DNA from: a virus
DNA: 64,000 bases
Direction: 5' to 3' (one strand)
IMG/VR virus record: IMGVR_UViG_3300049893_000773
Span: 1 to 64,000 of that record
The notes under the pieces were generated by a model. It saw only the letters and a program-made list of their open reading frames with translations. It ran no database searches and was not told the origin of the DNA. The first letter of the stretch is position 1. Every line of letters begins with the position of its first letter. Positions 1 to 64,000 of this stretch are shown in pieces. The position numbers and the translations under genes were made by a program.

Positions 1-837
1 ACCTTCATGATCCCTGGGGCAGATGATTATGCTGTTTCTGGCAGTCCATTCTCTGTGACCCAGAGCTTCGATGCCCCCTACAAGGTTGCAACCACCCAGT
101 TCGTTAATGACCTCGGGTCAGTTACACCTGGATTTGTAACCCTGCGAGATTACCTCCCAATTGGGCTTTTCCAGGTAGCTGGGCAGAACTCGACGGGTTC
201 GATTGTGGACAGCCTGAACGGTATCAGTCCTGATGATCTCAGCCTCCGTCCAAGCACCACGGGCCGGTACACGATCCTTCAAAGGACCGGGGACAACAGC
301 TCGAACCAAGTCGTCTTCTTCAACATTCCCAATCTGTACTATGGAATGAAGATCGAACCTGGGAGCCTTGTTCTGCGGGATACCAGCTTCTCTGGGTCCG
401 CGGGCAAGATGGAGTTCACCATCCGAGATGATGGAGAGGGTAACCTCTACCGTTCCAACACTTCTGGTTCCTCTCCTGATTGGGCGAGCCTGGGAAATGT
501 GTTCTACAACGAGGGTGTGGTCCTCTTGAAACACCCATCCTTGTACTTCTTCGGGAAAGATCAGTTCGAACTGACCTTCCAGGGACACCAGAACACCCAC
601 ATCTTGACCTTCAACCTTGCCAAGCGTGCTCAGATGGTAGTTTCTTCAAGTAGCCCCAACTACTTGCCGGTTTCTGCCTCGGATAATGCCAATGACACGG
701 ACCAGCGCTTCGTCTATATCACAGGTATCAACCTGCATGATGACAACCTGAACGTGATCACCCGTACAGCTTTGGCTCAACCAATTGTTGCAAGGACGGG
801 GGACAAATTCCTGTTCAAGGTCAGGATGGACTTCTAA
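1..837 (+). CDS. Virion structural protein (baseplate/tail-associated), 5'-truncated by the window edge
   Basis: Frame is open from base 1. Ser/Thr/Gly-rich. The C-terminus YITGINLHDDNLNVITRTALAQPI...FKVRMDF resembles termini of large-myovirus baseplate/tail-collar proteins. Confidence 0.55.
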   Translation, partial: TFMIPGADDYAVSGSPFSVTQSFDAPYKVATTQFVNDLGSVTPGFVTLRDYLPIGLFQVAGQNSTGSIVDSLNGISPDDLSLRPSTTGRYTILQRTGDNSSNQVVFFNIPNLYYGMKIEPGSLVLRDTSFSGSAGKMEFTIRDDGEGNLYRSNTSGSSPDWASLGNVFYNEGVVLLKHPSLYFFGKDQFELTFQGHQNTHILTFNLAKRAQMVVSSSSPNYLPVSASDNANDTDQRFVYITGINLHDDNLNVITRTALAQPIVARTGDKFLFKVRMDF

Positions 838-1214
838 AAGTCCATGTAGTCGTCGTAGCCATTCATCACGCTGTCTTCGGCCACTGCCACTTCGGCCTTG
901 CGGATCAATTCCTCTTCGCTGAGAGTTGGCTCCCCCATCTCCATGCGGATATGGTTCTCTTGGGCAAGAAGCTCCACAACGGAGATTGGTGTCCCATCAA
1001 GGGCAAATTCATCAATCTCGATCTCCTCGGGTTCTTCTGGAGACATGTATGTCCCCTTTCTCCCAGGAATGATCCGAGCAGAGACTTGCACCGGGCCAAC
1101 TTCAAGTCCTTGCATGGTCACGGTCACATAGCCTTTGCCAGCAATCATTTCGTGGAGACTACGCTTCACTGCTTCGTGGATCAAGGTTGCTAGCTGCTTT
1201 TTCGTTGTTTTCAT
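834..1214 (-). CDS. Hypothetical protein with N-terminal helix tag (possible internal head protein)
   Basis: Start moved to the ATG at 1214 (MKTTKKQLATLIHEAVKRSLHE), 8 nt downstream of a minus-strand TAGTTA motif at 1223-1228. Confidence 0.55.
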   Translation of the reverse strand: MKTTKKQLATLIHEAVKRSLHEMIAGKGYVTVTMQGLEVGPVQVSARIIPGRKGTYMSPEEPEEIEIDEFALDGTPISVVELLAQENHIRMEMGEPTLSEEELIRKAEVAVAEDSVMNGYDDYMDF

Positions 1215-1315
1215 TTCTTTTCTAACTATCCCCCTTCCTTCCTCTCTATGGTTATCTTCCACTGTGAAAAGAGTTCTCATTTTCCTTTGCTGCCTCCCTC
1301 AGCCATACTCCCATC

Positions 1316-1819
1316 ATGGTCACTCCCATCAAGAAGAAGAGAAAAAGGAAAAAGCGGTACAAGACAGGTGTCCACAAGAGCCCAAAGTGTGCCACCCCCA
1401 TTGAATACCGCTCAGGGTGGGAGAAAGAGGTCTGCATCTTCCTGGACAACGATCCCAATGTCGTTGAATACGGGTATGAGTGCGTAACCATTCCATACGT
1501 CTCCAACGCTCGGACAGGCAAGATCCGCACCTACTACCCGGACTTCTTGGTCACCTACAAGGATGGGACAAAAAAGCTCATCGAGGTGAAAAGACGAGAC
1601 AAATTGGCCGATCCCAAGGTACTAAAGAAGGCGAAAGCGGCAGAAGAATGGGCAAAAAGGCAAAACATCGCGTACGAGTTCTGGACGAACACGATCATCA
1701 TGGCTCTGAAGAAGCTGAACCATGCGAACGACCCGCCGAAGCCAAGGAAGCCTCGGAAGCGTCGATCCGTGAAGAAAGCGTCGATCCCCCGCACGAGGAA
1801 GGCGAGGAAACGATCGTAG
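1316..1819 (+). CDS. Head completion nuclease, T4 gp4-like (TnsA N-terminal PD-(D/E)xK fold)
   Basis: YRSGWE...LDNDPNV...IPY...YYPDFLV...LIEVK motifs. Confidence 0.8.
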   Translation: MVTPIKKKRKRKKRYKTGVHKSPKCATPIEYRSGWEKEVCIFLDNDPNVVEYGYECVTIPYVSNARTGKIRTYYPDFLVTYKDGTKKLIEVKRRDKLADPKVLKKAKAAEEWAKRQNIAYEFWTNTIIMALKKLNHANDPPKPRKPRKRRSVKKASIPRTRKARKRS

Positions 1820-2367
1820 ACCTTGGGTTGGACATCTCCACGTCCATTACGGGTGTGGCTCTCCTGGACACCTCTGGCTCGATGGTATTCATGAGCCACG
1901 TTCCCTTGACTTCCAAGAAGTACACCAACCTCTTCCAGAAGGCTGACGCCGTTCTGGAGTGGATGAAGGAACAGCTCCCGAAGAAGATCAAGGTACGACG
2001 CATCTTTGTCGAGGCCAACGCCAAGGGTTTCTCTGCTGGGTTCTCCTCGGCTGACACCCTGTTCACCTTGGCGAAGATGAACGTCTTGGTCAGCTATTTG
2101 AGCCACAAGCACTTTGGAGTGCCGGTTCACGACGTGAATGTAACCTCCGCTCGCTCCAAGATTGGGTACAAAGACAACCGCTCCATCAAGCGCCCAGTGA
2201 AAGAGAAAGTCCGGGAGTTCGTCCTCCTATGCTACCCGGATCTCCCATTTGAAACCAGGGAGGTCAAGGTGGGAAAGAAGAAGGGGACAAGAGTGCCTGT
2301 GGCAGGTGCGGCTGATGAAATTGATGCCTGGGTCATTTGCCGAGGCGGTCAACTTACTGTAGCGTAG
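1813..2367 (+). CDS. RuvC-like Holliday junction resolvase
   Basis: LGLDISTSITGVALL (first catalytic Asp), IFVE, ADEIDAWVI. Start is uncertain (ATC 1813 or TTG 1828). Confidence 0.75.
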   Translation: MVDLGLDISTSITGVALLDTSGSMVFMSHVPLTSKKYTNLFQKADAVLEWMKEQLPKKIKVRRIFVEANAKGFSAGFSSADTLFTLAKMNVLVSYLSHKHFGVPVHDVNVTSARSKIGYKDNRSIKRPVKEKVREFVLLCYPDLPFETREVKVGKKKGTRVPVAGAADEIDAWVICRGGQLTVA

Positions 2368-2373
2368 CAACGC

Positions 2374-3396
2374 ATGGCCTCACAGAGAGAAATCATCGAA
2401 TTCATCGAAAATGCATTTGGTACGGGTACGCTTTCAAATGGCGGCTTGAACATCTCTGTTGTATGCCCTATCTGTGCGGAACGTCAAGATAATCTCCAAA
2501 AGAGGAAGCTGGTTATCCGCACGGATGACTTCTTGACCCATTGCTGGGTGTGTGGGTATCGGTCCACCAATCTCGTAAATCTACTTTCGGCCTACCATCC
2601 AGCCCTCCTCCCGGAGTACAAGAAGAAGTTTCGGATCAAAGCCCGAGAGCGCAAGCTTTGCAACTTCACCGAAACAATCAAATTGCTGGCGGAAGGTAAG
2701 GAGCCGGTCAAGAAGGAACTGAATCCGGCTCTCACTCTCCCGGCTGGATTCAAGATGCTCGCCCTGGATCTGAAGCCAAAAGACGGAATTACTCGTCGGG
2801 CACTTCAATACCTCTTCAAGCGTGGGTTGACCGAGGCAGACCTGTGGCGTTGGAAGATCGGAATTGCCACAACTCCACCCGGAGAAGGGGAACAGGACTT
2901 CCGGTACAGGGTCATCGTCCCTTCCTTTGATTCCATGGGGAAGCTCAACTTCTTTGTGGGTCGAGCCTTCCTCCCAGGATGGAAGGGACCACCCTACTCC
3001 AATCCACCCTTGAAGCGGGAGGAACTTGTCTTCAATGAATTGAACATCGACTGGACCAAGGAGCTCACCCTGGTTGAAGGTGTCTTTGACATGATCAAGG
3101 CCAATGACAACACCACCTGCATCCTGGGATCATCCTTTGATTCCTCCTATAAGCTCTTCCAGGAGATCGTACGCCATCAGACCCCCGTACTCCTTGCTCT
3201 CGATCCAGATGCCAAGGGAAAGGCGCTGAAAGCCGCCAAAGCCCTCCTGGAGTACGGAGTCACCGTCAGGTTCCTGGAGCTACCCCCAGGGATCAAAGAC
3301 GTGGGCGAATTGAAGAAGGGGGAGTTTAACACCTATTCGGAACGTGCGAAGCTCATGACGATGGAAGACTTCTTCCAGATGAAGTTGAGGGAATGA
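2374..3396 (+). CDS. DNA primase (Zn-binding domain plus TOPRIM)
   Basis: CPIC...HCWVC zinc ribbon, YLFKRGL, LVEGVFD, LALDPDA, KDVGE. Confidence 0.85.
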   Translation: MASQREIIEFIENAFGTGTLSNGGLNISVVCPICAERQDNLQKRKLVIRTDDFLTHCWVCGYRSTNLVNLLSAYHPALLPEYKKKFRIKARERKLCNFTETIKLLAEGKEPVKKELNPALTLPAGFKMLALDLKPKDGITRRALQYLFKRGLTEADLWRWKIGIATTPPGEGEQDFRYRVIVPSFDSMGKLNFFVGRAFLPGWKGPPYSNPPLKREELVFNELNIDWTKELTLVEGVFDMIKANDNTTCILGSSFDSSYKLFQEIVRHQTPVLLALDPDAKGKALKAAKALLEYGVTVRFLELPPGIKDVGELKKGEFNTYSERAKLMTMEDFFQMKLRE

Positions 3397-3399
3397 GCA

Positions 3400-3636
3400 A
3401 TGTCAAAGTGGCATAAACGTGTGATTATCCAGGGAAAACTTGGTGAGTTGTCGAAGGTGGAGGAAGAGCTGGAAGAGGCTTTTGACGCTGAGGAGCGAGG
3501 ACAAACGCTTATGCTCCTATTCGAGCTTTCCGACATCATTGGTGCTTGCGGTCTTGTTGCGGCCAAGTACGGCTTGTCGCTGGATGACCTTGTGAAGTTC
3601 TCCAAGCTCAGAAGCGAGGTGGCGAAAAATGGTTGA
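3400..3636 (+). CDS. MazG-like NTP pyrophosphohydrolase (single small domain)
   Basis: KVEEELEEAFDA...ELSDII acidic helical EExxE...ExxD pattern. Confidence 0.55.
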   Translation: MSKWHKRVIIQGKLGELSKVEEELEEAFDAEERGQTLMLLFELSDIIGACGLVAAKYGLSLDDLVKFSKLRSEVAKNG

Positions 3637-4312
3637 CCTGGACCAGTACGTGCGAAACGGCGTCTTCTTCCCGGATCACAAGCTCTCCATGCTTGAAGCG
3701 GACCTCTTCAGGGACATGGAAACGGTCTTGTGTTTCCGGGGTTTTCAATACCTTTCCGTCCCCTCGGTGGTCACCAAGGAGACCTACGAGCGGCAAGGGA
3801 CGATCCCCTGGGAGAAGGTATTCAAGATTGGAGAGGATCATGCTCTGGCCGGTTCCGCAGAACAGGGAATCCTTGAGATGTTCACCGGGAAAACGGTGGA
3901 TCGACTCAGTAAGTTTTACGCCAAGAATCAGTGTTTCAGGAATGAGAACAAGCCCTACGAGGGGTTGAAGCGTCTTCGCGAGTTCTTGAAGATGGAGCAG
4001 TTCCTCTTTGTCCCGGAGGATAGAGCCGAGGAGTTCATGGAGGAATCCATGGGGATCGTTACTGGCTTCCTACAACGTCATCACATCAAATACCGCATTG
4101 TCGATATGACCGAAAAGGACGAGGGCTACCACCTGGAGAAGAAGGACGTTGAGGTTTACACCAAGTCCTATGGCTGGCTGGAGACACACTCCTGTTCCTA
4201 CTTTGGTCATGAGCAGACAAAGCGCTTTGGCATTGACGGTGGAATGACCACGATCAGTAACACCGCAATCGCCTCTCCTCGAATCCTGGTCCCTTTCCTT
4301 GAGCGCGGATAA
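3629..4312 (+). CDS. Seryl-tRNA synthetase-like class II catalytic core lacking the N-terminal coiled-coil arm
   Basis: LAGSAEQ (TxE loop), CFRNE...GLKRLREFLKMEQF (motif 2), DVEVY...ETHSCS, ISNTAIASPRILVPFLE (motif 3). Only 227 aa. Confidence 0.75.
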   Translation: MVDLDQYVRNGVFFPDHKLSMLEADLFRDMETVLCFRGFQYLSVPSVVTKETYERQGTIPWEKVFKIGEDHALAGSAEQGILEMFTGKTVDRLSKFYAKNQCFRNENKPYEGLKRLREFLKMEQFLFVPEDRAEEFMEESMGIVTGFLQRHHIKYRIVDMTEKDEGYHLEKKDVEVYTKSYGWLETHSCSYFGHEQTKRFGIDGGMTTISNTAIASPRILVPFLERG

Positions 4313-4360
4313 ACTCAGCTAGGATCGTGGTATACTCTCTTCTTCGGACAGAAGTAAACC

Positions 4361-7300
4361 ATGAAAATTGCTCACATTTCCGACATTCACTGGATGGGAC
4401 TCTCGCGACACGAGGAGTACACTCGGGCTTTCACAATCCTGTTCTCCAAGCTTCGTGAGATCCGACCCGATGCAATCTTCCTGGGGGGAGATTACTTCCA
4501 CACCAAGACTTCTGGCATCTCCCCCGAGGTGATCGACCGTCTTGCCTGGATGTTCAAGTCCTTTGGGGATATTGCTCCGACGCATGCTATCCTTGGCAAC
4601 CACGATGGTAACCTCGCCAACGAAAGCAGGGAAGATGCCATTTCGCCTATTGTGAAGGCGATGGACTACGACAGGGTAAAACTCTACAAGGGTTCCACCG
4701 AAGTGGACATTGGAGACTTCAACTCAGCCGAGGTTTGCCTTTGCGTGTTCTCTTGCTTCGATAAATCCGGCTGGAACGAGGTTTGCCCGGTTGAAGGGGC
4801 TATCAACATCGCTGCATTCCATGGCTCCGTTGGTGGATCGACCATGGACAATGGCTGGATCATGCCGGATGCCAAGGCAGAGGTCCAACTCTCGATGTTC
4901 GATGGTTACGACTTCGTACTCCTGGGAGACATTCACAAGCGTCAGTTCCTTGCCGAGAGACGGGACAAGAATGGGGTGATGAAGCCTTACGCAGCCTATC
5001 CCGGCTCCTTGATTCAGCAGAATCATGGGGAGGATGAGGTCAAGGGTTTCCTTTTGTGGGATATTCGGGCAAAAGATGACTGGGACGTTGAGTTCATCGA
5101 AATTCCCAACTCCCAACCATTCTTGACGATCCCATGGATGGGGTCCGCTCAAGAGACCGCCGATGCCGTTTCGGCTGTTCGAGGCAAGATCCTCCCAGGC
5201 TCTCGGTTCAGGGTGGATTCGGTTGCTCCCTTGCTTTCCGCCGAACAGCGTCAGGTGGAACAACTCTTGCTCCAGGCATTCAAGGCCGAGTCGGTGTGCT
5301 TCCAATCGAAGCTCAAGAACCGTTATGACTCAGTGACCACCGGAGAAACAACGGTTAAGAAGTCGTCCCTGCGGAACAGTCCCGACGTGATGCGTGCGCT
5401 CTACGCTCAATTCCTTAATGGGAATGTCAAGAAGTTCCCGCTTTCTCCAGAGCAAGTTGAGCTTGGGAACGCTTTGATTGACAAGTTCATGGTCAAGGCA
5501 AAGGACACCGAGAAGGAGACCGTCCGTGATGTTTCATGGAGCCTGAAGAGCATCGAGTTCGACAACCTGTATCGGTATGGCCCAGGCAACAAGTTGAATC
5601 TTGAGGTCCTTGATGGCGTGGTTGGCGTATTCGGCAAGAACAAGACAGGCAAGAGCAGCCTTGTGGGTGCCCTCCTCTACACCCTTTTCAATGGCTCGGA
5701 TCGAGATGGGATTACACGCAACGGCCACATTATGAATCAGTCCAAGAACCACTGCCAAGCGAAGGCTGTGATCAGTGTTGACGGGACGGATTACGTGATT
5801 GAACGCAGTTCTGCCCGTACAGAGCTTCCAAAGAAGGGAAAGAAGTCCGGGGAGCAATTCGACCCAGAGAAGACGGAAACCAAGCTGTCTTTCTACCGCC
5901 TTACACCGTCTGGAAGGGTGGAACTGAATGGCATCAACCGAGAGGACACCGACAAGGCTATCAGGAGGCTGCTGGGGAGCCCAGATGACTTCCTGGCCAC
6001 CTCCGTGGCAACCCAAAGACGCATGGAATCCTTCATTGATGAAGGACCGACGGCAAGAAAGACGATCCTCAATCGCTTTCTGGACCTGGAGGTCTTTGAG
6101 ACGCTTCATTCCTATGCAAAAGAGGAAACAGCGTCCTTGACAGCAAAGATGGCGGCTCTCCCTCTGATGGACCAAGAGGAGGGTGAGGCGTTGAATGACA
6201 AAATTGCCGAGCTTGAGAAGGACATCTCAAACATCGACAACGACCTCGTTGAATTTCGAGCTTTGGACGCTCAACAGCAAGGTTGGTTGGCGAAGAATGA
6301 CACCCTTCACATCAACCGGAACCTGAACGCCCTTCGGGAGGAACTCGCCCAGAAGAAGCAACTCTTGAGCAAGTACAAGGTCCAGCGGGTCACGTTTGCC
6401 CAGAATGTGGCAGCTATGAAGGAGAATATCGCTGCTTTCTCGGCCAAGATCGAGCGCACCAATCCAGCGGAATTCACGGATGGCGTCAAGAGGTTGGCCG
6501 AGTTGACAGCCAAGTTCAACACGACTGACGGCTTGGTTCGTGAGGTGTCCGATCGCCTTCAGAACCAGGAAAAGAACGTGCGGAAGCTGTCCTTGGTTCC
6601 GTGCGGGGACAGCTTTCCTGAGTGCCGGTACATCAAGGATGCCCATGAAGACAAGAAGATCCTGGGCAACACACAGCAAAAGCTGGCCGAACTCTCTTCT
6701 GTCCTCAAGGAATTGACGGAAGCCGTGAAGGCAGAGAAGGAGCAGCGTTTTGCTGAGAAGCTTTTGCAGTACAACGAGGCAAAGTCGAAGCTTCAACTCC
6801 TTGAGGCCAATCTCAAGACCGAGGAAGCCAAACTTCAATCTCTGGACAACCTGGAGGTTGTAGCAGCGGAAGCCGTGGCCCGTTTGATCCCCCAGGTGGA
6901 AGAGCTTGAGGCGGAACTCAACACCTACAACCTGGAAGCCATCAAGGAAATGGAACGCAAGTGCCGAGAGTTGAAGGATAAGCTAGCCTTCATGGAGCGG
7001 CAGAAGGGAGCCAACGTTGCCCTGCTTGCCAAGCTCCAGGTTCGTCAAGAAATGATGGAAAAGGCCGCTGTTGATCGAGAGGCTCTTGCGAAGGAATTGA
7101 AGGTTCTGGAGTCTGTCCAGGCTGCTTTTCACCGAAATGGCATCCCGGCAATTGTCCTGAAGACTCAACTCCCTGCGATCAATCAGGAAATTGACCAACT
7201 CCTTGGAGGGTTGGTGGACTTCCGCATCATCTTCGAGACGGAACCCGGCTCCAACTCCCTTGACATCCTGATTGAGGATGGTCATTCCAAGAGGCCATTG

Positions 7301-7579
7301 GAGCTTGGTTCTGGCATGGAAAAGATGATCGCTTCCATTGCGATCAGGGTTGCCCTGGTCAACCTCTCCAACCTGCCCAAGGCCGACATCTTCATTATCG
7401 ACGAGGGCTTCAATGCCCTGGATGAGGAGCACGTTGGCAAGTGCCTGGAGCTTCTCCAGGGACTCAAGCAGCACTTCAAGACCATCCTGGTGATCTCTCA
7501 CATGCAGCGGGTTAAAGAGGCATCTGATTCGATCATCGAGGTGGTTTCGACAGGTATGGATTCAAGGATTGAGGCGTAA
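4361..7579 (+). CDS. Fused SbcD/Mre11 nuclease - SbcC/Rad50 ATPase (T4 gp47+gp46-like)
   Basis: HISDIH, GGD, GNHD, FHG and LGDIH metallophosphoesterase motifs, then Walker A GKNKTGKSS, a long coiled coil, signature LGSGME and Walker B FIIDEGF, all in one frame. Confidence 0.9.
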   Translation: MKIAHISDIHWMGLSRHEEYTRAFTILFSKLREIRPDAIFLGGDYFHTKTSGISPEVIDRLAWMFKSFGDIAPTHAILGNHDGNLANESREDAISPIVKAMDYDRVKLYKGSTEVDIGDFNSAEVCLCVFSCFDKSGWNEVCPVEGAINIAAFHGSVGGSTMDNGWIMPDAKAEVQLSMFDGYDFVLLGDIHKRQFLAERRDKNGVMKPYAAYPGSLIQQNHGEDEVKGFLLWDIRAKDDWDVEFIEIPNSQPFLTIPWMGSAQETADAVSAVRGKILPGSRFRVDSVAPLLSAEQRQVEQLLLQAFKAESVCFQSKLKNRYDSVTTGETTVKKSSLRNSPDVMRALYAQFLNGNVKKFPLSPEQVELGNALIDKFMVKAKDTEKETVRDVSWSLKSIEFDNLYRYGPGNKLNLEVLDGVVGVFGKNKTGKSSLVGALLYTLFNGSDRDGITRNGHIMNQSKNHCQAKAVISVDGTDYVIERSSARTELPKKGKKSGEQFDPEKTETKLSFYRLTPSGRVELNGINREDTDKAIRRLLGSPDDFLATSVATQRRMESFIDEGPTARKTILNRFLDLEVFETLHSYAKEETASLTAKMAALPLMDQEEGEALNDKIAELEKDISNIDNDLVEFRALDAQQQGWLAKNDTLHINRNLNALREELAQKKQLLSKYKVQRVTFAQNVAAMKENIAAFSAKIERTNPAEFTDGVKRLAELTAKFNTTDGLVREVSDRLQNQEKNVRKLSLVPCGDSFPECRYIKDAHEDKKILGNTQQKLAELSSVLKELTEAVKAEKEQRFAEKLLQYNEAKSKLQLLEANLKTEEAKLQSLDNLEVVAAEAVARLIPQVEELEAELNTYNLEAIKEMERKCRELKDKLAFMERQKGANVALLAKLQVRQEMMEKAAVDREALAKELKVLESVQAAFHRNGIPAIVLKTQLPAINQEIDQLLGGLVDFRIIFETEPGSNSLDILIEDGHSKRPLELGSGMEKMIASIAIRVALVNLSNLPKADIFIIDEGFNALDEEHVGKCLELLQGLKQHFKTILVISHMQRVKEASDSIIEVVSTGMDSRIEA

Positions 7580-7581
7580 CC

Positions 7582-8034
7582 ATGTACTTCAAATGTCGAT
7601 ATTGCCACAAAGACATTGTAGGATCGGACAACAGAGCCCACATCTACTACCGAGGTGATGACTCTGACGATCCCGAGCCGTACTACTTTGTTCATGTTGC
7701 CTGCTCAAAAGCGCATATTGCTTCGATCTCTGGGAGCAGCAGCAGCCATGAACATGACTCCGGGGAGATTGCCTGCACCTTCTGCAAGAAGGGGGTTACC
7801 GGCGAGGCTTTGATCAGGTACAAGTACGAGGACCACTACGTGGATGAGACCCTCGTCTTCCATCGCACCTGTGAGAAGCCTTATCGCCTTTTCCAGGCCG
7901 GAAAAGTCCATCAGTGTCCCAAGTGCGAGGGACTTGGATTCATCATGGTCAACAATAGCACCTGTAAGCTTTGTGAAGGGGATGGCATGCTGGAGAAGCC
8001 CGCAATCCCCATTGATTGGAAGAAGGCCCCGTGA
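7582..8034 (+). CDS. Cys/His-rich zinc-binding hypothetical protein
   Basis: Two CxxC...HxxC units plus two DnaJ-type CxxCxGxG repeats. Confidence 0.55.
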   Translation: MYFKCRYCHKDIVGSDNRAHIYYRGDDSDDPEPYYFVHVACSKAHIASISGSSSSHEHDSGEIACTFCKKGVTGEALIRYKYEDHYVDETLVFHRTCEKPYRLFQAGKVHQCPKCEGLGFIMVNNSTCKLCEGDGMLEKPAIPIDWKKAP

Positions 8035-8489
8035 ACATCTTCTTGCTCGATCAGGACCCAGTACAAGCAGCGAGATACCACTTTGATCGTCATGTGGTTA
8101 AGATGACGGTTGAAACAGCCCAGTTGCTCTCGAATTGCGTTGAGTATCAAGACGGCAAGACCTACCGTCACAGCCACGAGAAGCACCCCTGCACTCTATG
8201 GGTAAAGGAGAGTCCGGTTCACTTCTGGTGGCTCTTCTACTTTGGTTTGGCTCTTGGAGAGGAGTACACCTTCCGGTACGGCAAGAAGCATTCTTCCGTT
8301 GCTGTTATCGAGGAATGCGGCAAGCACATGGTTCACTCAGCCGGTGTGCCCTCTTACTTCGTCCAGGTGATGCCTGACGAGTGCAAGGTCCCTGGGAATA
8401 CTGTCCAAGCATACCGGAACCTCTACATGGGACCAAAGCGTAGTCTTGCCAAATGGAAGAAGCGAGACACTCCCTGGTGGTGGGTCTAA
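8031..8489 (+). CDS. Pyrimidine-dimer DNA glycosylase family protein (DenV-like)
   Basis: MNIFLLD...DRHVVKMTVETAQLL, HPCTLW, EYTFRYGKKH, AYRNLY, PWW. GTG start overlaps the upstream stop. Confidence 0.75.
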   Translation: MNIFLLDQDPVQAARYHFDRHVVKMTVETAQLLSNCVEYQDGKTYRHSHEKHPCTLWVKESPVHFWWLFYFGLALGEEYTFRYGKKHSSVAVIEECGKHMVHSAGVPSYFVQVMPDECKVPGNTVQAYRNLYMGPKRSLAKWKKRDTPWWWV

Positions 8490-8498
8490 CATTCCAGC

Positions 8499-8789
8499 AT
8501 GTCAACTTGGACTCCCTTTGATTCCTACCGAGAGATGAAAGTCCTCCTGGATGGCAAGATCCTTGTCATCCGTCCATCCGATGTGGCTACGGTCGTGCCC
8601 CTTTTCTGTCCTCTTTGTGGTGTTTCTATGAAGACCTCGGACGATTCGATCGCCTATCGGAAAGCTCAGTGCTGCGATAAGTGCTTTTTGGCCTGCAAGG
8701 GAGACAAAGCCTTCTTGACAGAAGAACAGTGGGCGGAATACTTGGAAGACCGTCGAAACACGCCGCGTTCCCTATTTAAGCTGAAGTAA
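8499..8789 (+). CDS. Hypothetical protein with Cys motifs
   Basis: ORF in operon context; CPLC...CCDKC. Confidence 0.55.
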   Translation: MSTWTPFDSYREMKVLLDGKILVIRPSDVATVVPLFCPLCGVSMKTSDDSIAYRKAQCCDKCFLACKGDKAFLTEEQWAEYLEDRRNTPRSLFKLK

Positions 8790-8798
8790 TAGGGAAAC

Positions 8799-9197
8799 AT
8801 GGTAGAAGACTTCGATAAATACATGGCCCTGAGCAAGGTCCTGAACAACTCCTGGGGCACTGGTTCCCAGCTCAAGAGCCAATCTCAGTCGATCAAGTTT
8901 CAACTACGAGACGACCAGATGATGAAGGCTAACTTGGTCATGATCGTCAACATGCCAAATAACCCTAAAACGGCTGTTGAGTTCAAACAACGCTACAAGA
9001 ACGAGGCCCTTGGCAAGCTCAAGAGCGCTGTCGAGGACCTGAAAGAGCGTTTTGCCAAGCAAAATGACGGGAAATCCGTGTCCTTCAGACTGCTCGACTC
9101 CTCTGTTCAGGAGGGGATCGAGTACCTGACAAATGCCCAATACACGCCAACTTTGCGGGCTTATTTCAGACTGCATTGCCTGTTTGCCGTTGATTGA
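8799..9197 (+). CDS. Hypothetical protein upstream of terminase
   Basis: ORF with AGGGA RBS, preceded by TATTTA at 8773-8778. Confidence 0.6.
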   Translation: MVEDFDKYMALSKVLNNSWGTGSQLKSQSQSIKFQLRDDQMMKANLVMIVNMPNNPKTAVEFKQRYKNEALGKLKSAVEDLKERFAKQNDGKSVSFRLLDSSVQEGIEYLTNAQYTPTLRAYFRLHCLFAVD

Positions 9198-9234
9198 CCA
9201 GAAAAAGGCAAATTGACTTGCTAGTTAAAGTCAA

Positions 9235-10965
9235 ATGCCTGTAAACCACATTCCAGCGCCAAAAGGCAAACTCAAGTTCGAGGAAATCGTCAAATGCGGA
9301 TCTGACCCGCTGTACTTCCTCAAGAAATACGGATACATCACCCACCCCAAGAGGGGGCTGATCAAGTTCACAACGTATCCATTCCAGGACGAATGCGTGA
9401 GGGACTTCGAGACCCACCGCTTCAACATCGTCCTGAAGTCTCGCCAGCTTGGTCTTTCGACCATTTGTGCAGGCTACTGCCTGTGGATGGCTCTTTTCCA
9501 GAAGGAAAAGAATATCGTTGTCATCGCAACCAAGCTTGACGTTGCCAAGAACTTCTTCAGCAAGATCGTGAAGATGTACGAGAACTTGCCGGATTGGCTT
9601 GTGATGCCAAAGGAAGAAAGCCGCTCTGTCAAGTCCATCAAGTTCACTAACGGTTCCAGGATCTCCGCAATCCCAACGGGAGACGACGCAGGTCGTGGTG
9701 AAGGTATCTCCCTCCTGGTTGTTGATGAGGCCGCTCACATTCAAGGCTTTGATGACCTCTGGATGGGTCTTTACTCGACGGTTTCGACCGGAGGTAACAT
9801 CATCCTCCTTTCCACCCCAAAGGGTGTTGGAAACGTCTTCCACAAGACCTGGGTGGGCTGTGACTTGGAGAAGAAGGAGAACGACTTCCACGGCATTCGT
9901 CTTCCTTGGACGGTGCATCCAGAACACGATGAAAGTTGGTTCCAGGAGCAGTGTCGTAACCTCAATGCAAGGGGTATCCAACAGGAGCTTCTTTGCTCCT
10001 TCCTTGGATCGGGTCACACCTACATTCCAGAGGAAACTCAGGAATTCATCCACTCAATGATCGAGGAGCCAATCGCCAAGATCGGCTATGATCGGAACAT
10101 TTGGGTCTGGAAATACCCTGAATCCGAGCACAAGTACATCATCTCGGCAGACGTTGCCCGTGGAGACTCCGACGACTACTCGACTGCTCACGTCATTGAC
10201 ACCACAGCAGACGAGGTGGTTGCCGAGTATCAAGGAAAGATCCCACCCGACCGTTTTGCAGAGCTGCTCATTGATCTTGGCCAGAAATACTACAATGCCA
10301 TGATCTGCCCTGAAAACAACTCCTTTGGCCTTGCAACGGCTTATAGGCTCAGGGACCTGAAGTACCCAAACATCTACTACGAAAAGTTTGCGAAGTCCAG
10401 CGTGTATCAAACCTACACCGAGGAAGATGTTCGCAACCTGACCCCTGGTATCACTACCACAGTCAAGAACCGTCAAGCAATGCTCGCCAAGCTTGAAGAG
10501 GTGCTTCGTAATCGCAAGCTCAAGGTCCACTCCTCTCGCCTTGCCGAGGAATTGAAGACCTTCGTCTGGAACCCAACAACCAACAAGGCTTCGGCCATGA
10601 AGGGTTACAATGACGACTTGATCATGTCCTTGGCAATTGGTTGCTATCTCTACGAGGCCAGCGAAAAGCAGGTGGACAACAACGCCCTGAATGCTGCCAT
10701 GCTCGCAGCCTGGGGTAAGAGCGTCACGAAACTCAATGGGGCGAACTATTCTGATCCGGCAAGTGAAGCCGAAGTCCCTCTGGCCTTCCAGCGTGTAAAT
10801 CACGGCTCGGCCTACAGTCACCAGAACGGTTACTTCCAAAAACCATTCTCCCAAGCAAATATGAAGCCAGGAGTGAATGCTCAGCAAGCAAGACCCACAG
10901 TGGGGGTCTACAATACTTACTCCTGGCTGTTCGATGGTGACCCGAAACCGAAAAAAGAAGATTGA
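9235..10965 (+). CDS. terL: Terminase large subunit (T4 gp17-like)
   Basis: LKSRQLGLST (Walker A), LVVDEAAHI (Walker B), STPKG, ADVARG and NDDLIMS nuclease motifs. Confidence 0.95.
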   Translation: MPVNHIPAPKGKLKFEEIVKCGSDPLYFLKKYGYITHPKRGLIKFTTYPFQDECVRDFETHRFNIVLKSRQLGLSTICAGYCLWMALFQKEKNIVVIATKLDVAKNFFSKIVKMYENLPDWLVMPKEESRSVKSIKFTNGSRISAIPTGDDAGRGEGISLLVVDEAAHIQGFDDLWMGLYSTVSTGGNIILLSTPKGVGNVFHKTWVGCDLEKKENDFHGIRLPWTVHPEHDESWFQEQCRNLNARGIQQELLCSFLGSGHTYIPEETQEFIHSMIEEPIAKIGYDRNIWVWKYPESEHKYIISADVARGDSDDYSTAHVIDTTADEVVAEYQGKIPPDRFAELLIDLGQKYYNAMICPENNSFGLATAYRLRDLKYPNIYYEKFAKSSVYQTYTEEDVRNLTPGITTTVKNRQAMLAKLEEVLRNRKLKVHSSRLAEELKTFVWNPTTNKASAMKGYNDDLIMSLAIGCYLYEASEKQVDNNALNAAMLAAWGKSVTKLNGANYSDPASEAEVPLAFQRVNHGSAYSHQNGYFQKPFSQANMKPGVNAQQARPTVGVYNTYSWLFDGDPKPKKED

Positions 10966-10999
10966 CTCCAAGCGGGTTAAACCATATCGTTCGAAGGTC

Positions 11000-11410
11000 A
11001 TGCACAAGTTCTTGCGCCTTGCCTATGACCTCGCCAAGGTTTACCAGTTTGATGACTCCCTGGAGTACCATCACTGCGCTGTGATCGTGCGGGGCGGCAA
11101 GATTCTTGCTGTTGGCTATAACCACCGTGGCTGGAATCAACTCTCGGAGCAATACCGTGTCTGTGACCACACTTGCACGGTTCATGCCGAAATTGCTGCC
11201 ATCCTTTCGAAGCGCAAGAAGGTGCGTTTCGAGGGAGCCAAGATTTACGTGGTTCGGCTCAAGAGGGATGGAACCGTGGCCATGTCCAAGCCGTGTGAGA
11301 TGTGCCAGCACGTCCTCTACAACTACGGGATCAAGCGAGCGTACTACTCAACCGATGAGTTCCCATACGTTGCTAAGATGAGGGTTGACAATCCGGCTTT
11401 CACTGAATAA
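11000..11410 (+). CDS. Cytidine/dCMP deaminase-family zinc protein
   Basis: VGYN, HAE and PCEMC motifs. Confidence 0.8.
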   Translation: MHKFLRLAYDLAKVYQFDDSLEYHHCAVIVRGGKILAVGYNHRGWNQLSEQYRVCDHTCTVHAEIAAILSKRKKVRFEGAKIYVVRLKRDGTVAMSKPCEMCQHVLYNYGIKRAYYSTDEFPYVAKMRVDNPAFTE

Positions 11411-11419
11411 CTTCATGGA

Positions 11420-12283
11420 ATGAGCCACGAAGACCATTTCCCTACCGACCGAGCCGCTCCACGCTACCGTCAACGTTCCCCTTCCATTCTCTACCGAGAA
11501 GGCACCGGACTGATGGAAGACAAGGAGCTTGCTGCTGCCCAGCGGCACTTTGTGACCTACAGGAGCCGCATGACGGTCACAGGCAACGAACTGGTCATTG
11601 GGAGGTATTCGGTGCTCCCTTACTACAGGGAGTTGGAAGCTGACATCTCCTCTGTGGGCGGGAAGCTCATCAACTCCTACAAGCAGCACAGGTACGTGGC
11701 TGATATCCAGAATTACGCTGCGGACCTGGATGAGATGACCCCAAAGACCTGGAGTTGGAGGGAATTCCCCTATCTCCCCGACATGCCGATGGTGCTCAAG
11801 GGAGAAACCAACAGCAAGAAGGACAAGTGGGACACCCACATGTTCGCCCAGACCAAGGAGGATGCCATTGCCGTTTACCAGCGGTTGATGGATGATTCCC
11901 TCCTGTCCCGTCAGGAAATCTACGTTCGGGAGTATATCCCGCTCAAGAAGCTCGGAGTTGGACTCCATGGTCAACCCATCACGGTGGAGTTCAGGTTCTT
12001 CATTCTCCACGGAGAGGTGGTTTCCAGCGGCTTCTACTGGTCAAGCCACCTGGGAGACATCCAAGAGGTCCCCACGCCCTCTATGGTCCCCCAGGGGTTC
12101 CTACGGGATGCTATTGACAAGGTGAAGGACAATGTGAACTTCTTCGTGATGGACGTTGCCCTCACTGAAAGCGGTCGATGGATCGTCATTGAGTTGAATG
12201 ACGGCCAAATGGCTGGGTTGTCCGAGAATGACCCGGATGTCCTGTACGGCAACATGAAGAAGATGCTCTGGAGGAAAGAATGA
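11420..12283 (+). CDS. ATP-grasp protein (R2K/DUF4343-like)
   Basis: EFRFFILHGEVV, FFVMDVA...WIVIELNDGQMAG. Confidence 0.7.
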   Translation: MSHEDHFPTDRAAPRYRQRSPSILYREGTGLMEDKELAAAQRHFVTYRSRMTVTGNELVIGRYSVLPYYRELEADISSVGGKLINSYKQHRYVADIQNYAADLDEMTPKTWSWREFPYLPDMPMVLKGETNSKKDKWDTHMFAQTKEDAIAVYQRLMDDSLLSRQEIYVREYIPLKKLGVGLHGQPITVEFRFFILHGEVVSSGFYWSSHLGDIQEVPTPSMVPQGFLRDAIDKVKDNVNFFVMDVALTESGRWIVIELNDGQMAGLSENDPDVLYGNMKKMLWRKE

Positions 12284-12948
12284 TGGACAATTTGCACATT
12301 GCCCTGCCGAAATGGCCCTGCATGTATGTTCATGGAGCCTCGATCACTGTCGATCAAGCGAAGGAGGTGATCCGTCGAAGTGACTTGTGGTTTCGTGGAT
12401 TGTACGGCTCGGATAACGCTAGGTTCAAAAAGCTGGCGGTTGATTTCGGTTTTAAGCCGCTCGATGGATACTCTTCGGAGGAATTCTGGGCTGCGATGAA
12501 CCGCCGAGAACAGTGGCAGAAGGAATGGGGTTTGCTGGAGGCCGAATACCTGTTTACCGACTGGATCTGTTCCTCATACATTGGCGGCCCCAATGGATGG
12601 TGCAATCCTGATGGAACGATTTACTCGTTTCACAACGTCGGAAAGTGGCCTTCTCCTGAAGGTCTTATTCGGGATTGGAAGAGAGTCGCTGAAGCATTCC
12701 CATTCCTGACGTTGACTGCTGTCATCGGGGACAGGGAGTGTCACGAGAAGGACATTTCCCCGGTTATGCAGATTGAGGTCGCTAACGGCTCGGTCCATAG
12801 TGTGTATCCCCGTCGTGAGCTTTTCCCCATGTACAAGGAGACTGCGATCACTGACGTGCAAAACTGGCCTTCCTGTGGCATTTCAGAGGAGTGGCTCCAG
12901 GAATGGGCTGCTAAGTCAAGAGGGATCTTGACAAGGCTCGGAGGGTGA
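12280..12948 (+). CDS. Hypothetical protein
   Basis: ATGA overlap with the previous gene and an RBS; Trp-rich (GPNGWCNPDG, NVGKWPS). Confidence 0.6.
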   Translation: MMDNLHIALPKWPCMYVHGASITVDQAKEVIRRSDLWFRGLYGSDNARFKKLAVDFGFKPLDGYSSEEFWAAMNRREQWQKEWGLLEAEYLFTDWICSSYIGGPNGWCNPDGTIYSFHNVGKWPSPEGLIRDWKRVAEAFPFLTLTAVIGDRECHEKDISPVMQIEVANGSVHSVYPRRELFPMYKETAITDVQNWPSCGISEEWLQEWAAKSRGILTRLGG

Positions 12949-12961
12949 CCTAGACTACTTA
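12928..12961 (+). promoter_or_regulatory. Overlapping sigma70-type promoter and TACTTA late motif for the RNA cluster
   Basis: TTGACA (12928-33), 17-nt spacer, TAGACT (12951-56); TACTTA at 12956-61. Confidence 0.6.
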
Positions 12962-12969
12962 GTATCAAC

Positions 12970-13321
12970 GGGCGCGACCCGGTTTCGACGTGGATAGCAA
13001 AGGATTGACAGCGTGACGGCAGGCGTTGGTACTGCCATAAAGATTCCGACAAAAACACAAGGCGCTGAAGAAGCCCTCCCTCTCGCTGCTTGATAGCACG
13101 AGACACTGCCTGAGAGCTCTGTTCGGGCGTTCAGAGCAGTGATTCAATCGAACAAGGTTCCCCAAGATGCTTGTGGTAGGGAGAACCGAGATACTACAAG
13201 ATCCTCCCCTGAAAGCCCCCTTGTTGGCGTTTAGACGGAGTACAATAGCAAGGAAGGTCACGTAGGAAAGTTGATTCAGAGGTATTCGCGGACCTGAGTT
13301 CGACTCTCAGCGCGTCCACCA
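12970..13321 (+). ncRNA. ssrA: tmRNA
   Basis: 5' GGGCGCGA...GGTTTCGAC; 3' T-arm CTGAG-TTCGACT-CTCAG, then CGCGTCC-ACCA with a G3:U70 pair. Internal tag ORF ...GAEEALPLAA ends in tandem stops TGA TAG (13061-13096). Confidence 0.92.
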
Positions 13322-13322
13322 C

Positions 13323-13426
13323 GGGTGTGTAGTTTAGAGTATCCCACGATTCTGGCGCCGGAATCTTGGGAGCGGGAGAACGGGGGCCGAAAGCCCCAAA
13401 CGTTGGTTCGAGTCCAATCACATCCA
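13323..13426 (+). ncRNA. Atypical tRNA-like RNA (Ala-type acceptor, hairpin-expanded D-loop, non-canonical anticodon arm)
   Basis: Acceptor GGGTGTG/CACATCC+A; D-stem GTTT/GAAC; arm GGGGC-CGAAA-GCCCC; T-arm GTTGG-TTCGAGT-CCAAT. Confidence 0.7.
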
Positions 13427-13478
13427 CCCATCATTCTCAGCCATGCTTGAGTTACTCTTCAAGTGATTCTGTGCTATC

Positions 13479-13709
13479 TTGCTTATGAAAGGCAAGGTAG
13501 TTGTGAGCGGCAAAAGCGACAAATGCAAGAGTTGCGACTCAGAGATGGTCACGTTTGAAACCCACCAAATGACGATGGATTACACCTCGTGCTATTGGTA
13601 CGAGGATGGCAAGAAAGTTGAAGGCAGTCACTCCGACTTTGGTCTTGGTGGAAGTGATAGCTTCTACATCACCTTCTGTCCCAATTGTGGCAAGGTTGAT
13701 GGTTTCTAG
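13479..13709 (+). CDS. Small zinc-ribbon-like hypothetical protein
   Basis: CKSC...CPNCG; start codon uncertain. Confidence 0.5.
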   Translation: MLMKGKVVVSGKSDKCKSCDSEMVTFETHQMTMDYTSCYWYEDGKKVEGSHSDFGLGGSDSFYITFCPNCGKVDGF

Positions 13710-13721
13710 ATTCAAACCCAA

Positions 13722-13845
13722 GCCGCTGGTTTGGCTTGATTGCGGTTAAAGTGGGTTGGAGGCTACTCGATCCTCCGACCATCATGAGCCAGGGTGATCG
13801 AGGCCCTGGTGGGACCCTAAGACTGCAATCATCTGTTTGGGCGGC
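13722..13845 (+). ncRNA. Putative structured RNA (three-way junction with complementary loops)
   Basis: 11-bp stem 13737-47/13821-31 encloses two hairpins whose loops CTCGAT and ATCGAG are complementary. Confidence 0.55.
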
Positions 13846-13882
13846 AACTAATTTCTCTCCTATCTATGAGATAGAGGCAAAT

Positions 13883-14146
13883 ATGCGTTCCGGTTCTCAG
13901 ACTCGCTACAAGAGGTACAAGATGGGTCACCTTCCAGGTGATCTTCCTCATCAATGCAAGGCGCGTCTCCTGGAGTACAGGGAGGGCAAATCTCTTCCTG
14001 AAGAGGACGAGTGGAGGGTGAAGGGTTTCAAGAAGGACCAACATCTTCGAGCCGAGGGGGCTTTTCGACGTTCAGAGAGGGCTGAGATTGAGGAGTTCCT
14101 GGAGGAAGAGGAAGAGCAAGAGGAACTGGAAGAGAACGCTAGTTAG
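13883..14146 (+). CDS. Small basic/acidic hypothetical protein
   Basis: GAGG RBS upstream of ATG 13883; acidic C-terminus. Confidence 0.5.
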   Translation: MRSGSQTRYKRYKMGHLPGDLPHQCKARLLEYREGKSLPEEDEWRVKGFKKDQHLRAEGAFRRSERAEIEEFLEEEEEQEELEENAS

Positions 14147-14153
14147 AAAACAC

Positions 14154-14226
14154 GGGGCCATAGCTCAGTTGGGAGAGCGCGACAATGGCATTGTCGAGGT
14201 CGTCGGTTCGAACCCGACTGGCTCCA
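14154..14226 (+). tRNA. tRNA-Ala (GGC)
   Basis: Canonical cloverleaf: GGGGCCA/TGGCTCC-A, anticodon arm CGACA-ATGGCAT-TGTCG, T-arm GTCGG-TTCGAAC-CCGAC. CCA is not encoded. Confidence 0.95.
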
Positions 14227-14233
14227 CTTCAAA

Positions 14234-14425
14234 ATGCTGAATTCCGACTTCATCATCAATGGCGGAAGGTGCCGCAAGTACGAGGGGTATACGGCCCCTA
14301 ATCAGTCCAAGGTGGTCACTGCCTTGAAGCTGTTGGTTCTTGCCCTGGTCGTTCCACCATTCGCTCTGACGATGTGTCTCGTGGACAAGCTGAGCAACCG
14401 TAGGAAGAAGCAACTCAAGGGCTAA
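14234..14425 (+). CDS. Small putative membrane protein
   Basis: 63 aa with one hydrophobic stretch and a basic tail. Confidence 0.4.
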   Translation: MLNSDFIINGGRCRKYEGYTAPNQSKVVTALKLLVLALVVPPFALTMCLVDKLSNRRKKQLKG

Positions 14426-14464
14426 TTTGGCAACAAACCAGCTTCTTGCTTGCAGACTAGGCTC

Positions 14465-14728
14465 ATGCAAATTCAATACAACTGGAACGGGATGAAGCGT
14501 GGCCGTCCTGTCAAGCTGATTCGTAATGTGTACAACCGCATGGACGGATCGCCTTATGGCGGGATCTACTACGAGGAGCCGGGGCATTTGATTGCTGAAC
14601 GTGGGTGGATTGGTAGGTTCATTGCAAAGACACCAAAGGGTATCTTGGTGGAGTTCCACACACCAACCGGAGGAGTCCTGGGGTTGGTGCTTGATGAATT
14701 CGCTGTTGAGCTCTATGTACCTGCATGA
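14465..14728 (+). CDS. Hypothetical protein
   Basis: ORF with ATGA overlap into the HNH gene. Confidence 0.5.
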   Translation: MQIQYNWNGMKRGRPVKLIRNVYNRMDGSPYGGIYYEEPGHLIAERGWIGRFIAKTPKGILVEFHTPTGGVLGLVLDEFAVELYVPA

Positions 14729-15369
14729 CCGTAAGGTGGTCCTCCTATACTGACCAGGAGTTGATTGAGGCTGTAAAGCAATCAAACAGTCTTCGGGGAG
14801 TCGTGGAGGCCCTTGGCTTGAACTCCCGAGGAGGAGAATCGACGAAGAGGGTAGCTCGTCGGATAGCAGACCTTGAGTTGGACACAAGTCACTTCAAGTT
14901 CTCTCATTCCTCCAGGGAATCGACACCGGCACCACCAGTTGGAACTGTCGCCAACAGGCAGCAACGGTTGTTGAAGTTCATCCTGGTGGAGAAGTCCCCG
15001 CTCGACAATCTTCGTGGTCATCGCAGGTCCCTGGTTGCTATGGGCATCCTGACGGATTACTGTGTTGGGTGCGGTAAGAAATCCATCTCCAGCTTTGGAG
15101 AGGAGAAGAACATCCCGCTTCAAATTGACCATATCAATGGCGATAATCGCGATAATCGACCTGAGAACCTGAGACACCTTTGCCCCACCTGTCACTCCTT
15201 GCAACCAACGGAAGCTGGGAGGAAGTCAAAGGGAAGAAAAAGGAAGCAGCAAAGTGACAGAAGATCAACAACTCCTGGAACTACTCAGCAAGAAACTGCA
15301 TGCCGAGTCCGCAGCGAGGGGAGCCTGGGAAGCCAGGGGACCGAAGGATCAGTGGCTTGTTCTGCTTGA
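14725..15369 (+). CDS. HNH endonuclease
   Basis: CVGCG...LQIDHINGDNRDNRPENLRHLCPTCH; N-terminal YTDQELIEAV...LGL helix-turn-helix-like segment. Confidence 0.85.
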   Translation: MTVRWSSYTDQELIEAVKQSNSLRGVVEALGLNSRGGESTKRVARRIADLELDTSHFKFSHSSRESTPAPPVGTVANRQQRLLKFILVEKSPLDNLRGHRRSLVAMGILTDYCVGCGKKSISSFGEEKNIPLQIDHINGDNRDNRPENLRHLCPTCHSLQPTEAGRKSKGRKRKQQSDRRSTTPGTTQQETACRVRSEGSLGSQGTEGSVACSA

Positions 15370-15407
15370 TAACCTGAAGAGGGCAGAACTTGAACTGAAA
15401 GAAGTCC

Positions 15408-15436
15408 TTGACACGATTGCGCTCCATTATTAGCCT
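15408..15436 (+). promoter_or_regulatory. Sigma70-type (early) promoter
   Basis: TTGACA, 17-nt spacer, TAGCCT, upstream of 15458. Confidence 0.55.
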
Positions 15437-15457
15437 ATCTACCACCACAAGGCAAAA

Positions 15458-16330
15458 ATGCGAAAAGACATGTTCAAGGTGATCGTCGAAAGGCCCAGGG
15501 CCTCGGGTCGTACTCCCACCAAGACACCCACCCGTGCGGCTGTGGCCCGTGCTGAGATGCAGCGGATCATGCACGAGGGGTACGAGGAAGACGAGGATGG
15601 TGACGCCTACACCGCAGACAACACCCTCAAGACCTTTGAGCCCATCAAGAGCCGGTACGACGATCACAGGTCGTTGAATGAGAACTTGGCTCCCCTCCTC
15701 CGTTTCTTGGAGAAGAGCATTGGACGCCCCTGGGATGAGGTCTACTCGGAGGTCAGGGAGCACTTGAGGCTGGACAGTGCCGTCCAGTTGCACGTTGTGC
15801 AGCACCTCAACTGGACGGTCACTGAGAAGACCTACATGGGCGAGGATGGGCACGTTTACGCCACCGACCGTTCTTGGCATCGCTACAACAACAACAACGC
15901 CTTGGATCTTCCCAACCCCTTTTCTCGGCACAACTACTACGTCCACCCCGAGACGAAGCTCCTCTGCCGTCAGCCACACTTGAGCAAAAAGGCCCGACGT
16001 GCCAAGGAGGTCAAGGTTCTTTCCCTCGACAAGTACCGTCAGTTCCGTTTGATCGACGGGAAGTGGATGGTGGTGGAGTTGGCTGATGTCGAGGCTGGGA
16101 ACCCCTTCCAGGCTCGGAAGGGATTCGTCTTGAAGTACGACTACAAGACCCAGAAGACCTACTCCTACCCCAACTACGACTTCCCGGACGTGCTCTTTCC
16201 CAATGGACTCAAGGGGGAGAAGCGTTATGATGAGTATGGAGACTACAACCTCTACGCCACCGTTATCCGCGACGTTGGTGCCCGTGAACAGAAGGTTTTG
16301 GAAGCCTTGCTGAAGAAGGAAGCCGAATGA
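15458..16330 (+). CDS. Hypothetical protein (MRKDMFKVIVERPR N-terminus)
   Basis: Strong ORF with phage-like codon usage; function not recognised. Confidence 0.65.
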   Translation: MRKDMFKVIVERPRASGRTPTKTPTRAAVARAEMQRIMHEGYEEDEDGDAYTADNTLKTFEPIKSRYDDHRSLNENLAPLLRFLEKSIGRPWDEVYSEVREHLRLDSAVQLHVVQHLNWTVTEKTYMGEDGHVYATDRSWHRYNNNNALDLPNPFSRHNYYVHPETKLLCRQPHLSKKARRAKEVKVLSLDKYRQFRLIDGKWMVVELADVEAGNPFQARKGFVLKYDYKTQKTYSYPNYDFPDVLFPNGLKGEKRYDEYGDYNLYATVIRDVGAREQKVLEALLKKEAE

Positions 16331-16710
16331 AACTCGTTGACTCTTTCGAAAAGTACCCCCGTGCAACCGTGCAGAACTTCATCCACCGAATTGAGTCCAT
16401 CGCCAACACCATCATGGAAGGTGATGCCGTCCTCATCAAGGAGCTTGAAGAGCCGACTCCGGGAGAGGAGTTGGACAACCTGATTCACGTGGATTTCCGC
16501 CCAATGACCGAATACAAGCGAATGCGGGCGGACAACATGGAACTCACCATTCCTGGCATCCTGGAGGTTTACGACAACTGGGTTGATACCTTCTGGGAGT
16601 TGGCCAAGAAGAATGTTGGCCAGTACAACAACCCACAGGTCGTCAAGCACATCCTGGAGCACCGAAAGATCGTGGAGACATTCGGCAACTTCTTCCACAA
16701 GGAAGAATAG
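16327..16710 (+). CDS. Hypothetical protein
   Basis: ATGA overlap with the previous ORF. Confidence 0.6.
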   Translation: MKLVDSFEKYPRATVQNFIHRIESIANTIMEGDAVLIKELEEPTPGEELDNLIHVDFRPMTEYKRMRADNMELTIPGILEVYDNWVDTFWELAKKNVGQYNNPQVVKHILEHRKIVETFGNFFHKEE

Positions 16711-16716
16711 CCGCTA

Positions 16717-17175
16717 TCAGCCAAGGCCACCATACGAGAAGTATGGGTCGAAGGTAGAGCCAGTCAAGTTCAGGGCAATTGGCGAAGAGCCGGTCAGGAT
16801 TGGGAAAGACCGTGTTGGAATCATGGTCAATCCTGCATACACGGATACCGTCGAGCTTCCTGTTAGGCCGATGATGTACAGGGTCTTCACCCTGGTACGA
16901 AAGCTGAATGTTTCGCCAACGTAGGAGCTTCCAGCGGCCTGATTCGTTCCCACCAAGAATCTGTTTGTGCCACGAGCACCACTGAGGGTGAAAGCAACGC
17001 CGACAGAAGAATCTGCTGGCGTCGCGTTGTGGATTTGAATCTCGCTCGTTACATATGGGAAGTCGATTCTCCATACCGAACCAGATGTAACGGTAGAAGA
17101 CGAAACCCATGGCAAGGGGGAAGCCATGTACTCCGCGACGTTGTTCAATCCAGAAGGTGCCGATTGGAATGTCAT
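16717..17175 (-). CDS. Putative virion surface protein
   Basis: Ser/Thr/Gly-rich with four [ST]GS motifs; minus-strand TATTTA at 17194-17199. Confidence 0.55.
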   Translation of the reverse strand: MTFQSAPSGLNNVAEYMASPLPWVSSSTVTSGSVWRIDFPYVTSEIQIHNATPADSSVGVAFTLSGARGTNRFLVGTNQAAGSSYVGETFSFRTRVKTLYIIGLTGSSTVSVYAGLTMIPTRSFPILTGSSPIALNLTGSTFDPYFSYGGLG

Positions 17176-17193
17176 TTTGAGTCTTTCTCAGGG

Positions 17194-17216
17194 TAAATAG
17201 GTTTCAAACCTATTTA
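17194..17216. promoter_or_regulatory. Palindromic divergent late-promoter pair
   Basis: TAAATAGGTTT-C-AAACCTATTTA is a perfect 11-bp inverted repeat giving TATTTA on both strands. Confidence 0.65.
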
Positions 17217-17221
17217 GGCGT

Positions 17222-17800
17222 ATGAAAACCAAGTCCCTGAAAGAGTCTCTCTCCCCTGAAATGTCCTTGCAGGCCGAGCAACTGGCCGGTAAGGTCTTTG
17301 CCAGTGAAGTTCCTATCTTCGATGGTCAATCTGCTGACTACGCGGACTTGGCTGTCTTCCTGGGAGTGCTTCGCTCGCTCTACATGATTCACCAGACCCA
17401 CCACTGGCAATCGCAGGGGAAGGACTTCTACGGGGACCACCTCATGTTCCAACGCATCTATGAGGGAATTGCCCCAGAGATTGATTCAGTGGCAGAAAAG
17501 CTGGTTGGAGCCGGGGGAATTGCCTTGACCAACTACTTTGCTCAAATGCACCACATGGCAACCTTCCAGAAGATGGTCAGCGACAAGTCCAAGTCCCCCA
17601 CGGAGGTATCGCTGTTTGCCGAGATGGTATTCCTTGAAATGGGCAAGCTCATGCTCACAAGACTAGCAGAGGCCCGTAAGTCAAGGAAGGAATCCGGCAG
17701 GATGGCAAACCTTCTCAGTCCTGGCATCTCCAACATGATAGAGGGCATTCTCGACTTGCACGAGAGTCACGTCTACCTTCTCAGCCAGCGTCTAGGCTGA
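17222..17800 (+). CDS. Dps/ferritin-like protein
   Basis: HQTHHW...G.DFY.DHLMF..IYE...IDSVAEK ferroxidase-like motif; HESHVYLL. Confidence 0.75.
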   Translation: MKTKSLKESLSPEMSLQAEQLAGKVFASEVPIFDGQSADYADLAVFLGVLRSLYMIHQTHHWQSQGKDFYGDHLMFQRIYEGIAPEIDSVAEKLVGAGGIALTNYFAQMHHMATFQKMVSDKSKSPTEVSLFAEMVFLEMGKLMLTRLAEARKSRKESGRMANLLSPGISNMIEGILDLHESHVYLLSQRLG

Positions 17801-18163
17801 TCACTGCGGCATGTCCATGCCGTGACCACCACCGATGACTCGAAGATTCTTGGTGGGAATCCAAGCCACTTGGTTGTAGTAGTCGAATCGCACGGGGATA
17901 ATATGGACCAAATCGGCTCCTCCCATGGTTGGAACTTTCTCTTCCCCGACCAAGTGAAGTCGATTAACCTGCAAGGTTGCCCCGGCAATGGTTCCAAGGG
18001 TTCCACCCTTGACGCCACCCATGCGCTTCAGTTGAACGCCGCCGCTGCTCTCCTTGAGGTAATAGCCTTCAGCATCCGTCAATGGTTCATAGACCATGAC
18101 AGTTACGCTATCATCCCAGGTCGTTCCATCGCCAACCCGCACTCTATCTCCAATTGCCATCAC
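17801..18163 (-). CDS. Hypothetical protein
   Basis: ORF at the end of the minus-strand GroEL operon. Confidence 0.55.
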   Translation of the reverse strand: MMAIGDRVRVGDGTTWDDSVTVMVYEPLTDAEGYYLKESSGGVQLKRMGGVKGGTLGTIAGATLQVNRLHLVGEEKVPTMGGADLVHIIPVRFDYYNQVAWIPTKNLRVIGGGHGMDMPQ

Positions 18164-18336
18164 TTCACCTTTTTCAAGTATTTCGTGCCATCTTCGTTCA
18201 CAATGACTTTGATTTTCGACTCTTTTCCAGTCAAGGGAAGGATGTATTGAACGTCGAAAACCTTCTCAACGTCGATCCCAGACATGGCATAGATGTCCTG
18301 AGCGCTTTCCCGTGTGAGAATAACGCTCTCCTTCAT
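18160..18336 (-). CDS. Small hypothetical protein (58 aa, not in the ORF track)
   Basis: MKESVILTRESAQDIYAMSGIDVEKVFDV...KKVK*; overlaps both neighbours in translational-coupling style. Confidence 0.5.
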   Translation of the reverse strand: MKESVILTRESAQDIYAMSGIDVEKVFDVQYILPLTGKESKIKVIVNEDGTKYLKKVK

Positions 18337-18614
18337 CACTTCGCCTCATCGGAGGATGCAGGCTCTTCGCCCGAAGCTGCCTTTTTGGCAAGCATCCTAT
18401 CTTGCTGGATTGCCATGAAGGCTTGATAGACAAGCCTCTTGAGCTCCTCCCGCTGGATCTCGTCCCAAAGCTCCTCAACCTGCTCGACGGTCATCAGCAA
18501 TCCAGTCTTGTCAGCAATAAGCTCGGAAATTTCCTGAAAAAGGGCCGTCATTGCTGCCCGTGCTGCCTGTGCTTGTTCCTCGTTTTGTTCCATTTTCTTG
18601 CTTTCCTTTGTCAC
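18336..18614 (-). CDS. Hypothetical helical protein
   Basis: GTGA overlap with the GroEL stop. Confidence 0.55.
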   Translation of the reverse strand: MTKESKKMEQNEEQAQAARAAMTALFQEISELIADKTGLLMTVEQVEELWDEIQREELKRLVYQAFMAIQQDRMLAKKAASGEEPASSDEAK

Positions 18615-20347
18615 TCTTCATCCCCACTCATTGGGGCATCCTTCTCGTTGATGATCACACTATCGCACGTGAGCATCAGTCCGACAACCGACGAGGCGTG
18701 TTCAAGGGCACAACGAGTCACTTTCACAGGATCAATGATCCCAGAGGCAACCAAGTTCTGGAACTTACCCGTGGCGGCATTGTAGCCATAGTGAAACTTA
18801 TCCAACCCTGGGAGGAGGTCGAGCTGGAAATTAGTAAGTTCCCCGCCAAACTGGTCGTGATGGGAAATCGCCGCCTCAAGCTGGTTCATGACGACTTCCG
18901 CCGACTTGCCAGTATTTGACACGATCGTGTACAGGGGAGCCTTGCAAGCGTTCAGGATGACTTCCATTCCGGCTCGCAGGTCCGAATAGACACCATCCGT
19001 TAGCAAGTTCTTTTCTGCCAACTTGGCGGCATAGAAGAGAGCGCAACCACCACCAGGGACAATACCTTCCTTGACAGCGGCAATTGTGGCATTGTGGGCG
19101 TCTTCCACACGGTCCTTGCGCTCAAGGATCTCCGTTTCCGTAGAACCGCCAACCTTGACCACAGCAACGCCACCAGCAAGCTTTGCAAGGCGCTTGCGGT
19201 AACGATCAATGCGTAGGTCGTCCAAGGTGCCGTCCTGGGCTAGAGCGGCTCTGAGCATCTTCACACGCTCTTCCACGGCGCTCTTCAGTTCAGGATCAGG
19301 AGCACCAACGATCGTGGTCGAAGTCCTGGAGACTACAACCTTGGCTGCAACCCCAAGGTGATCAAGGTCCAGGTTCTTGAGTTGAACAGGGCTGGAAGCG
19401 TCCAGAACTGTTCCGCCGACCACGCAGGCAATGTCACCAAGGATATCCGTCCTGTTGTCTCCATAGGAGGGGGCCTTGACAGCGCAGCACAGCAGGTTTC
19501 CCTTGAGTCGGTTGACGATCAACGTCTGGAGGGCCGGTCCCTCCACGTCATCAGCAATGATCAAGAGGGAACGATCAGCGTTGGCGATCTTCTCCAGAAT
19601 CGGGAAAAGCTCGTCCAGAGACGAAATCTTTCGATTCGTGGCAAGAATCAGCGGGTTCTCAAGCTCAACCGTGTTCTTTTCTGGGTTGGTCACAAAGTAC
19701 GGGGACAGATAGCCGCCGTCGAATTGCAGACCCTCCACAACTTCCAAGATCGTAGAAGTGGACTTTCCGGGCTCAACAGTAATGATCCCGTCCTCCCCAA
19801 CCTTCTCAATGGCCTCTGCCAGGAGTTCGCCAATGTTAGTATCGCCATTGGCCGAGATGGTCCCAACGTTGATGATATCGTTCTTGGACTGCACAGGGGT
19901 GGCAATCCCCTTGAGAACCTTGAGAACCTCTTCAGTTGCTTGATCCATGCCCTTTTTGACATAGATCGAGTTACGACCAGAGGAAACCATCTTGATTCCC
20001 TCTTTGAGCATGGCATGAGCCAAAACCGTAGCTGTCGTGGTTCCATCACCAGCAATATCATTTGTCTTGCTGGCAACTTCCTTGATAAGCTCGGCTCCCA
20101 TGGAAGGAAGGCGATCCTTCAGGTTAATAGCCCTTGCAACCGTCACACCGTCCTTGGTGATCAGTGGAGCCCCAATTGTCGAGTCGATCGTCACGTTGTG
20201 ACCAGATGGACCCATGGTTGAGGCAACTGCCTTTGCAAGGATGCTGGCACCCTCATAGAGTTGCTTCCTGGCTTCATCACCAAAAACTACCTTCTGGTGA
20301 ACCCCTTGTGTTGCTGCCAAAAGTGCTTGTTGCGTTACCTTGTTCAC
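18611..20347 (-). CDS. groEL: Chaperonin GroEL-like
   Basis: TMGPSG, ITKDGVTVA, GDGTTTATVLA, EGIVPGGG, GIIDPVKVTR. Confidence 0.95.
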   Translation of the reverse strand: MNKVTQQALLAATQGVHQKVVFGDEARKQLYEGASILAKAVASTMGPSGHNVTIDSTIGAPLITKDGVTVARAINLKDRLPSMGAELIKEVASKTNDIAGDGTTTATVLAHAMLKEGIKMVSSGRNSIYVKKGMDQATEEVLKVLKGIATPVQSKNDIINVGTISANGDTNIGELLAEAIEKVGEDGIITVEPGKSTSTILEVVEGLQFDGGYLSPYFVTNPEKNTVELENPLILATNRKISSLDELFPILEKIANADRSLLIIADDVEGPALQTLIVNRLKGNLLCCAVKAPSYGDNRTDILGDIACVVGGTVLDASSPVQLKNLDLDHLGVAAKVVVSRTSTTIVGAPDPELKSAVEERVKMLRAALAQDGTLDDLRIDRYRKRLAKLAGGVAVVKVGGSTETEILERKDRVEDAHNATIAAVKEGIVPGGGCALFYAAKLAEKNLLTDGVYSDLRAGMEVILNACKAPLYTIVSNTGKSAEVVMNQLEAAISHHDQFGGELTNFQLDLLPGLDKFHYGYNAATGKFQNLVASGIIDPVKVTRCALEHASSVVGLMLTCDSVIINEKDAPMSGDEE

Positions 20348-20372
20348 TGATTAGTCTCCTGAGTTCTTCTAG

Positions 20373-20987
20373 TCACCAATCCACGTACACTTCTTCCCCG
20401 GTCTCCAACTTGACCTTACGTCGGCCCTCTGTGGGGCCAACGGAAGTAAGCTCTTCCATTGGGGTAACCATACGCTTGATATGGTCCCGGAGGTTTGGTT
20501 GAGTCAAAGTGGTAGCCTGGGCTCCACCTTGGATTTGAAGGGGGTGTGCACCCACTGGAGCGGCCTCGGTCACAACACTCTTCCCGTTGAGAATCTCATC
20601 AGGGTCGAGCTTGCCACCTTCACCCTCAAGGCTGTCTGCGGCCTCAACAACTTCACTGTCGGCAGACACCCCGTACCACTCCATGACTTGCTTCTTTGTC
20701 TCTACCACAAGGTCAGAGAGGAACGCCTCAAGCCGATCCCGAAGAACCTTCTGAAGCTCCTCCAGAGACTCATACACCTCTCCGTCAATACGATGCAAGT
20801 CAATCGTTGCTCGCTCATGCGCCGAAGGTCCAAAAGTGACCTTGTAGTTCATCAACTCATGAAAAGTTCCATCGGCCTTGCGAGTCTTTTTGTGGTTCTC
20901 TTCCACAACGATGGCTGGCACGACCTTCTGCTTCTTGTTGGAGAGGATGTAAAGGATCTTACCAATCGGATATCTCTTGCCAGCCAT
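20373..20987 (-). CDS. Hypothetical protein
   Basis: ORF with GAGG RBS directly upstream of groEL. Confidence 0.6.
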   Translation of the reverse strand: MAGKRYPIGKILYILSNKKQKVVPAIVVEENHKKTRKADGTFHELMNYKVTFGPSAHERATIDLHRIDGEVYESLEELQKVLRDRLEAFLSDLVVETKKQVMEWYGVSADSEVVEAADSLEGEGGKLDPDEILNGKSVVTEAAPVGAHPLQIQGGAQATTLTQPNLRDHIKRMVTPMEELTSVGPTEGRRKVKLETGEEVYVDW

Positions 20988-21002
20988 TGCTCATCGCCTC
21001 TT

Positions 21003-21200
21003 TCAGCGCCCTGGACCCGCCAGTTGCTTCATGTAATCCTCGGTCAAAACCAGGATCACCTCTTGCGAACCAGACTGGCGCTCATAGGGCATGAGGTCCA
21101 TTTCCTCAATCATTTTACGGAGCTTGACATCACGCTCATGCCCTCCGTAGTTCTGGAACAAATACATCAGCTTGTTCACAACCGAAACGTGCATTCTCAT
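21003..21200 (-). CDS. Small hypothetical protein
   Basis: ATGA overlap with the upstream gene. Confidence 0.5.
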   Translation of the reverse strand: MRMHVSVVNKLMYLFQNYGGHERDVKLRKMIEEMDLMPYERQSGSQEVILVLTEDYMKQLAGPGR

Positions 21201-21574
21201 TGCTTGGAACCTTTCTTGCTCTTCTTTTCAACCGCAGCCATCACTTTGTCCAAAATGGCTTGACCGGAAACTGTTGCTTCCTCTAGAGGCTTCATGCCCA
21301 GAGTGGTACGCACAATGTTGTTCAGGTGGGGAGGAAGCTTCTCCTTGAGAACCTCCATGTCCACGAACTTGTGCATCAAGGAGTCCACGATCTCAACCGG
21401 CTCCCCATTCGGCCCAGGTTCAGTCTCCCCTGTCTCCCGCCTCTCTTCAATGAAGATCACGGGCGGCATCTTCTTTCCGCTCTTCACCAGAATGAACGGA
21501 AACTGATTCGCCGGTTGTCCTGGAACCGGCTCATCATAGCAAATTTCAGGTAGTTCGTACTTCTCTTGTGCCAT
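21197..21574 (-). CDS. Hypothetical protein
   Basis: ORF; start placed at MAQEKYELP. Confidence 0.55.
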   Translation of the reverse strand: MAQEKYELPEICYDEPVPGQPANQFPFILVKSGKKMPPVIFIEERRETGETEPGPNGEPVEIVDSLMHKFVDMEVLKEKLPPHLNNIVRTTLGMKPLEEATVSGQAILDKVMAAVEKKSKKGSKQ

Positions 21575-21674
21575 TGTTACTCTCTCACTCTTTAAGAGCG
21601 CGGAAGAATGCGCTCCTTGAGTCATTCTTCTCTCTCGTGAGGAGCAATCTGTTTAGAGAATAACGGCTAACCCG

Positions 21675-21932
21675 TCAGGCGTTGGAATACTGCCGACGCA
21701 ACTCTTCCACAGTAGCATACTCCATGACCTTCGAAACCTTCACTTGGTCAAGGTCAAGGACGAAATGCTCAATCCTTGTTTCGGACCTCACAGGGACCAA
21801 AATGTTCTCAACTCCGTCGTCAGTGCCGAAAAGAATGGATTTACTAAAGGCGTCCATGTAAGATGGAATGTCCCTTGGTTCCAACCCTCTCACATCGGCG
21901 TAAACCACTCTGACAATTCGAGTGCCCTTCAT
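21675..21932 (-). CDS. Hypothetical protein
   Basis: MKGTRIVRVV..., ATGA overlap with the upstream gene. Confidence 0.5.
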   Translation of the reverse strand: MKGTRIVRVVYADVRGLEPRDIPSYMDAFSKSILFGTDDGVENILVPVRSETRIEHFVLDLDQVKVSKVMEYATVEELRRQYSNA

Positions 21933-22216
21933 CCCTCTTCCAGCCTCTCCAGGACCTCGACCATGGTGTCGAAGGTGTCCTTGCGATCGACCTTCTCCTT
22001 GACCGCCACGACCCGCATAGCGGCCTTCAGGGTCTTCATGTCGAGCTTGTCCTTGTACTCCTCCATCAGGTCCTTCTCGTCCTGCTTGAGAAGCTCCTGC
22101 TCGTTCTTCACACGCTTCATCTTCTCCACGAACTCCTGGATGATGGGCTCCAGGTCCGTGATGCTCGTGGGCATGGTGTCTACGCCAGTTCCTTCGTCTT
22201 CTGCTCGTCGTGTCAT
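21929..22216 (-). CDS. dsDNA-binding protein, GapR/DUF2312/T4 DsbA-like
   Basis: FVEKMKRVKNEQELLKQDEKDLMEEYK..LDMKTLKAAMRV pattern. Confidence 0.6.
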   Translation of the reverse strand: MTRRAEDEGTGVDTMPTSITDLEPIIQEFVEKMKRVKNEQELLKQDEKDLMEEYKDKLDMKTLKAAMRVVAVKEKVDRKDTFDTMVEVLERLEEG

Positions 22217-22336
22217 TGCTAAACCTCACGGCCAATCTAGCAAAGGGGAGAAGAGCTGTATACCGGGAAGAAAGAAATTGGGTTTTGACCACCAAAAACG
22301 GGCAGTGGAAGATAACCAAAGAGAGGAAAGGGGGGG

Positions 22337-23311
22337 TTACTTAATAGACTGAATAGTCTTGATCCCAGCCTCCAACTCAGCCTTGGCTTCAGGGTACTGA
22401 GCGGCTAGCTCCTGCATCTTCTTAATCCAGAACTCCTTGTAGGTCTCCTTGAGCTTTGGGACCATAGCCTGGGCCACCACCGGATTGTCCTGGGGAGGGA
22501 CTTGTCCGCTCTGGTTGAGTTGCTTCAAGGATTGTCCAATTTGAGCAAATCCCGCGTCGTTCTTGGCAAACTTCCTCATTTGGTCATAGGTCTGGGCAGA
22601 GAGGAAGCGCTTGACGTGGTTGACGATCACATTCACCCCATCGGTACGCATTTGCTTTGCCAAGGGACTCTCCTGAAAGGCGGCTTGAACTTTCTTGTCC
22701 CGCAGCACCTTCTGGATTGCAGCAGCATCTCCCTTGTCACCCTTGGCTTCAGTGACCCAGCCATCATCAGCGTAGCCACCACCTTGGGTTGCCCAGGCTC
22801 CAGCTTGGTGTCCACCTGGATCATGGAACCCAACGGAGGCGACACCGGAGAGAGCCTTCTGAACGTCCTTGAAGATGCCAGAGTCTCCCAGGAAGATCCC
22901 AAGGACCTTCAGGGCCATTGCAGGAACCTTGGCGGCTAGCTGGCCTGCCAGGACAGTGCTTGGGGCAAGGAGGAAAGCAAGACCGAAGGCATCATTGGAG
23001 GTGATAGCGTCCAGGTTGGCTTGGAGGGTCTTGCTGTACTTGTCTTTGATCTTCTCAACGATCTGAGCTTCGTCTTCCCGGAAGGACTCGTAGTCATACT
23101 CCAGGAAGGGGACGAAGAGGGTGGGCAGACCGTAGATGAACCCCTTCAGGACCGTTTGAACTTGAGCAGACAATTTTTCGATACCGTATGCGGCTGTGAT
23201 CCCCACATCGACAAAAGGTTGGATGAACGTGTTGTAAAGCTCGTTCTCAGCTTCAAGGAGAGCTTCGACCAGCTCTCGGATTTCTTTGTTTTTCGAACCT
23301 TGCTGCTTCAT
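22337..23311 (-). CDS. Hypothetical late protein
   Basis: Minus-strand TACTTA at 23336-41; N-terminal EIRELVEALLEAE helix. Confidence 0.6.
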   Translation of the reverse strand: MKQQGSKNKEIRELVEALLEAENELYNTFIQPFVDVGITAAYGIEKLSAQVQTVLKGFIYGLPTLFVPFLEYDYESFREDEAQIVEKIKDKYSKTLQANLDAITSNDAFGLAFLLAPSTVLAGQLAAKVPAMALKVLGIFLGDSGIFKDVQKALSGVASVGFHDPGGHQAGAWATQGGGYADDGWVTEAKGDKGDAAAIQKVLRDKKVQAAFQESPLAKQMRTDGVNVIVNHVKRFLSAQTYDQMRKFAKNDAGFAQIGQSLKQLNQSGQVPPQDNPVVAQAMVPKLKETYKEFWIKKMQELAAQYPEAKAELEAGIKTIQSIK

Positions 23312-23636
23312 TGGGGCTCTTTCGTCTCTGTTCGTTAAGTAGGACGAGTGCCCATCCCTTTTTCTTTTGCTTCCACCCAGGATCATGCAGCTTACCTGGA
23401 TCGAGTTCCAGCTTCACCCCCGTCTCTTGTTCCCAGTATGCCATCACCGCTCGATCGAAGTCATTTAGGACTTGTTTTTTGGTGCAGGGGTGTCTCGCTG
23501 AGAAAAGTGCCCGAGACGGGGTGGGGAAGTTATTGATGAGTTGACGCTTGATTACGAGATAATCGGACGTGGTATCTCCGATATACGCAATCACCTCGTC
23601 GATGCGCGGTTTCAAAAAGGGCGGGATAGTTTCCAT
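23253..23636 (-). CDS. Hypothetical protein
   Basis: ORF divergent from the portal gene. Confidence 0.45.
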   Translation of the reverse strand: METIPPFLKPRIDEVIAYIGDTTSDYLVIKRQLINNFPTPSRALFSARHPCTKKQVLNDFDRAVMAYWEQETGVKLELDPGKLHDPGWKQKKKGWALVLLNEQRRKSPNEAARFEKQRNPRAGRSSP

Positions 23637-23788
23637 TGCTGCTCAACAATCGCACTTTCTGCGATGCTATTTAGGACCAGCCTGGGACACCTACAGATAC
23701 CACAGACAAAGCCTCAACTATAGAATAGTCCAGAATACGGCTTGCATCCAGACAACTTTCGGTGTCACCAGGAATATAGGCAAACAAC

Positions 23789-25900
23789 ATGGCACCTCCT
23801 CGTGACGAATCATTCTTTGACCGCCTGACAAGGCTTTTCCGCTCAGGTCCGTCTGTTCGTCGCAAAATTCGGGGATATGACGACTCCGGGTATTACGACA
23901 AACAGGCCGTTCTAGCTGCCAGGGCAGGCAACGGGAACGGAATGATCCCGTTTCGCAAGGGAACCTCCCACAACTCCCCGTTTGCCATGTTGGGCGGCTC
24001 GGACATCATGAGCCGTATGACTCGGTACATGGAGTTTGCCGAGATGGAGTATACGCCCATCATCTCCAAGGCTTTGGACGTTCAAGCCGACGAAGCTTGT
24101 TCCGGGGATGAAAATGGCAAAAACTTCCACATCTACTCCGACAACCCAACCGTCAAGGAAGCCCTCTCGGAGCTGTTCTACGAAATCTTGAACGTGGACT
24201 TCAATCTCCGGGTGTGGATCAGGAACCTCTTGAAGTACGGGGACCTGTTCCTCTACAACGAGGTTGCCCCAGGCGTCGGGGTTGTCAACGTCATGGCTCT
24301 GAACGTCAATGAGGTTGAGCGGGATGAGGGCTTTGACGCCAACGATCCTTACGCTGTTCGTTTCCGTTGGCACAAAAACGGCCAAAAAGTCTTGGAGAAC
24401 TGGCAGGTTACCCACTTCCGCATCCTGGGAAATGATCAGTTTGCTCCTTACGGAACCTCGGTACTTGAGTCTGCCCGTCGTATTTGGCGTCAATACGTGA
24501 TGATGCTCGATGCCATGCTGGTTTACCGCTTGGTTCGCTCGCCTGAGAGAAGGGTGTTCTACGTTGACGTTGGAACTGTCGCTCCAAATGACATTCCGAA
24601 CTACATGAACACCGTCATGTCCACAATTCGAGGACAGATGGCAGTAGACAAGGAGACGGGTCGTCTGGATGAGAGGTTCAACCCAACGGACGTTCTGGAA
24701 GACTACGTGGTTCCCGTCCGTGGAGCCAACTCTGGCACCAAGATTGATACCCTTGCCGGTGGAACTCACCAGACCGCAACAGAGGACATCGAGATCATCC
24801 AGTCCCAACTCTTTGCCGCTTTGGGTGTGCCAAAGGCATATTTGGGATATGACGACATGCTTTCCTCCAAAGCCACCCTGGCCCAAGAGGACATCCGTTT
24901 CTCCAGGACGATCCAAATCTACCAGAAAATCATCATTTCCGAGCTGAACAAGCTTGCTATCCTTCACCTCTACGCCCGTGGATTTGAGGGAGAGGACTTG
25001 ATGGACTTCCAGCTTCGACTTTCCAATCCATCGTCCGTGGCACTTCAGCAGAAATTGGACCTGTGGAAGACCAAGATCGACATTATTGGAGCCGTTGATC
25101 AGATCGAGACCCGTTTCCTTCCAATGGAATGGCTCTACAAGGAGATCATGGGTTTCACCGAGGATGAGATCAAGGGTCTGCGGGAGAAGCTCAAAGAGGA
25201 CAAGCGCTTCGCTGTGGAACTGGATTCCATTGTTGACATGGACACCACGGGGGAGAACACCGTCGATCCATTCGACGCAACCTCCTACCTGCCCCCAGGA
25301 GGCTCTCCAACAATGGATACAACCCTTCCTTCCCCTCCGGTGGGTTCTTCCCTTCAAGGGGCTCCTCCATCGCCTACAGCGCCTCCAGATGCCCAACCTA
25401 CCACTTCCTCTTCCCCTGTCGCTCTGAGGCTGGGTAAGGGTGAGGTGCCGATCAAGGTCAACCCACAAGTCAGGATGGACAAGCGCAATCAGCGTCGGCG
25501 CAAGAGTGAGCTTGAAAAGCAGGCAAATCAGCCGGACTTCGCTGCAATGCTGCATCCGTCGAAGAATGCCTCCCTTCGTGACCTTTACGACCAGAACTTC
25601 TTGCGTGATCCCCTGGCCGAGCAGATTCGAAACGACCTTGGGGCAAACAAAGTTCGTATTCCCAAGGAAATCAAGACGATGCTTGAGAAGTTCGACAAGG
25701 CCACGGGCCGGTCGAAGATGCTGGTGGAACAAAGCCCACCTCCTCCTGAAGCAGATGGTCCAATGATCGACATGATCGAGGAAGAAATCGATTTCTCAGA
25801 CCTTCTTGAGTCCTTGGAGGTAAATGAGAGCAAATTGCCAACGTTTGCCATCTTGGCCAAACTTGGACTGGAAATCAAAGACGCAGAAACGGACACCTAA
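23789..25900 (+). CDS. Portal protein (T4 gp20-like) with a long Pro/acidic C-terminal extension
   Basis: YGTSVLESARRIW, YRLVRSPERRVFYVDVG, EDYVVPVRG, TKIDTLAGG, LGVPKAYL, EDIRFSR. Confidence 0.95.
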   Translation: MAPPRDESFFDRLTRLFRSGPSVRRKIRGYDDSGYYDKQAVLAARAGNGNGMIPFRKGTSHNSPFAMLGGSDIMSRMTRYMEFAEMEYTPIISKALDVQADEACSGDENGKNFHIYSDNPTVKEALSELFYEILNVDFNLRVWIRNLLKYGDLFLYNEVAPGVGVVNVMALNVNEVERDEGFDANDPYAVRFRWHKNGQKVLENWQVTHFRILGNDQFAPYGTSVLESARRIWRQYVMMLDAMLVYRLVRSPERRVFYVDVGTVAPNDIPNYMNTVMSTIRGQMAVDKETGRLDERFNPTDVLEDYVVPVRGANSGTKIDTLAGGTHQTATEDIEIIQSQLFAALGVPKAYLGYDDMLSSKATLAQEDIRFSRTIQIYQKIIISELNKLAILHLYARGFEGEDLMDFQLRLSNPSSVALQQKLDLWKTKIDIIGAVDQIETRFLPMEWLYKEIMGFTEDEIKGLREKLKEDKRFAVELDSIVDMDTTGENTVDPFDATSYLPPGGSPTMDTTLPSPPVGSSLQGAPPSPTAPPDAQPTTSSSPVALRLGKGEVPIKVNPQVRMDKRNQRRRKSELEKQANQPDFAAMLHPSKNASLRDLYDQNFLRDPLAEQIRNDLGANKVRIPKEIKTMLEKFDKATGRSKMLVEQSPPPPEADGPMIDMIEEEIDFSDLLESLEVNESKLPTFAILAKLGLEIKDAETDT

Positions 25901-25987
25901 ACGTGAGTTCTGGTTTTTGCCTAATTCGGTCAGCTAGTTACAAGCAACACCAAGGCGCGAGGGCAAACCTCGAAGGAATCTCCTGAA

Positions 25988-26866
25988 ATGTTGAAGTCCC
26001 CTACTTTGAAGCACAACAAGAAGCGAAATGTCGGCCTCCTGAACGAGTTCTTTGCTCGTTACATTGCCAAGGCCATCCTCGAAAAGCGTGATGGGGACAT
26101 TGAGAAGGCGAAAGCCCTCTACGCTCGTCACTTTCAAAAGGGGACGGAGATAAGCCGGGAACTTCGGTTGTTCACCAATCTCTTTGAGACTCGTGTGGAA
26201 TCGAGGGAGGCAGCATTCTCCTTGCTCAACCAAGTGAAGGAAGCATGCAAGCTTCAATCCCAGGCACGTATTGACCTGGAGAAGACAGCCCTTCTCCATG
26301 AGATCAATCAGACCTTCGGGGAGTGCAACTTTTTCGATCAGGAGATTGCTGAGTACAGAGAGTATGCCACGGTTCAGGTGTTGCTCAACCACTGGCGTGG
26401 TCGTGTGGTGACTGAGAACCTGAGTGAAGCTGTCCAGTTGGAAGACAAGCTGGTTCTACGTCTCACCAGCAAGTCTCCTGTCGTTGAAAGCAAGTCCTTG
26501 GAAATGCAGGAATCCGAGGTTGATGGTTTGGTTGTCAACCTGATGATCCAGAAGTTCAACCAAAAGTTCGGGTCGATGTTGAACGAGGAGCAGAAGAAGC
26601 TCCTCCGACTGTACGTCTTCTCCAAGGACAATGCCAATGCCAAGGAAGAACTCGTTCGTCTCTTGGAGGGACTCAAGGAGAAGTCTTCCAAGATGATCGA
26701 CACTGCTATGGCCAAGGACAAGGATGCTCAGAGGGTGAAGCCAAAGCTCCTGGAAGTCAAGCAGATGCTTCAAGAGACCTACCAAGACACATCTGCACCA
26801 GATGACTCCTTGGTAACCTTCTACATGTCCATCTCCAAGCTGAATGAGGAACTCTCCAATGAGTAA
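25988..26866 (+). CDS. Head-assembly-associated hypothetical protein
   Basis: LKHNKKRNVG N-terminus; located between portal and protease; TAGTTA at 25935. Confidence 0.65.
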   Translation: MLKSPTLKHNKKRNVGLLNEFFARYIAKAILEKRDGDIEKAKALYARHFQKGTEISRELRLFTNLFETRVESREAAFSLLNQVKEACKLQSQARIDLEKTALLHEINQTFGECNFFDQEIAEYREYATVQVLLNHWRGRVVTENLSEAVQLEDKLVLRLTSKSPVVESKSLEMQESEVDGLVVNLMIQKFNQKFGSMLNEEQKKLLRLYVFSKDNANAKEELVRLLEGLKEKSSKMIDTAMAKDKDAQRVKPKLLEVKQMLQETYQDTSAPDDSLVTFYMSISKLNEELSNE

Positions 26867-27479
26867 GCTGCTTTTGCAAGAATTTGCCCAGTTCGACTAC
26901 AAGAAACCAACCGACGAGGAAGGCAAGCCACGTCTTTCCAAGTACGGGAACATCCTTGTAAAGGGAGTCATTCAGCGTGCTGACGCCCTTAACCAGAATG
27001 GTAGGGTCTATCCAAGGCACATCCTTGAGAGGGAAGTTCGCAACTACATGACCCTGGTCAAGGAACGCAGGGCTACCGGAGAGCTCGACCACGCAGATTC
27101 TCCAACCGTCAACCTCCAGAACGCTTCCCACATTATCACGGATATTTGGTGGGAAGGCAATGACCTCTGGGGTGAGATCGAGGTTCTTGAGGACCTTGAT
27201 CAAGGAAGGAACCTCAAAGGACTCCTGAAGAACGATGTGAAGGTTGGAATCTCCTCCCGTGCTCTTGGAAGCGTGCAGAGGCTTGGGGAAACCAATGTGG
27301 TTCAAGAGGACCTTTACCTTGTGTGCTGGGACATTGTTTCCGAGCCGTCCACCCACGGTGCATTCATGATGCAAGAAGCCAAGAGCTATTCCGACGAGGA
27401 AGTGCGTCGAATCATGAGCAAATCTGACCGTATTGACCGTGCCGCTAATGAAGTCCTGGCCCTGAAAGGAAGGCGCTGA
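26859..27479 (+). CDS. Prohead protease (T4 gp21-like)
   Basis: NQNGRVYP, GELDH, GISSRALGS, WDIVSEPSTHGAF. Confidence 0.92.
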   Translation: MSKLLLQEFAQFDYKKPTDEEGKPRLSKYGNILVKGVIQRADALNQNGRVYPRHILEREVRNYMTLVKERRATGELDHADSPTVNLQNASHIITDIWWEGNDLWGEIEVLEDLDQGRNLKGLLKNDVKVGISSRALGSVQRLGETNVVQEDLYLVCWDIVSEPSTHGAFMMQEAKSYSDEEVRRIMSKSDRIDRAANEVLALKGRR

Positions 27480-27898
27480 TGAAATTGACTCGTTCTGCGT
27501 TGAAATCAATCATTAAAGAATGTCTCCTTGAGTTGGCCGAAGAGGGTAAGTTGCAAATTGAGGGTATTAGCTCCCCAAATTTGAACGAAATCAAGAATCC
27601 GCAAGCAGGCAACTCCGACAATCTTGGAAATCCTCGCTTGCAGCAAGCAATTGACATGACGACAAGGCTGCTCGCCAAGGGTGATCCCGGCAAAGCTGCC
27701 ATGTACGAGTCCATCATTGCAGATACCGCTCGTACAACGCTTCAAAAGCAACTTGCGGCTACATCTTCTGGGGCTGGCACCTTGGTTGAGAGTGCCGTCT
27801 CCCCTGAAGAGCGTCAATATGACCAAGCACAACTTGGACAATTCGAGGCAAAGGACCGCTGGTCTATCCTGGCTTTTGCCAAGAAGCCGAAAAGCTAG
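27479..27898 (+). CDS. Hypothetical head-module protein with N-terminal helix tag
   Basis: MKLTRSALKSIIKECLLELAEE. Confidence 0.6.
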   Translation: MKLTRSALKSIIKECLLELAEEGKLQIEGISSPNLNEIKNPQAGNSDNLGNPRLQQAIDMTTRLLAKGDPGKAAMYESIIADTARTTLQKQLAATSSGAGTLVESAVSPEERQYDQAQLGQFEAKDRWSILAFAKKPKS

Positions 27899-27932
27899 TA
27901 ACGAGATAATTAGCTCCAAAGGGTAAGTCAAA

Positions 27933-28427
27933 ATGCCATCCCACCGTCAACTCATTACCGTCCCACAACCAAAAGCTGGTGGAGCCTCCACTGGACTCGG
28001 GACTTTTGCGCCAGGAAGTGCCGATTACGCTTCCCTCCGTTCGTCTTTCCCAGGCTCTCCAGCTTACGACGGCACCTATGCCGATGATGCGGTGGTGGCT
28101 AAGTACGAGGAAGTCAACACGTCTCCATTGAACGACGGTGGTCACACCTTTGGTTTGGTCAAGACCGACTTCTCGGATGCACCTGACCTTTCCACGGTCG
28201 CAACTGGTGGTGGTGGACTTCCTGGAACTCCATACGGTCCAAACCCATCGTCTCCTGGGCCAGGATTGAACCCAACGAACATCCCAGATCGTGATAGGGC
28301 ATCCATCCGTACGGGTGGTGGCGGTTACGGTATCGGTGATGGTCTCGCTTCCCCATCGGCAACGAGGGTAAACATCGCCCGCCAAAGAATCGGGAATCTG
28401 ATTTTTGGCAAATCCACGCCTCGTTGA
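27933..28427 (+). CDS. Gly/Pro-rich putative virion protein
   Basis: TAATTA at 27907-12 upstream; GGGGLPGTPYGPNPSSPG. Confidence 0.6.
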   Translation: MPSHRQLITVPQPKAGGASTGLGTFAPGSADYASLRSSFPGSPAYDGTYADDAVVAKYEEVNTSPLNDGGHTFGLVKTDFSDAPDLSTVATGGGGLPGTPYGPNPSSPGPGLNPTNIPDRDRASIRTGGGGYGIGDGLASPSATRVNIARQRIGNLIFGKSTPR

Positions 28428-28451
28428 TTCTACCTACTCTGAGAGGTCCTA

Positions 28452-30530
28452 ATGTCGTCAATTTTCGAAGAAGCGTTGCTTGAGGCAAAGAAACTGCGTC
28501 AAGTAGCTGAAGAGGATGCAAAAAACACCCTCATTCAAGAAATGACCCCTGTGATCCGCAAGATGATCACGAACCAGCTTGCAGGCAAGTCCAGCGTTCT
28601 CTTCGAAGAGGAATTGCCTGCTGACCCAACAGCGTCCCCAGAAGCCCCTGTAGAGCCAGCAATGGACCCTGCGGGCTCTGCCATGCCTGCGGCTGCACCT
28701 GTTCCTGTTGAGCCGCCTGCGAGCGGTGCTGCTGACGCACCTATTAAGGTGTCGGGCGCAGAAGTCATGAACATGCCAATGCCTGGACCAGATGGCAAGC
28801 TGGTAATTGACTTGGACGATCTTTTCGTTCCGGCAGAGCCAGGAGCGGAGACGCCTGATGAGGGTTCTGCTTCTGCCGAAGCTCCTCCAGCAATGCCCGG
28901 TGGGATGCCATCGCCAACTCCAGTGGATGTGAACCCAAGTGGTTCGGCACCAGAAGAAGCACCAGCCCCAGAGGCTCCGGCTGCCCCTGTGGAGCCGGTT
29001 GCCACGGCAGGAGCCGAAGAGGTTCCGCCTCCCCCAGAGGAGCCAGCAATGGAGGAAACCTACGAGCTTTTTGCCGAGGAGCTAAAGACCACGGCTGATC
29101 GCATTCACCAAGCCTATTCCTCCAAGGTTGGAGTTCCATCCCTTGTGAAGGAAGCTCTTCAGGAAAAACTCTATCAGCTTCTTGAATCCCTGGAATCGTT
29201 GAGCCGCAGAAACATGGTTTCTGAGCGTCTCACCCAAATCCAAGAGAGCCGTTTGGAGATTTTGCACCGCAAACTGAAAGAAGCAGTTGTCGCTAATACT
29301 TATCACAGAACAGAAGAAGGAACCGGAACTGACATGGCAAGCAAGTCGCTCAAGGAAATGGCTGCAAAGATGCTCGCAGAGAGCGCTTCGGTTGAGGGTG
29401 GTCCCGTCAAGTCTCCCGCTGATGTCCACAAGACAGAGGTGACGATGAAGGTTGACAACTCGCAGGAACAGGCTGCTGACAAGGCAGGAGCCCACGCTAT
29501 GAAGGTTACGGAGCCTACTGTGACCCTCAAGACGGAATCGGCTGAAGCACAGGCTCAGGCTGCTCTTGCTGAGGAGCTTGCCGCTCTTGTTGCCGAGGGT
29601 TCTGGCGAGTCGCTTGCAGCCAAGGATGGGGAGCAGGATCTTGCTGGTGCTGCTTCGTCGATTCCTGACAAGAAGGTTGGTCAAGTGGACCCAACGAAGA
29701 GCACGGCTGCAAGCAAGACCAATCCAGCTTCGCACGTTCAGGGTGTTGCAGAGTCGGTTGCTGTTTCGAGCAAGGCTCTTGCAGAGCAGACCAAGAAGAT
29801 CAAGGCAGAAGCCTTGAAGAAGCAGATTGCCGCCCTTCAGGAGCAACTGAAGGAATGCGGGATGCCAATGGAGGGCGATGCCCTTCCTGCGCCAGGAGCC
29901 CCAGCAATGGGTGTGATGGGCGAGGAAGATACGGTCATCAACTTCAACTTCGACCTCGCTGATCTTCTGCCAGGACTTTCGGATCTTGGCGATGAAGACG
30001 AGATTGACATTGTGGGCGACGAGCCATCTGACGAGCCAAGCACCTTGGGCCCTGTGGGCGGTGCTGAACCAGAGGGTGACGACGCTGACGACCTTGAGCT
30101 TGCCGATGAGGACGAGCCAGAGGTTTCGCAACTTGCAGAGGGCAGGAAGTCCGGCAAGGGTGCGGGCAAGATTGTAGCGGAGAACAAGGATCTCCGTTCG
30201 CAACTTGCAACCGAGAAGCTGTTCAACGCAAAGATGGTTCATTTCCAGCCTTTCGTTAACAATCCAAATCTGACCAAGCAACAGAAGCACAAAATTGCGG
30301 AGCACCTGGACAGAGGAACATCGCTTGAAGAAGTGAAGGCAATCTACAACCGCGTGAAGGTTGTGGTGGAGAACATGCAGAAGGTCTCTTCGAAGGCAGG
30401 AAGCTCTTCGAAGCCGGGTGTGACCCCTGCATCGACTCTCAGCGAGTCTGCCAACCCATACGAGGGATCGACCCTGGTGGAAGCAGAAAAGAATCGTTTG
30501 ATGCAACTTGCTGGAATCAAGCGCAAGTGA
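28452..30530 (+). CDS. Prohead scaffold/core protein
   Basis: Located between protease and MCP; acidic, Pro-rich, coiled-coil; C-terminal RLMQLAGIK. Confidence 0.75.
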   Translation: MSSIFEEALLEAKKLRQVAEEDAKNTLIQEMTPVIRKMITNQLAGKSSVLFEEELPADPTASPEAPVEPAMDPAGSAMPAAAPVPVEPPASGAADAPIKVSGAEVMNMPMPGPDGKLVIDLDDLFVPAEPGAETPDEGSASAEAPPAMPGGMPSPTPVDVNPSGSAPEEAPAPEAPAAPVEPVATAGAEEVPPPPEEPAMEETYELFAEELKTTADRIHQAYSSKVGVPSLVKEALQEKLYQLLESLESLSRRNMVSERLTQIQESRLEILHRKLKEAVVANTYHRTEEGTGTDMASKSLKEMAAKMLAESASVEGGPVKSPADVHKTEVTMKVDNSQEQAADKAGAHAMKVTEPTVTLKTESAEAQAQAALAEELAALVAEGSGESLAAKDGEQDLAGAASSIPDKKVGQVDPTKSTAASKTNPASHVQGVAESVAVSSKALAEQTKKIKAEALKKQIAALQEQLKECGMPMEGDALPAPGAPAMGVMGEEDTVINFNFDLADLLPGLSDLGDEDEIDIVGDEPSDEPSTLGPVGGAEPEGDDADDLELADEDEPEVSQLAEGRKSGKGAGKIVAENKDLRSQLATEKLFNAKMVHFQPFVNNPNLTKQQKHKIAEHLDRGTSLEEVKAIYNRVKVVVENMQKVSSKAGSSSKPGVTPASTLSESANPYEGSTLVEAEKNRLMQLAGIKRK

Positions 30531-30565
30531 CTCTACTTAGCAAAAAAGGAATATCGGAGTAAACG

Positions 30566-32479
30566 ATGAAAACTTTCTCTCTTTCGCAATTGGCAGAAGG
30601 CGTAAACCGCCGCTCGCTTGGTGCTGATGCGCCAAGGCTTCTGTCCAAGTGGTCTGCAACCGGACTTCTTGAGGGACTTGGTGGTATGCAGAAGGAGACG
30701 CTCTCGCGCCTTCTGGAGAACCAAGTGGCCCAGCTCATTCAGGAGTCCAACGCCATCTCGACGGGTGGTGCATCTCTGACCTCCTCGGGTCAGATTGCAG
30801 GCTTCTCGAACGTTGCCTTCCCTATCGTTCGTAGGGTCTTCGCTGGCCTCGTTGCCAACGAAGTGGTTTCGGTTCAGCCAATGAGCCTTCCTTCGGGACT
30901 GCTCTTCTACTTGGATTACACCTACGGCTCGAACGTTGGTGGTGATGCAGGTCTGAGCCTCTCGACCTCGGCAACGGCTGACACCTACAAGAGGGCAACC
31001 TCGGTGTACGGTCTTCCAACTGGAGCCTCGATCCGTTCGGGTGCAACTCCTGCTGGTGGCCAGTACGACCTCGTGGGTCACGGCTTCTCCAAGGTTCACA
31101 AGGGTGCTCTGAACATCACTGGCTCTACGGACTCGGTGGGTTACTGGCTCTCGGGCTCGACCTGGACAACGGGCACCTCGGCTGTCGTGGCAGCTTCGGC
31201 TGACTGGACCGGCTACAACGCCCGCTACGCTGGGTTCCGCCAGGACATCCAGAATGGTCTTGACAACGGCGACTTCGACTACTGCTTCATGTTCATCTCG
31301 GCCTCCGAGTTGGCAGGCAAGATTTCGGGTCTCGATCTGAACGCTCTTGACCAAATCTCGATCACTGGTTTCGGTTCGGCAGCAAACTCTGTGACCGCTT
31401 GGGGCGACAGCTTCCAGGGTGGTCTTGGAGTCCTGAACCTCCGCGCTCTGAACAAGCGTGGTGACTGGAACGCAGCCGCAGGTACCTTCACCCCAAACCC
31501 ACTCGGCGGAAGCCACGTGTTGTTTGTGCTGAAGATCGCCAACGCAGGCACGGCTCCACAGCCAACCGGCGTGGCTTCGACCTACATCTCTGGCTCGGCA
31601 GCAATTGCAGACGCTCTTTCGGTTGGTTCGGAGGGCACGACCCTTACGGTCCCATCGTTCGAAACGGACTTCGCAGTTGACTCCTCGCCAAGGATTCCAG
31701 AGGTTGACATCAAGATCGAGGGTGTCTCGGTCACTGCAACGACCCGCAAGCTCCGTGCTCGTTGGTCGCCAGAGATGGCACAGGACCTTACGGCCTTCTA
31801 CTCCATCGACGTGGAAGTGGAACTCACAAATATCCTGTCCGAGATGATCACGCTCGACATCGACCGCGAAATCTTGAACGATCTCCTCACACAGGCCACA
31901 GCAGCAAACCTGTTCTGGTCGCGTGCTCCAGGACGCATCGTCAACAAGACCACTGGTCAGGAAGCTCTCCACAACAACGTCTTGGCCCCAGGCCCACAGT
32001 TCTTCGGAAATGTGCGTGAGTGGTACGAGACGCTCATGGAGACGATCACGGATGCAGCCAACACGATTCACAGGAAGACCCTCCGTGGTTCGGGTAACTT
32101 CATCGTCACGTCGCCAGACGTGGCAACGATCTTCGAGCACCTTGTGGCCTACAAGCCAGCATACAAGGTTGACTCCGATGGTCAGGTGAAGGAGTCGATG
32201 ACGATTGGCGCAGAGGCAATCGGCACGCTCAACAACCGCTACGTGGTCTACAAGGACCCTTACTTCCCACAGAACAAGATTCTGATTGGTTTGAAGGGCA
32301 ACACCTTCCTGGAGTCGGGATACATCTACGCTCCATACGTTCCACTCATCTTGACTCCTGTGATCTACGCACAGGAGGACTTCACTCCTCGCAAGGGTGT
32401 GATGACCCGCTACGGTAAGAAGATGGTCCGTGCTGACTTCTACGCCACTGTGACCGTGCTCGACATGGCCCTCATCTGA
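30566..32479 (+). CDS. Major capsid protein (T4 gp23-like) with a large Ser/Thr/Gly-rich insertion
   Basis: LLENQ, FPIVRRVF, VSVQPMSLPSGLLFYLD, RKLRARWSPEMAQDL, IDREI, YAPYVP, PRKGVMTRYG. Confidence 0.95.
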   Translation: MKTFSLSQLAEGVNRRSLGADAPRLLSKWSATGLLEGLGGMQKETLSRLLENQVAQLIQESNAISTGGASLTSSGQIAGFSNVAFPIVRRVFAGLVANEVVSVQPMSLPSGLLFYLDYTYGSNVGGDAGLSLSTSATADTYKRATSVYGLPTGASIRSGATPAGGQYDLVGHGFSKVHKGALNITGSTDSVGYWLSGSTWTTGTSAVVAASADWTGYNARYAGFRQDIQNGLDNGDFDYCFMFISASELAGKISGLDLNALDQISITGFGSAANSVTAWGDSFQGGLGVLNLRALNKRGDWNAAAGTFTPNPLGGSHVLFVLKIANAGTAPQPTGVASTYISGSAAIADALSVGSEGTTLTVPSFETDFAVDSSPRIPEVDIKIEGVSVTATTRKLRARWSPEMAQDLTAFYSIDVEVELTNILSEMITLDIDREILNDLLTQATAANLFWSRAPGRIVNKTTGQEALHNNVLAPGPQFFGNVREWYETLMETITDAANTIHRKTLRGSGNFIVTSPDVATIFEHLVAYKPAYKVDSDGQVKESMTIGAEAIGTLNNRYVVYKDPYFPQNKILIGLKGNTFLESGYIYAPYVPLILTPVIYAQEDFTPRKGVMTRYGKKMVRADFYATVTVLDMALI

Positions 32480-32514
32480 TCCTTCGGGATCTTAGCTCCC
32501 GGTAGAGGGAGCGT

Positions 32515-32556
32515 CAAGGCCCTCGGTGCTTTTCGCATCGGGGGCTTTGTTCATTT
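32515..32556 (+). terminator. Rho-independent terminator after MCP
   Basis: Stem AAGGCCCTCGGTGC/GCATCGGGGGCTTT followed by T-rich sequence; two smaller hairpins precede it (32478-91, 32495-512). Confidence 0.7.
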
Positions 32557-32591
32557 GGGGATTATGGATTTAACCTCTTCCAGAGGTAAAC

Positions 32592-33392
32592 ATGGAAAAG
32601 AGAGTTAAAGGCCCAGACGGAAGAGAATATTGCACCACTGCTTGTTGTGGAGGCCCACCAGCCAAGCAGCCCGACCCAGAGGGGACAACGCTCACCGTCC
32701 CCTCTGAATCGCTCGAAGATAAGCTTCCGCCTTTGTTGGATATTCAGCTCTTGAAAGCAAAGATGTTGACCCCTGGCATCTTTGGGAGAAAAGATGCGTC
32801 CACAGTAGCGCCTATGCAGCGTTCGTTTTTCTGGTCAAGGAGACCGGGGAACTACGTGGATAGACTTACGGGACAGTCTGCCATGAAGAAGGTGGTCCAA
32901 CGGGTAACCGTTTCCGAGATGGAAGTCCCAGGGTCTAATCCAAAGACCTTCGTCTTGGTCCAGCGAGAGGAGGAACGAGAGGTTCCAATCGACTCCTTTG
33001 AGGGAACAGTCAAGGATTGGTATGAGAAGCTGGGGGAGGAAGTCCTTCAGTGTGCCAACGAAATTTTCCGCAAGTGCTTGGTGCCTGCCAATCTTGTTGA
33101 GATGTCCCCGGATCTCGTGAATCTATTCGAGGCCATTGGATTCGATCCCGGCAAATGGAGGCAGGTCGGTGCAAATGAGTTGCTTGCAACCAATAAGCTT
33201 TTTGGCAGGTATGCCGTTGTACGGTGTAACAACCTACCGGCAAACGAGTTGCACGTCAAGCTGATCTCGGAGATTTTCTACACTTTCGGCAATTTGACCG
33301 GCCCTGTCCCGGAAATCGACATGGAATTGCTCACCAAACCCGCGACGTTGGCTGATTACAAGGTCACTGTGTTGGACATGCCTCTCCTGTAG
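32592..33392 (+). CDS. Truncated major-capsid-protein paralog 1
   Basis: EGTTLTVPS, FWSRRPG..V...TGQ, FEGTVKDWYE, SPDL and VTVLDM all match the adjacent MCP. Confidence 0.75.
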   Translation: MEKRVKGPDGREYCTTACCGGPPAKQPDPEGTTLTVPSESLEDKLPPLLDIQLLKAKMLTPGIFGRKDASTVAPMQRSFFWSRRPGNYVDRLTGQSAMKKVVQRVTVSEMEVPGSNPKTFVLVQREEEREVPIDSFEGTVKDWYEKLGEEVLQCANEIFRKCLVPANLVEMSPDLVNLFEAIGFDPGKWRQVGANELLATNKLFGRYAVVRCNNLPANELHVKLISEIFYTFGNLTGPVPEIDMELLTKPATLADYKVTVLDMPLL

Positions 33393-33424
33393 AGTCATTC
33401 TTTCCTCAACAGAGGAAAGAATCA

Positions 33425-34078
33425 ATGACAATGACAGAGACGGTGAATACCCCATACAGGACAGCTTCCGCGCTGCCCAACAACCAACAAACGGAGACCA
33501 ATAAGCGGTTTTGGTCCCGTACCCCCGGCAGGTTCGTCAACAAGTGGACCGGGCAGGATAGCATGGCAAACGCTGGACTGAGCAACGGTCCAATGTACGT
33601 TGGAAATGTCCGTGAGTGGTACGAGACGTTTGTGGAAACGATTCACGATGCTGCTGCGGTTATCAAGAAGCGTTCTGGCCAGGACCCCAACATCCTTGAG
33701 GTCTCCCCCGACATCTTGACCATTCTTGAGTGCACCGTGTCGTATAGATCAGTCTATTACGCAAATGAGGACCAGCCAAGGGTCACCATGAAGGGTGCAA
33801 TTGGAGGGCTTGTTGGGCAAGTGGCTGGCAGGTACCATGTGCACGTCAACCCCGACTTCCCTGCGGATACAGCGAAGCTCGTGCTCGTGACCGACCAGAG
33901 AGTTTTGACGGAGACCGTGAAGGCACAGCCGCTTCAGGCCATGATTGATGGGAAGCCGGTGCCAAGCTACGTGGAAGATGAGTGGACCACAACTCAGGTT
34001 CGCAAGACTGAACCGCTTCCTTCCATCACCCGCCTTGATGGTATGACGATCAAGGTTCTCGACATGAATATTCTGTGA
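33425..34078 (+). CDS. Truncated major-capsid-protein paralog 2
   Basis: FWSRTPGRFVNKWTGQ, GNVREWYETFVETIHDAA, SPDI, GRYHV...PDFP and IKVLDM match the MCP C-terminal half. Confidence 0.8.
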   Translation: MTMTETVNTPYRTASALPNNQQTETNKRFWSRTPGRFVNKWTGQDSMANAGLSNGPMYVGNVREWYETFVETIHDAAAVIKKRSGQDPNILEVSPDILTILECTVSYRSVYYANEDQPRVTMKGAIGGLVGQVAGRYHVHVNPDFPADTAKLVLVTDQRVLTETVKAQPLQAMIDGKPVPSYVEDEWTTTQVRKTEPLPSITRLDGMTIKVLDMNIL

Positions 34079-34115
34079 AACGGAGTTAAGTCGTAAATCG
34101 CTCGTATTTACGGCT

Positions 34116-35183
34116 ATGGACCTTCGTTTCCGAGAAGAATGCTACGGCCACAGTGGTGGTCAAACCGATTGCTCTCTATACGCCCTTCTAGGCGACGAAG
34201 TGATCGGGAAGGTAGATATCGCCTACCACCGAAATGGTGGCCGTAGAGAGGCGTATATCAAGATGATCGAAGTGCAGCCTAATTTCCAGGGGAAAGGGGT
34301 TGGCAAGGCTTTGATCTATAAGTTGGCCAGTCAAATCCCTTACGAGGCGATTGATTGGGGGATGACCACGCCTGAAGGTGGGGCATTGAAGCAGGCAATG
34401 GACCGGGAGTTTGGAACATCCTACGTTCCACCTGAGCCCGAGCCAGACATGGATGACCCCAAGTACGCTGACGACCTCAGTGGCGAAAGGTATTTTGCCG
34501 ACCTAAAGGTTTGGCGGCAAAAGCAAGGGTACGTGGATGAGGCTAATTACCACGGAAAGGGAATGGAAAGAATGAAAGTCAAGGACCTCAAGAAGCTGGT
34601 TGCCGAGAGTGTAGCCGCTGCTGTGAAAGAAGCCGGATATGACCAGTACGGGGAGGGTGTGTCGCAACCTACGGAGCCAAGCTGGTTCGACACGCTGATG
34701 GCCCCTGATGAGCCTGCACCTGAACTCAAGGGCACGCCAGAAGCCAGGAAGCTGGTTGATGCGGCCAAATTGATGTTGAAGAAGGCTGGTCCAAAGATTG
34801 ACAAGGAAGTCATGAGCCAAGTCTCTGCTGAGTTGGAGCACAACTTCAACCTCCCAGACGGGGTAAGCTGGGAAGTGGTCCATGCTGCCTTTGAGGAGCT
34901 CAAGAGTGACATGCTTTCCGAGGCTCCACCAGAGGGATGGCACGGGACTGTGCGGGCCATGAAGACCCATGGACACACTGGCAAGGGTGGGGAGATCGAC
35001 AACCCATACGCCTTGGCACACTACATGGCAAACAAGGGGGATGAGCCTCACTACAAGGAGCAGCCAACCTCCAAGAAGGGTACTCCTGTGAAGAAGAAGG
35101 AGTACATGAAGACGGAAGCCTTCGTTGATTTGGTCCGTCAGATGATCCGCGAGGAGATCCTGAATCTCCGCAAGGGGAAGTGA
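34116..35183 (+). CDS. GNAT-like acetyltransferase domain fused to a helix-tagged domain
   Basis: IEVQPNFQGKGVGKALI acetyl-CoA motif A; internal MKVKDLKKLVAESV; IDNPYALAHYM. Confidence 0.65.
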   Translation: MDLRFREECYGHSGGQTDCSLYALLGDEVIGKVDIAYHRNGGRREAYIKMIEVQPNFQGKGVGKALIYKLASQIPYEAIDWGMTTPEGGALKQAMDREFGTSYVPPEPEPDMDDPKYADDLSGERYFADLKVWRQKQGYVDEANYHGKGMERMKVKDLKKLVAESVAAAVKEAGYDQYGEGVSQPTEPSWFDTLMAPDEPAPELKGTPEARKLVDAAKLMLKKAGPKIDKEVMSQVSAELEHNFNLPDGVSWEVVHAAFEELKSDMLSEAPPEGWHGTVRAMKTHGHTGKGGEIDNPYALAHYMANKGDEPHYKEQPTSKKGTPVKKKEYMKTEAFVDLVRQMIREEILNLRKGK

Positions 35184-35185
35184 CC

Positions 35186-35560
35186 ATGGCAAAGCAGATC
35201 ATGAGCATTGAAGCGTTCGAGCAGTTGGTGCGGGAGTACATTCAGGAAGCTGTACGAGAGGAGATGCTCAAGGATCTTGCCAGGGTGCAGGAAGGTACTG
35301 CTGGAACACTCTCCACGACCTCTTCTACCTCGACCACTGGGACTTCTGGGACAACTGCGACGACTGGTACCAAGTCGAGCATTGGTTCCAATCCTGGCAA
35401 TGCCGACCCGGCAAACAACGTAATGGTCCCAGGGACAAACATGAACATCAATCAAGGTCTTCAGGCTGCTGCGAAGGAAACCAACTTCAAGAAGAAGGCC
35501 GAACTTGTAAACAAGATGTCCACCCAAATTCAGGGAATGAAGGGCCTCGTTATCAAATAA
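35186..35560 (+). CDS. Hypothetical protein with helix tag and Thr/Ser-rich linker
   Basis: EQLVREYIQEAVREE; TTSSTSTTGTSGTT. Confidence 0.55.
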   Translation: MAKQIMSIEAFEQLVREYIQEAVREEMLKDLARVQEGTAGTLSTTSSTSTTGTSGTTATTGTKSSIGSNPGNADPANNVMVPGTNMNINQGLQAAAKETNFKKKAELVNKMSTQIQGMKGLVIK

Positions 35561-35597
35561 TGTGACGTTTGCCAGCCCTACTTAACGGGTAGATCCC

Positions 35598-36857
35598 ATG
35601 GCAACGTTCGCAACCACTCCAAGACCAACTCCGTTTGGGTTCTACGATTCAGATGCGGCATTCCAGCGGGATGCCGATTCCATGGTGACGTACGTCAAGC
35701 GTAAGGTGGGAGAAGACATTCTCTCCACTGAATTGACGAAGAAGGAAATCTGGAACTGCTTCGAAGAAGCCACTTCCAGGTTCAACGCTTGGGTGATTGA
35801 GTATCAGACCAAGAGTAACCTTGCAAGTCTTCTCGGAACTCCTACTGGGTCCTGGGACTCCAATACCAACCAGAACACGATCAACCTGACGAACGTCTAC
35901 GTTGCTCCGAACCTTGAGTTCCTTGATAGGTTGGCCGAGCCCTATGCCAATATCATTGGATTCGGTGCCACACAGAACTCCTTTTCTGGGTCCATTGACA
36001 TGGTGGTTGGTAAGCAGGACTATGACCTCTACACCGACCTCAAGGATGAAGCTGGCAATACCCTTTACAGCATGCTCTCTGGCTCTGGCGGGAAGATGCG
36101 TGTTTTCGAGGTGTTCCACTTTGCTCCGATTCAGTACCTCTTCAACTCCTCCTTCGGCACGAACTTTGGAAACGTGGCAGGTGTTGGAATTCCACTTGGA
36201 GCATTCAACACGGACACGAGGTTCCACATTCTCCCCCTGTACGAGGACGTGCTTCGTTCTGGACAGTTGAAGCTGGCCAGCAAGGTAAGAAGGTCCCACT
36301 ACACCTACAAGATTTCTGGGCGCAATATCCGCTTTTTCCCGGTCCCAAGCTCTGTGATTCCTGGGATCAACAACAAGGTTTGGATTCGCGTCGGATTCCA
36401 AGCTCAGGTGAACGGTGCCTTCATCGACCTTGGCACCAGCGGGTCTATTAGCGGCTCCCAGGGGCTTGCTGGAGCTTCCGGGTTCTCTGGCATGGCTGCT
36501 GGTGCATCCAACCCTGCCAACATCCCATTCGGGCTTGTGAACTACGCCACGCTCAACCACTGGGCGAAGAACTGGATTGCCAGGATGACCTTTGCTCTCT
36601 CTCTGGAGATCATGGGTCGTATTCGTCGTAAGGTGAACCGCATCCCAATCCCAAATGCCGAGGTGGAACTGGACGGTGGGGCTATCGTCACGGAAGCCAG
36701 GGAAGATCAGGCAAAGCTGATTGAGGAACTCAAGGCTCAGCTTGAATCCCTGTCATACGACAAGCTTCAGGAGATGGAAGCAACCAAGGCAGAGAACCTG
36801 ATGAAGCAGCTCTCTTTCCTTCCAATGCCTCCAACGCATGCGATCAAGATGTTCTAG
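35598..36857 (+). CDS. Neck/head-tail adaptor protein (T4 gp13-like)
   Basis: Located after the capsid genes; ELT..EI..CFEEA, GRIRRK...IPIPNAEVELDG; TACTTA at 35579. Confidence 0.7.
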   Translation: MATFATTPRPTPFGFYDSDAAFQRDADSMVTYVKRKVGEDILSTELTKKEIWNCFEEATSRFNAWVIEYQTKSNLASLLGTPTGSWDSNTNQNTINLTNVYVAPNLEFLDRLAEPYANIIGFGATQNSFSGSIDMVVGKQDYDLYTDLKDEAGNTLYSMLSGSGGKMRVFEVFHFAPIQYLFNSSFGTNFGNVAGVGIPLGAFNTDTRFHILPLYEDVLRSGQLKLASKVRRSHYTYKISGRNIRFFPVPSSVIPGINNKVWIRVGFQAQVNGAFIDLGTSGSISGSQGLAGASGFSGMAAGASNPANIPFGLVNYATLNHWAKNWIARMTFALSLEIMGRIRRKVNRIPIPNAEVELDGGAIVTEAREDQAKLIEELKAQLESLSYDKLQEMEATKAENLMKQLSFLPMPPTHAIKMF

Positions 36858-36930
36858 GGGCTGCAAAACATCCCCTCTGAACTGTTTGGAATCAAGGTGA
36901 AGCGAATGATCAGAAATTTCGGAGGCTTGA

Positions 36931-37593
36931 ATGGCACGGCTGTTTATCACACAACGAGAGATCGACTATTTTAACGATATTGCCAAGGAAGTCATCAAGG
37001 ACATCATTGGGCAGGCGATCATCTATTGGCCGGTGTCTACCCTGAAGACCAAGGTTCACCCCGTCTACAATGAGGCTGTGAAGAAAAACTTCGAGAACCC
37101 GATCAAGGTTGATGCCTTGGTTGGTCAGCCTCAATGGGAGACGAAGATGACGCAATTTGGACCTGAGCAGCAAAACACCTTGGAGGTCTTCCTCCAGGCA
37201 AGGGATTTGGCTCAGAAGGGTCTAGAGATTGCGGAGGGTGACTTTTTCACCTATGGTGACAACGCCTACGAAATCGTATCCAGCGTCAACATGAATAACT
37301 ACTTTGGTCAGGTGGAGCACGATGTGGCTTTCAAGGTGATTGGAAAGCTGGCACGTCCTGGGGAGTTCAACCCGCAGAAGTTCTTCAAGCCTGACGCTGA
37401 GACGATCATTCCTACTCCAACCCCTTTCGAGCAACAGAGGGGTATTTCTGAAAACACGGAAGGGCCAACAGGAGATATTCGTGACGTTAAGGAACGTCTT
37501 GGCGACGACCTTCCAGCACCCGCACTTGGAGAAGGGCCAAGGCGAGTGGATGTTGATTCGACCCTGAGAGCAAATAAGCTGTACGATGAATGA
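36931..37593 (+). CDS. Neck/head-closure protein (T4 gp14-like)
   Basis: EVIKDIIGQ..IYW, VYNEA..K.F, EGDFF.YG..YEI; follows the gp13-like gene. Confidence 0.65.
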   Translation: MARLFITQREIDYFNDIAKEVIKDIIGQAIIYWPVSTLKTKVHPVYNEAVKKNFENPIKVDALVGQPQWETKMTQFGPEQQNTLEVFLQARDLAQKGLEIAEGDFFTYGDNAYEIVSSVNMNNYFGQVEHDVAFKVIGKLARPGEFNPQKFFKPDAETIIPTPTPFEQQRGISENTEGPTGDIRDVKERLGDDLPAPALGEGPRRVDVDSTLRANKLYDE

Positions 37594-38284
37594 ACTAAAA
37601 GCCGCCTTTCAGTTTTGGCTCCTTGAGAGTAATGACCTTGAGGAAGCCAAGTTCAATCCCGACGTTTTGGACAAAATGGACGGGCCTGAGTCCATGCTTT
37701 CAGCCGCTCGGGACAGACTTCCAGCACTTGGAGAGGGTTCATCTCGTGCTGCCTTTTTGCTGGACAGCAAGAGGGTGCTCAAGGTTGCCATCAACAACAA
37801 GGGGTTGGCCCAGAACAAGGCCGAGTATGAGCTTTCACAGCATCCTGGGGTGGCTCCTTTGGTGACAAGGATCTTCCGGGTTGGCAAGGACTACTCGTGG
37901 CTCGTTTCCGAACTTGTTCGTCCGCTCAGGACCAACAAGGAGTTTGAGCAGCTTACTCAAGTGCCTTGGAGCTTCTTCATCTCCTTCCTGAGTTTTTACG
38001 AGGGCAATGGAGACATTGGAAAATCCTTCAATCTCGCCGTGAAGTCTCAAATTGATCAGGACAGGCGCAAGAAGAGCCCCTTCCCAGGCATCTCTGTGAG
38101 AGGGATCGAGCACCTTCCATTCATTGGGCGGTTCATGACCGCTCTTGGGAACCGCCCCGATTTGATTCCAGCAGACCTGATGAAGCTGGATCACTGGGGG
38201 AAGACACCGGATCAGCGTGTGGTCCTGTTGGATTCTGGCTATACCGAAGAAGTGTGGTCCTCGCACTATTCGGATGAGTCATAA
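37586..38284 (+). CDS. Protein-kinase-like protein 1
   Basis: LGEGSSRAAF (Gly loop), VLKVA, QNKAE, DLMKLDHWG, VVLLDSG. Confidence 0.65.
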   Translation: MNELKAAFQFWLLESNDLEEAKFNPDVLDKMDGPESMLSAARDRLPALGEGSSRAAFLLDSKRVLKVAINNKGLAQNKAEYELSQHPGVAPLVTRIFRVGKDYSWLVSELVRPLRTNKEFEQLTQVPWSFFISFLSFYEGNGDIGKSFNLAVKSQIDQDRRKKSPFPGISVRGIEHLPFIGRFMTALGNRPDLIPADLMKLDHWGKTPDQRVVLLDSGYTEEVWSSHYSDES

Positions 38285-38292
38285 TTACCAAT

Positions 38293-39504
38293 ATGGCCGG
38301 GAAAAACTCCACACGCTGGAATATCGAGCGAGATCCAAGGAATCCAGTAGATCACCTTCCCACTGGATATGAGGGATCAAGCCCAACAGACTACACCATC
38401 CCGTCCTGTGACATTGAGGATGTGGATGTGGCTGTCCATACCCTTTTTGACCAAGAAATTGGATTCAAGGCTCAGGGTATCAGCGACGGAGAGGAAACTG
38501 TTGATCAGCTTTCGAAGCCAATTGTGATCCTGGCCGCAGGTGAAAGGTTTGCTCTTGTCAAGAAGTTGCGTCCACCAAGAGACAAGCAAAAGCAACTCCT
38601 TCTCCCAGCAATTGCCATTCGCCGCAAGTCAATCACCCAAACAGCCGACGACTTGGTTTCCAGGGGAATGAACCAGTTCACCGGAGACTTGGTGATCAAG
38701 CGCAGGCTTGCTTCTGAGGACAGGGACTACCAGAACCTTATCAACAAACTTGCACTGCAAGACTTGAACCCAAACGGAGTAACTTCCACCAGGGATCAGG
38801 GAGCAAACAGGGCTACTGTTGATGATGAGATTCGAGATGGAGCCTTCTTGGACCCAAAGCTGGGGGACAACGTGTGGGAGGTCATCACCATCCCACAACC
38901 ACAGTTCTACACGGCCACCTACGAGGTGACATTCTGGTCTACCCATTCGGTTCACATGAACTACATGGTGACAACCCTTTTGGCCGCTCAACTCCCCCAG
39001 GGTAAGAACTTTCGACTGAACACCCCAAAGGGATATTGGTTTCTGGCCGAGATATCCGACGAATTGAGTTCAGCCGACAATTTTGAGGAGTACAGCGAGG
39101 ACAAACGTGTGATCCGGTACACCTTCCAGTTGACGGTGAAAGCATTCCTTTTGGCCCCCAACGGCCCTGGAATGCCTGTTCCCGTTCGAAGGCACATCTC
39201 TGCCGTGGAAATCTCCTTTGAGACAGTCCTGGCCACAGGAAGCGTCCAGGCTCCTAACGGACCAAATCTCCCAAGTGAGCAGTACGCCTTGGCTGACATT
39301 GGAGAAAGAGTGGAAACGGCACAGACCCCCACCTCCGATCAAAGATTGGTGGTCGAGAAAACGGTGGTCAACCCATTTACCGGAAAAACCTCTGTTAAGA
39401 GGGCTGTGATCATGGGGCAAAACCAAAAGCAGGGTGAAACAGTGTACAGCGCAACTGGCTTTGAGAGCTTGGACGAGTTCATTGAAGCATTGCGCGGCAA
39501 ATGA
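38293..39504 (+). CDS. Tail terminator/sheath-stabiliser-like protein (gp15-like)
   Basis: IEDVD.AV, GERF, LPAIAIRR, PQP.FY..TYEVTFW; directly upstream of the sheath genes. Confidence 0.6.
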   Translation: MAGKNSTRWNIERDPRNPVDHLPTGYEGSSPTDYTIPSCDIEDVDVAVHTLFDQEIGFKAQGISDGEETVDQLSKPIVILAAGERFALVKKLRPPRDKQKQLLLPAIAIRRKSITQTADDLVSRGMNQFTGDLVIKRRLASEDRDYQNLINKLALQDLNPNGVTSTRDQGANRATVDDEIRDGAFLDPKLGDNVWEVITIPQPQFYTATYEVTFWSTHSVHMNYMVTTLLAAQLPQGKNFRLNTPKGYWFLAEISDELSSADNFEEYSEDKRVIRYTFQLTVKAFLLAPNGPGMPVPVRRHISAVEISFETVLATGSVQAPNGPNLPSEQYALADIGERVETAQTPTSDQRLVVEKTVVNPFTGKTSVKRAVIMGQNQKQGETVYSATGFESLDEFIEALRGK

Positions 39505-39605
39505 AGCCAGACTCCAAGTCGGAATCGTGGATATTGGACCCTAATTATCGAAGACAATCTGAACTGATTGCTGCGTTCCGTGGCAGAAGTTAGACGAGGG
39601 ACATA

Positions 39606-42600
39606 ATGAGCGACCAAATTTTCAAGAGCCCAGGGTTCTACGACCGTGAAATCGACCTCTCTGCCAGGACGGTTGAGCCTTCTGGTATTCCGGCTGCAAT
39701 CGTTGGTACTTCGCAAAAGGGACCAGCTTTCGTGCCTGTCACGATTGGTTCTTTCGCTGACTTCCAGAGCAAGTTTGGCGACGTAGACCCAAAGTTTCCG
39801 GCTCCATATGCAGTGCAGAAGTGGCTTGACAACCGCAACTCGGCAACTTTCATTCGAGTTCTGGGTGGTGGAGCCAACTCCACCCAGACGGATCTTGACA
39901 ACACCAGGACCAAGGGTATCGTCAAGAACGCTGGTTTCTCGATCAGTGGTTCGTCGGTGGGTGCTGGAGACCTTCGCTACAAGGGTTCGACGCAATTCAT
40001 CGTTGCCAAGCACGTTGTGACGGGAACGGAAGTCTACGGCCTTCCAATGTTCTCGGACAACTCGTCCTTCTTCACGACTGGTTCATCTACGGACGTGTAC
40101 TTGGTTCGTGGAATGATCTTCACTGCCTACGATACCCGTGTGATGGTGATGTCTGCCTCGGATACCTTCTCTGGGGCTCTGGACGACTTTGCAACGCTCG
40201 ACTCGGCCTCGACCAGCGTGACCTACAAGAAGTTCAAGCTTGTCCTCTCCTCGTCCTCTGGATCGTCTTTCGGAAACACTGACGGGTACGCTGGCGTCAG
40301 GATCATGACGGCTTCGCTGAACCCATCGAGCCCTGACTACATCGCCAAGATCCTGAACACGGACCCTGAGAAGTTCGAGACGGAGCGTCACGTCCTCTAC
40401 TGCGACTTTGCAGTGGATGATGAGATCGCTACTGTTTCGTCGGCCTCGAACTGCGTCGGTGTGGTTTCTGGCTCCTCGAACACCTCGGCAAACTCCGGTG
40501 ACACCTCCTTGACGCTCAGGGATGCCTTCGGACGTTTCGACACGAGGTTCACGACTCCAAAGACGCCTTGGTTCATCTCGCAGCCATTCAGCGCCACGGA
40601 GCACAACCTCTTCTACTTCGAATCCCTGGACGATGGTGCCTACGCCAACAACAAGTTCAAGATTTCGATCGCTGGTCTGAGAGCATCTTCCGATCCGAAG
40701 TACCTCTTCGGAACGTTCACGGTTGTTGTGCGCGACTTCAACGATTCGGACGTGGAGCCAAGGGTGTTGGAGCAGTTCAACAACGTTTCGCTCGACCCAA
40801 CCGCAGACAACTACATTGCCAAGGTGATTGGTGATGTCAAGGTGGCCTACTCCTTCGACACCCTTGATCCAGACGACCGTCGTTTGAACAAGGAAGGTCA
40901 GAGCCCAAACCGTTCCAAGTTGATCCGCGTGGTTGTTTCCGATCAGGTGACAAGAGGCACGATTCCAGCCAATGCTCTGCCATTCGGCTTCCGTGGATTC
41001 GAGTTCCTGAACACCTCCCACACCGGAAACGACGGCTTGCCAGTTGGTGGTATCTCTGGCTCCTTCATTCGCCTTGCTGCTTCTGGCACAACGGATCACC
41101 GTCTTCTCTCTGCAATGATTCCTCCACTCCCATACCGCTTCAAGGTTACGAGGGGTGAGGTTTCGTCCTCTGCTGGCTTTGAGGGACAACCTGGAGCCAA
41201 CGAGGTTGTGGACTCCCGCTACTACTGGGGTGTCAAGACGGAGCGTAACGTCAACGTCCTGAACCCAAACATCTCGAACGAGCCAAACGCCTTGGTTGCG
41301 GCTCTGACGAAGTTCCACGGTATCAGCAAGTTGGATGTCCTTGTGACGGGTTCGAAGACGGACACGTACAACGACAACAAGTTCACCCTGGCCCGCGTAT
41401 GCCTTTCCAACATCACTCTTGCCGACGTTACGGCTTCGGCAGAGACTCACATGAAGGAAGCAGCTTACATCCGTAACGGAACGGTTGATCCATCGGATTA
41501 CTCCGTAACGGATACCAACGGTGCTCGTGTGACCTTCGCAACCCTCCTGATGAAGGGTTCCACGGCTGCGGTGTTCAACCAGTTCTCGGATTATGCCAAA
41601 TTCACGACAGTGATGGCAGGCGGATTCGACGGCGTGAACATCCTTGACAAGAATGCCGCTCGTTTGAACGACAAGGCCACCTCGACAGAGAGTGGCGGTG
41701 GAGCAAACAGCAGCTACACGTCCCCAGGATTCTCCACGAACCTCAACGGTTCTGGAAAGAACAACGCCTCGATCTTCTCGTACCAAACGGCAGTGAAGAT
41801 CATCACGGACCCATTGGTTTCGCAGCACAACCTCCTGGCAATCCCAGGAATTCGTGATCCATTCGTCACTGACGATGCAGCCACGAAGACAGCGGAACAC
41901 ACCTTGTCCATGTACCTCATGGACATTCCTTACTACGACTACAACGGAACTCGCATCTTCGATGGAGATACGAGCCGTTACACAGATTCCGACGAAACGA
42001 AGGATGTTTTCGATGCTCGTGCAATCGACAACGACGCAGCAACAACGTACTTCCCTAACTCGGTAATCGACGACCCAACAAATGGCCGCAAGGTCACCAT
42101 CCCAGCTTCCGCAGTTGGTTTGGCTGCAATCGGTTACAACGACAGGGTGGCATACCCATGGTTTGCTCCTGCCGGGTTCAACCGTGCGGCTCTTGGCTTC
42201 GTCAACCTGACATCGACGAGGCTCAACCAGCCAGAGCGCGACAACCTGATTGCTGCTCGCATCAACCCAATCGTGAAGTTCCCACGTGAGGGTTATGTGA
42301 TTATGGGTCAAATGACGCTGAAGCAGGGTAAGAGCTCTTTGACCTCGATGAATGTCAAGAGAATGGTGCTCGACGCCAAGCGTTCGATTGTTGAAATCGG
42401 AAACAGGTTGATGTTCGACAACATCACCCAATCGCTCCGCGACGAGGTTGTGAAGCAATATACCGCCGTTCTTTCCAGCATTCAGTCTAAGGGCGGACTC
42501 GATGCGTTTGTTGTGATCTGTGACAACAGCAACAACACCCAAGTCGATATCGACTCCAACCAGATGAATGTTCAAATTCGTTTGCTTCCAACGCTTTCGG

Positions 42601-42656
42601 TGGAATTCATCGCAATTGACTTCATCATCACACAGAGCGGCGTTCAGTTCGTCTGA
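39606..42656 (+). CDS. Tail sheath protein 1
   Basis: FKSPGFYDREID, KGPAFVPV, PWFAPAGFNR, INPIVKFP, EFIAIDF. Confidence 0.92.
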   Translation: MSDQIFKSPGFYDREIDLSARTVEPSGIPAAIVGTSQKGPAFVPVTIGSFADFQSKFGDVDPKFPAPYAVQKWLDNRNSATFIRVLGGGANSTQTDLDNTRTKGIVKNAGFSISGSSVGAGDLRYKGSTQFIVAKHVVTGTEVYGLPMFSDNSSFFTTGSSTDVYLVRGMIFTAYDTRVMVMSASDTFSGALDDFATLDSASTSVTYKKFKLVLSSSSGSSFGNTDGYAGVRIMTASLNPSSPDYIAKILNTDPEKFETERHVLYCDFAVDDEIATVSSASNCVGVVSGSSNTSANSGDTSLTLRDAFGRFDTRFTTPKTPWFISQPFSATEHNLFYFESLDDGAYANNKFKISIAGLRASSDPKYLFGTFTVVVRDFNDSDVEPRVLEQFNNVSLDPTADNYIAKVIGDVKVAYSFDTLDPDDRRLNKEGQSPNRSKLIRVVVSDQVTRGTIPANALPFGFRGFEFLNTSHTGNDGLPVGGISGSFIRLAASGTTDHRLLSAMIPPLPYRFKVTRGEVSSSAGFEGQPGANEVVDSRYYWGVKTERNVNVLNPNISNEPNALVAALTKFHGISKLDVLVTGSKTDTYNDNKFTLARVCLSNITLADVTASAETHMKEAAYIRNGTVDPSDYSVTDTNGARVTFATLLMKGSTAAVFNQFSDYAKFTTVMAGGFDGVNILDKNAARLNDKATSTESGGGANSSYTSPGFSTNLNGSGKNNASIFSYQTAVKIITDPLVSQHNLLAIPGIRDPFVTDDAATKTAEHTLSMYLMDIPYYDYNGTRIFDGDTSRYTDSDETKDVFDARAIDNDAATTYFPNSVIDDPTNGRKVTIPASAVGLAAIGYNDRVAYPWFAPAGFNRAALGFVNLTSTRLNQPERDNLIAARINPIVKFPREGYVIMGQMTLKQGKSSLTSMNVKRMVLDAKRSIVEIGNRLMFDNITQSLRDEVVKQYTAVLSSIQSKGGLDAFVVICDNSNNTQVDIDSNQMNVQIRLLPTLSVEFIAIDFIITQSGVQFV

Positions 42657-42724
42657 TAAAACAGGGGAACCTGAACAGCCCGTACTGGCATACTTACCGA
42701 ATAGCTGTCTAAGGGAAAAGCATC

Positions 42725-45724
42725 ATGGCACAAGGATTTAAGAGCGCTGGCGTAACAACCCGAGAAATCGACCTGACGGGACCAACGGCCAATGAGCCAG
42801 TTGGAATTCCTGCTGGAGTGATTGCTCCTGCTTCGAAGGGACCTGCCTTTGTGCCAGTGACCCTCCCTGGGATGAAAGACTTCGTTGTTCGCTTCGGCGC
42901 ACCAACAACGACTTTCCGAAACGGTCCTCTGGCCGCAAATGAGTGGCTCAGGAACTCGCAGGCAATCACCTACATGAGGGTTCTCGGTGCTGGTGATGGT
43001 CAAAAGAGGACTTCTTCTGGTGATAACGCCGGAAAGGTGACCAGCGCAGGATTCGTGGTTGGTGATCAACAGCCACAAGCAACGCTTTCTGGAAACCTGG
43101 GAAGCAATGCCTATGCCAACACAACGGGCCCTCTTGGAAGGACATACTTCCTGGGAGCCTTCATGTCGCAGTCTTCTGGCTCGGCAGTCTTCACGGACGC
43201 CGGTCTCTCTGCCCAGGGCATTCCATTGATCCGAGGCGTGCTCATGGCTGCTTCGGGTGTGGTGTTGACCCTTTCCAGCTCCTACAACACGACTTCGACG
43301 GCTCCATCGACGACTGCTGCTGCAACGGCAGCAAATATCAGGGGAGCAATCTCTGGTGCTGTGAACCTTGGTTCCAGCAAGCAGGAATTCGTGATGTTCC
43401 TGAATGGTCACAAGGCAACGGACTCTGCTTACAGCAATGTGATCACGGCTTCGTTTGATCCTTCGGCTCCAAACTACTTCGGCAAAATCTTCAACAAGGA
43501 CCCACTCCTCCTTGAGCGTGCCGGGTACGTCCTTTACAGCCAGTACGACATCCACCCAGCGATTGCCGTGGTAACGGGCTCTGGCATCGTTGTAGCAGCC
43601 TCGGGAGCCGCCGCAAGCAACGGTTACCGTGAGCGTTGCGCCTTCCTCCTGACGGGTTCTCAGACGAGAAACAGCGGTACGACAACGGCACCAAACTTCG
43701 AAGGATTCGAGGACCGTTTCGCAACTGCTCGCTCGCCTTGGGTGATCTCGCAGAGATTCGGTGGTACTCCAGTCAACCTCTTCCAGGTTTGGGCTTCGGG
43801 TGACGGTGAGGAGCCAAACTCCAAGCTGAAGATTTCCATCGAAAACATCCAGCCATCGAACTCCGACACAACTCAGTTCGGAACGTTCGACCTGCTTGTC
43901 CGCGACATGAATGACTCGGACAACAACAAGGTTGTTCTTGAGGCATGGAGGGCTTTGAGCCTGGATCGTGATAATCCAAGGTTCATTGGCAAGATCATTG
44001 GAGACAACAGGGTCTTCTACAACTTCGACGCCACCCTTGGCAAGCAAAAACTGATTACGACGGGCGATTACCCAGTTCGTTCGAAGTACATCCGTGTGCA
44101 GATTGCTGACGACGTGATCAACGGTGAGACCCCAGAGACGGCCCTGCCAATGGGCTTCCGTGGATACCCTCACCTTGTGACCTCGGGAACGGCTCCAATG
44201 CCAGCCTTCTCGGACTCGACGGGTTACAGCGTCACCAACCCATTCTACAGGATGGTGCAGCCGCCTGTGCCATTCCGCTTGGTTTTGACCAGGGGAACAA
44301 GCTCGACCCAAACCTCGGACAAGAACCTCTACTGGGGTGTTCAGTTCGAGCGTCAGGAGTCGGCAACCGATCCAAACTCCAGCTACGTGGCCAACGACTC
44401 GATCAAGTCCTACGCCAAGTATTTCCCAACCTACCAGACCGTCTGGCAGAACGTTCTGGTTTCGGCAAACCAGGGTACGGCTGATACGGCAGAGAATGGC
44501 ATCCTGGATGCAGATAGGTTCAACAACAACCTGTTCACCCTGGAGAACCTGACTGTCCCATACGTGTCTGCAAGTGGAATCGCTGACGGAACAAAGCCGG
44601 AAAACTGGACCTACACCCGTGCAGGCGGAATCACCACAAACACCACTGCCTTGACCAAGGCTCTCACGGTGTCGGATCTCTTGGACCCAGGCGCTCGTTC
44701 CCTGGCCAAGTTCTCCTTCACCCTTCAGGGTGGGTTCGATGGTGTTCGCATCTTCGATGCCGACATGGCTCAGCTTACGAACAAGGCCATTGCCGAGGAA
44801 ATGACCTACACGGGTCGTGGTTTGTCTTCGGGTCCAACGGTTTCCGCCTACAACAAGGCTCTGACGATCATGCAGGACACCACGGAAGTTGACATTCAAC
44901 TCCTGGCAATGCCTGGAATTCGCCACCGTTACCTGACTGACACGGCAATCCGTGCAACTGAAGAGCGTTTCGACGCTTTGTATGTCATGGATATCGAGGA
45001 GAAGGATACGGATAGCCTCTTGGTTTCCGGTTCCACTCAGCGTATCAGCGTGAACAACACGATCTCGTACTTCTCGGGACGTGGACTCAACAGTTCGTTT
45101 GCCGCTGCTTACTTCCCAGACCTCTCGATCAGGGATGGATACAACCGCGACACGGTTCGTGTTCCACCTTCGGTTGGTGTTCTTGGAGCTTTCAGCAAGA
45201 ACGACGCTGTTGGTTACCCATGGACTGCACCAGCAGGATTCACCCGTGGAGCCCTGGAGAGCTCGGCAGAGCCAATCGTTCGCCTCTCCAAGGCAAACAT
45301 GGATGCCCTGGCCGCTGTCAACATCAACCCAATCGTGTCCTTCCCAGGAAGCACTGGTCCGGTTGTGTGGGGCCAGAGGACGGTCCTTGCTCGTCAAAGC
45401 TCCCTGGATAGGGTGAATGTCCGTAGATTGCTCATCGCGATCCGTCGTGAGGTGCGTAAGGTGGCTAACAAGATGCTCTTCGAGCAATCGCGTGAGGCAA
45501 CTCTTGCACGCTTCAACCAGCAAGTCAACCCAATCCTCAAGAAGGTGCAGGATCAAAAGGGAGTTGATGGCTTCAAGGTGGCAATCGACACCACAACCAC
45601 AACCCAGGCTGACCTTGAGAACAAGACGCTCAGGGGCAAAATCTGGATCATTCCTACGAAGACCCTTGAAGCACTCTCGGTTGACTTCGTAATTACCAAC
45701 CGTGGAACCTTCTCCCAGGGATGA
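42725..45724 (+). CDS. Tail sheath protein 2
   Basis: FKSAGVTTREID, KGPAFVPV, PWTAPAGFTRG, INPI, WGQRT, LDRVNVRRLL. Confidence 0.92.
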   Translation: MAQGFKSAGVTTREIDLTGPTANEPVGIPAGVIAPASKGPAFVPVTLPGMKDFVVRFGAPTTTFRNGPLAANEWLRNSQAITYMRVLGAGDGQKRTSSGDNAGKVTSAGFVVGDQQPQATLSGNLGSNAYANTTGPLGRTYFLGAFMSQSSGSAVFTDAGLSAQGIPLIRGVLMAASGVVLTLSSSYNTTSTAPSTTAAATAANIRGAISGAVNLGSSKQEFVMFLNGHKATDSAYSNVITASFDPSAPNYFGKIFNKDPLLLERAGYVLYSQYDIHPAIAVVTGSGIVVAASGAAASNGYRERCAFLLTGSQTRNSGTTTAPNFEGFEDRFATARSPWVISQRFGGTPVNLFQVWASGDGEEPNSKLKISIENIQPSNSDTTQFGTFDLLVRDMNDSDNNKVVLEAWRALSLDRDNPRFIGKIIGDNRVFYNFDATLGKQKLITTGDYPVRSKYIRVQIADDVINGETPETALPMGFRGYPHLVTSGTAPMPAFSDSTGYSVTNPFYRMVQPPVPFRLVLTRGTSSTQTSDKNLYWGVQFERQESATDPNSSYVANDSIKSYAKYFPTYQTVWQNVLVSANQGTADTAENGILDADRFNNNLFTLENLTVPYVSASGIADGTKPENWTYTRAGGITTNTTALTKALTVSDLLDPGARSLAKFSFTLQGGFDGVRIFDADMAQLTNKAIAEEMTYTGRGLSSGPTVSAYNKALTIMQDTTEVDIQLLAMPGIRHRYLTDTAIRATEERFDALYVMDIEEKDTDSLLVSGSTQRISVNNTISYFSGRGLNSSFAAAYFPDLSIRDGYNRDTVRVPPSVGVLGAFSKNDAVGYPWTAPAGFTRGALESSAEPIVRLSKANMDALAAVNINPIVSFPGSTGPVVWGQRTVLARQSSLDRVNVRRLLIAIRREVRKVANKMLFEQSREATLARFNQQVNPILKKVQDQKGVDGFKVAIDTTTTTQADLENKTLRGKIWIIPTKTLEALSVDFVITNRGTFSQG

Positions 45725-45730
45725 TGAGAA

Positions 45731-46519
45731 ATGAGCAAAGTAAAGGAAAGTAGGTTGCCTGTTCAGTTTATCAAGCCCGGTGACATTCGGGCCATGGTAA
45801 ATTGGCTTGAGCTTCCCCAGAACCATGATGCGGCAGTCAATGCAATCGCAGTGGTTCCTGATTCGCGACGCGATTCTGCCTTCGTGGATTTCTTGGCTTC
45901 TTCCCCAGCATTTCAGGGGTGGGAATACAATCAAATTGCCCACGCAGTAGATCAAGCCAATGAAATGGATCTAATGGAGACGAAAATGAAACAGAGCGAA
46001 CTGAAGAAGATGGTATCGGAAGCCGTAAAGGGCGGAATCCGCAAGGCAATGCAAGAGAACAAGAGCAAGCCAAAGGCACGGATCACCAAGACCGCTCTGG
46101 CTGAGGCTGTCCGCAAGGCAGTTCGTGCTTCTCTTCAGGAGATGGGCATGCCAGGGGCCGCAATGCCTCCAGCGGGCAAGCCAGCCGGTGCAGCAATGAC
46201 TGCTCCAACCCAGGAGGGTGTTTCGGACGGTGATCCAAAGAGAGGAAGTTCCACCTTTGGTCAGCTTCCTTCTCCAGAGGAGCTTCAAATGGCCATTGAC
46301 GAGCTTGGTGGCTGGTCGATGACCCTTCGCGGCTCGGATGCTCGTTCTTTCGATGCAGCAATGGCTCAAGCGGGCATGGACTCGGGCGAAGCAGAGATGA
46401 TGATGGATACCGGAGAGGGTATGCACAAGGTCATTTCCGCTCTCATGGATTCTGGCGATGAGAATGCTGAGAGCCTTGCCTCTGGCATCATGGACGTTCT
46501 TGGCTGGGAGTGGATCTGA
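45731..46519 (+). CDS. Hypothetical protein with internal helix tags
   Basis: MKQSELKKMVSEAV (GGAG RBS at 45986) and ITKTALAEAVRKAVRASLQE. Confidence 0.55.
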   Translation: MSKVKESRLPVQFIKPGDIRAMVNWLELPQNHDAAVNAIAVVPDSRRDSAFVDFLASSPAFQGWEYNQIAHAVDQANEMDLMETKMKQSELKKMVSEAVKGGIRKAMQENKSKPKARITKTALAEAVRKAVRASLQEMGMPGAAMPPAGKPAGAAMTAPTQEGVSDGDPKRGSSTFGQLPSPEELQMAIDELGGWSMTLRGSDARSFDAAMAQAGMDSGEAEMMMDTGEGMHKVISALMDSGDENAESLASGIMDVLGWEWI

Positions 46520-46809
46520 TGAAGGTCAAAGACCTGAAAGCAATGATCCAAGAAGCCGTGCAGAAGGCTTTGAAGGAAGAGATGGATCGTCCGGTAGACG
46601 CCTCCGACCTGGATGACGCTACTCAGCTTTTGATGTTGATTTCCGGTCGAATCATGTCTGCTCACGGCAAAGATGTGCCTGCCAAGGCAATTCAGGCTGC
46701 AATTCACCACATCGAACAGGCCGATGGAATTCTCGCAGCAGCCGGTTTGAAAGCAGACGAAGCTGATGTGCGCGGAATTGCTGAGTCAAAGGGCCAGCAA
46801 AAAAGATAA
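46519..46809 (+). CDS. Small protein with N-terminal helix tag
   Basis: MKVKDLKAMIQEAVQKALKEE. Confidence 0.6.
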   Translation: MKVKDLKAMIQEAVQKALKEEMDRPVDASDLDDATQLLMLISGRIMSAHGKDVPAKAIQAAIHHIEQADGILAAAGLKADEADVRGIAESKGQQKR

Positions 46810-46841
46810 GTCAATACTTATCGGGGAGAGAGTAAGAAAAC

Positions 46842-47330
46842 ATGGCTACAACACTTGGCGTAGAAGACCTCCTGGCGACGAAGTTTGAACCACTCGCCAA
46901 GCGTAGATTCATCCTGGCAATCGAAGGTATTGACGCCTTCCTTGTCAAGTCGGCATCTCGTCCAACCTTCACAACGGAAGAAGTCGCAATTCCATACGTC
47001 AACGTAACTCGTTACGTTGGTGGAAAGACGACCTTCAACACGATGACGGTCACGATGCACGACGCTGTTGGTCCTTCGGGAGCCCAGCAGGTCATGGAAT
47101 GGATTCGTGCAAAGTTCGAGTCCGTCACCGGACGTGAGGGTTACTCGGACTTCTACAAGCGTGACATCCAGTTGAAGCTCCTTGATCCAGTCGGAACGGT
47201 TGTTCAGCTCTGGGACATCAAGGGTGCATTCATCACGGAAGCAAACTTCAACGACCTGTCCTACGAAGGATCGGATCTCACTGAGATTTCGCTCACCCTC
47301 CGCTACGACAACGCAGTTCTGCAATACTGA
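46842..47330 (+). CDS. Tail tube protein (T4 gp19-like)
   Basis: FEP..KRRF, ASRP, YVGGK, QVMEW, YKRDI.LKLLDPVG..V..W.I.GAF, LTLRYD. Confidence 0.9.
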   Translation: MATTLGVEDLLATKFEPLAKRRFILAIEGIDAFLVKSASRPTFTTEEVAIPYVNVTRYVGGKTTFNTMTVTMHDAVGPSGAQQVMEWIRAKFESVTGREGYSDFYKRDIQLKLLDPVGTVVQLWDIKGAFITEANFNDLSYEGSDLTEISLTLRYDNAVLQY

Positions 47331-47368
47331 GAAGTGGCCTTCGGGCCTACTCTTGCAGGATTCGAGTC

Positions 47369-48277
47369 TTATCTTCCTTTCCTTCTTTTTGCTTCAGCAT
47401 CTTGGTTGCACTCTTGGCAGTAGGGGACTGCCAGGACCCAGCCTTCCTGGTTGTGGTACTCCACCACTTCCTGCAAGATGCTGTTGTAGAGACGACTGCC
47501 TGAATCAAAGATTTCCCTCGGTTGGTCGTAATCCCTCATCACCTCTTCAGCCGTGGTTGCCAGCTTGTTGAGTGCAATCAGGATGATTTCGTGGAAAAGA
47601 GGGTTTTGGTGGTGAACCTGCTTGCCTTCTGCTGCTCGACAGTGGAAGCAAGGAGGGATGCCGTGGAACATCTGAACGTACTTCGAATACACCTGCCCAC
47701 GCCATTGGATGTTGATTTCCGGGCTTTCACGAATAAGCTCGGAAAGGCGCGAGAAGGCATTCTTCTTTGGAGCAACCGTGTGCATGACTACCCTGTCAAG
47801 GACAGGGGTTGGAGTAGGCGCAGGAGGCTCCACGGGAGCTTCTGGAGCCTTCTCTGGTGTCCCCAGGAGTACCTGCTGTTCCTGCACGGGACGCTCCTTC
47901 TTGGGCTTCAAGAGAGCCGCAGGGCTGGGCTTCTTCCGCCGCACCAAACTGGCTTGGAGGGAGACGAGGGAGGTGGGTTGCAGGAGCATGGCGAGGATCA
48001 AGGAACGAACTCCGTGCTTGAATTCTGGCCCGCTTGTCCCACAGAAAGGGCGGTGATACTTCTGCTCGTAGACCTTGAAGAAGTCCCTCTTGTGTCCATC
48101 GTCGAGGAAGTGGTCCCACAAAGGACCCCAGCGAAGGAAGGTGAGAGTGCAAGGGCAACCTGGGACGGGGCAACGAACGCCAGAGCTATTCTTGCTGAAG
48201 AAAGCATCCAGGTCGTTCCTGACCTCCTCCTCTTTCCTGTTCCTCTGTTCGGTCATGAGTGCGAAAAATGTCTTCAT
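47369..48277 (-). CDS. Zinc-finger plus HNH-like hypothetical protein
   Basis: CPVPGC...H....H (C2H2-like); CFHC...VHH...CQEC. Confidence 0.55.
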   Translation of the reverse strand: MKTFFALMTEQRNRKEEEVRNDLDAFFSKNSSGVRCPVPGCPCTLTFLRWGPLWDHFLDDGHKRDFFKVYEQKYHRPFCGTSGPEFKHGVRSLILAMLLQPTSLVSLQASLVRRKKPSPAALLKPKKERPVQEQQVLLGTPEKAPEAPVEPPAPTPTPVLDRVVMHTVAPKKNAFSRLSELIRESPEINIQWRGQVYSKYVQMFHGIPPCFHCRAAEGKQVHHQNPLFHEIILIALNKLATTAEEVMRDYDQPREIFDSGSRLYNSILQEVVEYHNQEGWVLAVPYCQECNQDAEAKRRKGR

Positions 48278-48329
48278 GCAAACAGCGTAGCATCTACAGG
48301 GCTAAGAATCCACCTCATAGTTACCAAAG

Positions 48330-48788
48330 ATGATGAAAGAGCTTGAGGAGTTTATTCTTGAATTTGCTCGCAGGGAAGTCAAAAAAGCCCTGGACGAGGA
48401 CAAGAAGTATTACCGCAAATCCAAGTGGCACCCGGATAACCTCCGTCTGGGGAACAAGAACCTGGATATGGATGCCCACAAGAGCAAGCAAGAACACGAG
48501 ATGGCCTTGCTCAAGTCTCAGGTGACGGCTGTACTCCAAGCGATCGAGGAGTATCCCCCACCAGAGGTGCTGGTCACTGACCCAAAGACCAAGAGGCAGG
48601 AGCAAGTCCCTGACACGAAGTCCAAGCAGTTGGCCGTGGAAACCGCAGCAAAGGTCCTTAAAGGCATCACCACCCCAAAGAAGAACATCCACGCCCTAGC
48701 TGTGTACATCGTCGCTCTTGGCATCTTCCCCAGGGTTCCTTTCACCTCCTTGGTGCGTGCCCTGGTTGAAATTTTCGAAAAGCGATAA
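48330..48788 (+). CDS. Hypothetical late protein
   Basis: TAGTTA 6 nt before the ATG; N-terminal acidic helix. Confidence 0.55.
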   Translation: MMKELEEFILEFARREVKKALDEDKKYYRKSKWHPDNLRLGNKNLDMDAHKSKQEHEMALLKSQVTAVLQAIEEYPPPEVLVTDPKTKRQEQVPDTKSKQLAVETAAKVLKGITTPKKNIHALAVYIVALGIFPRVPFTSLVRALVEIFEKR

Positions 48789-48891
48789 CCGTTAACCATC
48801 CCTGAAAATCCGACGGAAATTCTTCAAGCTACTATGTACGGGCATGAGCACGCAAATTCGTGCCCAAAACAAGAAAAGGACTTGAAGAACA

Positions 48892-49752
48892 ATGTCGGGA
48901 ATGTCTCCAGAAGATGAGAGGGCGGTAAAGAACGCCATTTTTGCTGCTCGCCAAGCTGCTGAGGGTGCGGCAAAGAGTGGTCCTGTTCCAATGCAGGAAA
49001 TTCAGATTCCTAGTGCACAGGTCCCACTCCCAAGCCGTGGCGTGGTGTACCCACCAGAGTCGCCTTTGCATGGGCAGGAATTCGTCGATATCAAGGCCAT
49101 GACGACGCAAGAGGAGGACATCCTCATGTCCCGTGCCTTGATCAAGAAGGGTACGGTTATCAACGAGTTGATCCGTGCTTGCTTGTTGACCCCAGGAGTG
49201 ACGGTCAACGACCTGCTTGCAGGGGATCGAAACGCCTTGATGGTGGCTATTCGTATCACCGGGTACGGGCCAGAGTACGTGCCGATCGTTCAGTGCCCAT
49301 CTTGCGAGCAGAAGAACGAGTATCCAATCAACCTGAGCGATCTTGAGATCAAATCGCTGGATATCGAGCCTGTTGCACCTGGAATGAATAGGTTCGCCTT
49401 CAAGCTTCCAGTGTCTCAGAAGGTGGTCCACTTCCGCTTCCTGACAGGCAAGGAGGAGGAAGAGATCGCTGCCCAGGTGGAGGCCAAGAAGAAGAAGGGA
49501 TTTGCCGTGGACAACGTTGTGTCCACCCGCCTGCTTTTCTCTGTCCTCTCGGTTGATGGGAACGAAGATCGCTCCCACATTGCCAAGACGATCACCTATC
49601 TCCCAGCAAGGGACTCGTTGATGCTCCGTCGGTATATGGAGACGCATGAGCCGGGAATTGACATGCGCTGCTCGTTTGAGTGCCCAAACTGTGGGCACAC
49701 GGAGGTGGTAGCGGTCCCAATGGGCGCTAGCTTTTTTTGGCCTAACTCCTGA
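48892..49752 (+). CDS. Baseplate-hub/tail assembly chaperone (T4 gp26-like)
   Basis: VPLPSRG..YP, MTTQEEDIL, DLLAGDRNALMVAIRITGYG, CPSC, CPNCG...FFWP. Confidence 0.75.
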   Translation: MSGMSPEDERAVKNAIFAARQAAEGAAKSGPVPMQEIQIPSAQVPLPSRGVVYPPESPLHGQEFVDIKAMTTQEEDILMSRALIKKGTVINELIRACLLTPGVTVNDLLAGDRNALMVAIRITGYGPEYVPIVQCPSCEQKNEYPINLSDLEIKSLDIEPVAPGMNRFAFKLPVSQKVVHFRFLTGKEEEEIAAQVEAKKKKGFAVDNVVSTRLLFSVLSVDGNEDRSHIAKTITYLPARDSLMLRRYMETHEPGIDMRCSFECPNCGHTEVVAVPMGASFFWPNS

Positions 49753-50011
49753 AGACAGGACCAAGGTAATCCTTGAGCCGTACTTCCTTTTGGGATATTA
49801 CTTCGGAATGACAAGCTGGAACGACTACTATCGTTTCCCGGTTGCCTACCGAAGGTGGTTGATCAAGAGGATCAACGAGGAGATCCAGAAAGCAGCAGAG
49901 GCTCAAAACGGTCAAACCAGCAAGGGAGCACACGACAACACGCCCGATGTGAGAGCCCTTACGGGCAAAACAAGGCAAAATGTTCCCGCGAAGCTCCGCA
50001 GGTTCACTTGA
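49733..50011 (+). CDS. Frameshift-accessed C-terminal extension of the tail chaperone
   Basis: The +1 frame is open from the T7 run: FFGLTPEDRTKVILEPYFLLGYYFGMTSWNDYYRFPVAYRRWLIKRINEE... No convincing independent RBS. Confidence 0.6.
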   Translation, partial: FFGLTPEDRTKVILEPYFLLGYYFGMTSWNDYYRFPVAYRRWLIKRINEEIQKAAEAQNGQTSKGAHDNTPDVRALTGKTRQNVPAKLRRFT

Positions 50012-50043
50012 GACATGGGATTCCCTATTTACTGAGGAATCCA

Positions 50044-50751
50044 ATGGCATCATCTCCCCTTCACGAATACATCAAGGCGGCTATTGAGCTCTATCTTCTT
50101 GAAGACTTCGATGCCTCAACGAAGCCTGTAAGAAAGCCAGGAACCACTGCACCTCCCGCCCAACAGCAGACCTTCAACTTCAACGAGTTTCGTGCTCTGA
50201 AGGACCTGGATTCCGTTCTTGAGTATGTCAAGAAGACCTTGGGACGTTCTCTCCTTGGAGAGGGACAAGGACGGCTTGTCTACAGCCTTGGCAATGGCCG
50301 GGTGTTGAAGGTTGCCAAGGATCAAGGGGGAGTTGGCCAGAACCAGAGCGAGGCGAATGTGTGCGCCAGTTCGGCTGATGTTGTGACCTTGTTCCCCAAG
50401 GTTTTCGAGAGCAGCCCTTCGCACTTTTGGCTTGTCACGGAAGAAGCCAAGCCAATGACCGAGGAAGCCTTCAAGACCCTGACAGGACTTCCCTGGAGGA
50501 TGTTCTGGTCCGCTCTCAAGGGAGCCTTTGCTGGGAAAGCCTCGAATGTCACCCAAGCAGACCAACAGAACTACGCCCAGGCTTCGGCAAATCAGTTTTT
50601 CGCCAGAGTCGTCAAGGCAATTCGAGATTGCAGGTATGAGCCGGGTGATATTGCCAAGCTGGATTCCTGGGGAATTGTTGGAGGCAAGCCTGTAATCATC
50701 GACTCCGGGTTTACGGAAGCTGTGAACAAGGCTTACTATTCCAACGGCTAG
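50044..50751 (+). CDS. Protein-kinase-like protein 2 (paralog of 37586-38284)
   Basis: LGEGQGRLVY, VLKVA, QNQSE, DIAKLDSWG, VIIDSGF; TATTTA at 50026 and GAGG RBS. Confidence 0.65.
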   Translation: MASSPLHEYIKAAIELYLLEDFDASTKPVRKPGTTAPPAQQQTFNFNEFRALKDLDSVLEYVKKTLGRSLLGEGQGRLVYSLGNGRVLKVAKDQGGVGQNQSEANVCASSADVVTLFPKVFESSPSHFWLVTEEAKPMTEEAFKTLTGLPWRMFWSALKGAFAGKASNVTQADQQNYAQASANQFFARVVKAIRDCRYEPGDIAKLDSWGIVGGKPVIIDSGFTEAVNKAYYSNG

Positions 50752-50798
50752 GCAGCGGTAGTGGCAACATCTCTGCCAGGAAGTAGCATCTTACACCA

Positions 50799-51368
50799 AT
50801 GAGTAAACTGGAAGTCATTTGCGGCCCAATGTTTGCGGGCAAAACAGAAGAGCTGATTCGTCGGGTAAAGAGGTGCACTCTTTCCGGCCAATCCATCCAG
50901 GTGTTCAAGCCATCCATGGATTACCGATACGGAGTTGAACGTATTGTGTCTCACGGTAAGACTGACCTGGAGACGGCAACAGGTGTCAAGCCCATGCCAA
51001 TCAGCACGACCGAGCGGTTCATCGTAAGGGATGAAACGAAGGTGGTTGCCTTTGACGAGGTACAGTTCTTTGATCCCGAGTGGATTGTGCCTGTTGTGGA
51101 TGGGCTTCTTGCAGACGGAATAAGAGTCATCTGTGCCGGACTCGACATGAATACCTACGGCGAGCCTTTTGGAGCCGTTCCAGCCCTCCTGGCCAAGGCC
51201 GATGAAGTCACGAAGCTCAAGGCTATCTGTGTGAAGTGCAAGCAGGATGCTGGAAGGACCTACAGGGAGCTTCCATATGCGAAGACAGGGGAAGCCGTCG
51301 AGGTTGGTGGACACGGCCTCTATGAGCCTCGCTGTGGAGCTTGCTGGAGCCCAACTCCCAGGAGTTGA
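50799..51368 (+). CDS. tdk: Thymidine kinase
   Basis: GPMFAGKTEEL, FKP..D.RY, FDEVQFF, AGLD, CxxC lasso, YEPRC. Confidence 0.93.
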   Translation: MSKLEVICGPMFAGKTEELIRRVKRCTLSGQSIQVFKPSMDYRYGVERIVSHGKTDLETATGVKPMPISTTERFIVRDETKVVAFDEVQFFDPEWIVPVVDGLLADGIRVICAGLDMNTYGEPFGAVPALLAKADEVTKLKAICVKCKQDAGRTYRELPYAKTGEAVEVGGHGLYEPRCGACWSPTPRS

Positions 51369-51433
51369 CTTTTTGGATAACAGCTTTACGCTTATCCTGT
51401 CAAGTCCATTTCCCCACCATTCTTAGGACTGCT

Positions 51434-52108
51434 ATGGAAGATAATCTGCAAGCCATCCTTGTCGCCAAGCTGAAGAACGAAAAGAGCAAGCTCTTTGAGG
51501 GCTCTCTGAACCGTATCATGTCTCACGTCAACAAGGCGAAGGAGGAGGGATTTGCAATTCTCACTTCCTGGCGTCAGTCCAACGACAAGAAGACCAATCT
51601 GGCGAACTTCCAGGCCCTACAAAGCTTCGTTCGAGCCAAGGGGCTGGGGTACATTCAGCTACGTGGACACTGGCGGGAATGCCAAGATACCTCCGTCCCC
51701 TACGATCAATGCCCTCCAGAGGAGCTTCTTGACATCGTTGAGCCCTCCTTGATGGTGTTCAAGATCGACCTGGAAACGGCAACCCGGCTGGGAAAGCACT
51801 TTGACCAGGATGCCGTTGTCTATGCTGGTCCAGAAACGGGTGGGCAGGTTCACCTTCAATTCAAGAACGGCGAAACCATGGACCTTGGCTCGTTCAACCC
51901 AATGACCATTGGACAGGCATACTCGGAGTACCGTTCCAAGCAAGACAAGGACCTCAAGAAGGGTCAATTGCCACGGGCAGAACGACACTTCACCTTCGAA
52001 GGGTACAGTTATCCCGCTCAATCCTTCATTGAGAAGCTTGCCGAGGCTGCTATTGAGAAGAACATTCGCCTTCTAAACGAAGGGCTTGAATCACTTCCAA
52101 AGAAGTAG
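51434..52108 (+). CDS. Hypothetical phage protein
   Basis: ILTSWR...N..L...GLGYI.L.G.W.E...E.S...DQDAV; AGGA RBS. Confidence 0.6.
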   Translation: MEDNLQAILVAKLKNEKSKLFEGSLNRIMSHVNKAKEEGFAILTSWRQSNDKKTNLANFQALQSFVRAKGLGYIQLRGHWRECQDTSVPYDQCPPEELLDIVEPSLMVFKIDLETATRLGKHFDQDAVVYAGPETGGQVHLQFKNGETMDLGSFNPMTIGQAYSEYRSKQDKDLKKGQLPRAERHFTFEGYSYPAQSFIEKLAEAAIEKNIRLLNEGLESLPKK

Positions 52109-52111
52109 CGC

Positions 52112-52660
52112 TCAAAGCTTCCCGATGTAGTCGAGCCCCATGTAGCCAAGCTCGAATCCACGGATTTCCCCGGTTTTCATCTTCATTCTGAAGTCCCTGA
52201 GCGGCATCTTGAGAATGGTAACGAATTCATTGGGGTCAAGCTTCTGACGATCCAGCTTCTTGGCATTGATCACCAGGACGCAGTGACGCCAGCCAGTGGA
52301 GTATGGGGAGTATGGGAGCTTTCCAAGATACGTGGCATCTCCAACGTACCCTGTCTCCTCCCTTAGCTCTCGGACGCCGCCCTCAAGTGGATTCTCCCCA
52401 ACGTCCAATCCCCCACCTGGGAGTTCCAACTCCATGCGTTCCTGACCCGGACGGAACTGTTGCACAAGGACAACATCGGCTTCGATCCCAGGCTCAGGCT
52501 TGGTGATGCACAGGACTTGGACCGAATCCTTGCCAACGTCCACAAAGAAGGTTTCCTCCAGCCCATTTGGAAGCTGGAAGGTCTTTACGGCGATCCTCTT
52601 GTGGAAGCCATCAGGGTGCACCAGCTTCAGAACTTTCTGTAGGAGCTTTTGGAACGGCAT
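52112..52660 (-). CDS. Nudix hydrolase (ADP-ribose pyrophosphatase-like)
   Basis: QFRP...ELPGG.LD.GE......RELREETGY Nudix box. Confidence 0.88.
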   Translation of the reverse strand: MPFQKLLQKVLKLVHPDGFHKRIAVKTFQLPNGLEETFFVDVGKDSVQVLCITKPEPGIEADVVLVQQFRPGQERMELELPGGGLDVGENPLEGGVRELREETGYVGDATYLGKLPYSPYSTGWRHCVLVINAKKLDRQKLDPNEFVTILKMPLRDFRMKMKTGEIRGFELGYMGLDYIGKL

Positions 52661-52762
52661 TTGTTTGCTGTTAAATAGGTCAAACCACCATCTTGGTACG
52701 GCATAATTGCCTTACAGTCTTCGCAACCTATTCCTCAAATACACGTCCCGATAGTCATGATC

Positions 52763-53443
52763 CTACTGAACCTTGCCGGAACGAACAGCGTTGGCAACCT
52801 TCTGAACGAAGCCGCCGAGTGACTGGTTGAAGGCTGCAAGCATGTTCAGGTCTTGCTTGCGCTGCATTGCCTTGACGAGAGCCTTGAGGGATTCCAAAAG
52901 TTGGTCGGCCTCCTTCACAGCTTGATCAAGCTTGACGGAATTCCTGATTTCAATGTCGCCACGGTCATATTCCTTCAATGCCTTGGCAACGCTTTCCTGG
53001 ATGAGTTTGACGAGATCGGACTTCTTCATTTTTTGCTCCTGCATTCCTTTGTAAACTAGGTGCCATGTCGGGACTTTCAGTCCAAAGCCACTGGCAACAT
53101 TCACTCTTCCCCTGCCATCCCCAATTTGAGTCATTTCTGGCGTTGTGATGACCACAATTGGAGGGATCTTGCCTGCTTTGAGCCACTTAGCAGCCATCAC
53201 ACCCCATTTGGGCCCACGAAACTGACCAAGCTCCGCAACCTTCTCCTCGTCGGACATTCCCTGGAAGGTGTCGGGGCGCAAGTCAAGCCAAGCATCCACG
53301 TCGTCGTACTGGCGAAGGTCATCAACTGAGAGGTCTCCCAGGAATTCCAAGTTGAAGTCTTCCAGCGACAACGGCTCATTGCTGAAATCCGATGCGTGGT
53401 CAATGGCATCAAGAAGGTCTTTCTGGGAGGGCTTCTCGTCCAT
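52763..53443 (-). CDS. ParB/Srx-like domain protein with C-terminal helix-tagged segment
   Basis: IPPIVV...IGDGRGRV; internal MKKSDLVKLIQESVAKALKE with a CAGGAG RBS (start 53029). Confidence 0.5.
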   Translation of the reverse strand: MDEKPSQKDLLDAIDHASDFSNEPLSLEDFNLEFLGDLSVDDLRQYDDVDAWLDLRPDTFQGMSDEEKVAELGQFRGPKWGVMAAKWLKAGKIPPIVVITTPEMTQIGDGRGRVNVASGFGLKVPTWHLVYKGMQEQKMKKSDLVKLIQESVAKALKEYDRGDIEIRNSVKLDQAVKEADQLLESLKALVKAMQRKQDLNMLAAFNQSLGGFVQKVANAVRSGKVQ

Positions 53444-53450
53444 GGCTTTC

Positions 53451-53717
53451 TCACAGTGGCCAAGGGAAACCAGTTTTGGCCTTGAAGTCAGCCGCAGCCA
53501 TGTTCTTCAGGCGCATCTTCTCGATCACAGATTCGATCGTGGCATCAGGCTTCTCCACTTCCTCCTGGAATGCCTTTGAAGCCATTACCACATCCGTGAG
53601 AGCCTTGATTTGTTCAGGGGTACCCTTGAGCTTGATGGAGGACTTTCCGCCCTGTAGGACGGCTACCAAGGAAGCGAAAAACAGTTTCCCTGTGGCTGAG
53701 AGTTTGTAATCTGACAT
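53451..53717 (-). CDS. Hypothetical protein
   Basis: MSDYKLSATGK...TGFPWPL; divergent from the tape measure gene. Confidence 0.55.
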   Translation of the reverse strand: MSDYKLSATGKLFFASLVAVLQGGKSSIKLKGTPEQIKALTDVVMASKAFQEEVEKPDATIESVIEKMRLKNMAAADFKAKTGFPWPL

Positions 53718-53789
53718 CGACTTCTTCCCGCGGTTAGCCGAAAACATCCGGCGAATTGGATACGAGTCTAATTATTCCCGAAGTAGCAG

Positions 53790-56700
53790 ATGGCGAACAA
53801 CCTTGACATTCAACTTCAGCTCAATGAACTGATCGCTGAGCAGAACAAGCTCTTGGAGAGCAGTTCCAAGCTGCTCAAGGACCAAGTGTCCTTGACCCAA
53901 AACCTTGTTTCTGCCATGAAGTCGGCTAATTTCAAGGATGTCGCCAGTGGTGTCGAGGAAACAAGCAAGGCCGTTGAGGAGGCTGCTCAGAAATCGAAAG
54001 AATTCGGTTCCACGAACCAAGATGTCTTCGATAAGGTCAACTCCTCGTTGAAGGAGGCCCTGGCAAAGGAGACGGCTACAGGGAAGGGAATGGACTCCCT
54101 GACCAAGCAGGTCAAGCGTTTCTCCGTGGCTGCTTCGTCCATTGATGGATTCGTCCAGGGGTTGAGGTTCACCTCGAACCTGCTGAGGACGGCTACCAGC
54201 GCTGGAGTGGGTCTTGTTGAATCCCTGGGACAGATTGGCATTGCCATCTTGTCTATTCCTTTCAAGATGTTGAAGGGATTGGTGACCATGGCTGATGCCG
54301 GTGGTGCAGACACCGCCTTGGCTCAAGCCCTGGAAAACATCCGAAAGGAATTTGGCTCCCTCCGAGAAACCTCTGGTAAGGCCATTGTGGACATGGCCAA
54401 GAACATGAAGGGGCAGTTGGCTCAAACCGGGCTCTCTGTGACCAGGATCTTTGGCAACCTTGCAGAAAGGCTGGCGACCCTCCAGGAGTATGCCCATAAC
54501 CTTGGCCCCCTCTTCTCCAATCTTGCCGGTCAATTCGTTGCTAATGCGGAAGCCATTGGAGCCTATTACAAAGGACTCGGGCTAACGGAGGAAGCGCAGA
54601 AAGCTGTTGCAACCCGCTCCTATGCTCTCGGAACAGCCGTAACCGAGGAGCTCAGGCAGATCACCAACTACTCCACGCAACTCAGTAAGGCATTCAACGG
54701 CACCGCTGGATCGGCCAAGGAAATCTCCCGTGACATGGGCACCTTGATGGCTGACTTCAAGCACTTTGGTGGTATTGCCATCAAGGAAATTGGTCAGGCC
54801 GTTGTGTACTTCCGCCGCTTGGGTGTTGAGGTTTCGAAGGTGATGGGAGTCATCGAGCGTTACGACAACTTCACGGATGCCGCAGAGGGAGCCGCTCAGC
54901 TTTCCCAGGCATTTGGCTTGAACGTTGACGCCCTTGAGATGATGAAGGCTCAGAATCCTGCCGAAAGGGTCGAGCAGTTGAGGAAAGCATTCTTCCAGGC
55001 CGGTCGGTCGGTTGAGACGATGACCCGTCAGGAAAGGACCTTGCTGGCCCAGCAAACGGGCCTTGAGGATTCCGCTCTGGACCTTGTGTTCTCGATGAAG
55101 AACCAGGGGATGAGCTACGATCAGGTCACGAAGAAAGCAGACCTCGCCAAGAAGTCTCAGTTGACCCAGACACAGGCCATGAAGGCTCTGGCTGACTCCA
55201 TTGAGAGGTTGGTGAAGTCGGGGTCCTTCGGCAGTGGTGGATTCTTTGATAGGTTCATCCAAGGCTTCTCTGTGGGTATCCAGCGGTCGGCAGAGTTCCG
55301 AAAGATTATGCGAGAACTCAGGATAGACCTGAGAACTGCGTACTATGAGGGAATCAAAGTCGGTCGGGCATTCGTGGACATGTTTCCGGGAGTGAAGGAT
55401 GTCTTCACGGGCATTGCGGATCTTTTTGAGCCATCTCGCTTCCGAGCCATGTTTGCGAAGATCACGGATACCTTCAAGGTCTTCTTCAAGGACATGACCG
55501 ACAACCCGCAAACGGCTTTGCCTAAGATGCTGGAGCGGCTCAAGAAAGACTTCTTCGAGTGGTTTCAAGGCAATTCCGCAAACGGTCAAAAGATCATTGA
55601 TGGATTCAAGAAGTTCTTCGTTGCCCTCTCGAACATCGCCGGTAGCATGTTGAAGGTGGCTATGACCACCCTCACTAGTGGCATCAGGGGGCTCACTGAA
55701 ATCATCTCTGGACGAAGAGGACTTGGCGGGGCTGCTGGGGCCGCAAGGAATGCCCAGGGCTTCGTGTCCCAACTCATTGGTCCAATCGTGGATGCTATTG
55801 TCGAGGCAGGACCTTCTCTCTGGGAAGCCACAAAGAGGATGTTCTCGACGCTTTGGGCCAAGGCAGAACCCTGGGTGAAGGCAAACTTCATGAAGGTGGC
55901 TGGTGTCTTGGCCGCACCGGCATTCGTGGGTATGGTGGGACGTGCTATCTCCACCAGCATTGCCGGGGCTTTCGCCTCTGGTCTTGTTAACTGGCTCCAA
56001 GGTGGTGGTGTGTCCAAAGCCCTCGGGTCCGTGAAAGGGATGTTCGCCTCACAGGTTCAAACAGCCTCGGAAGCGATGTCGAAGCTCCCAATCCCAACAA
56101 CTCCAGCAGGTGGTGGAGCCGCTGGGGTTGTCAAGGGTGCTGAACAGGCTGCTACTGCTGCTACAACCTCAAAGGTAAACTGGGGTGCTGCTCTGGTGAA
56201 AATGGCAGCTATCACCCTGTTCATCACCGTTGGTATGGCGGGAATTATGTATGCCATCTTCCGCTTTGCCAAGGCCATGCAGGAGAATAGGTTGACCACT
56301 CAATCCGTTGCCGCCTCGGCTGGCGCAATGGTCGCCACGGCAACCTCCATGTTGGCAATTGCTGGGGCTGTGAAGCTCCTCAGCGCCATCAACCTCAACG
56401 CAGGGATGGTTGGTAAGATCGTCATTGGTGTTGGCATGATTGGCGTCGTAGGGGCGGCAATGGCCTATGCCACTGTGGGGTTGATCAAACTCTTTGGCAA
56501 CATTGAAACCTCGAAAATCACCAAGAGCGTCTTGGTAATGGGGGCCATGGGCACCTTCTTCTTGGCGGCTGGTGCTGTAACTGCAATTGCCGGTGTTGTT
56601 GGTCTTGCTGCGACGGCTGGTGGTGGTATTGGAGCCTTGGTGATTGCCGCAGGTATGGCAACCATCGCTGCGACAATTGGAATCATGACGACCCAGGGCA

Positions 56701-58451
56701 TGGCCATCATGCGGGCAATTGATGCTTTCCGTCCTGGTCCTGGATTTACCGACAAGGCTAAAATCTTCGTTGAAGTTATGAAGGGTGTCGGTCAATTTGC
56801 TGGAAACGTGGCGCAGATGGTTTCTGCGACGACTCCAAGCTTCGTGGACTTCATTCGTGGAACGGGTGGGGCTCAACAAAAGGAGAACTTGAAGCAAGTT
56901 GAGAACCTGATCAACGCCCTGGGTGGTCAGATTACCAAGATCATTGAGGCCATCCGAACGAACGTTCAAGGTCTAACTGGCAGCGAACAAGAGGTCAAGG
57001 CGGCTCAGATCATCGGGGACCTCCTTGGAGGTATCTCTGGGCTGGCCAATGCTTTGAAGCCGCCATCGGAAACGCTCTCGGACCCTGGATTCCTGCAAGG
57101 TTTGGCTGGAGACACTGTTTCTCGTCGAATCACCTTGATGACCGATTACGTGAACGAGGTTGGAAACAAGCTGAGTCAGTTCGTGAGGACCGTGGTTGCG
57201 ACAGTCACAACCAACCTCCCAACTGGGTTCTCTGACGCCCAGGCAAAGGCTGCGCAGGTCATTCCTTCCATCCTTTCGGGTGTTGGGGACTTGGCTCAAG
57301 CTCTTCGTCCAAGCTCGGCTCTTCTGGCTGAAATGAACCGGGGTGCACAGTTCCACGGTGTTGTCCAGCACATGAGTGCGTTTATCAGCAATACCATGCG
57401 GGCAATCACGGGCAGCGATCTATTCGTCAAGATTGGTGACCTCCTAAAGTCCGTAGCCACAAGCGTGGGGGATTTGAACCCATCGCAAGCAAAGGCTTTG
57501 CAGGCTATCGCTCCAGCAATCGGTCCAATCTTCTCGACGATCGCGTCGATCGGTGGAATCATCTCTGGTTTGGCTGGTGGTCGGGGAGCCGGTGGAGACA
57601 CTGGTCCAGCCGCACGAGCCACACCTGCTGATGCCGGTACCATCTTCCAGATGACCAACTTGGTCAACACCTTCTTCACCCGAGTGAAGGATGACCTTCC
57701 AATCTTGGTCAACAACATGCGTCAAGCTTTCGCTGGAGTTTCCGTCAGGGAGGCTTCTAACCTCGCTCGTGGAATGCAGGCAATGCAGAGCTTGTTCCAG
57801 GTGGTTTCCTCTGTTCCCCAGTTGATTCAATCCTTTAGGGGTGCTGGTGGAGCGGGTGCGGGTGCTGGTGGAATCACATCGCTGGAGGACATTGGTCACA
57901 CGATGAACCTGCTACTTGTTGCCTTGGCAGGAGGTGGTGGTAACCGGGGAGTTGTGTCGATCCTTCAGACCGTCGTTCCGCAAGTCAACGCCGTGACGAG
58001 CACGATTGGTGATCCAGCGGCATTCACAAACAAGATCAATGCCGTAAAGGCTTCTTTTGAGGCTCTTTCCCGTATTCCCGATATGATTCGCTCTCTTTCC
58101 GGGGTAACGAACATTGCCACGGTGACTGAGAACGTCACGGGTCAGATCGAGCGTGTGCAGTTCGCCAGGATTGCAAGCGTTGTGACGGACATGGTGTCCC
58201 ACGTGAACCAGCTTTCGACCACGATTCGTGGAATCAGGCCAATTGAGATCGAGCAGGGACTTCAACGTCTTGGAGATAGCATTGGTCTTGGTTCGGAGGG
58301 CGAATACACAATTCAGAACCGCAACTTCACGGTAAACGTGAATGTGACGATCAAACTGGACAACGACGGTTTGGACGCTCTGGAGCTCGGCATGCTTCGT
58401 CGCGTTGGTCCTCACCCAACCAGGATCACTCACGGCTCCCTTGAGAGGTAA
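53790..58451 (+). CDS. Tape measure protein
   Basis: 1553 aa, Ala/Gly-rich helical, hydrophobic central block, located between tail and baseplate genes. Confidence 0.85.
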   Translation: MANNLDIQLQLNELIAEQNKLLESSSKLLKDQVSLTQNLVSAMKSANFKDVASGVEETSKAVEEAAQKSKEFGSTNQDVFDKVNSSLKEALAKETATGKGMDSLTKQVKRFSVAASSIDGFVQGLRFTSNLLRTATSAGVGLVESLGQIGIAILSIPFKMLKGLVTMADAGGADTALAQALENIRKEFGSLRETSGKAIVDMAKNMKGQLAQTGLSVTRIFGNLAERLATLQEYAHNLGPLFSNLAGQFVANAEAIGAYYKGLGLTEEAQKAVATRSYALGTAVTEELRQITNYSTQLSKAFNGTAGSAKEISRDMGTLMADFKHFGGIAIKEIGQAVVYFRRLGVEVSKVMGVIERYDNFTDAAEGAAQLSQAFGLNVDALEMMKAQNPAERVEQLRKAFFQAGRSVETMTRQERTLLAQQTGLEDSALDLVFSMKNQGMSYDQVTKKADLAKKSQLTQTQAMKALADSIERLVKSGSFGSGGFFDRFIQGFSVGIQRSAEFRKIMRELRIDLRTAYYEGIKVGRAFVDMFPGVKDVFTGIADLFEPSRFRAMFAKITDTFKVFFKDMTDNPQTALPKMLERLKKDFFEWFQGNSANGQKIIDGFKKFFVALSNIAGSMLKVAMTTLTSGIRGLTEIISGRRGLGGAAGAARNAQGFVSQLIGPIVDAIVEAGPSLWEATKRMFSTLWAKAEPWVKANFMKVAGVLAAPAFVGMVGRAISTSIAGAFASGLVNWLQGGGVSKALGSVKGMFASQVQTASEAMSKLPIPTTPAGGGAAGVVKGAEQAATAATTSKVNWGAALVKMAAITLFITVGMAGIMYAIFRFAKAMQENRLTTQSVAASAGAMVATATSMLAIAGAVKLLSAINLNAGMVGKIVIGVGMIGVVGAAMAYATVGLIKLFGNIETSKITKSVLVMGAMGTFFLAAGAVTAIAGVVGLAATAGGGIGALVIAAGMATIAATIGIMTTQGMAIMRAIDAFRPGPGFTDKAKIFVEVMKGVGQFAGNVAQMVSATTPSFVDFIRGTGGAQQKENLKQVENLINALGGQITKIIEAIRTNVQGLTGSEQEVKAAQIIGDLLGGISGLANALKPPSETLSDPGFLQGLAGDTVSRRITLMTDYVNEVGNKLSQFVRTVVATVTTNLPTGFSDAQAKAAQVIPSILSGVGDLAQALRPSSALLAEMNRGAQFHGVVQHMSAFISNTMRAITGSDLFVKIGDLLKSVATSVGDLNPSQAKALQAIAPAIGPIFSTIASIGGIISGLAGGRGAGGDTGPAARATPADAGTIFQMTNLVNTFFTRVKDDLPILVNNMRQAFAGVSVREASNLARGMQAMQSLFQVVSSVPQLIQSFRGAGGAGAGAGGITSLEDIGHTMNLLLVALAGGGGNRGVVSILQTVVPQVNAVTSTIGDPAAFTNKINAVKASFEALSRIPDMIRSLSGVTNIATVTENVTGQIERVQFARIASVVTDMVSHVNQLSTTIRGIRPIEIEQGLQRLGDSIGLGSEGEYTIQNRNFTVNVNVTIKLDNDGLDALELGMLRRVGPHPTRITHGSLER

Positions 58452-58453
58452 TC

Positions 58454-58627
58454 ATGGATGACGATTTCATGCAATCCAAGAAGTTCCAAGAACTTCTTGC
58501 GATGATCCCAGAAGAAGAGCGAGCGAAGGTGCTTGAAGGCTTGGTCAAGCTTCGAGAGGAATTTGCTGAAAAAGTCTTGAAACCAATTGAATCCGCTGTT
58601 AATACGCAAAAAGCCAAGGGTGAATAG
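58454..58627 (+). CDS. Small hypothetical protein (57 aa, not in the ORF track)
   Basis: GAGG RBS; MDDDFMQSKKFQELLAMIPEEERAKV...GE*. Confidence 0.5.
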   Translation: MDDDFMQSKKFQELLAMIPEEERAKVLEGLVKLREEFAEKVLKPIESAVNTQKAKGE

Positions 58628-58635
58628 TTACTGGC

Positions 58636-61600
58636 ATGTCCAGAACTTCACGCCGTCTTGGGGACCTGATCCAATCCTTGGAGAGCAACAGGATTGTTCC
58701 TTACCTGGAAAACTCCGGTCCAAACAACACCATTCAAATTGACAAGGACGACATCCGACCTGACGTGCTTACCAGGATGGTGGAATATGGCGTTGCTGTA
58801 ACTGTAGAGACGACCAACAATCCTCCCTTGAGTCCAACTCAAGGGAAGTTCGCCCTTCAGGACGAGCTTGGCAACCCTACGGGTATCACGGACCCTGGGG
58901 TCAACGGGCAAGAATACTTCACCAAGAAGTTCCACGAGGGTGGAGTAGATGGCAAGTCTGCCGAGGCATCGTTTAGGGCCATTTCGAAAAGTGGCTTCTT
59001 GGATGTGGATGACGCCGCTGGTGGTAAATTTGAGATCAAGAAGGGCAAGACTTCTTCGACCGATCCTTCTCCTGTTGACATCTTCAAGGAGATCAACGAT
59101 AAAGGAGAAGATTCGTCCTTTGTCAAGCGAGTAAGACAGGCACAGGTTCAGAATAACCGTTTTACCATCGGCAAAACGTTGATTCCCCGTTCCGGTTTGG
59201 ATGTAAACGACGGTTCCCCTGCCTCTGCCCCTGGCTCCAGGGGTTCCGGTGCCGTTTTTGAGGACGACAGCAACGTTGGAATTGGGTATGCCCAACAGGA
59301 ATTTGGAAAGTACGGTCCAAGGAAGTTCCCTTCCACCCAGGGGGACACAGCGGTGCTGGTAAAGCTCCGAGACCTGAAGAAGATCGGCCTCCTTACCATG
59401 CTTCAAGCTTCTGGTGAGTATTACATCCCTACAGATCCAAACAACGTTGCTCAGGAGCTTGCTGCCAGAGGAGCTTCCACGGCTCCTGGATTGGCTCGTA
59501 TTGGTCAAAAGATTGACATTAGCCGAGTCAGCCCTGTCAAGATCATGAAGGACGTGAACCCTGAGTTCACCAAACCTACACTGGACGACAATATCATCTT
59601 GGATACGGTCAAGTCCTATGGAAGTGTCAATAACTGGCTGGCACCCTTTGATGGACTCACCAGTACAGCCACCGTAGCTTCTGCTGCTCTCCTAGCTCTG
59701 ACTGTAGGTGGTCTGATCAAGGGAGCGGCTGCAACGATCATCGCTATCCGCCGTCCAAAGGTTGAACCAAACCTGGGTGGTAACCCATCCATGAGTGATC
59801 GTCGGAAGCGAATGGGTTCTTTTTTGGGCAAAGCCACTGAGGTTGACATCTTCAGGAACACGGACTTTGAGATCGAGATTGCCCGTACGGCCCACGACTA
59901 TTTCCTTTGCGTCTCCAAGGGAGTGGATATCTTCTTTGGACTTTCATCGGCTGGAGCGGCTACGAGTAAGATCGCCAAGAACCATGGGTACTACAACACC
60001 ATCCTGAGAACAATCGTCCGTTCAACAACTGATTTCTTCTTGGCTGCTGCTGGTGGAATGGTAAATACAGGCGAGGCTTCTCGTCCACGAAACGTGAACG
60101 ATGCGAGCGTCCTTGGTAATCCACTTGGGACGATTGAGCTCATCCGAAAGCTCAACAGCTCTCTTTTGCTCAAATTCTGCAATATCCTCGCCACCATCGG
60201 GGATATTGCCATGAACCACGATGATGCCGGGTTCATTATCAATGAAAACGGCGAGGTCAACGAGTTCATCTCCGACATTGATCGAATCATTGTGGACGGG
60301 GAGATCGGTCCAAGGGGTGAAGGTGCGCTCAACCCGGCTGTGTTGCAGTCGGTTCATCGTCTCCCAGGGCTTTACAGGAATGCCTTGGCTTGGGGTTCGC
60401 AAACCGCCAAGTCGATGTACATGATTCCAAACAACATTTTCCGGGCCGAGGCTACTTTCCTTGGGGCATCCGACCAGTCGAACAACCCAACGGAAAAGCT
60501 AAGCGCTGCTCTGTCGAAGAACAACCTCAGCATCGTCAAGGGCCCTAGTGGATTGAACGGCAACAGGATTCTGGCCGAGGACGTGAAAGCCTTGGAAGAC
60601 TACCTGGAAGCCGACTACATGCCATTCTACTTCCATGATACCCGCACCAATGAGATCCTTTCTTTCCATGCCTTCATGGAAAGCATGAGCGATTCCTTTG
60701 AGCCGGAATACACCGACGTGGAAGGGTATGGACGAATTGGAAAGGCTGTGATCTACAAGAACACCCAAAGGAAGATTTCCTTGGAGTTCCGCGTTGTGGC
60801 AACCTCGGAAGAGGATTTTGACTCAATGTGGTACAAGATCAACCGGCTGATCGCAATGGTGTATCCACAGTACACACAGGGTCGTCAAGTTGGAACCGCC
60901 AACAACAAGTTCATCCAGCCATTCTCTCAAATTCCAGGTGCATCGCCTTTGATCCGCTTGCGCTTGGGTGATGTTTGGAAGAGCAACTACAGCCGTTTCG
61001 GCGTTGCTCGACTCTTTGGTGTGGGTTCGAACCAGTTCAGCCTGCAAGGGCAGAACAGTACCGTAACCTACAATGCCGCCTTGCTTCGCAACCGAGAGCA
61101 GGTCACTGAACGCATGGCTCGTAGAGGAGAATACCAAGTAGGGGAGCACGCAATCCTCACTCCTCTGCCAACGCAGCAGACCCGTGGAGCCGGTCAACGG
61201 CTCCTTGGCTACCCTCGCTTCGGCAACCTCAGCGAATCGCCAGGACAACCCTTCCAGGCCCAGAGAACGGGTGTTGGTGGACGGTCTGGTGCCGGGGTGA
61301 ATGCGTTTGTGTCTGTGACGAATTCCAGCACGGCTGGCGGACGCACCTTGACCCCACAAGCTTCCCCTGCTGGCCCTCCTTTGGTGATTGCACAGGAGCT
61401 CAAGGTTAGGATTGTGTCGGTAACCAACTCTCAAGCCGATCCTTCCTTGAAACTATACAAGTTCTCCGTGCCAAGTGGAGGACCTGGACAGGATGGTATC
61501 TACGGCTGCACTCAGCATGACCTCCGTCCAGATCCAGAGGAGATTGCTCGTGTTGCCTACACCCAGTCAACACAAGACAGTTTGCCTGATACCAACACCA

Positions 61601-62037
61601 ACAGCCAGGGAGTGGTTTCCAACTTCTTCAGTTCTGGTGGTGATAACGGGAACTCCATCATCAAGGCTTTCGAGAGCACAAAGGGTGAAGGACTTGCTGG
61701 CTTCATCAAAAACATGCGCATGGATTGGAGTGATGCCCGTTGGGAAACTGGCAGGCACAACGCCCGTGCTCCAATGATGGTGAAGATTTCGATGGACTTT
61801 GAGCCAATCCACGACATCAACCCAGGTTTGGATTCGGATGGTTTCATGACTGCTCCGGTCTACAACGTTGGAAATACCATGAAGACTTGGGTCAATGGCA
61901 TGCCAGAGGACAAGAACATGGCTGACCGAAAGGAAGCCACCATCAAGCGCATGCAAGTGCTTGCAACACCACGCTCTTCCAACGGAGTCGCCGTGGGTAA
62001 TGGCATGAACACGGGAGGAGTGGGAAATAACAGATGA
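58636..62037 (+). CDS. Baseplate/tube-initiator-like protein
   Basis: C-terminal tube-like motifs PFYFHD.R, GYGRIG...YKNTQRKISLEF, PLIRLRLGD; follows the tape measure gene. Confidence 0.65.
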   Translation: MSRTSRRLGDLIQSLESNRIVPYLENSGPNNTIQIDKDDIRPDVLTRMVEYGVAVTVETTNNPPLSPTQGKFALQDELGNPTGITDPGVNGQEYFTKKFHEGGVDGKSAEASFRAISKSGFLDVDDAAGGKFEIKKGKTSSTDPSPVDIFKEINDKGEDSSFVKRVRQAQVQNNRFTIGKTLIPRSGLDVNDGSPASAPGSRGSGAVFEDDSNVGIGYAQQEFGKYGPRKFPSTQGDTAVLVKLRDLKKIGLLTMLQASGEYYIPTDPNNVAQELAARGASTAPGLARIGQKIDISRVSPVKIMKDVNPEFTKPTLDDNIILDTVKSYGSVNNWLAPFDGLTSTATVASAALLALTVGGLIKGAAATIIAIRRPKVEPNLGGNPSMSDRRKRMGSFLGKATEVDIFRNTDFEIEIARTAHDYFLCVSKGVDIFFGLSSAGAATSKIAKNHGYYNTILRTIVRSTTDFFLAAAGGMVNTGEASRPRNVNDASVLGNPLGTIELIRKLNSSLLLKFCNILATIGDIAMNHDDAGFIINENGEVNEFISDIDRIIVDGEIGPRGEGALNPAVLQSVHRLPGLYRNALAWGSQTAKSMYMIPNNIFRAEATFLGASDQSNNPTEKLSAALSKNNLSIVKGPSGLNGNRILAEDVKALEDYLEADYMPFYFHDTRTNEILSFHAFMESMSDSFEPEYTDVEGYGRIGKAVIYKNTQRKISLEFRVVATSEEDFDSMWYKINRLIAMVYPQYTQGRQVGTANNKFIQPFSQIPGASPLIRLRLGDVWKSNYSRFGVARLFGVGSNQFSLQGQNSTVTYNAALLRNREQVTERMARRGEYQVGEHAILTPLPTQQTRGAGQRLLGYPRFGNLSESPGQPFQAQRTGVGGRSGAGVNAFVSVTNSSTAGGRTLTPQASPAGPPLVIAQELKVRIVSVTNSQADPSLKLYKFSVPSGGPGQDGIYGCTQHDLRPDPEEIARVAYTQSTQDSLPDTNTNSQGVVSNFFSSGGDNGNSIIKAFESTKGEGLAGFIKNMRMDWSDARWETGRHNARAPMMVKISMDFEPIHDINPGLDSDGFMTAPVYNVGNTMKTWVNGMPEDKNMADRKEATIKRMQVLATPRSSNGVAVGNGMNTGGVGNNR

Positions 62038-62321
62038 AACGATATGGGAGAACACCAACCATCGGGATTGGATACCGATATGGCACATCTTACGCCCTTC
62101 CTGTGATCCGAGAGAACGTTATCGCAGGCAACATCCGTTTTGAGCAAATCACGCTCCGTGAAAGCAACCGTTTGGACATCCTTGCGGGGCTCTACTACGG
62201 GGATGGACGCCTCTGGTGGGTGATTGCTGCTGCCTCGGATATTGGATGGGTTTTGCAGGTGCCAGTTGGCACAATCATCAAGATCCCGGACCTGTCTGAT
62301 GTAAGCCGTTATGTAGGATAA
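62034..62321 (+). CDS. LysM-like baseplate wedge protein (gp53/tail X-like)
   Basis: RLDILAGLYYGDGRLWWVIAAAS...GTIIKIP. Confidence 0.8.
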   Translation: MKRYGRTPTIGIGYRYGTSYALPVIRENVIAGNIRFEQITLRESNRLDILAGLYYGDGRLWWVIAAASDIGWVLQVPVGTIIKIPDLSDVSRYVG

Positions 62322-62323
62322 CC

Positions 62324-64000
62324 ATGCCAGCCGGTGCAAATCAACCAGCCACAACTATTCCGCTTCAGGAATCCATTCGGAAACTCTCGAAATACTTCGG
62401 GCTCTACACCGTAAGGGATCTTGCCGCCTCCATTGCTCTGTCTCAGATTCAAGGACAGGACATTGGTTCGTCTTTTGACTTGCCTCAGCCACCCGAGTGG
62501 ATCACCAAGATGATCGAGGTCCTGATTGATACCTCGACGGGTGGATACACGAGCAATGACATTGTGGACACCTTGAACCGTCTTCTCGCTGAGGGTGGCG
62601 GGGAGGCTCAAAATATTCAAAGCGTCATCGAAGCACTCAACCGCTCGGTGAAGATTGTTTTTGGCCCTGGGGATGGTGCTGGCAACCAGAATCCAGCGCA
62701 GGGCGCGGGCATTGTGAAGGGATCGACAATTGGTCCAAGGGATTCCGTCCAGGAGATCCTTGGGTCCAACGTGATCAACTCTGACAGGTCGCACCCAAAC
62801 AGGGACATTTCTCCATCCCTCTCGGCAATCATGGTCAACAACGTGCGTGTGCTTCCAATTCACCGCAACGTGAACGCTGTTACCATCTTCATGAACGCCC
62901 TCCCAAGCATTGAAATTTCCAGGTGTGTCCCATTCCTGGAAGTTCTCTTCCAATTCTCTCGTCCACCAACGGACGCAGATGGAAGAATTCAAGCTCCAGG
63001 GCTGATCAAGTTCCTTGATGGTGCCGAAACAGCAAATGGCACCCGGCGGCTGCTCCTTGATTCCTCCATTGTCAAAGGAACCAACTCCGTTGGCAGACAA
63101 CAGGAATACACGGAGGTGGGAATGGAGGTCTTCACGGCTCCACAGACCATGGTGAATGCCAATGAGGATCGCGCTCAGAATGCGGGAGGATCAAGCAGGA
63201 GAAGTGCCCCTGTCCTCGACAAGTTCCGTCCGCTGATGACCTTCAAGGGTTTGTCCATTGAGATCGTCCCAACGACGGGATTCATGTGCTTCAAGACGGC
63301 CAAGATGGACTTCGTTCTCCATGACAAGACTCGTCTTGCCGAGGTGGCTGACTTCATTCGTCCCGACCTTTACGGAAACACCGAAATCCTAATCGAATAC
63401 GGCTGGAAGCACCCTGATCCTCCTTCGGCAAACAACATGTATGCCAACCTCCTCAATGGGATGAGATGCAAGGAGAAATACGGGATCATCAACGTCTCCA
63501 TGCAATTCGACGAGGCAGGACAAGCTGTCATTTCTCTCTCCCTTGCAATGAGAGGCGCCAATGACTTCAGGACCGAAACCATTTCGTCAGACGAAACTGG
63601 AGTTTCCGACATCATTCGTCAGGTGAGAAACCTGACCGAGCAGGTTGGAGAGCTTCGTAGGAGGGTGTTCCAATCCAATTCTATTGGCACTCGCGAGGTG
63701 AGAGGTGTCCAAGTCCTGGATGCCGCAACAGATAGCAACGGACAACTCCTCCTGACGCCAGAGTTGAGGACTGAACTTGCAAACTTTCGAGCCGCCTTGA
63801 GAAATACCCAGAATCCAAGTGCCAGATCCCTCCTGGGAGCCTTGGATAACCTCTATGGTACCGACGGAAGAAGAGGTCAGACGGCTCAACTTCGCTCCAC
63901 TGTGCAAACCAACATCGCAAGGAAGCTCGCCCGAATCTCCAGGGGTGGAGTGGAGCCATTTGCCGCTGCACCAACAGCAAATTATCCTGAAGGAAGGGCT
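62324..64000 (+). CDS. Large baseplate hub-like protein, 3'-truncated by the window edge
   Basis: AGGA RBS; frame from MPAGANQPATT continues towards the window end; IEYGW.HP motif; follows the LysM-like gene. Confidence 0.6.
   Translation, partial: MPAGANQPATTIPLQESIRKLSKYFGLYTVRDLAASIALSQIQGQDIGSSFDLPQPPEWITKMIEVLIDTSTGGYTSNDIVDTLNRLLAEGGGEAQNIQSVIEALNRSVKIVFGPGDGAGNQNPAQGAGIVKGSTIGPRDSVQEILGSNVINSDRSHPNRDISPSLSAIMVNNVRVLPIHRNVNAVTIFMNALPSIEISRCVPFLEVLFQFSRPPTDADGRIQAPGLIKFLDGAETANGTRRLLLDSSIVKGTNSVGRQQEYTEVGMEVFTAPQTMVNANEDRAQNAGGSSRRSAPVLDKFRPLMTFKGLSIEIVPTTGFMCFKTAKMDFVLHDKTRLAEVADFIRPDLYGNTEILIEYGWKHPDPPSANNMYANLLNGMRCKEKYGIINVSMQFDEAGQAVISLSLAMRGANDFRTETISSDETGVSDIIRQVRNLTEQVGELRRRVFQSNSIGTREVRGVQVLDAATDSNGQLLLTPELRTELANFRAALRNTQNPSARSLLGALDNLYGTDGRRGQTAQLRSTVQTNIARKLARISRGGVEPFAAAPTANYPEGRA

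Follow-up and report, generated by a model that had tools for sequence, protein, structure and literature searches.

The analysed DNA comes from an uncultured giant T4-like freshwater phage, and the window, a stretch of 64,000 nucleotides, carries two short genes (here par1 and par2) directly behind the coat-protein gene. The major capsid protein (MCP) gene (30566..32479, + strand) encodes 637 aa of the Gp23 family with an insertion of ~240 aa, and supplies the parent fold of both paralogs. It is recognised by Pfam (PF07068, Gp23; E 3.9e-75), by PHROGs (phrog_138; E 5.5e-70) and by the T4 gp23 structures (E ~2e-27). It is followed by par1 (32592..33392, + strand; 266 aa) and par2 (33425..34078, + strand; 217 aa). 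All three open reading frames (ORFs) had been placed here by a first-pass annotation, and each was found. The head genes run portal, protease, scaffold, MCP, par1, par2 and an adaptor-like gene, which is the order of the T4 head module, with par1 and par2 in the position of the T4 vertex gene.

Three hairpins in series lie past the MCP stop (32478..32560, + strand), the last of them a terminator-like 15-bp stem with a U-rich tract, located at 32515-32549 by a terminator scan. The RNA fold of this cluster has a dG of -54.6 kcal/mol (z -5.0), and none of 200 shuffles was equally stable. The two short ORFs therefore sit beyond a strong terminator-like element, as had been proposed. It had also been claimed that they lack a promoter motif, and the promoter-like word CTACTTA, present at 30533 on the 5' side of MCP, is indeed absent before par1 and par2. 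However, the four occurrences in the window against 1.1 expected are not a significant enrichment (5 of 100 shuffles reach four), and thus the absence means little.

Both proteins are similar to the last ~195 residues of the MCP, which upholds the original description of two A-domain-like MCP relatives. In BLASTP, par2 residues 21-217 align with MCP 443-637 (36% identity, E 2e-29) and par1 residues 78-266 with MCP 448-637 (29% identity, E 7e-15), and the paralogs match each other at E 1e-10. The par2 protein comprises a disordered N-terminus of 22 residues, an A-domain core (residues 24-214; 33494..34066, + strand) and a long C-terminal β-hairpin. The par1 gene has a Shine-Dalgarno sequence (AGAGGT) 5 nt upstream of its start, and its product comprises a Cys-rich leader, a remnant of MCP ~356-385, a linker and an A-domain core with an inserted β-hairpin (residues 75-263; 32814..33380, + strand). 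The homologous A-domain is shared with the Gp23 MCPs (PF07068), but both paralogs fall under the Pfam gathering threshold: par1 has no Pfam match, and the only match of par2 (DUF5813) scores 21.3 bits, under the cut-off of 25.

The motif EGTTLTVPS, rightly reported as kept in par1, occupies residues 30-38 (32679..32705, + strand) and corresponds to MCP 356-364, within the segment preceding the E-loop. Its codons differ between par1 and MCP at the third position in seven of nine cases, which argues against a recent DNA copy. The nearest relative of par1 (P0052) has a longer stretch homologous to the MCP at the same site, and the motif is thus an in-order remnant of MCP ~356-385. A PEID segment near the par1 C-terminus had been described as out of MCP order, and this reading has weak to moderate support: when profiles are compared, the tail shared by 17 long-type family members aligns with MCP 359-383 (P 7.5e-5, probability 62%). 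The alternative that the tail is an in-order remnant of the MCP P-strand region, suggested by BLAST and MAFFT, found no support in the profile comparison, where the tail does not match MCP 555-637 (P 0.96).

The 32-nt spacer between par1 and par2 contains a perfect hairpin of 10 bp with a 4-nt loop (33398..33421, + strand), and its fold (dG -22.1 kcal/mol, z -3.76) was matched in stability by 0 of 200 shuffles. Because the 3' arm of the hairpin is the par2 Shine-Dalgarno sequence, this arrangement suggests that par2 translation may be gated by that of par1 or coupled to it.

AlphaFold models of par1 and par2 are confident (pLDDT 87-88) and superpose on T4 gp23 314-521 only, with 112-126 residues aligned. 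Neither model contains a complete HK97 fold, and no equivalent of the N-arm, the E-loop/insertion domain or the spine helix was found on superposition on T4 gp23; the spine-helix region (RKLRARW...DREI) is missing from both proteins, as had been noted by eye. The P-domain strands of the MCP are also gone, although the site is not empty as that note implied, and a long β-hairpin is predicted there in each protein (par2 149-165/190-212; par1 219-232/242-261). Judged by these models, par1 and par2 derive from the HK97 fold but retain its A-domain alone, and would be unable to tile a shell on their own, in agreement with the initial deduction. Weak structural leads point to short proteins of cultured phages, for example one of 125 aa from Erwinia phage Y3 (E 1.7e-2). 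A predicted complex between par2 and the full-length MCP scored 0.00, with controls that did not fold, and speaks neither for nor against binding.

A profile search identified 428 relatives at E<=1e-3 (226 at E<=1e-10), and 151 proteins were retrieved. These comprise 86 (70 + 16) complete short ORFs that start with Met and end in the MCP C-terminal motif, 21 MCPs of at least 400 aa, 26 short proteins without the end motif, and 18 fragments or other sequences. Family members start just before [FY]WSRxPG, carry two helix motifs and an MCP-type C-terminal strand motif at the stop, and have no spine-helix or P-strand motifs. All of these features are present in par2, and par1 has them with an N-terminal extension of 77 residues beyond the family start. 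Two candidate members were rejected: L021 is really one full-length MCP that a frame change divides shortly past the spine helix, and G006 was reclassified likewise. The nearest Atlas clusters hold 51-69 members each, and the 15 members listed of the 18 in the 90% cluster of P0002 are all 221 aa long. PHROGs holds no family for the short proteins, and tblastn searches of the GenBank phage collection gave no match for par1, par2 or P0050, and for P0166 the MCP of LR756508 as the sole match. In alignment A3 (99 rows), 28 rows match Gp23 PF07068 at E<=1e-3, 10 of which are MCPs. Taken together, par1 and par2 are very probably intact accessory genes for a stand-alone Gp23-type A-domain, belonging to an old, diversified and uncatalogued family of short proteins (~120-265 aa) from uncultured large T4-like phages of freshwater, wastewater and marine habitats.

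Phylogenetic analysis separates all 40 sampled MCPs from the other sequences by a single branch (SH-aLRT 94), and places par1 and par2 inside an all-short group of 19 rows (SH-aLRT 98). Since this all-short clade lies outside the 40 MCPs, the two genes did not arise by recent copying of the gene next to them, and their first description as truncated copies of the phage's own MCP is not supported. The family probably arose from an MCP that lost its N-arm, insertion/E-loop region, spine helix and P-domain strands; since then it appears to have evolved several times faster than the MCPs and to have been gained, lost and swapped among close relatives. Across 81 short proteins, conservation reaches 70% or more in 34 columns, and 31 of these hold the MCP consensus residue while none holds a different conserved residue. 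The motifs common to MCPs and short proteins lie at the A-domain start, in two helices and at the C-terminus, and they are kept among short proteins only ~30% identical; MCP-invariant stretches adjoining the missing P-domain vary freely. According to PMC9546572, three T4 gp24-bypass positions belong to the intracapsomer interface, within the A domain of gp23. Counted along the MCP-T4 gp23 alignment, these positions map to kept columns (D in 50, E in 61 and R in 47 of the 81 short proteins). The conserved columns could also reflect the fold core and not an interface, a point against a decoy function.

The closest known architecture is that of the archaeal A-domain encapsulins (Family 4; PF08967/DUF1884; PF0899, PDB 2PK8; Andreas & Giessen 2021, PMC8346489), which likewise have an A-domain-only HK97 architecture. 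These are cellular proteins of ~100 aa, >90% archaeal and from hyperthermophiles, encoded downstream of an enzyme in a two-gene operon, whereas par1 and par2 are phage genes in a head module, from a family of 120-265 aa, and have 29-36% identity to a Gp23-type MCP. Furthermore, none of the 99 family and MCP rows matches PF08967 at E<=1e-3, and the A-domain truncation in phages is thus independent. T4 gp24 (PDB 1YUE), by contrast, contains the whole fold, with P, A and insertion domains (PMC9546572), and forms the pentameric vertices. The paralogs resemble gp24-type proteins in being encoded directly after the MCP in the head module, but at 266 and 217 aa they are not full-length MCP paralogs for pentons; a true tandem full-length pair (640 + 631 aa) occurs in L092. 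The clade MCPs are ~560-680 aa long, evolve slowly and occur as a single copy in the records that were searched in full, whereas roughly two thirds of the fold is missing from the short proteins, which evolve faster and have a patchy distribution. Until now, descriptions of A-domain-only HK97 relatives covered one small, mostly archaeal family of cellular proteins, and the same radical truncation is now found independently in phages, in a large family with conflict-gene-like behaviour. Should the phage proteins self-assemble into rings, they would offer a test of the facet hypothesis made for A-domain encapsulins.

The distribution of the family bears on function. Among 60 related MCP loci with 1 kb or more of downstream sequence, a single one has a short paralog behind the MCP, and any short member is present in three of 14 related records searched whole. 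In the relative L024, the MCP, protease and adaptor are 85%, 82% and 83% identical to those of the source phage, and there is a single paralog, 34% identical to par2 and 32% to par1. A contig of 301,945 nt that is ~95% identical over the MCP has par2 and is missing par1, and another run showed 830 other letters in the slot. Other family members are encoded well away from any head gene, and individual genomes carry several divergent copies. A metagenome scan for close par2 relatives found none, its 16 loci being 15 MCPs or MCP pieces and L114 (a 145-aa short member). Within populations, par1 is intact in another sample (P0005) with an in-frame deletion of two codons, and par2 variants comprise 11 synonymous and 8 nonsynonymous changes among the 40 of 747 differences listed. 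One par2 allele (P0001) is recorded from Met57 onward only, and a low-depth contig skips both genes, so that the two genes may be dispensable in nature; these two observations also count against a decoy. Patchy spread and fast turnover fit a dispensable role of the conflict type better than an essential structural one, being compatible with a decoy or inhibitor and speaking against a fixed capsomer plug.

These data weigh on the proposal that par1 and par2 are structural or assembly factors of the phage's own head, which we regard as unlikely. In the gene-24 slot, they would act at vertices, at capsomer centres, or as a chaperone or regulator capping MCP A-domains until capsomers form. The T4-like gene order with the paralogs in the vertex-gene slot agrees with this, as do the retained interface-helix motifs and the lack of a second full-length Gp23 gene within 87.7 kb of the genome, and location on the same strand, good ribosome sites and the coupling hairpin point to co-expression with the late genes. 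However, the other 59 related MCP loci do without such a gene, as does the ~95%-identical relative in the case of par1. Structural partners normally co-evolve at similar rates, and the L024 copy is only 34% identical where the MCP is 85%; members remote from head genes also count against it. Without the P-domain and E-loop, the proteins would have no gp24-style hold in the lattice, and because the genome is only ~25% complete, a gp24 gene may lie elsewhere.

The reading we prefer, tentatively and with considerable doubt, is that par1 and par2 are mimics of unassembled coat protein that would act mainly on host capsid-sensing immunity as decoys or titrators. Immunity of this kind is real and widespread, with Avs7 and Dsr1 binding MCP (bioRxiv 10.64898/2026.01.04.697583). 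The mimic would keep the conserved A-domain motifs of the MCP, including the helix at the T4 intracapsomer subunit-subunit interface, without any of the parts needed to join the lattice. With those parts lost, it could occupy recognisers of the MCP axial domain and never be built into the shell. Made together with the MCP, such a decoy would titrate capsid-sensing host immunity. Homology, fold, family membership, distribution and turnover are what the data show; expression, any binding and the target are inferred. The position of the genes, behind a strong terminator in a late head operon, also fits a role in own head assembly. Literature searches at the level of listings and abstracts found no precedent for an MCP-fragment decoy and no account of this family of truncated MCP paralogs. 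If binding to coat protein or its sensors is real, the proteins would provide a handle on capsomer nucleation and on evasion of capsid-sensing defences, and a minimal A-domain for engineering.

The same genome also contains small ORFs that copy the MCP N-terminus (N-terminal motif), ~53 kb away in an accessory region. Like par1 and par2 they are isolated MCP pieces, but of a different part of the protein, and a general strategy of trigger mimicry would account for them, which a capsomer plug would not. A wider and rather more doubtful proposal is that large T4-like phages may keep a toolkit of small copies of coat-protein pieces (A-domain; N-terminal motif) as decoys saturating receptors for unassembled capsid protein. 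If true, this would be a new anti-defence principle, in which a phage mimics its own immune trigger.

The second most likely target of a coat-protein mimic would be the MCP of a co-infecting rival phage. An A-domain protein might join or cap the capsomers of a co-infecting or superinfecting relative and poison their assembly, the phage's own MCP being insensitive. The interface motifs do follow the MCP consensus of the whole clade and not the phage's own MCP, and rapid turnover, several divergent copies per genome and patchy distribution are all as expected of such an inhibitor. Yet no self-immunity mechanism is visible, and late expression behind a terminator would be poorly timed for exclusion, which makes this a distinctly improbable explanation.

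Less probable again is a role as partner or adaptor of modifying enzymes (acetyltransferase, glycosylation), in which the A-domain would serve as a scaffold, a function proposed for A-domain encapsulins, or as a substrate-like module bringing an enzyme to the coat protein. The gene after par2 (34116..35183, + strand; 355 aa) encodes a GNAT-type acetyltransferase domain (PF00583, E 1.9e-7) with a long C-terminal extension, and is treated here as context only. Unlike the upstream enzyme of the encapsulin operons, it is the sole enzyme nearby and lies downstream, and the link is not conserved, as L024 has the C-terminal, non-GNAT part alone (a 154-aa ORF). An N-extended subfamily, with an N-terminal domain of ~90 aa that is not MCP-derived, is found in L038 and L057 in co-directional sugar-modification operons that also encode glycosyltransferase, aminotransferase, acetyltransferase, methyltransferases, UDP-glucose dehydrogenase and cytidylyltransferase, a setting that a decoy role fails to predict. 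Archaeal A-domain encapsulins similarly lie in two-gene enzyme operons, and one member is reported to form a stable complex with GAPDH (PMC8346489). However, the enzyme association in the phages is limited to the one subfamily with the extra domain, and most family members were seen without genomic context.

Finally, the idea that par1 and par2 are non-functional, decaying remains of a capsid or vertex gene duplication has some backing in the gains and losses between close relatives, the Met57-only allele and the frameshift-split MCP genes of related contigs L021 and L109, but is largely refuted and very improbable given 86 complete short ORFs with common start and end architecture among the 151 proteins retrieved, motifs conserved at ~30% identity, confident models, an old clade, intact alleles and an excess of synonymous changes among the variants listed.

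The viral record that contains the window (87,662 bases; ~25% complete according to CheckV) comes from a giant phage, given that a 301,945-base contig with ~95% identity is present in a public sequencing run (X6). Gene order around the major capsid protein (MCP) is that of a T4-type head module. The portal (23789-25900) and prohead protease (26844-27479) are followed by an acidic scaffold-like ORF of 692 aa, the MCP (30566-32479, 637 aa; Pfam Gp23, E 3.9e-75), the two paralogs par1 (32592-33392, 266 aa) and par2 (33425-34078, 217 aa), a GNAT-domain ORF with a long C-terminal extension (34116-35183), an adaptor-like ORF and two adjacent large tail-sheath paralogs of 1016 and 999 aa (39606-42656 and 42725-45724; both phrog_23).

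The first-pass annotation had aligned both paralogs by eye to the C-terminal half of the MCP, and BLASTP bears this out: MCP residues 448-637 match par1 78-266 (29% identity, E 7e-15), MCP 443-637 match par2 21-217 (36% identity, E 2e-29) and par1 matches par2 (E 1e-10). Neither protein reached a Pfam or PHROG family, nor was either matched by tblastn among 50,697 deposited phage genomes. Structures were predicted using AlphaFold2 with 99-row alignments, giving pLDDT 88.3 and pTM 0.80 for par2, and 86.7 and 0.71 for par1, in which the N-terminal ~70 residues are of low confidence. All Foldseek matches listed from the PDB were HK97-fold capsid, encapsulin or related phage/engineered-cage proteins, and in VIA-align the two models fell on one common portion of the HK97 fold. 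The models contain no counterpart of the N-arm, insertion/E-loop region or spine helix, and each has a long β-hairpin in place of the absent MCP P-domain strand motifs. Since no complete HK97 fold is predicted, the models agree with the earlier proposal of A-domain-only proteins and argue against ordinary vertex proteins.

Judged from its sequence, par1 derives from the MCP by internal deletion and is not a simple C-terminal piece. It has in common with P0052, a protein from the family search below, a leader rich in Cys and, after it, a remnant of MCP ~356-385 that keeps the MCP order; the EGTTLTVPS motif already noticed in par1 falls in this remnant. The remark that a PEID segment lies out of MCP order gained some support: in profile comparisons the tail of 17 long-type members aligned with MCP 359-383 (P 7.5e-5, probability 62%), and no match to the C-terminal region of the MCP was obtained (P 0.96). 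The leader, DG...CTTACCGGP (32592-32675, par1 residues 1-28), is conserved in par1, P0005 and the 42%-identical P0052; par1 has 6 Cys vs 1 in the whole MCP.

Searching 1.84 billion representatives with a profile built from five short sequences yielded 428 matching proteins at E<=1e-3, of which 226 reached E<=1e-10 and 16 reached E<=1e-30. From the 428, 151 proteins were sorted by length, start and end motif. Seventy are short, with a Met at most 30 residues from the first motif and the MCP's own C-terminal strand motif at the end; 16 differ from these in being extended further at the N-terminus, 26 are short and lack the MCP-type end motif, 21 are MCPs (>=400 aa) and 18 are fragments or other. 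The family layout is tight, running from the start through [FY]WSRxPGKFVNKxTG, then a variable loop (into which par1 and some others have a β-hairpin inserted), helix 1 (GTVREWYETLVETIxDA), helix 2 (VSPDVxTILE) and two strands to V.VLDM at the stop, and in the smallest members (~130 aa) the last core strand joins the C-terminal strand directly. In the protein Atlas, 26 of the 30 nearest clusters are unnamed viral proteins, the three listed having 51-69 members each of 153-171 aa. The family of par1 and par2 is real, intact and uncatalogued.

The tree comprised 121 rows and 147 profile columns; fragments and three MCPs were excluded, as were P0001, P0005 and four odd N-extended proteins. A single branch (SH-aLRT 94) has all 40 MCPs, with short tips, on one side. 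par1 clusters with P0052 and P0139 (99), par2 is nearest P0002, P0012 and P0013, and both fall within a 19-row group consisting exclusively of short proteins (98). They therefore belong to an old short-protein lineage and are not, as first read, truncated duplicates of the adjacent gene.

Among 81 short proteins, 34 of 152 profile columns are conserved at >=70%; the residue is that of the MCP consensus in 31 of these, and a different conserved residue occurs in none. Another 21 columns, >=90% conserved in MCPs, drop to <40% in the short proteins; they lie where helix 1 ends, in the strand that follows and in the one that runs towards the P-domain. According to PMC9546572, the T4 gp24-bypass mutations N381S, A387T and K420R affect the A domain of gp23, at the interface of neighbouring capsomer subunits. 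Counted along the HMMER alignment, these positions correspond to MCP D518, E524 and R558, and the short family has D in 50/81, E in 61/81 and R in 47/81. From the conservation of the MCP-identical and bypass-equivalent columns, we infer that the short proteins keep the capsomer face that touches neighbours, as an interface rather than as fold core, and have relaxed the parts that met the lost domains.

The closest known architecture is that of the Family 4 'A-domain encapsulins' (PF08967/DUF1884), described in PMC8346489 as ~100 aa, >90% archaeal and of speculative function. The predicted par1 and par2 fold matches theirs. PF08967 was matched by 0/99 rows and the genomic setting differs, so in par1 and par2 a Gp23-type MCP has been truncated independently. 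T4 gp24 has gene position and parentage in common with par1 and par2 but has the full fold. At the level of listings and abstracts, no account of phage stand-alone A-domain proteins or MCP-fragment decoys was found.

Viral contigs gave at least 597 matching stretches; the best 80, with 11 loci from another search, gave 90 loci. An MCP is present in 87 of the 90, not counting L021, which was rejected as a short member because it is a full MCP split by a frame change; 60 of the 87 extend >=1 kb downstream, with a short paralog there in only one, L024. This close relative has an MCP 84.6% identical (protease 82%, adaptor 83%, portal 58%), and its single paralog is only 34% identical to par2 and 32% to par1. 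Whole-record search found short members in 3 of 14 related records, all incomplete (24-82%): G001 has one adjoining its own MCP, G003 two diverged members in tandem 11 kb from its own MCP, and G007 one N-extended member and no MCP. Across the MCP region, the 301,945-base contig differs by 108 changes in 2,166 bases; it then lacks 783 bases (essentially par1), where it has 86 other letters, and retains par2. In run X5, a relative has 833 bases of the paralog slot replaced by 830 other letters, and a depth-5 contig lacks 1,314 bases covering most of both genes; run X3 has both at ~95% identity. P0001 probably represents par2 as found in X3; its record begins only at Met57, perhaps because the start is disrupted or because a depth-5 contig is in error.

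By sequence, three hairpins are predicted after the MCP stop, the third having a 15-pair stem and a U-rich tail, and a putative AGAGGT ribosome site precedes par1. The 32-base spacer between par1 and par2 contains a perfect 10-bp hairpin (dG -22.1 kcal/mol, z -3.8); as its 3' arm is par2's ribosome site, par2 translation is probably coupled to ribosomes finishing par1. The word CTACTTA occurs 27 nt before the MCP start (30533-30539) and 14 nt before the adaptor-like ORF (35578-35584); its enrichment in the window (4 seen vs 1.1 expected) is not significant, 4 being reached in 5/100 shuffles.

The stand-alone A-domain, with its MCP-identical motifs, is dispensable, fast-evolving and often swapped. 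Such a protein may mimic unassembled coat protein, and we tentatively favour the reading that the mimic would act as a decoy for host capsid-sensing immunity. Capsid sensors that bind MCP directly exist, according to bioRxiv 10.64898/2026.01.04.697583. The decoy reading would also explain why the MCP N-terminus is copied separately. Involvement in assembling the phage's own head, in keeping with gene position and the late operon, is unlikely in view of the patchy distribution and a rate mismatch, and poisoning of a rival phage's assembly is a little less likely again. A partnership with modifying enzymes appears improbable. It may be set beside an N-extended subfamily (~232 aa), in which a ~90-aa unknown N-terminal domain that is not MCP-derived precedes the A-domain: members on contigs L038 (7752-8447) and L057 (7713-8408) lie directly before or near a UDP-glucose-dehydrogenase-like gene within co-directional sugar-modification operons (glycosyltransferase, aminotransferase, acetyltransferase, methyltransferases, UDP-glucose dehydrogenase and cytidylyltransferase). 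Decay is very improbable, and par1 and par2 are maintained as coding genes: in P0005, a par1 allele of 264 aa, two codons are deleted in frame, the 15 listed of 18 members of P0002's 90% cluster are all 221 aa (contigs up to 297,674 bases), and among the differences displayed (40 of 747) synonymous exceed nonsynonymous in par2 (11/8; MCP 7/4). The remaining probability falls to something else.

The genome also contains, outside the window, what by sequence is an isolated MCP fragment of a second kind. This 56-aa ORF (G000:C1:86797-86967 (+), equal to L018 1495-1665) copies the MCP N-terminal motif, matches Gp23 profile positions 14-49 (E 9.8e-6) and lies between a glutamine-amidotransferase-like and a DHFR-like ORF. 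MCP genes are split into two frames in L021 (6635-8125 plus 7971-8588), where the break falls just past the spine helix, exactly at the short-family start point, and in L109 (318-1745 plus 1749-2237); these may be assembly errors or real split genes. Contig L092 carries two tandem full-length MCPs with the same C-terminal motif (4680-6599, 640 aa; 6690-8582, 631 aa), which look like a true gp23/gp24-like pair.

The G003 tandem pair is flanked by homing-endonuclease-like ORFs and three phrog_4301 paralogs. Proteins of phrog_4301 (~210-230 aa) recur near A-domain genes in three genomes (window 37586-38284; L024 8715-9398 and 13098-13610; L098 6562-8496, three tandem copies), and their motifs HxxNWG ... 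ILDxGY are what we take to be protein-kinase-like. In L024, the C-terminal extension of the GNAT protein stands alone as a 154-aa ORF (9427-9891; 33% identity to residues 153-328). The phage also encodes a GroEL-type chaperonin (18611-20347 (-); phrog_5725, E 7.5e-146), 10 kb upstream of the head module.
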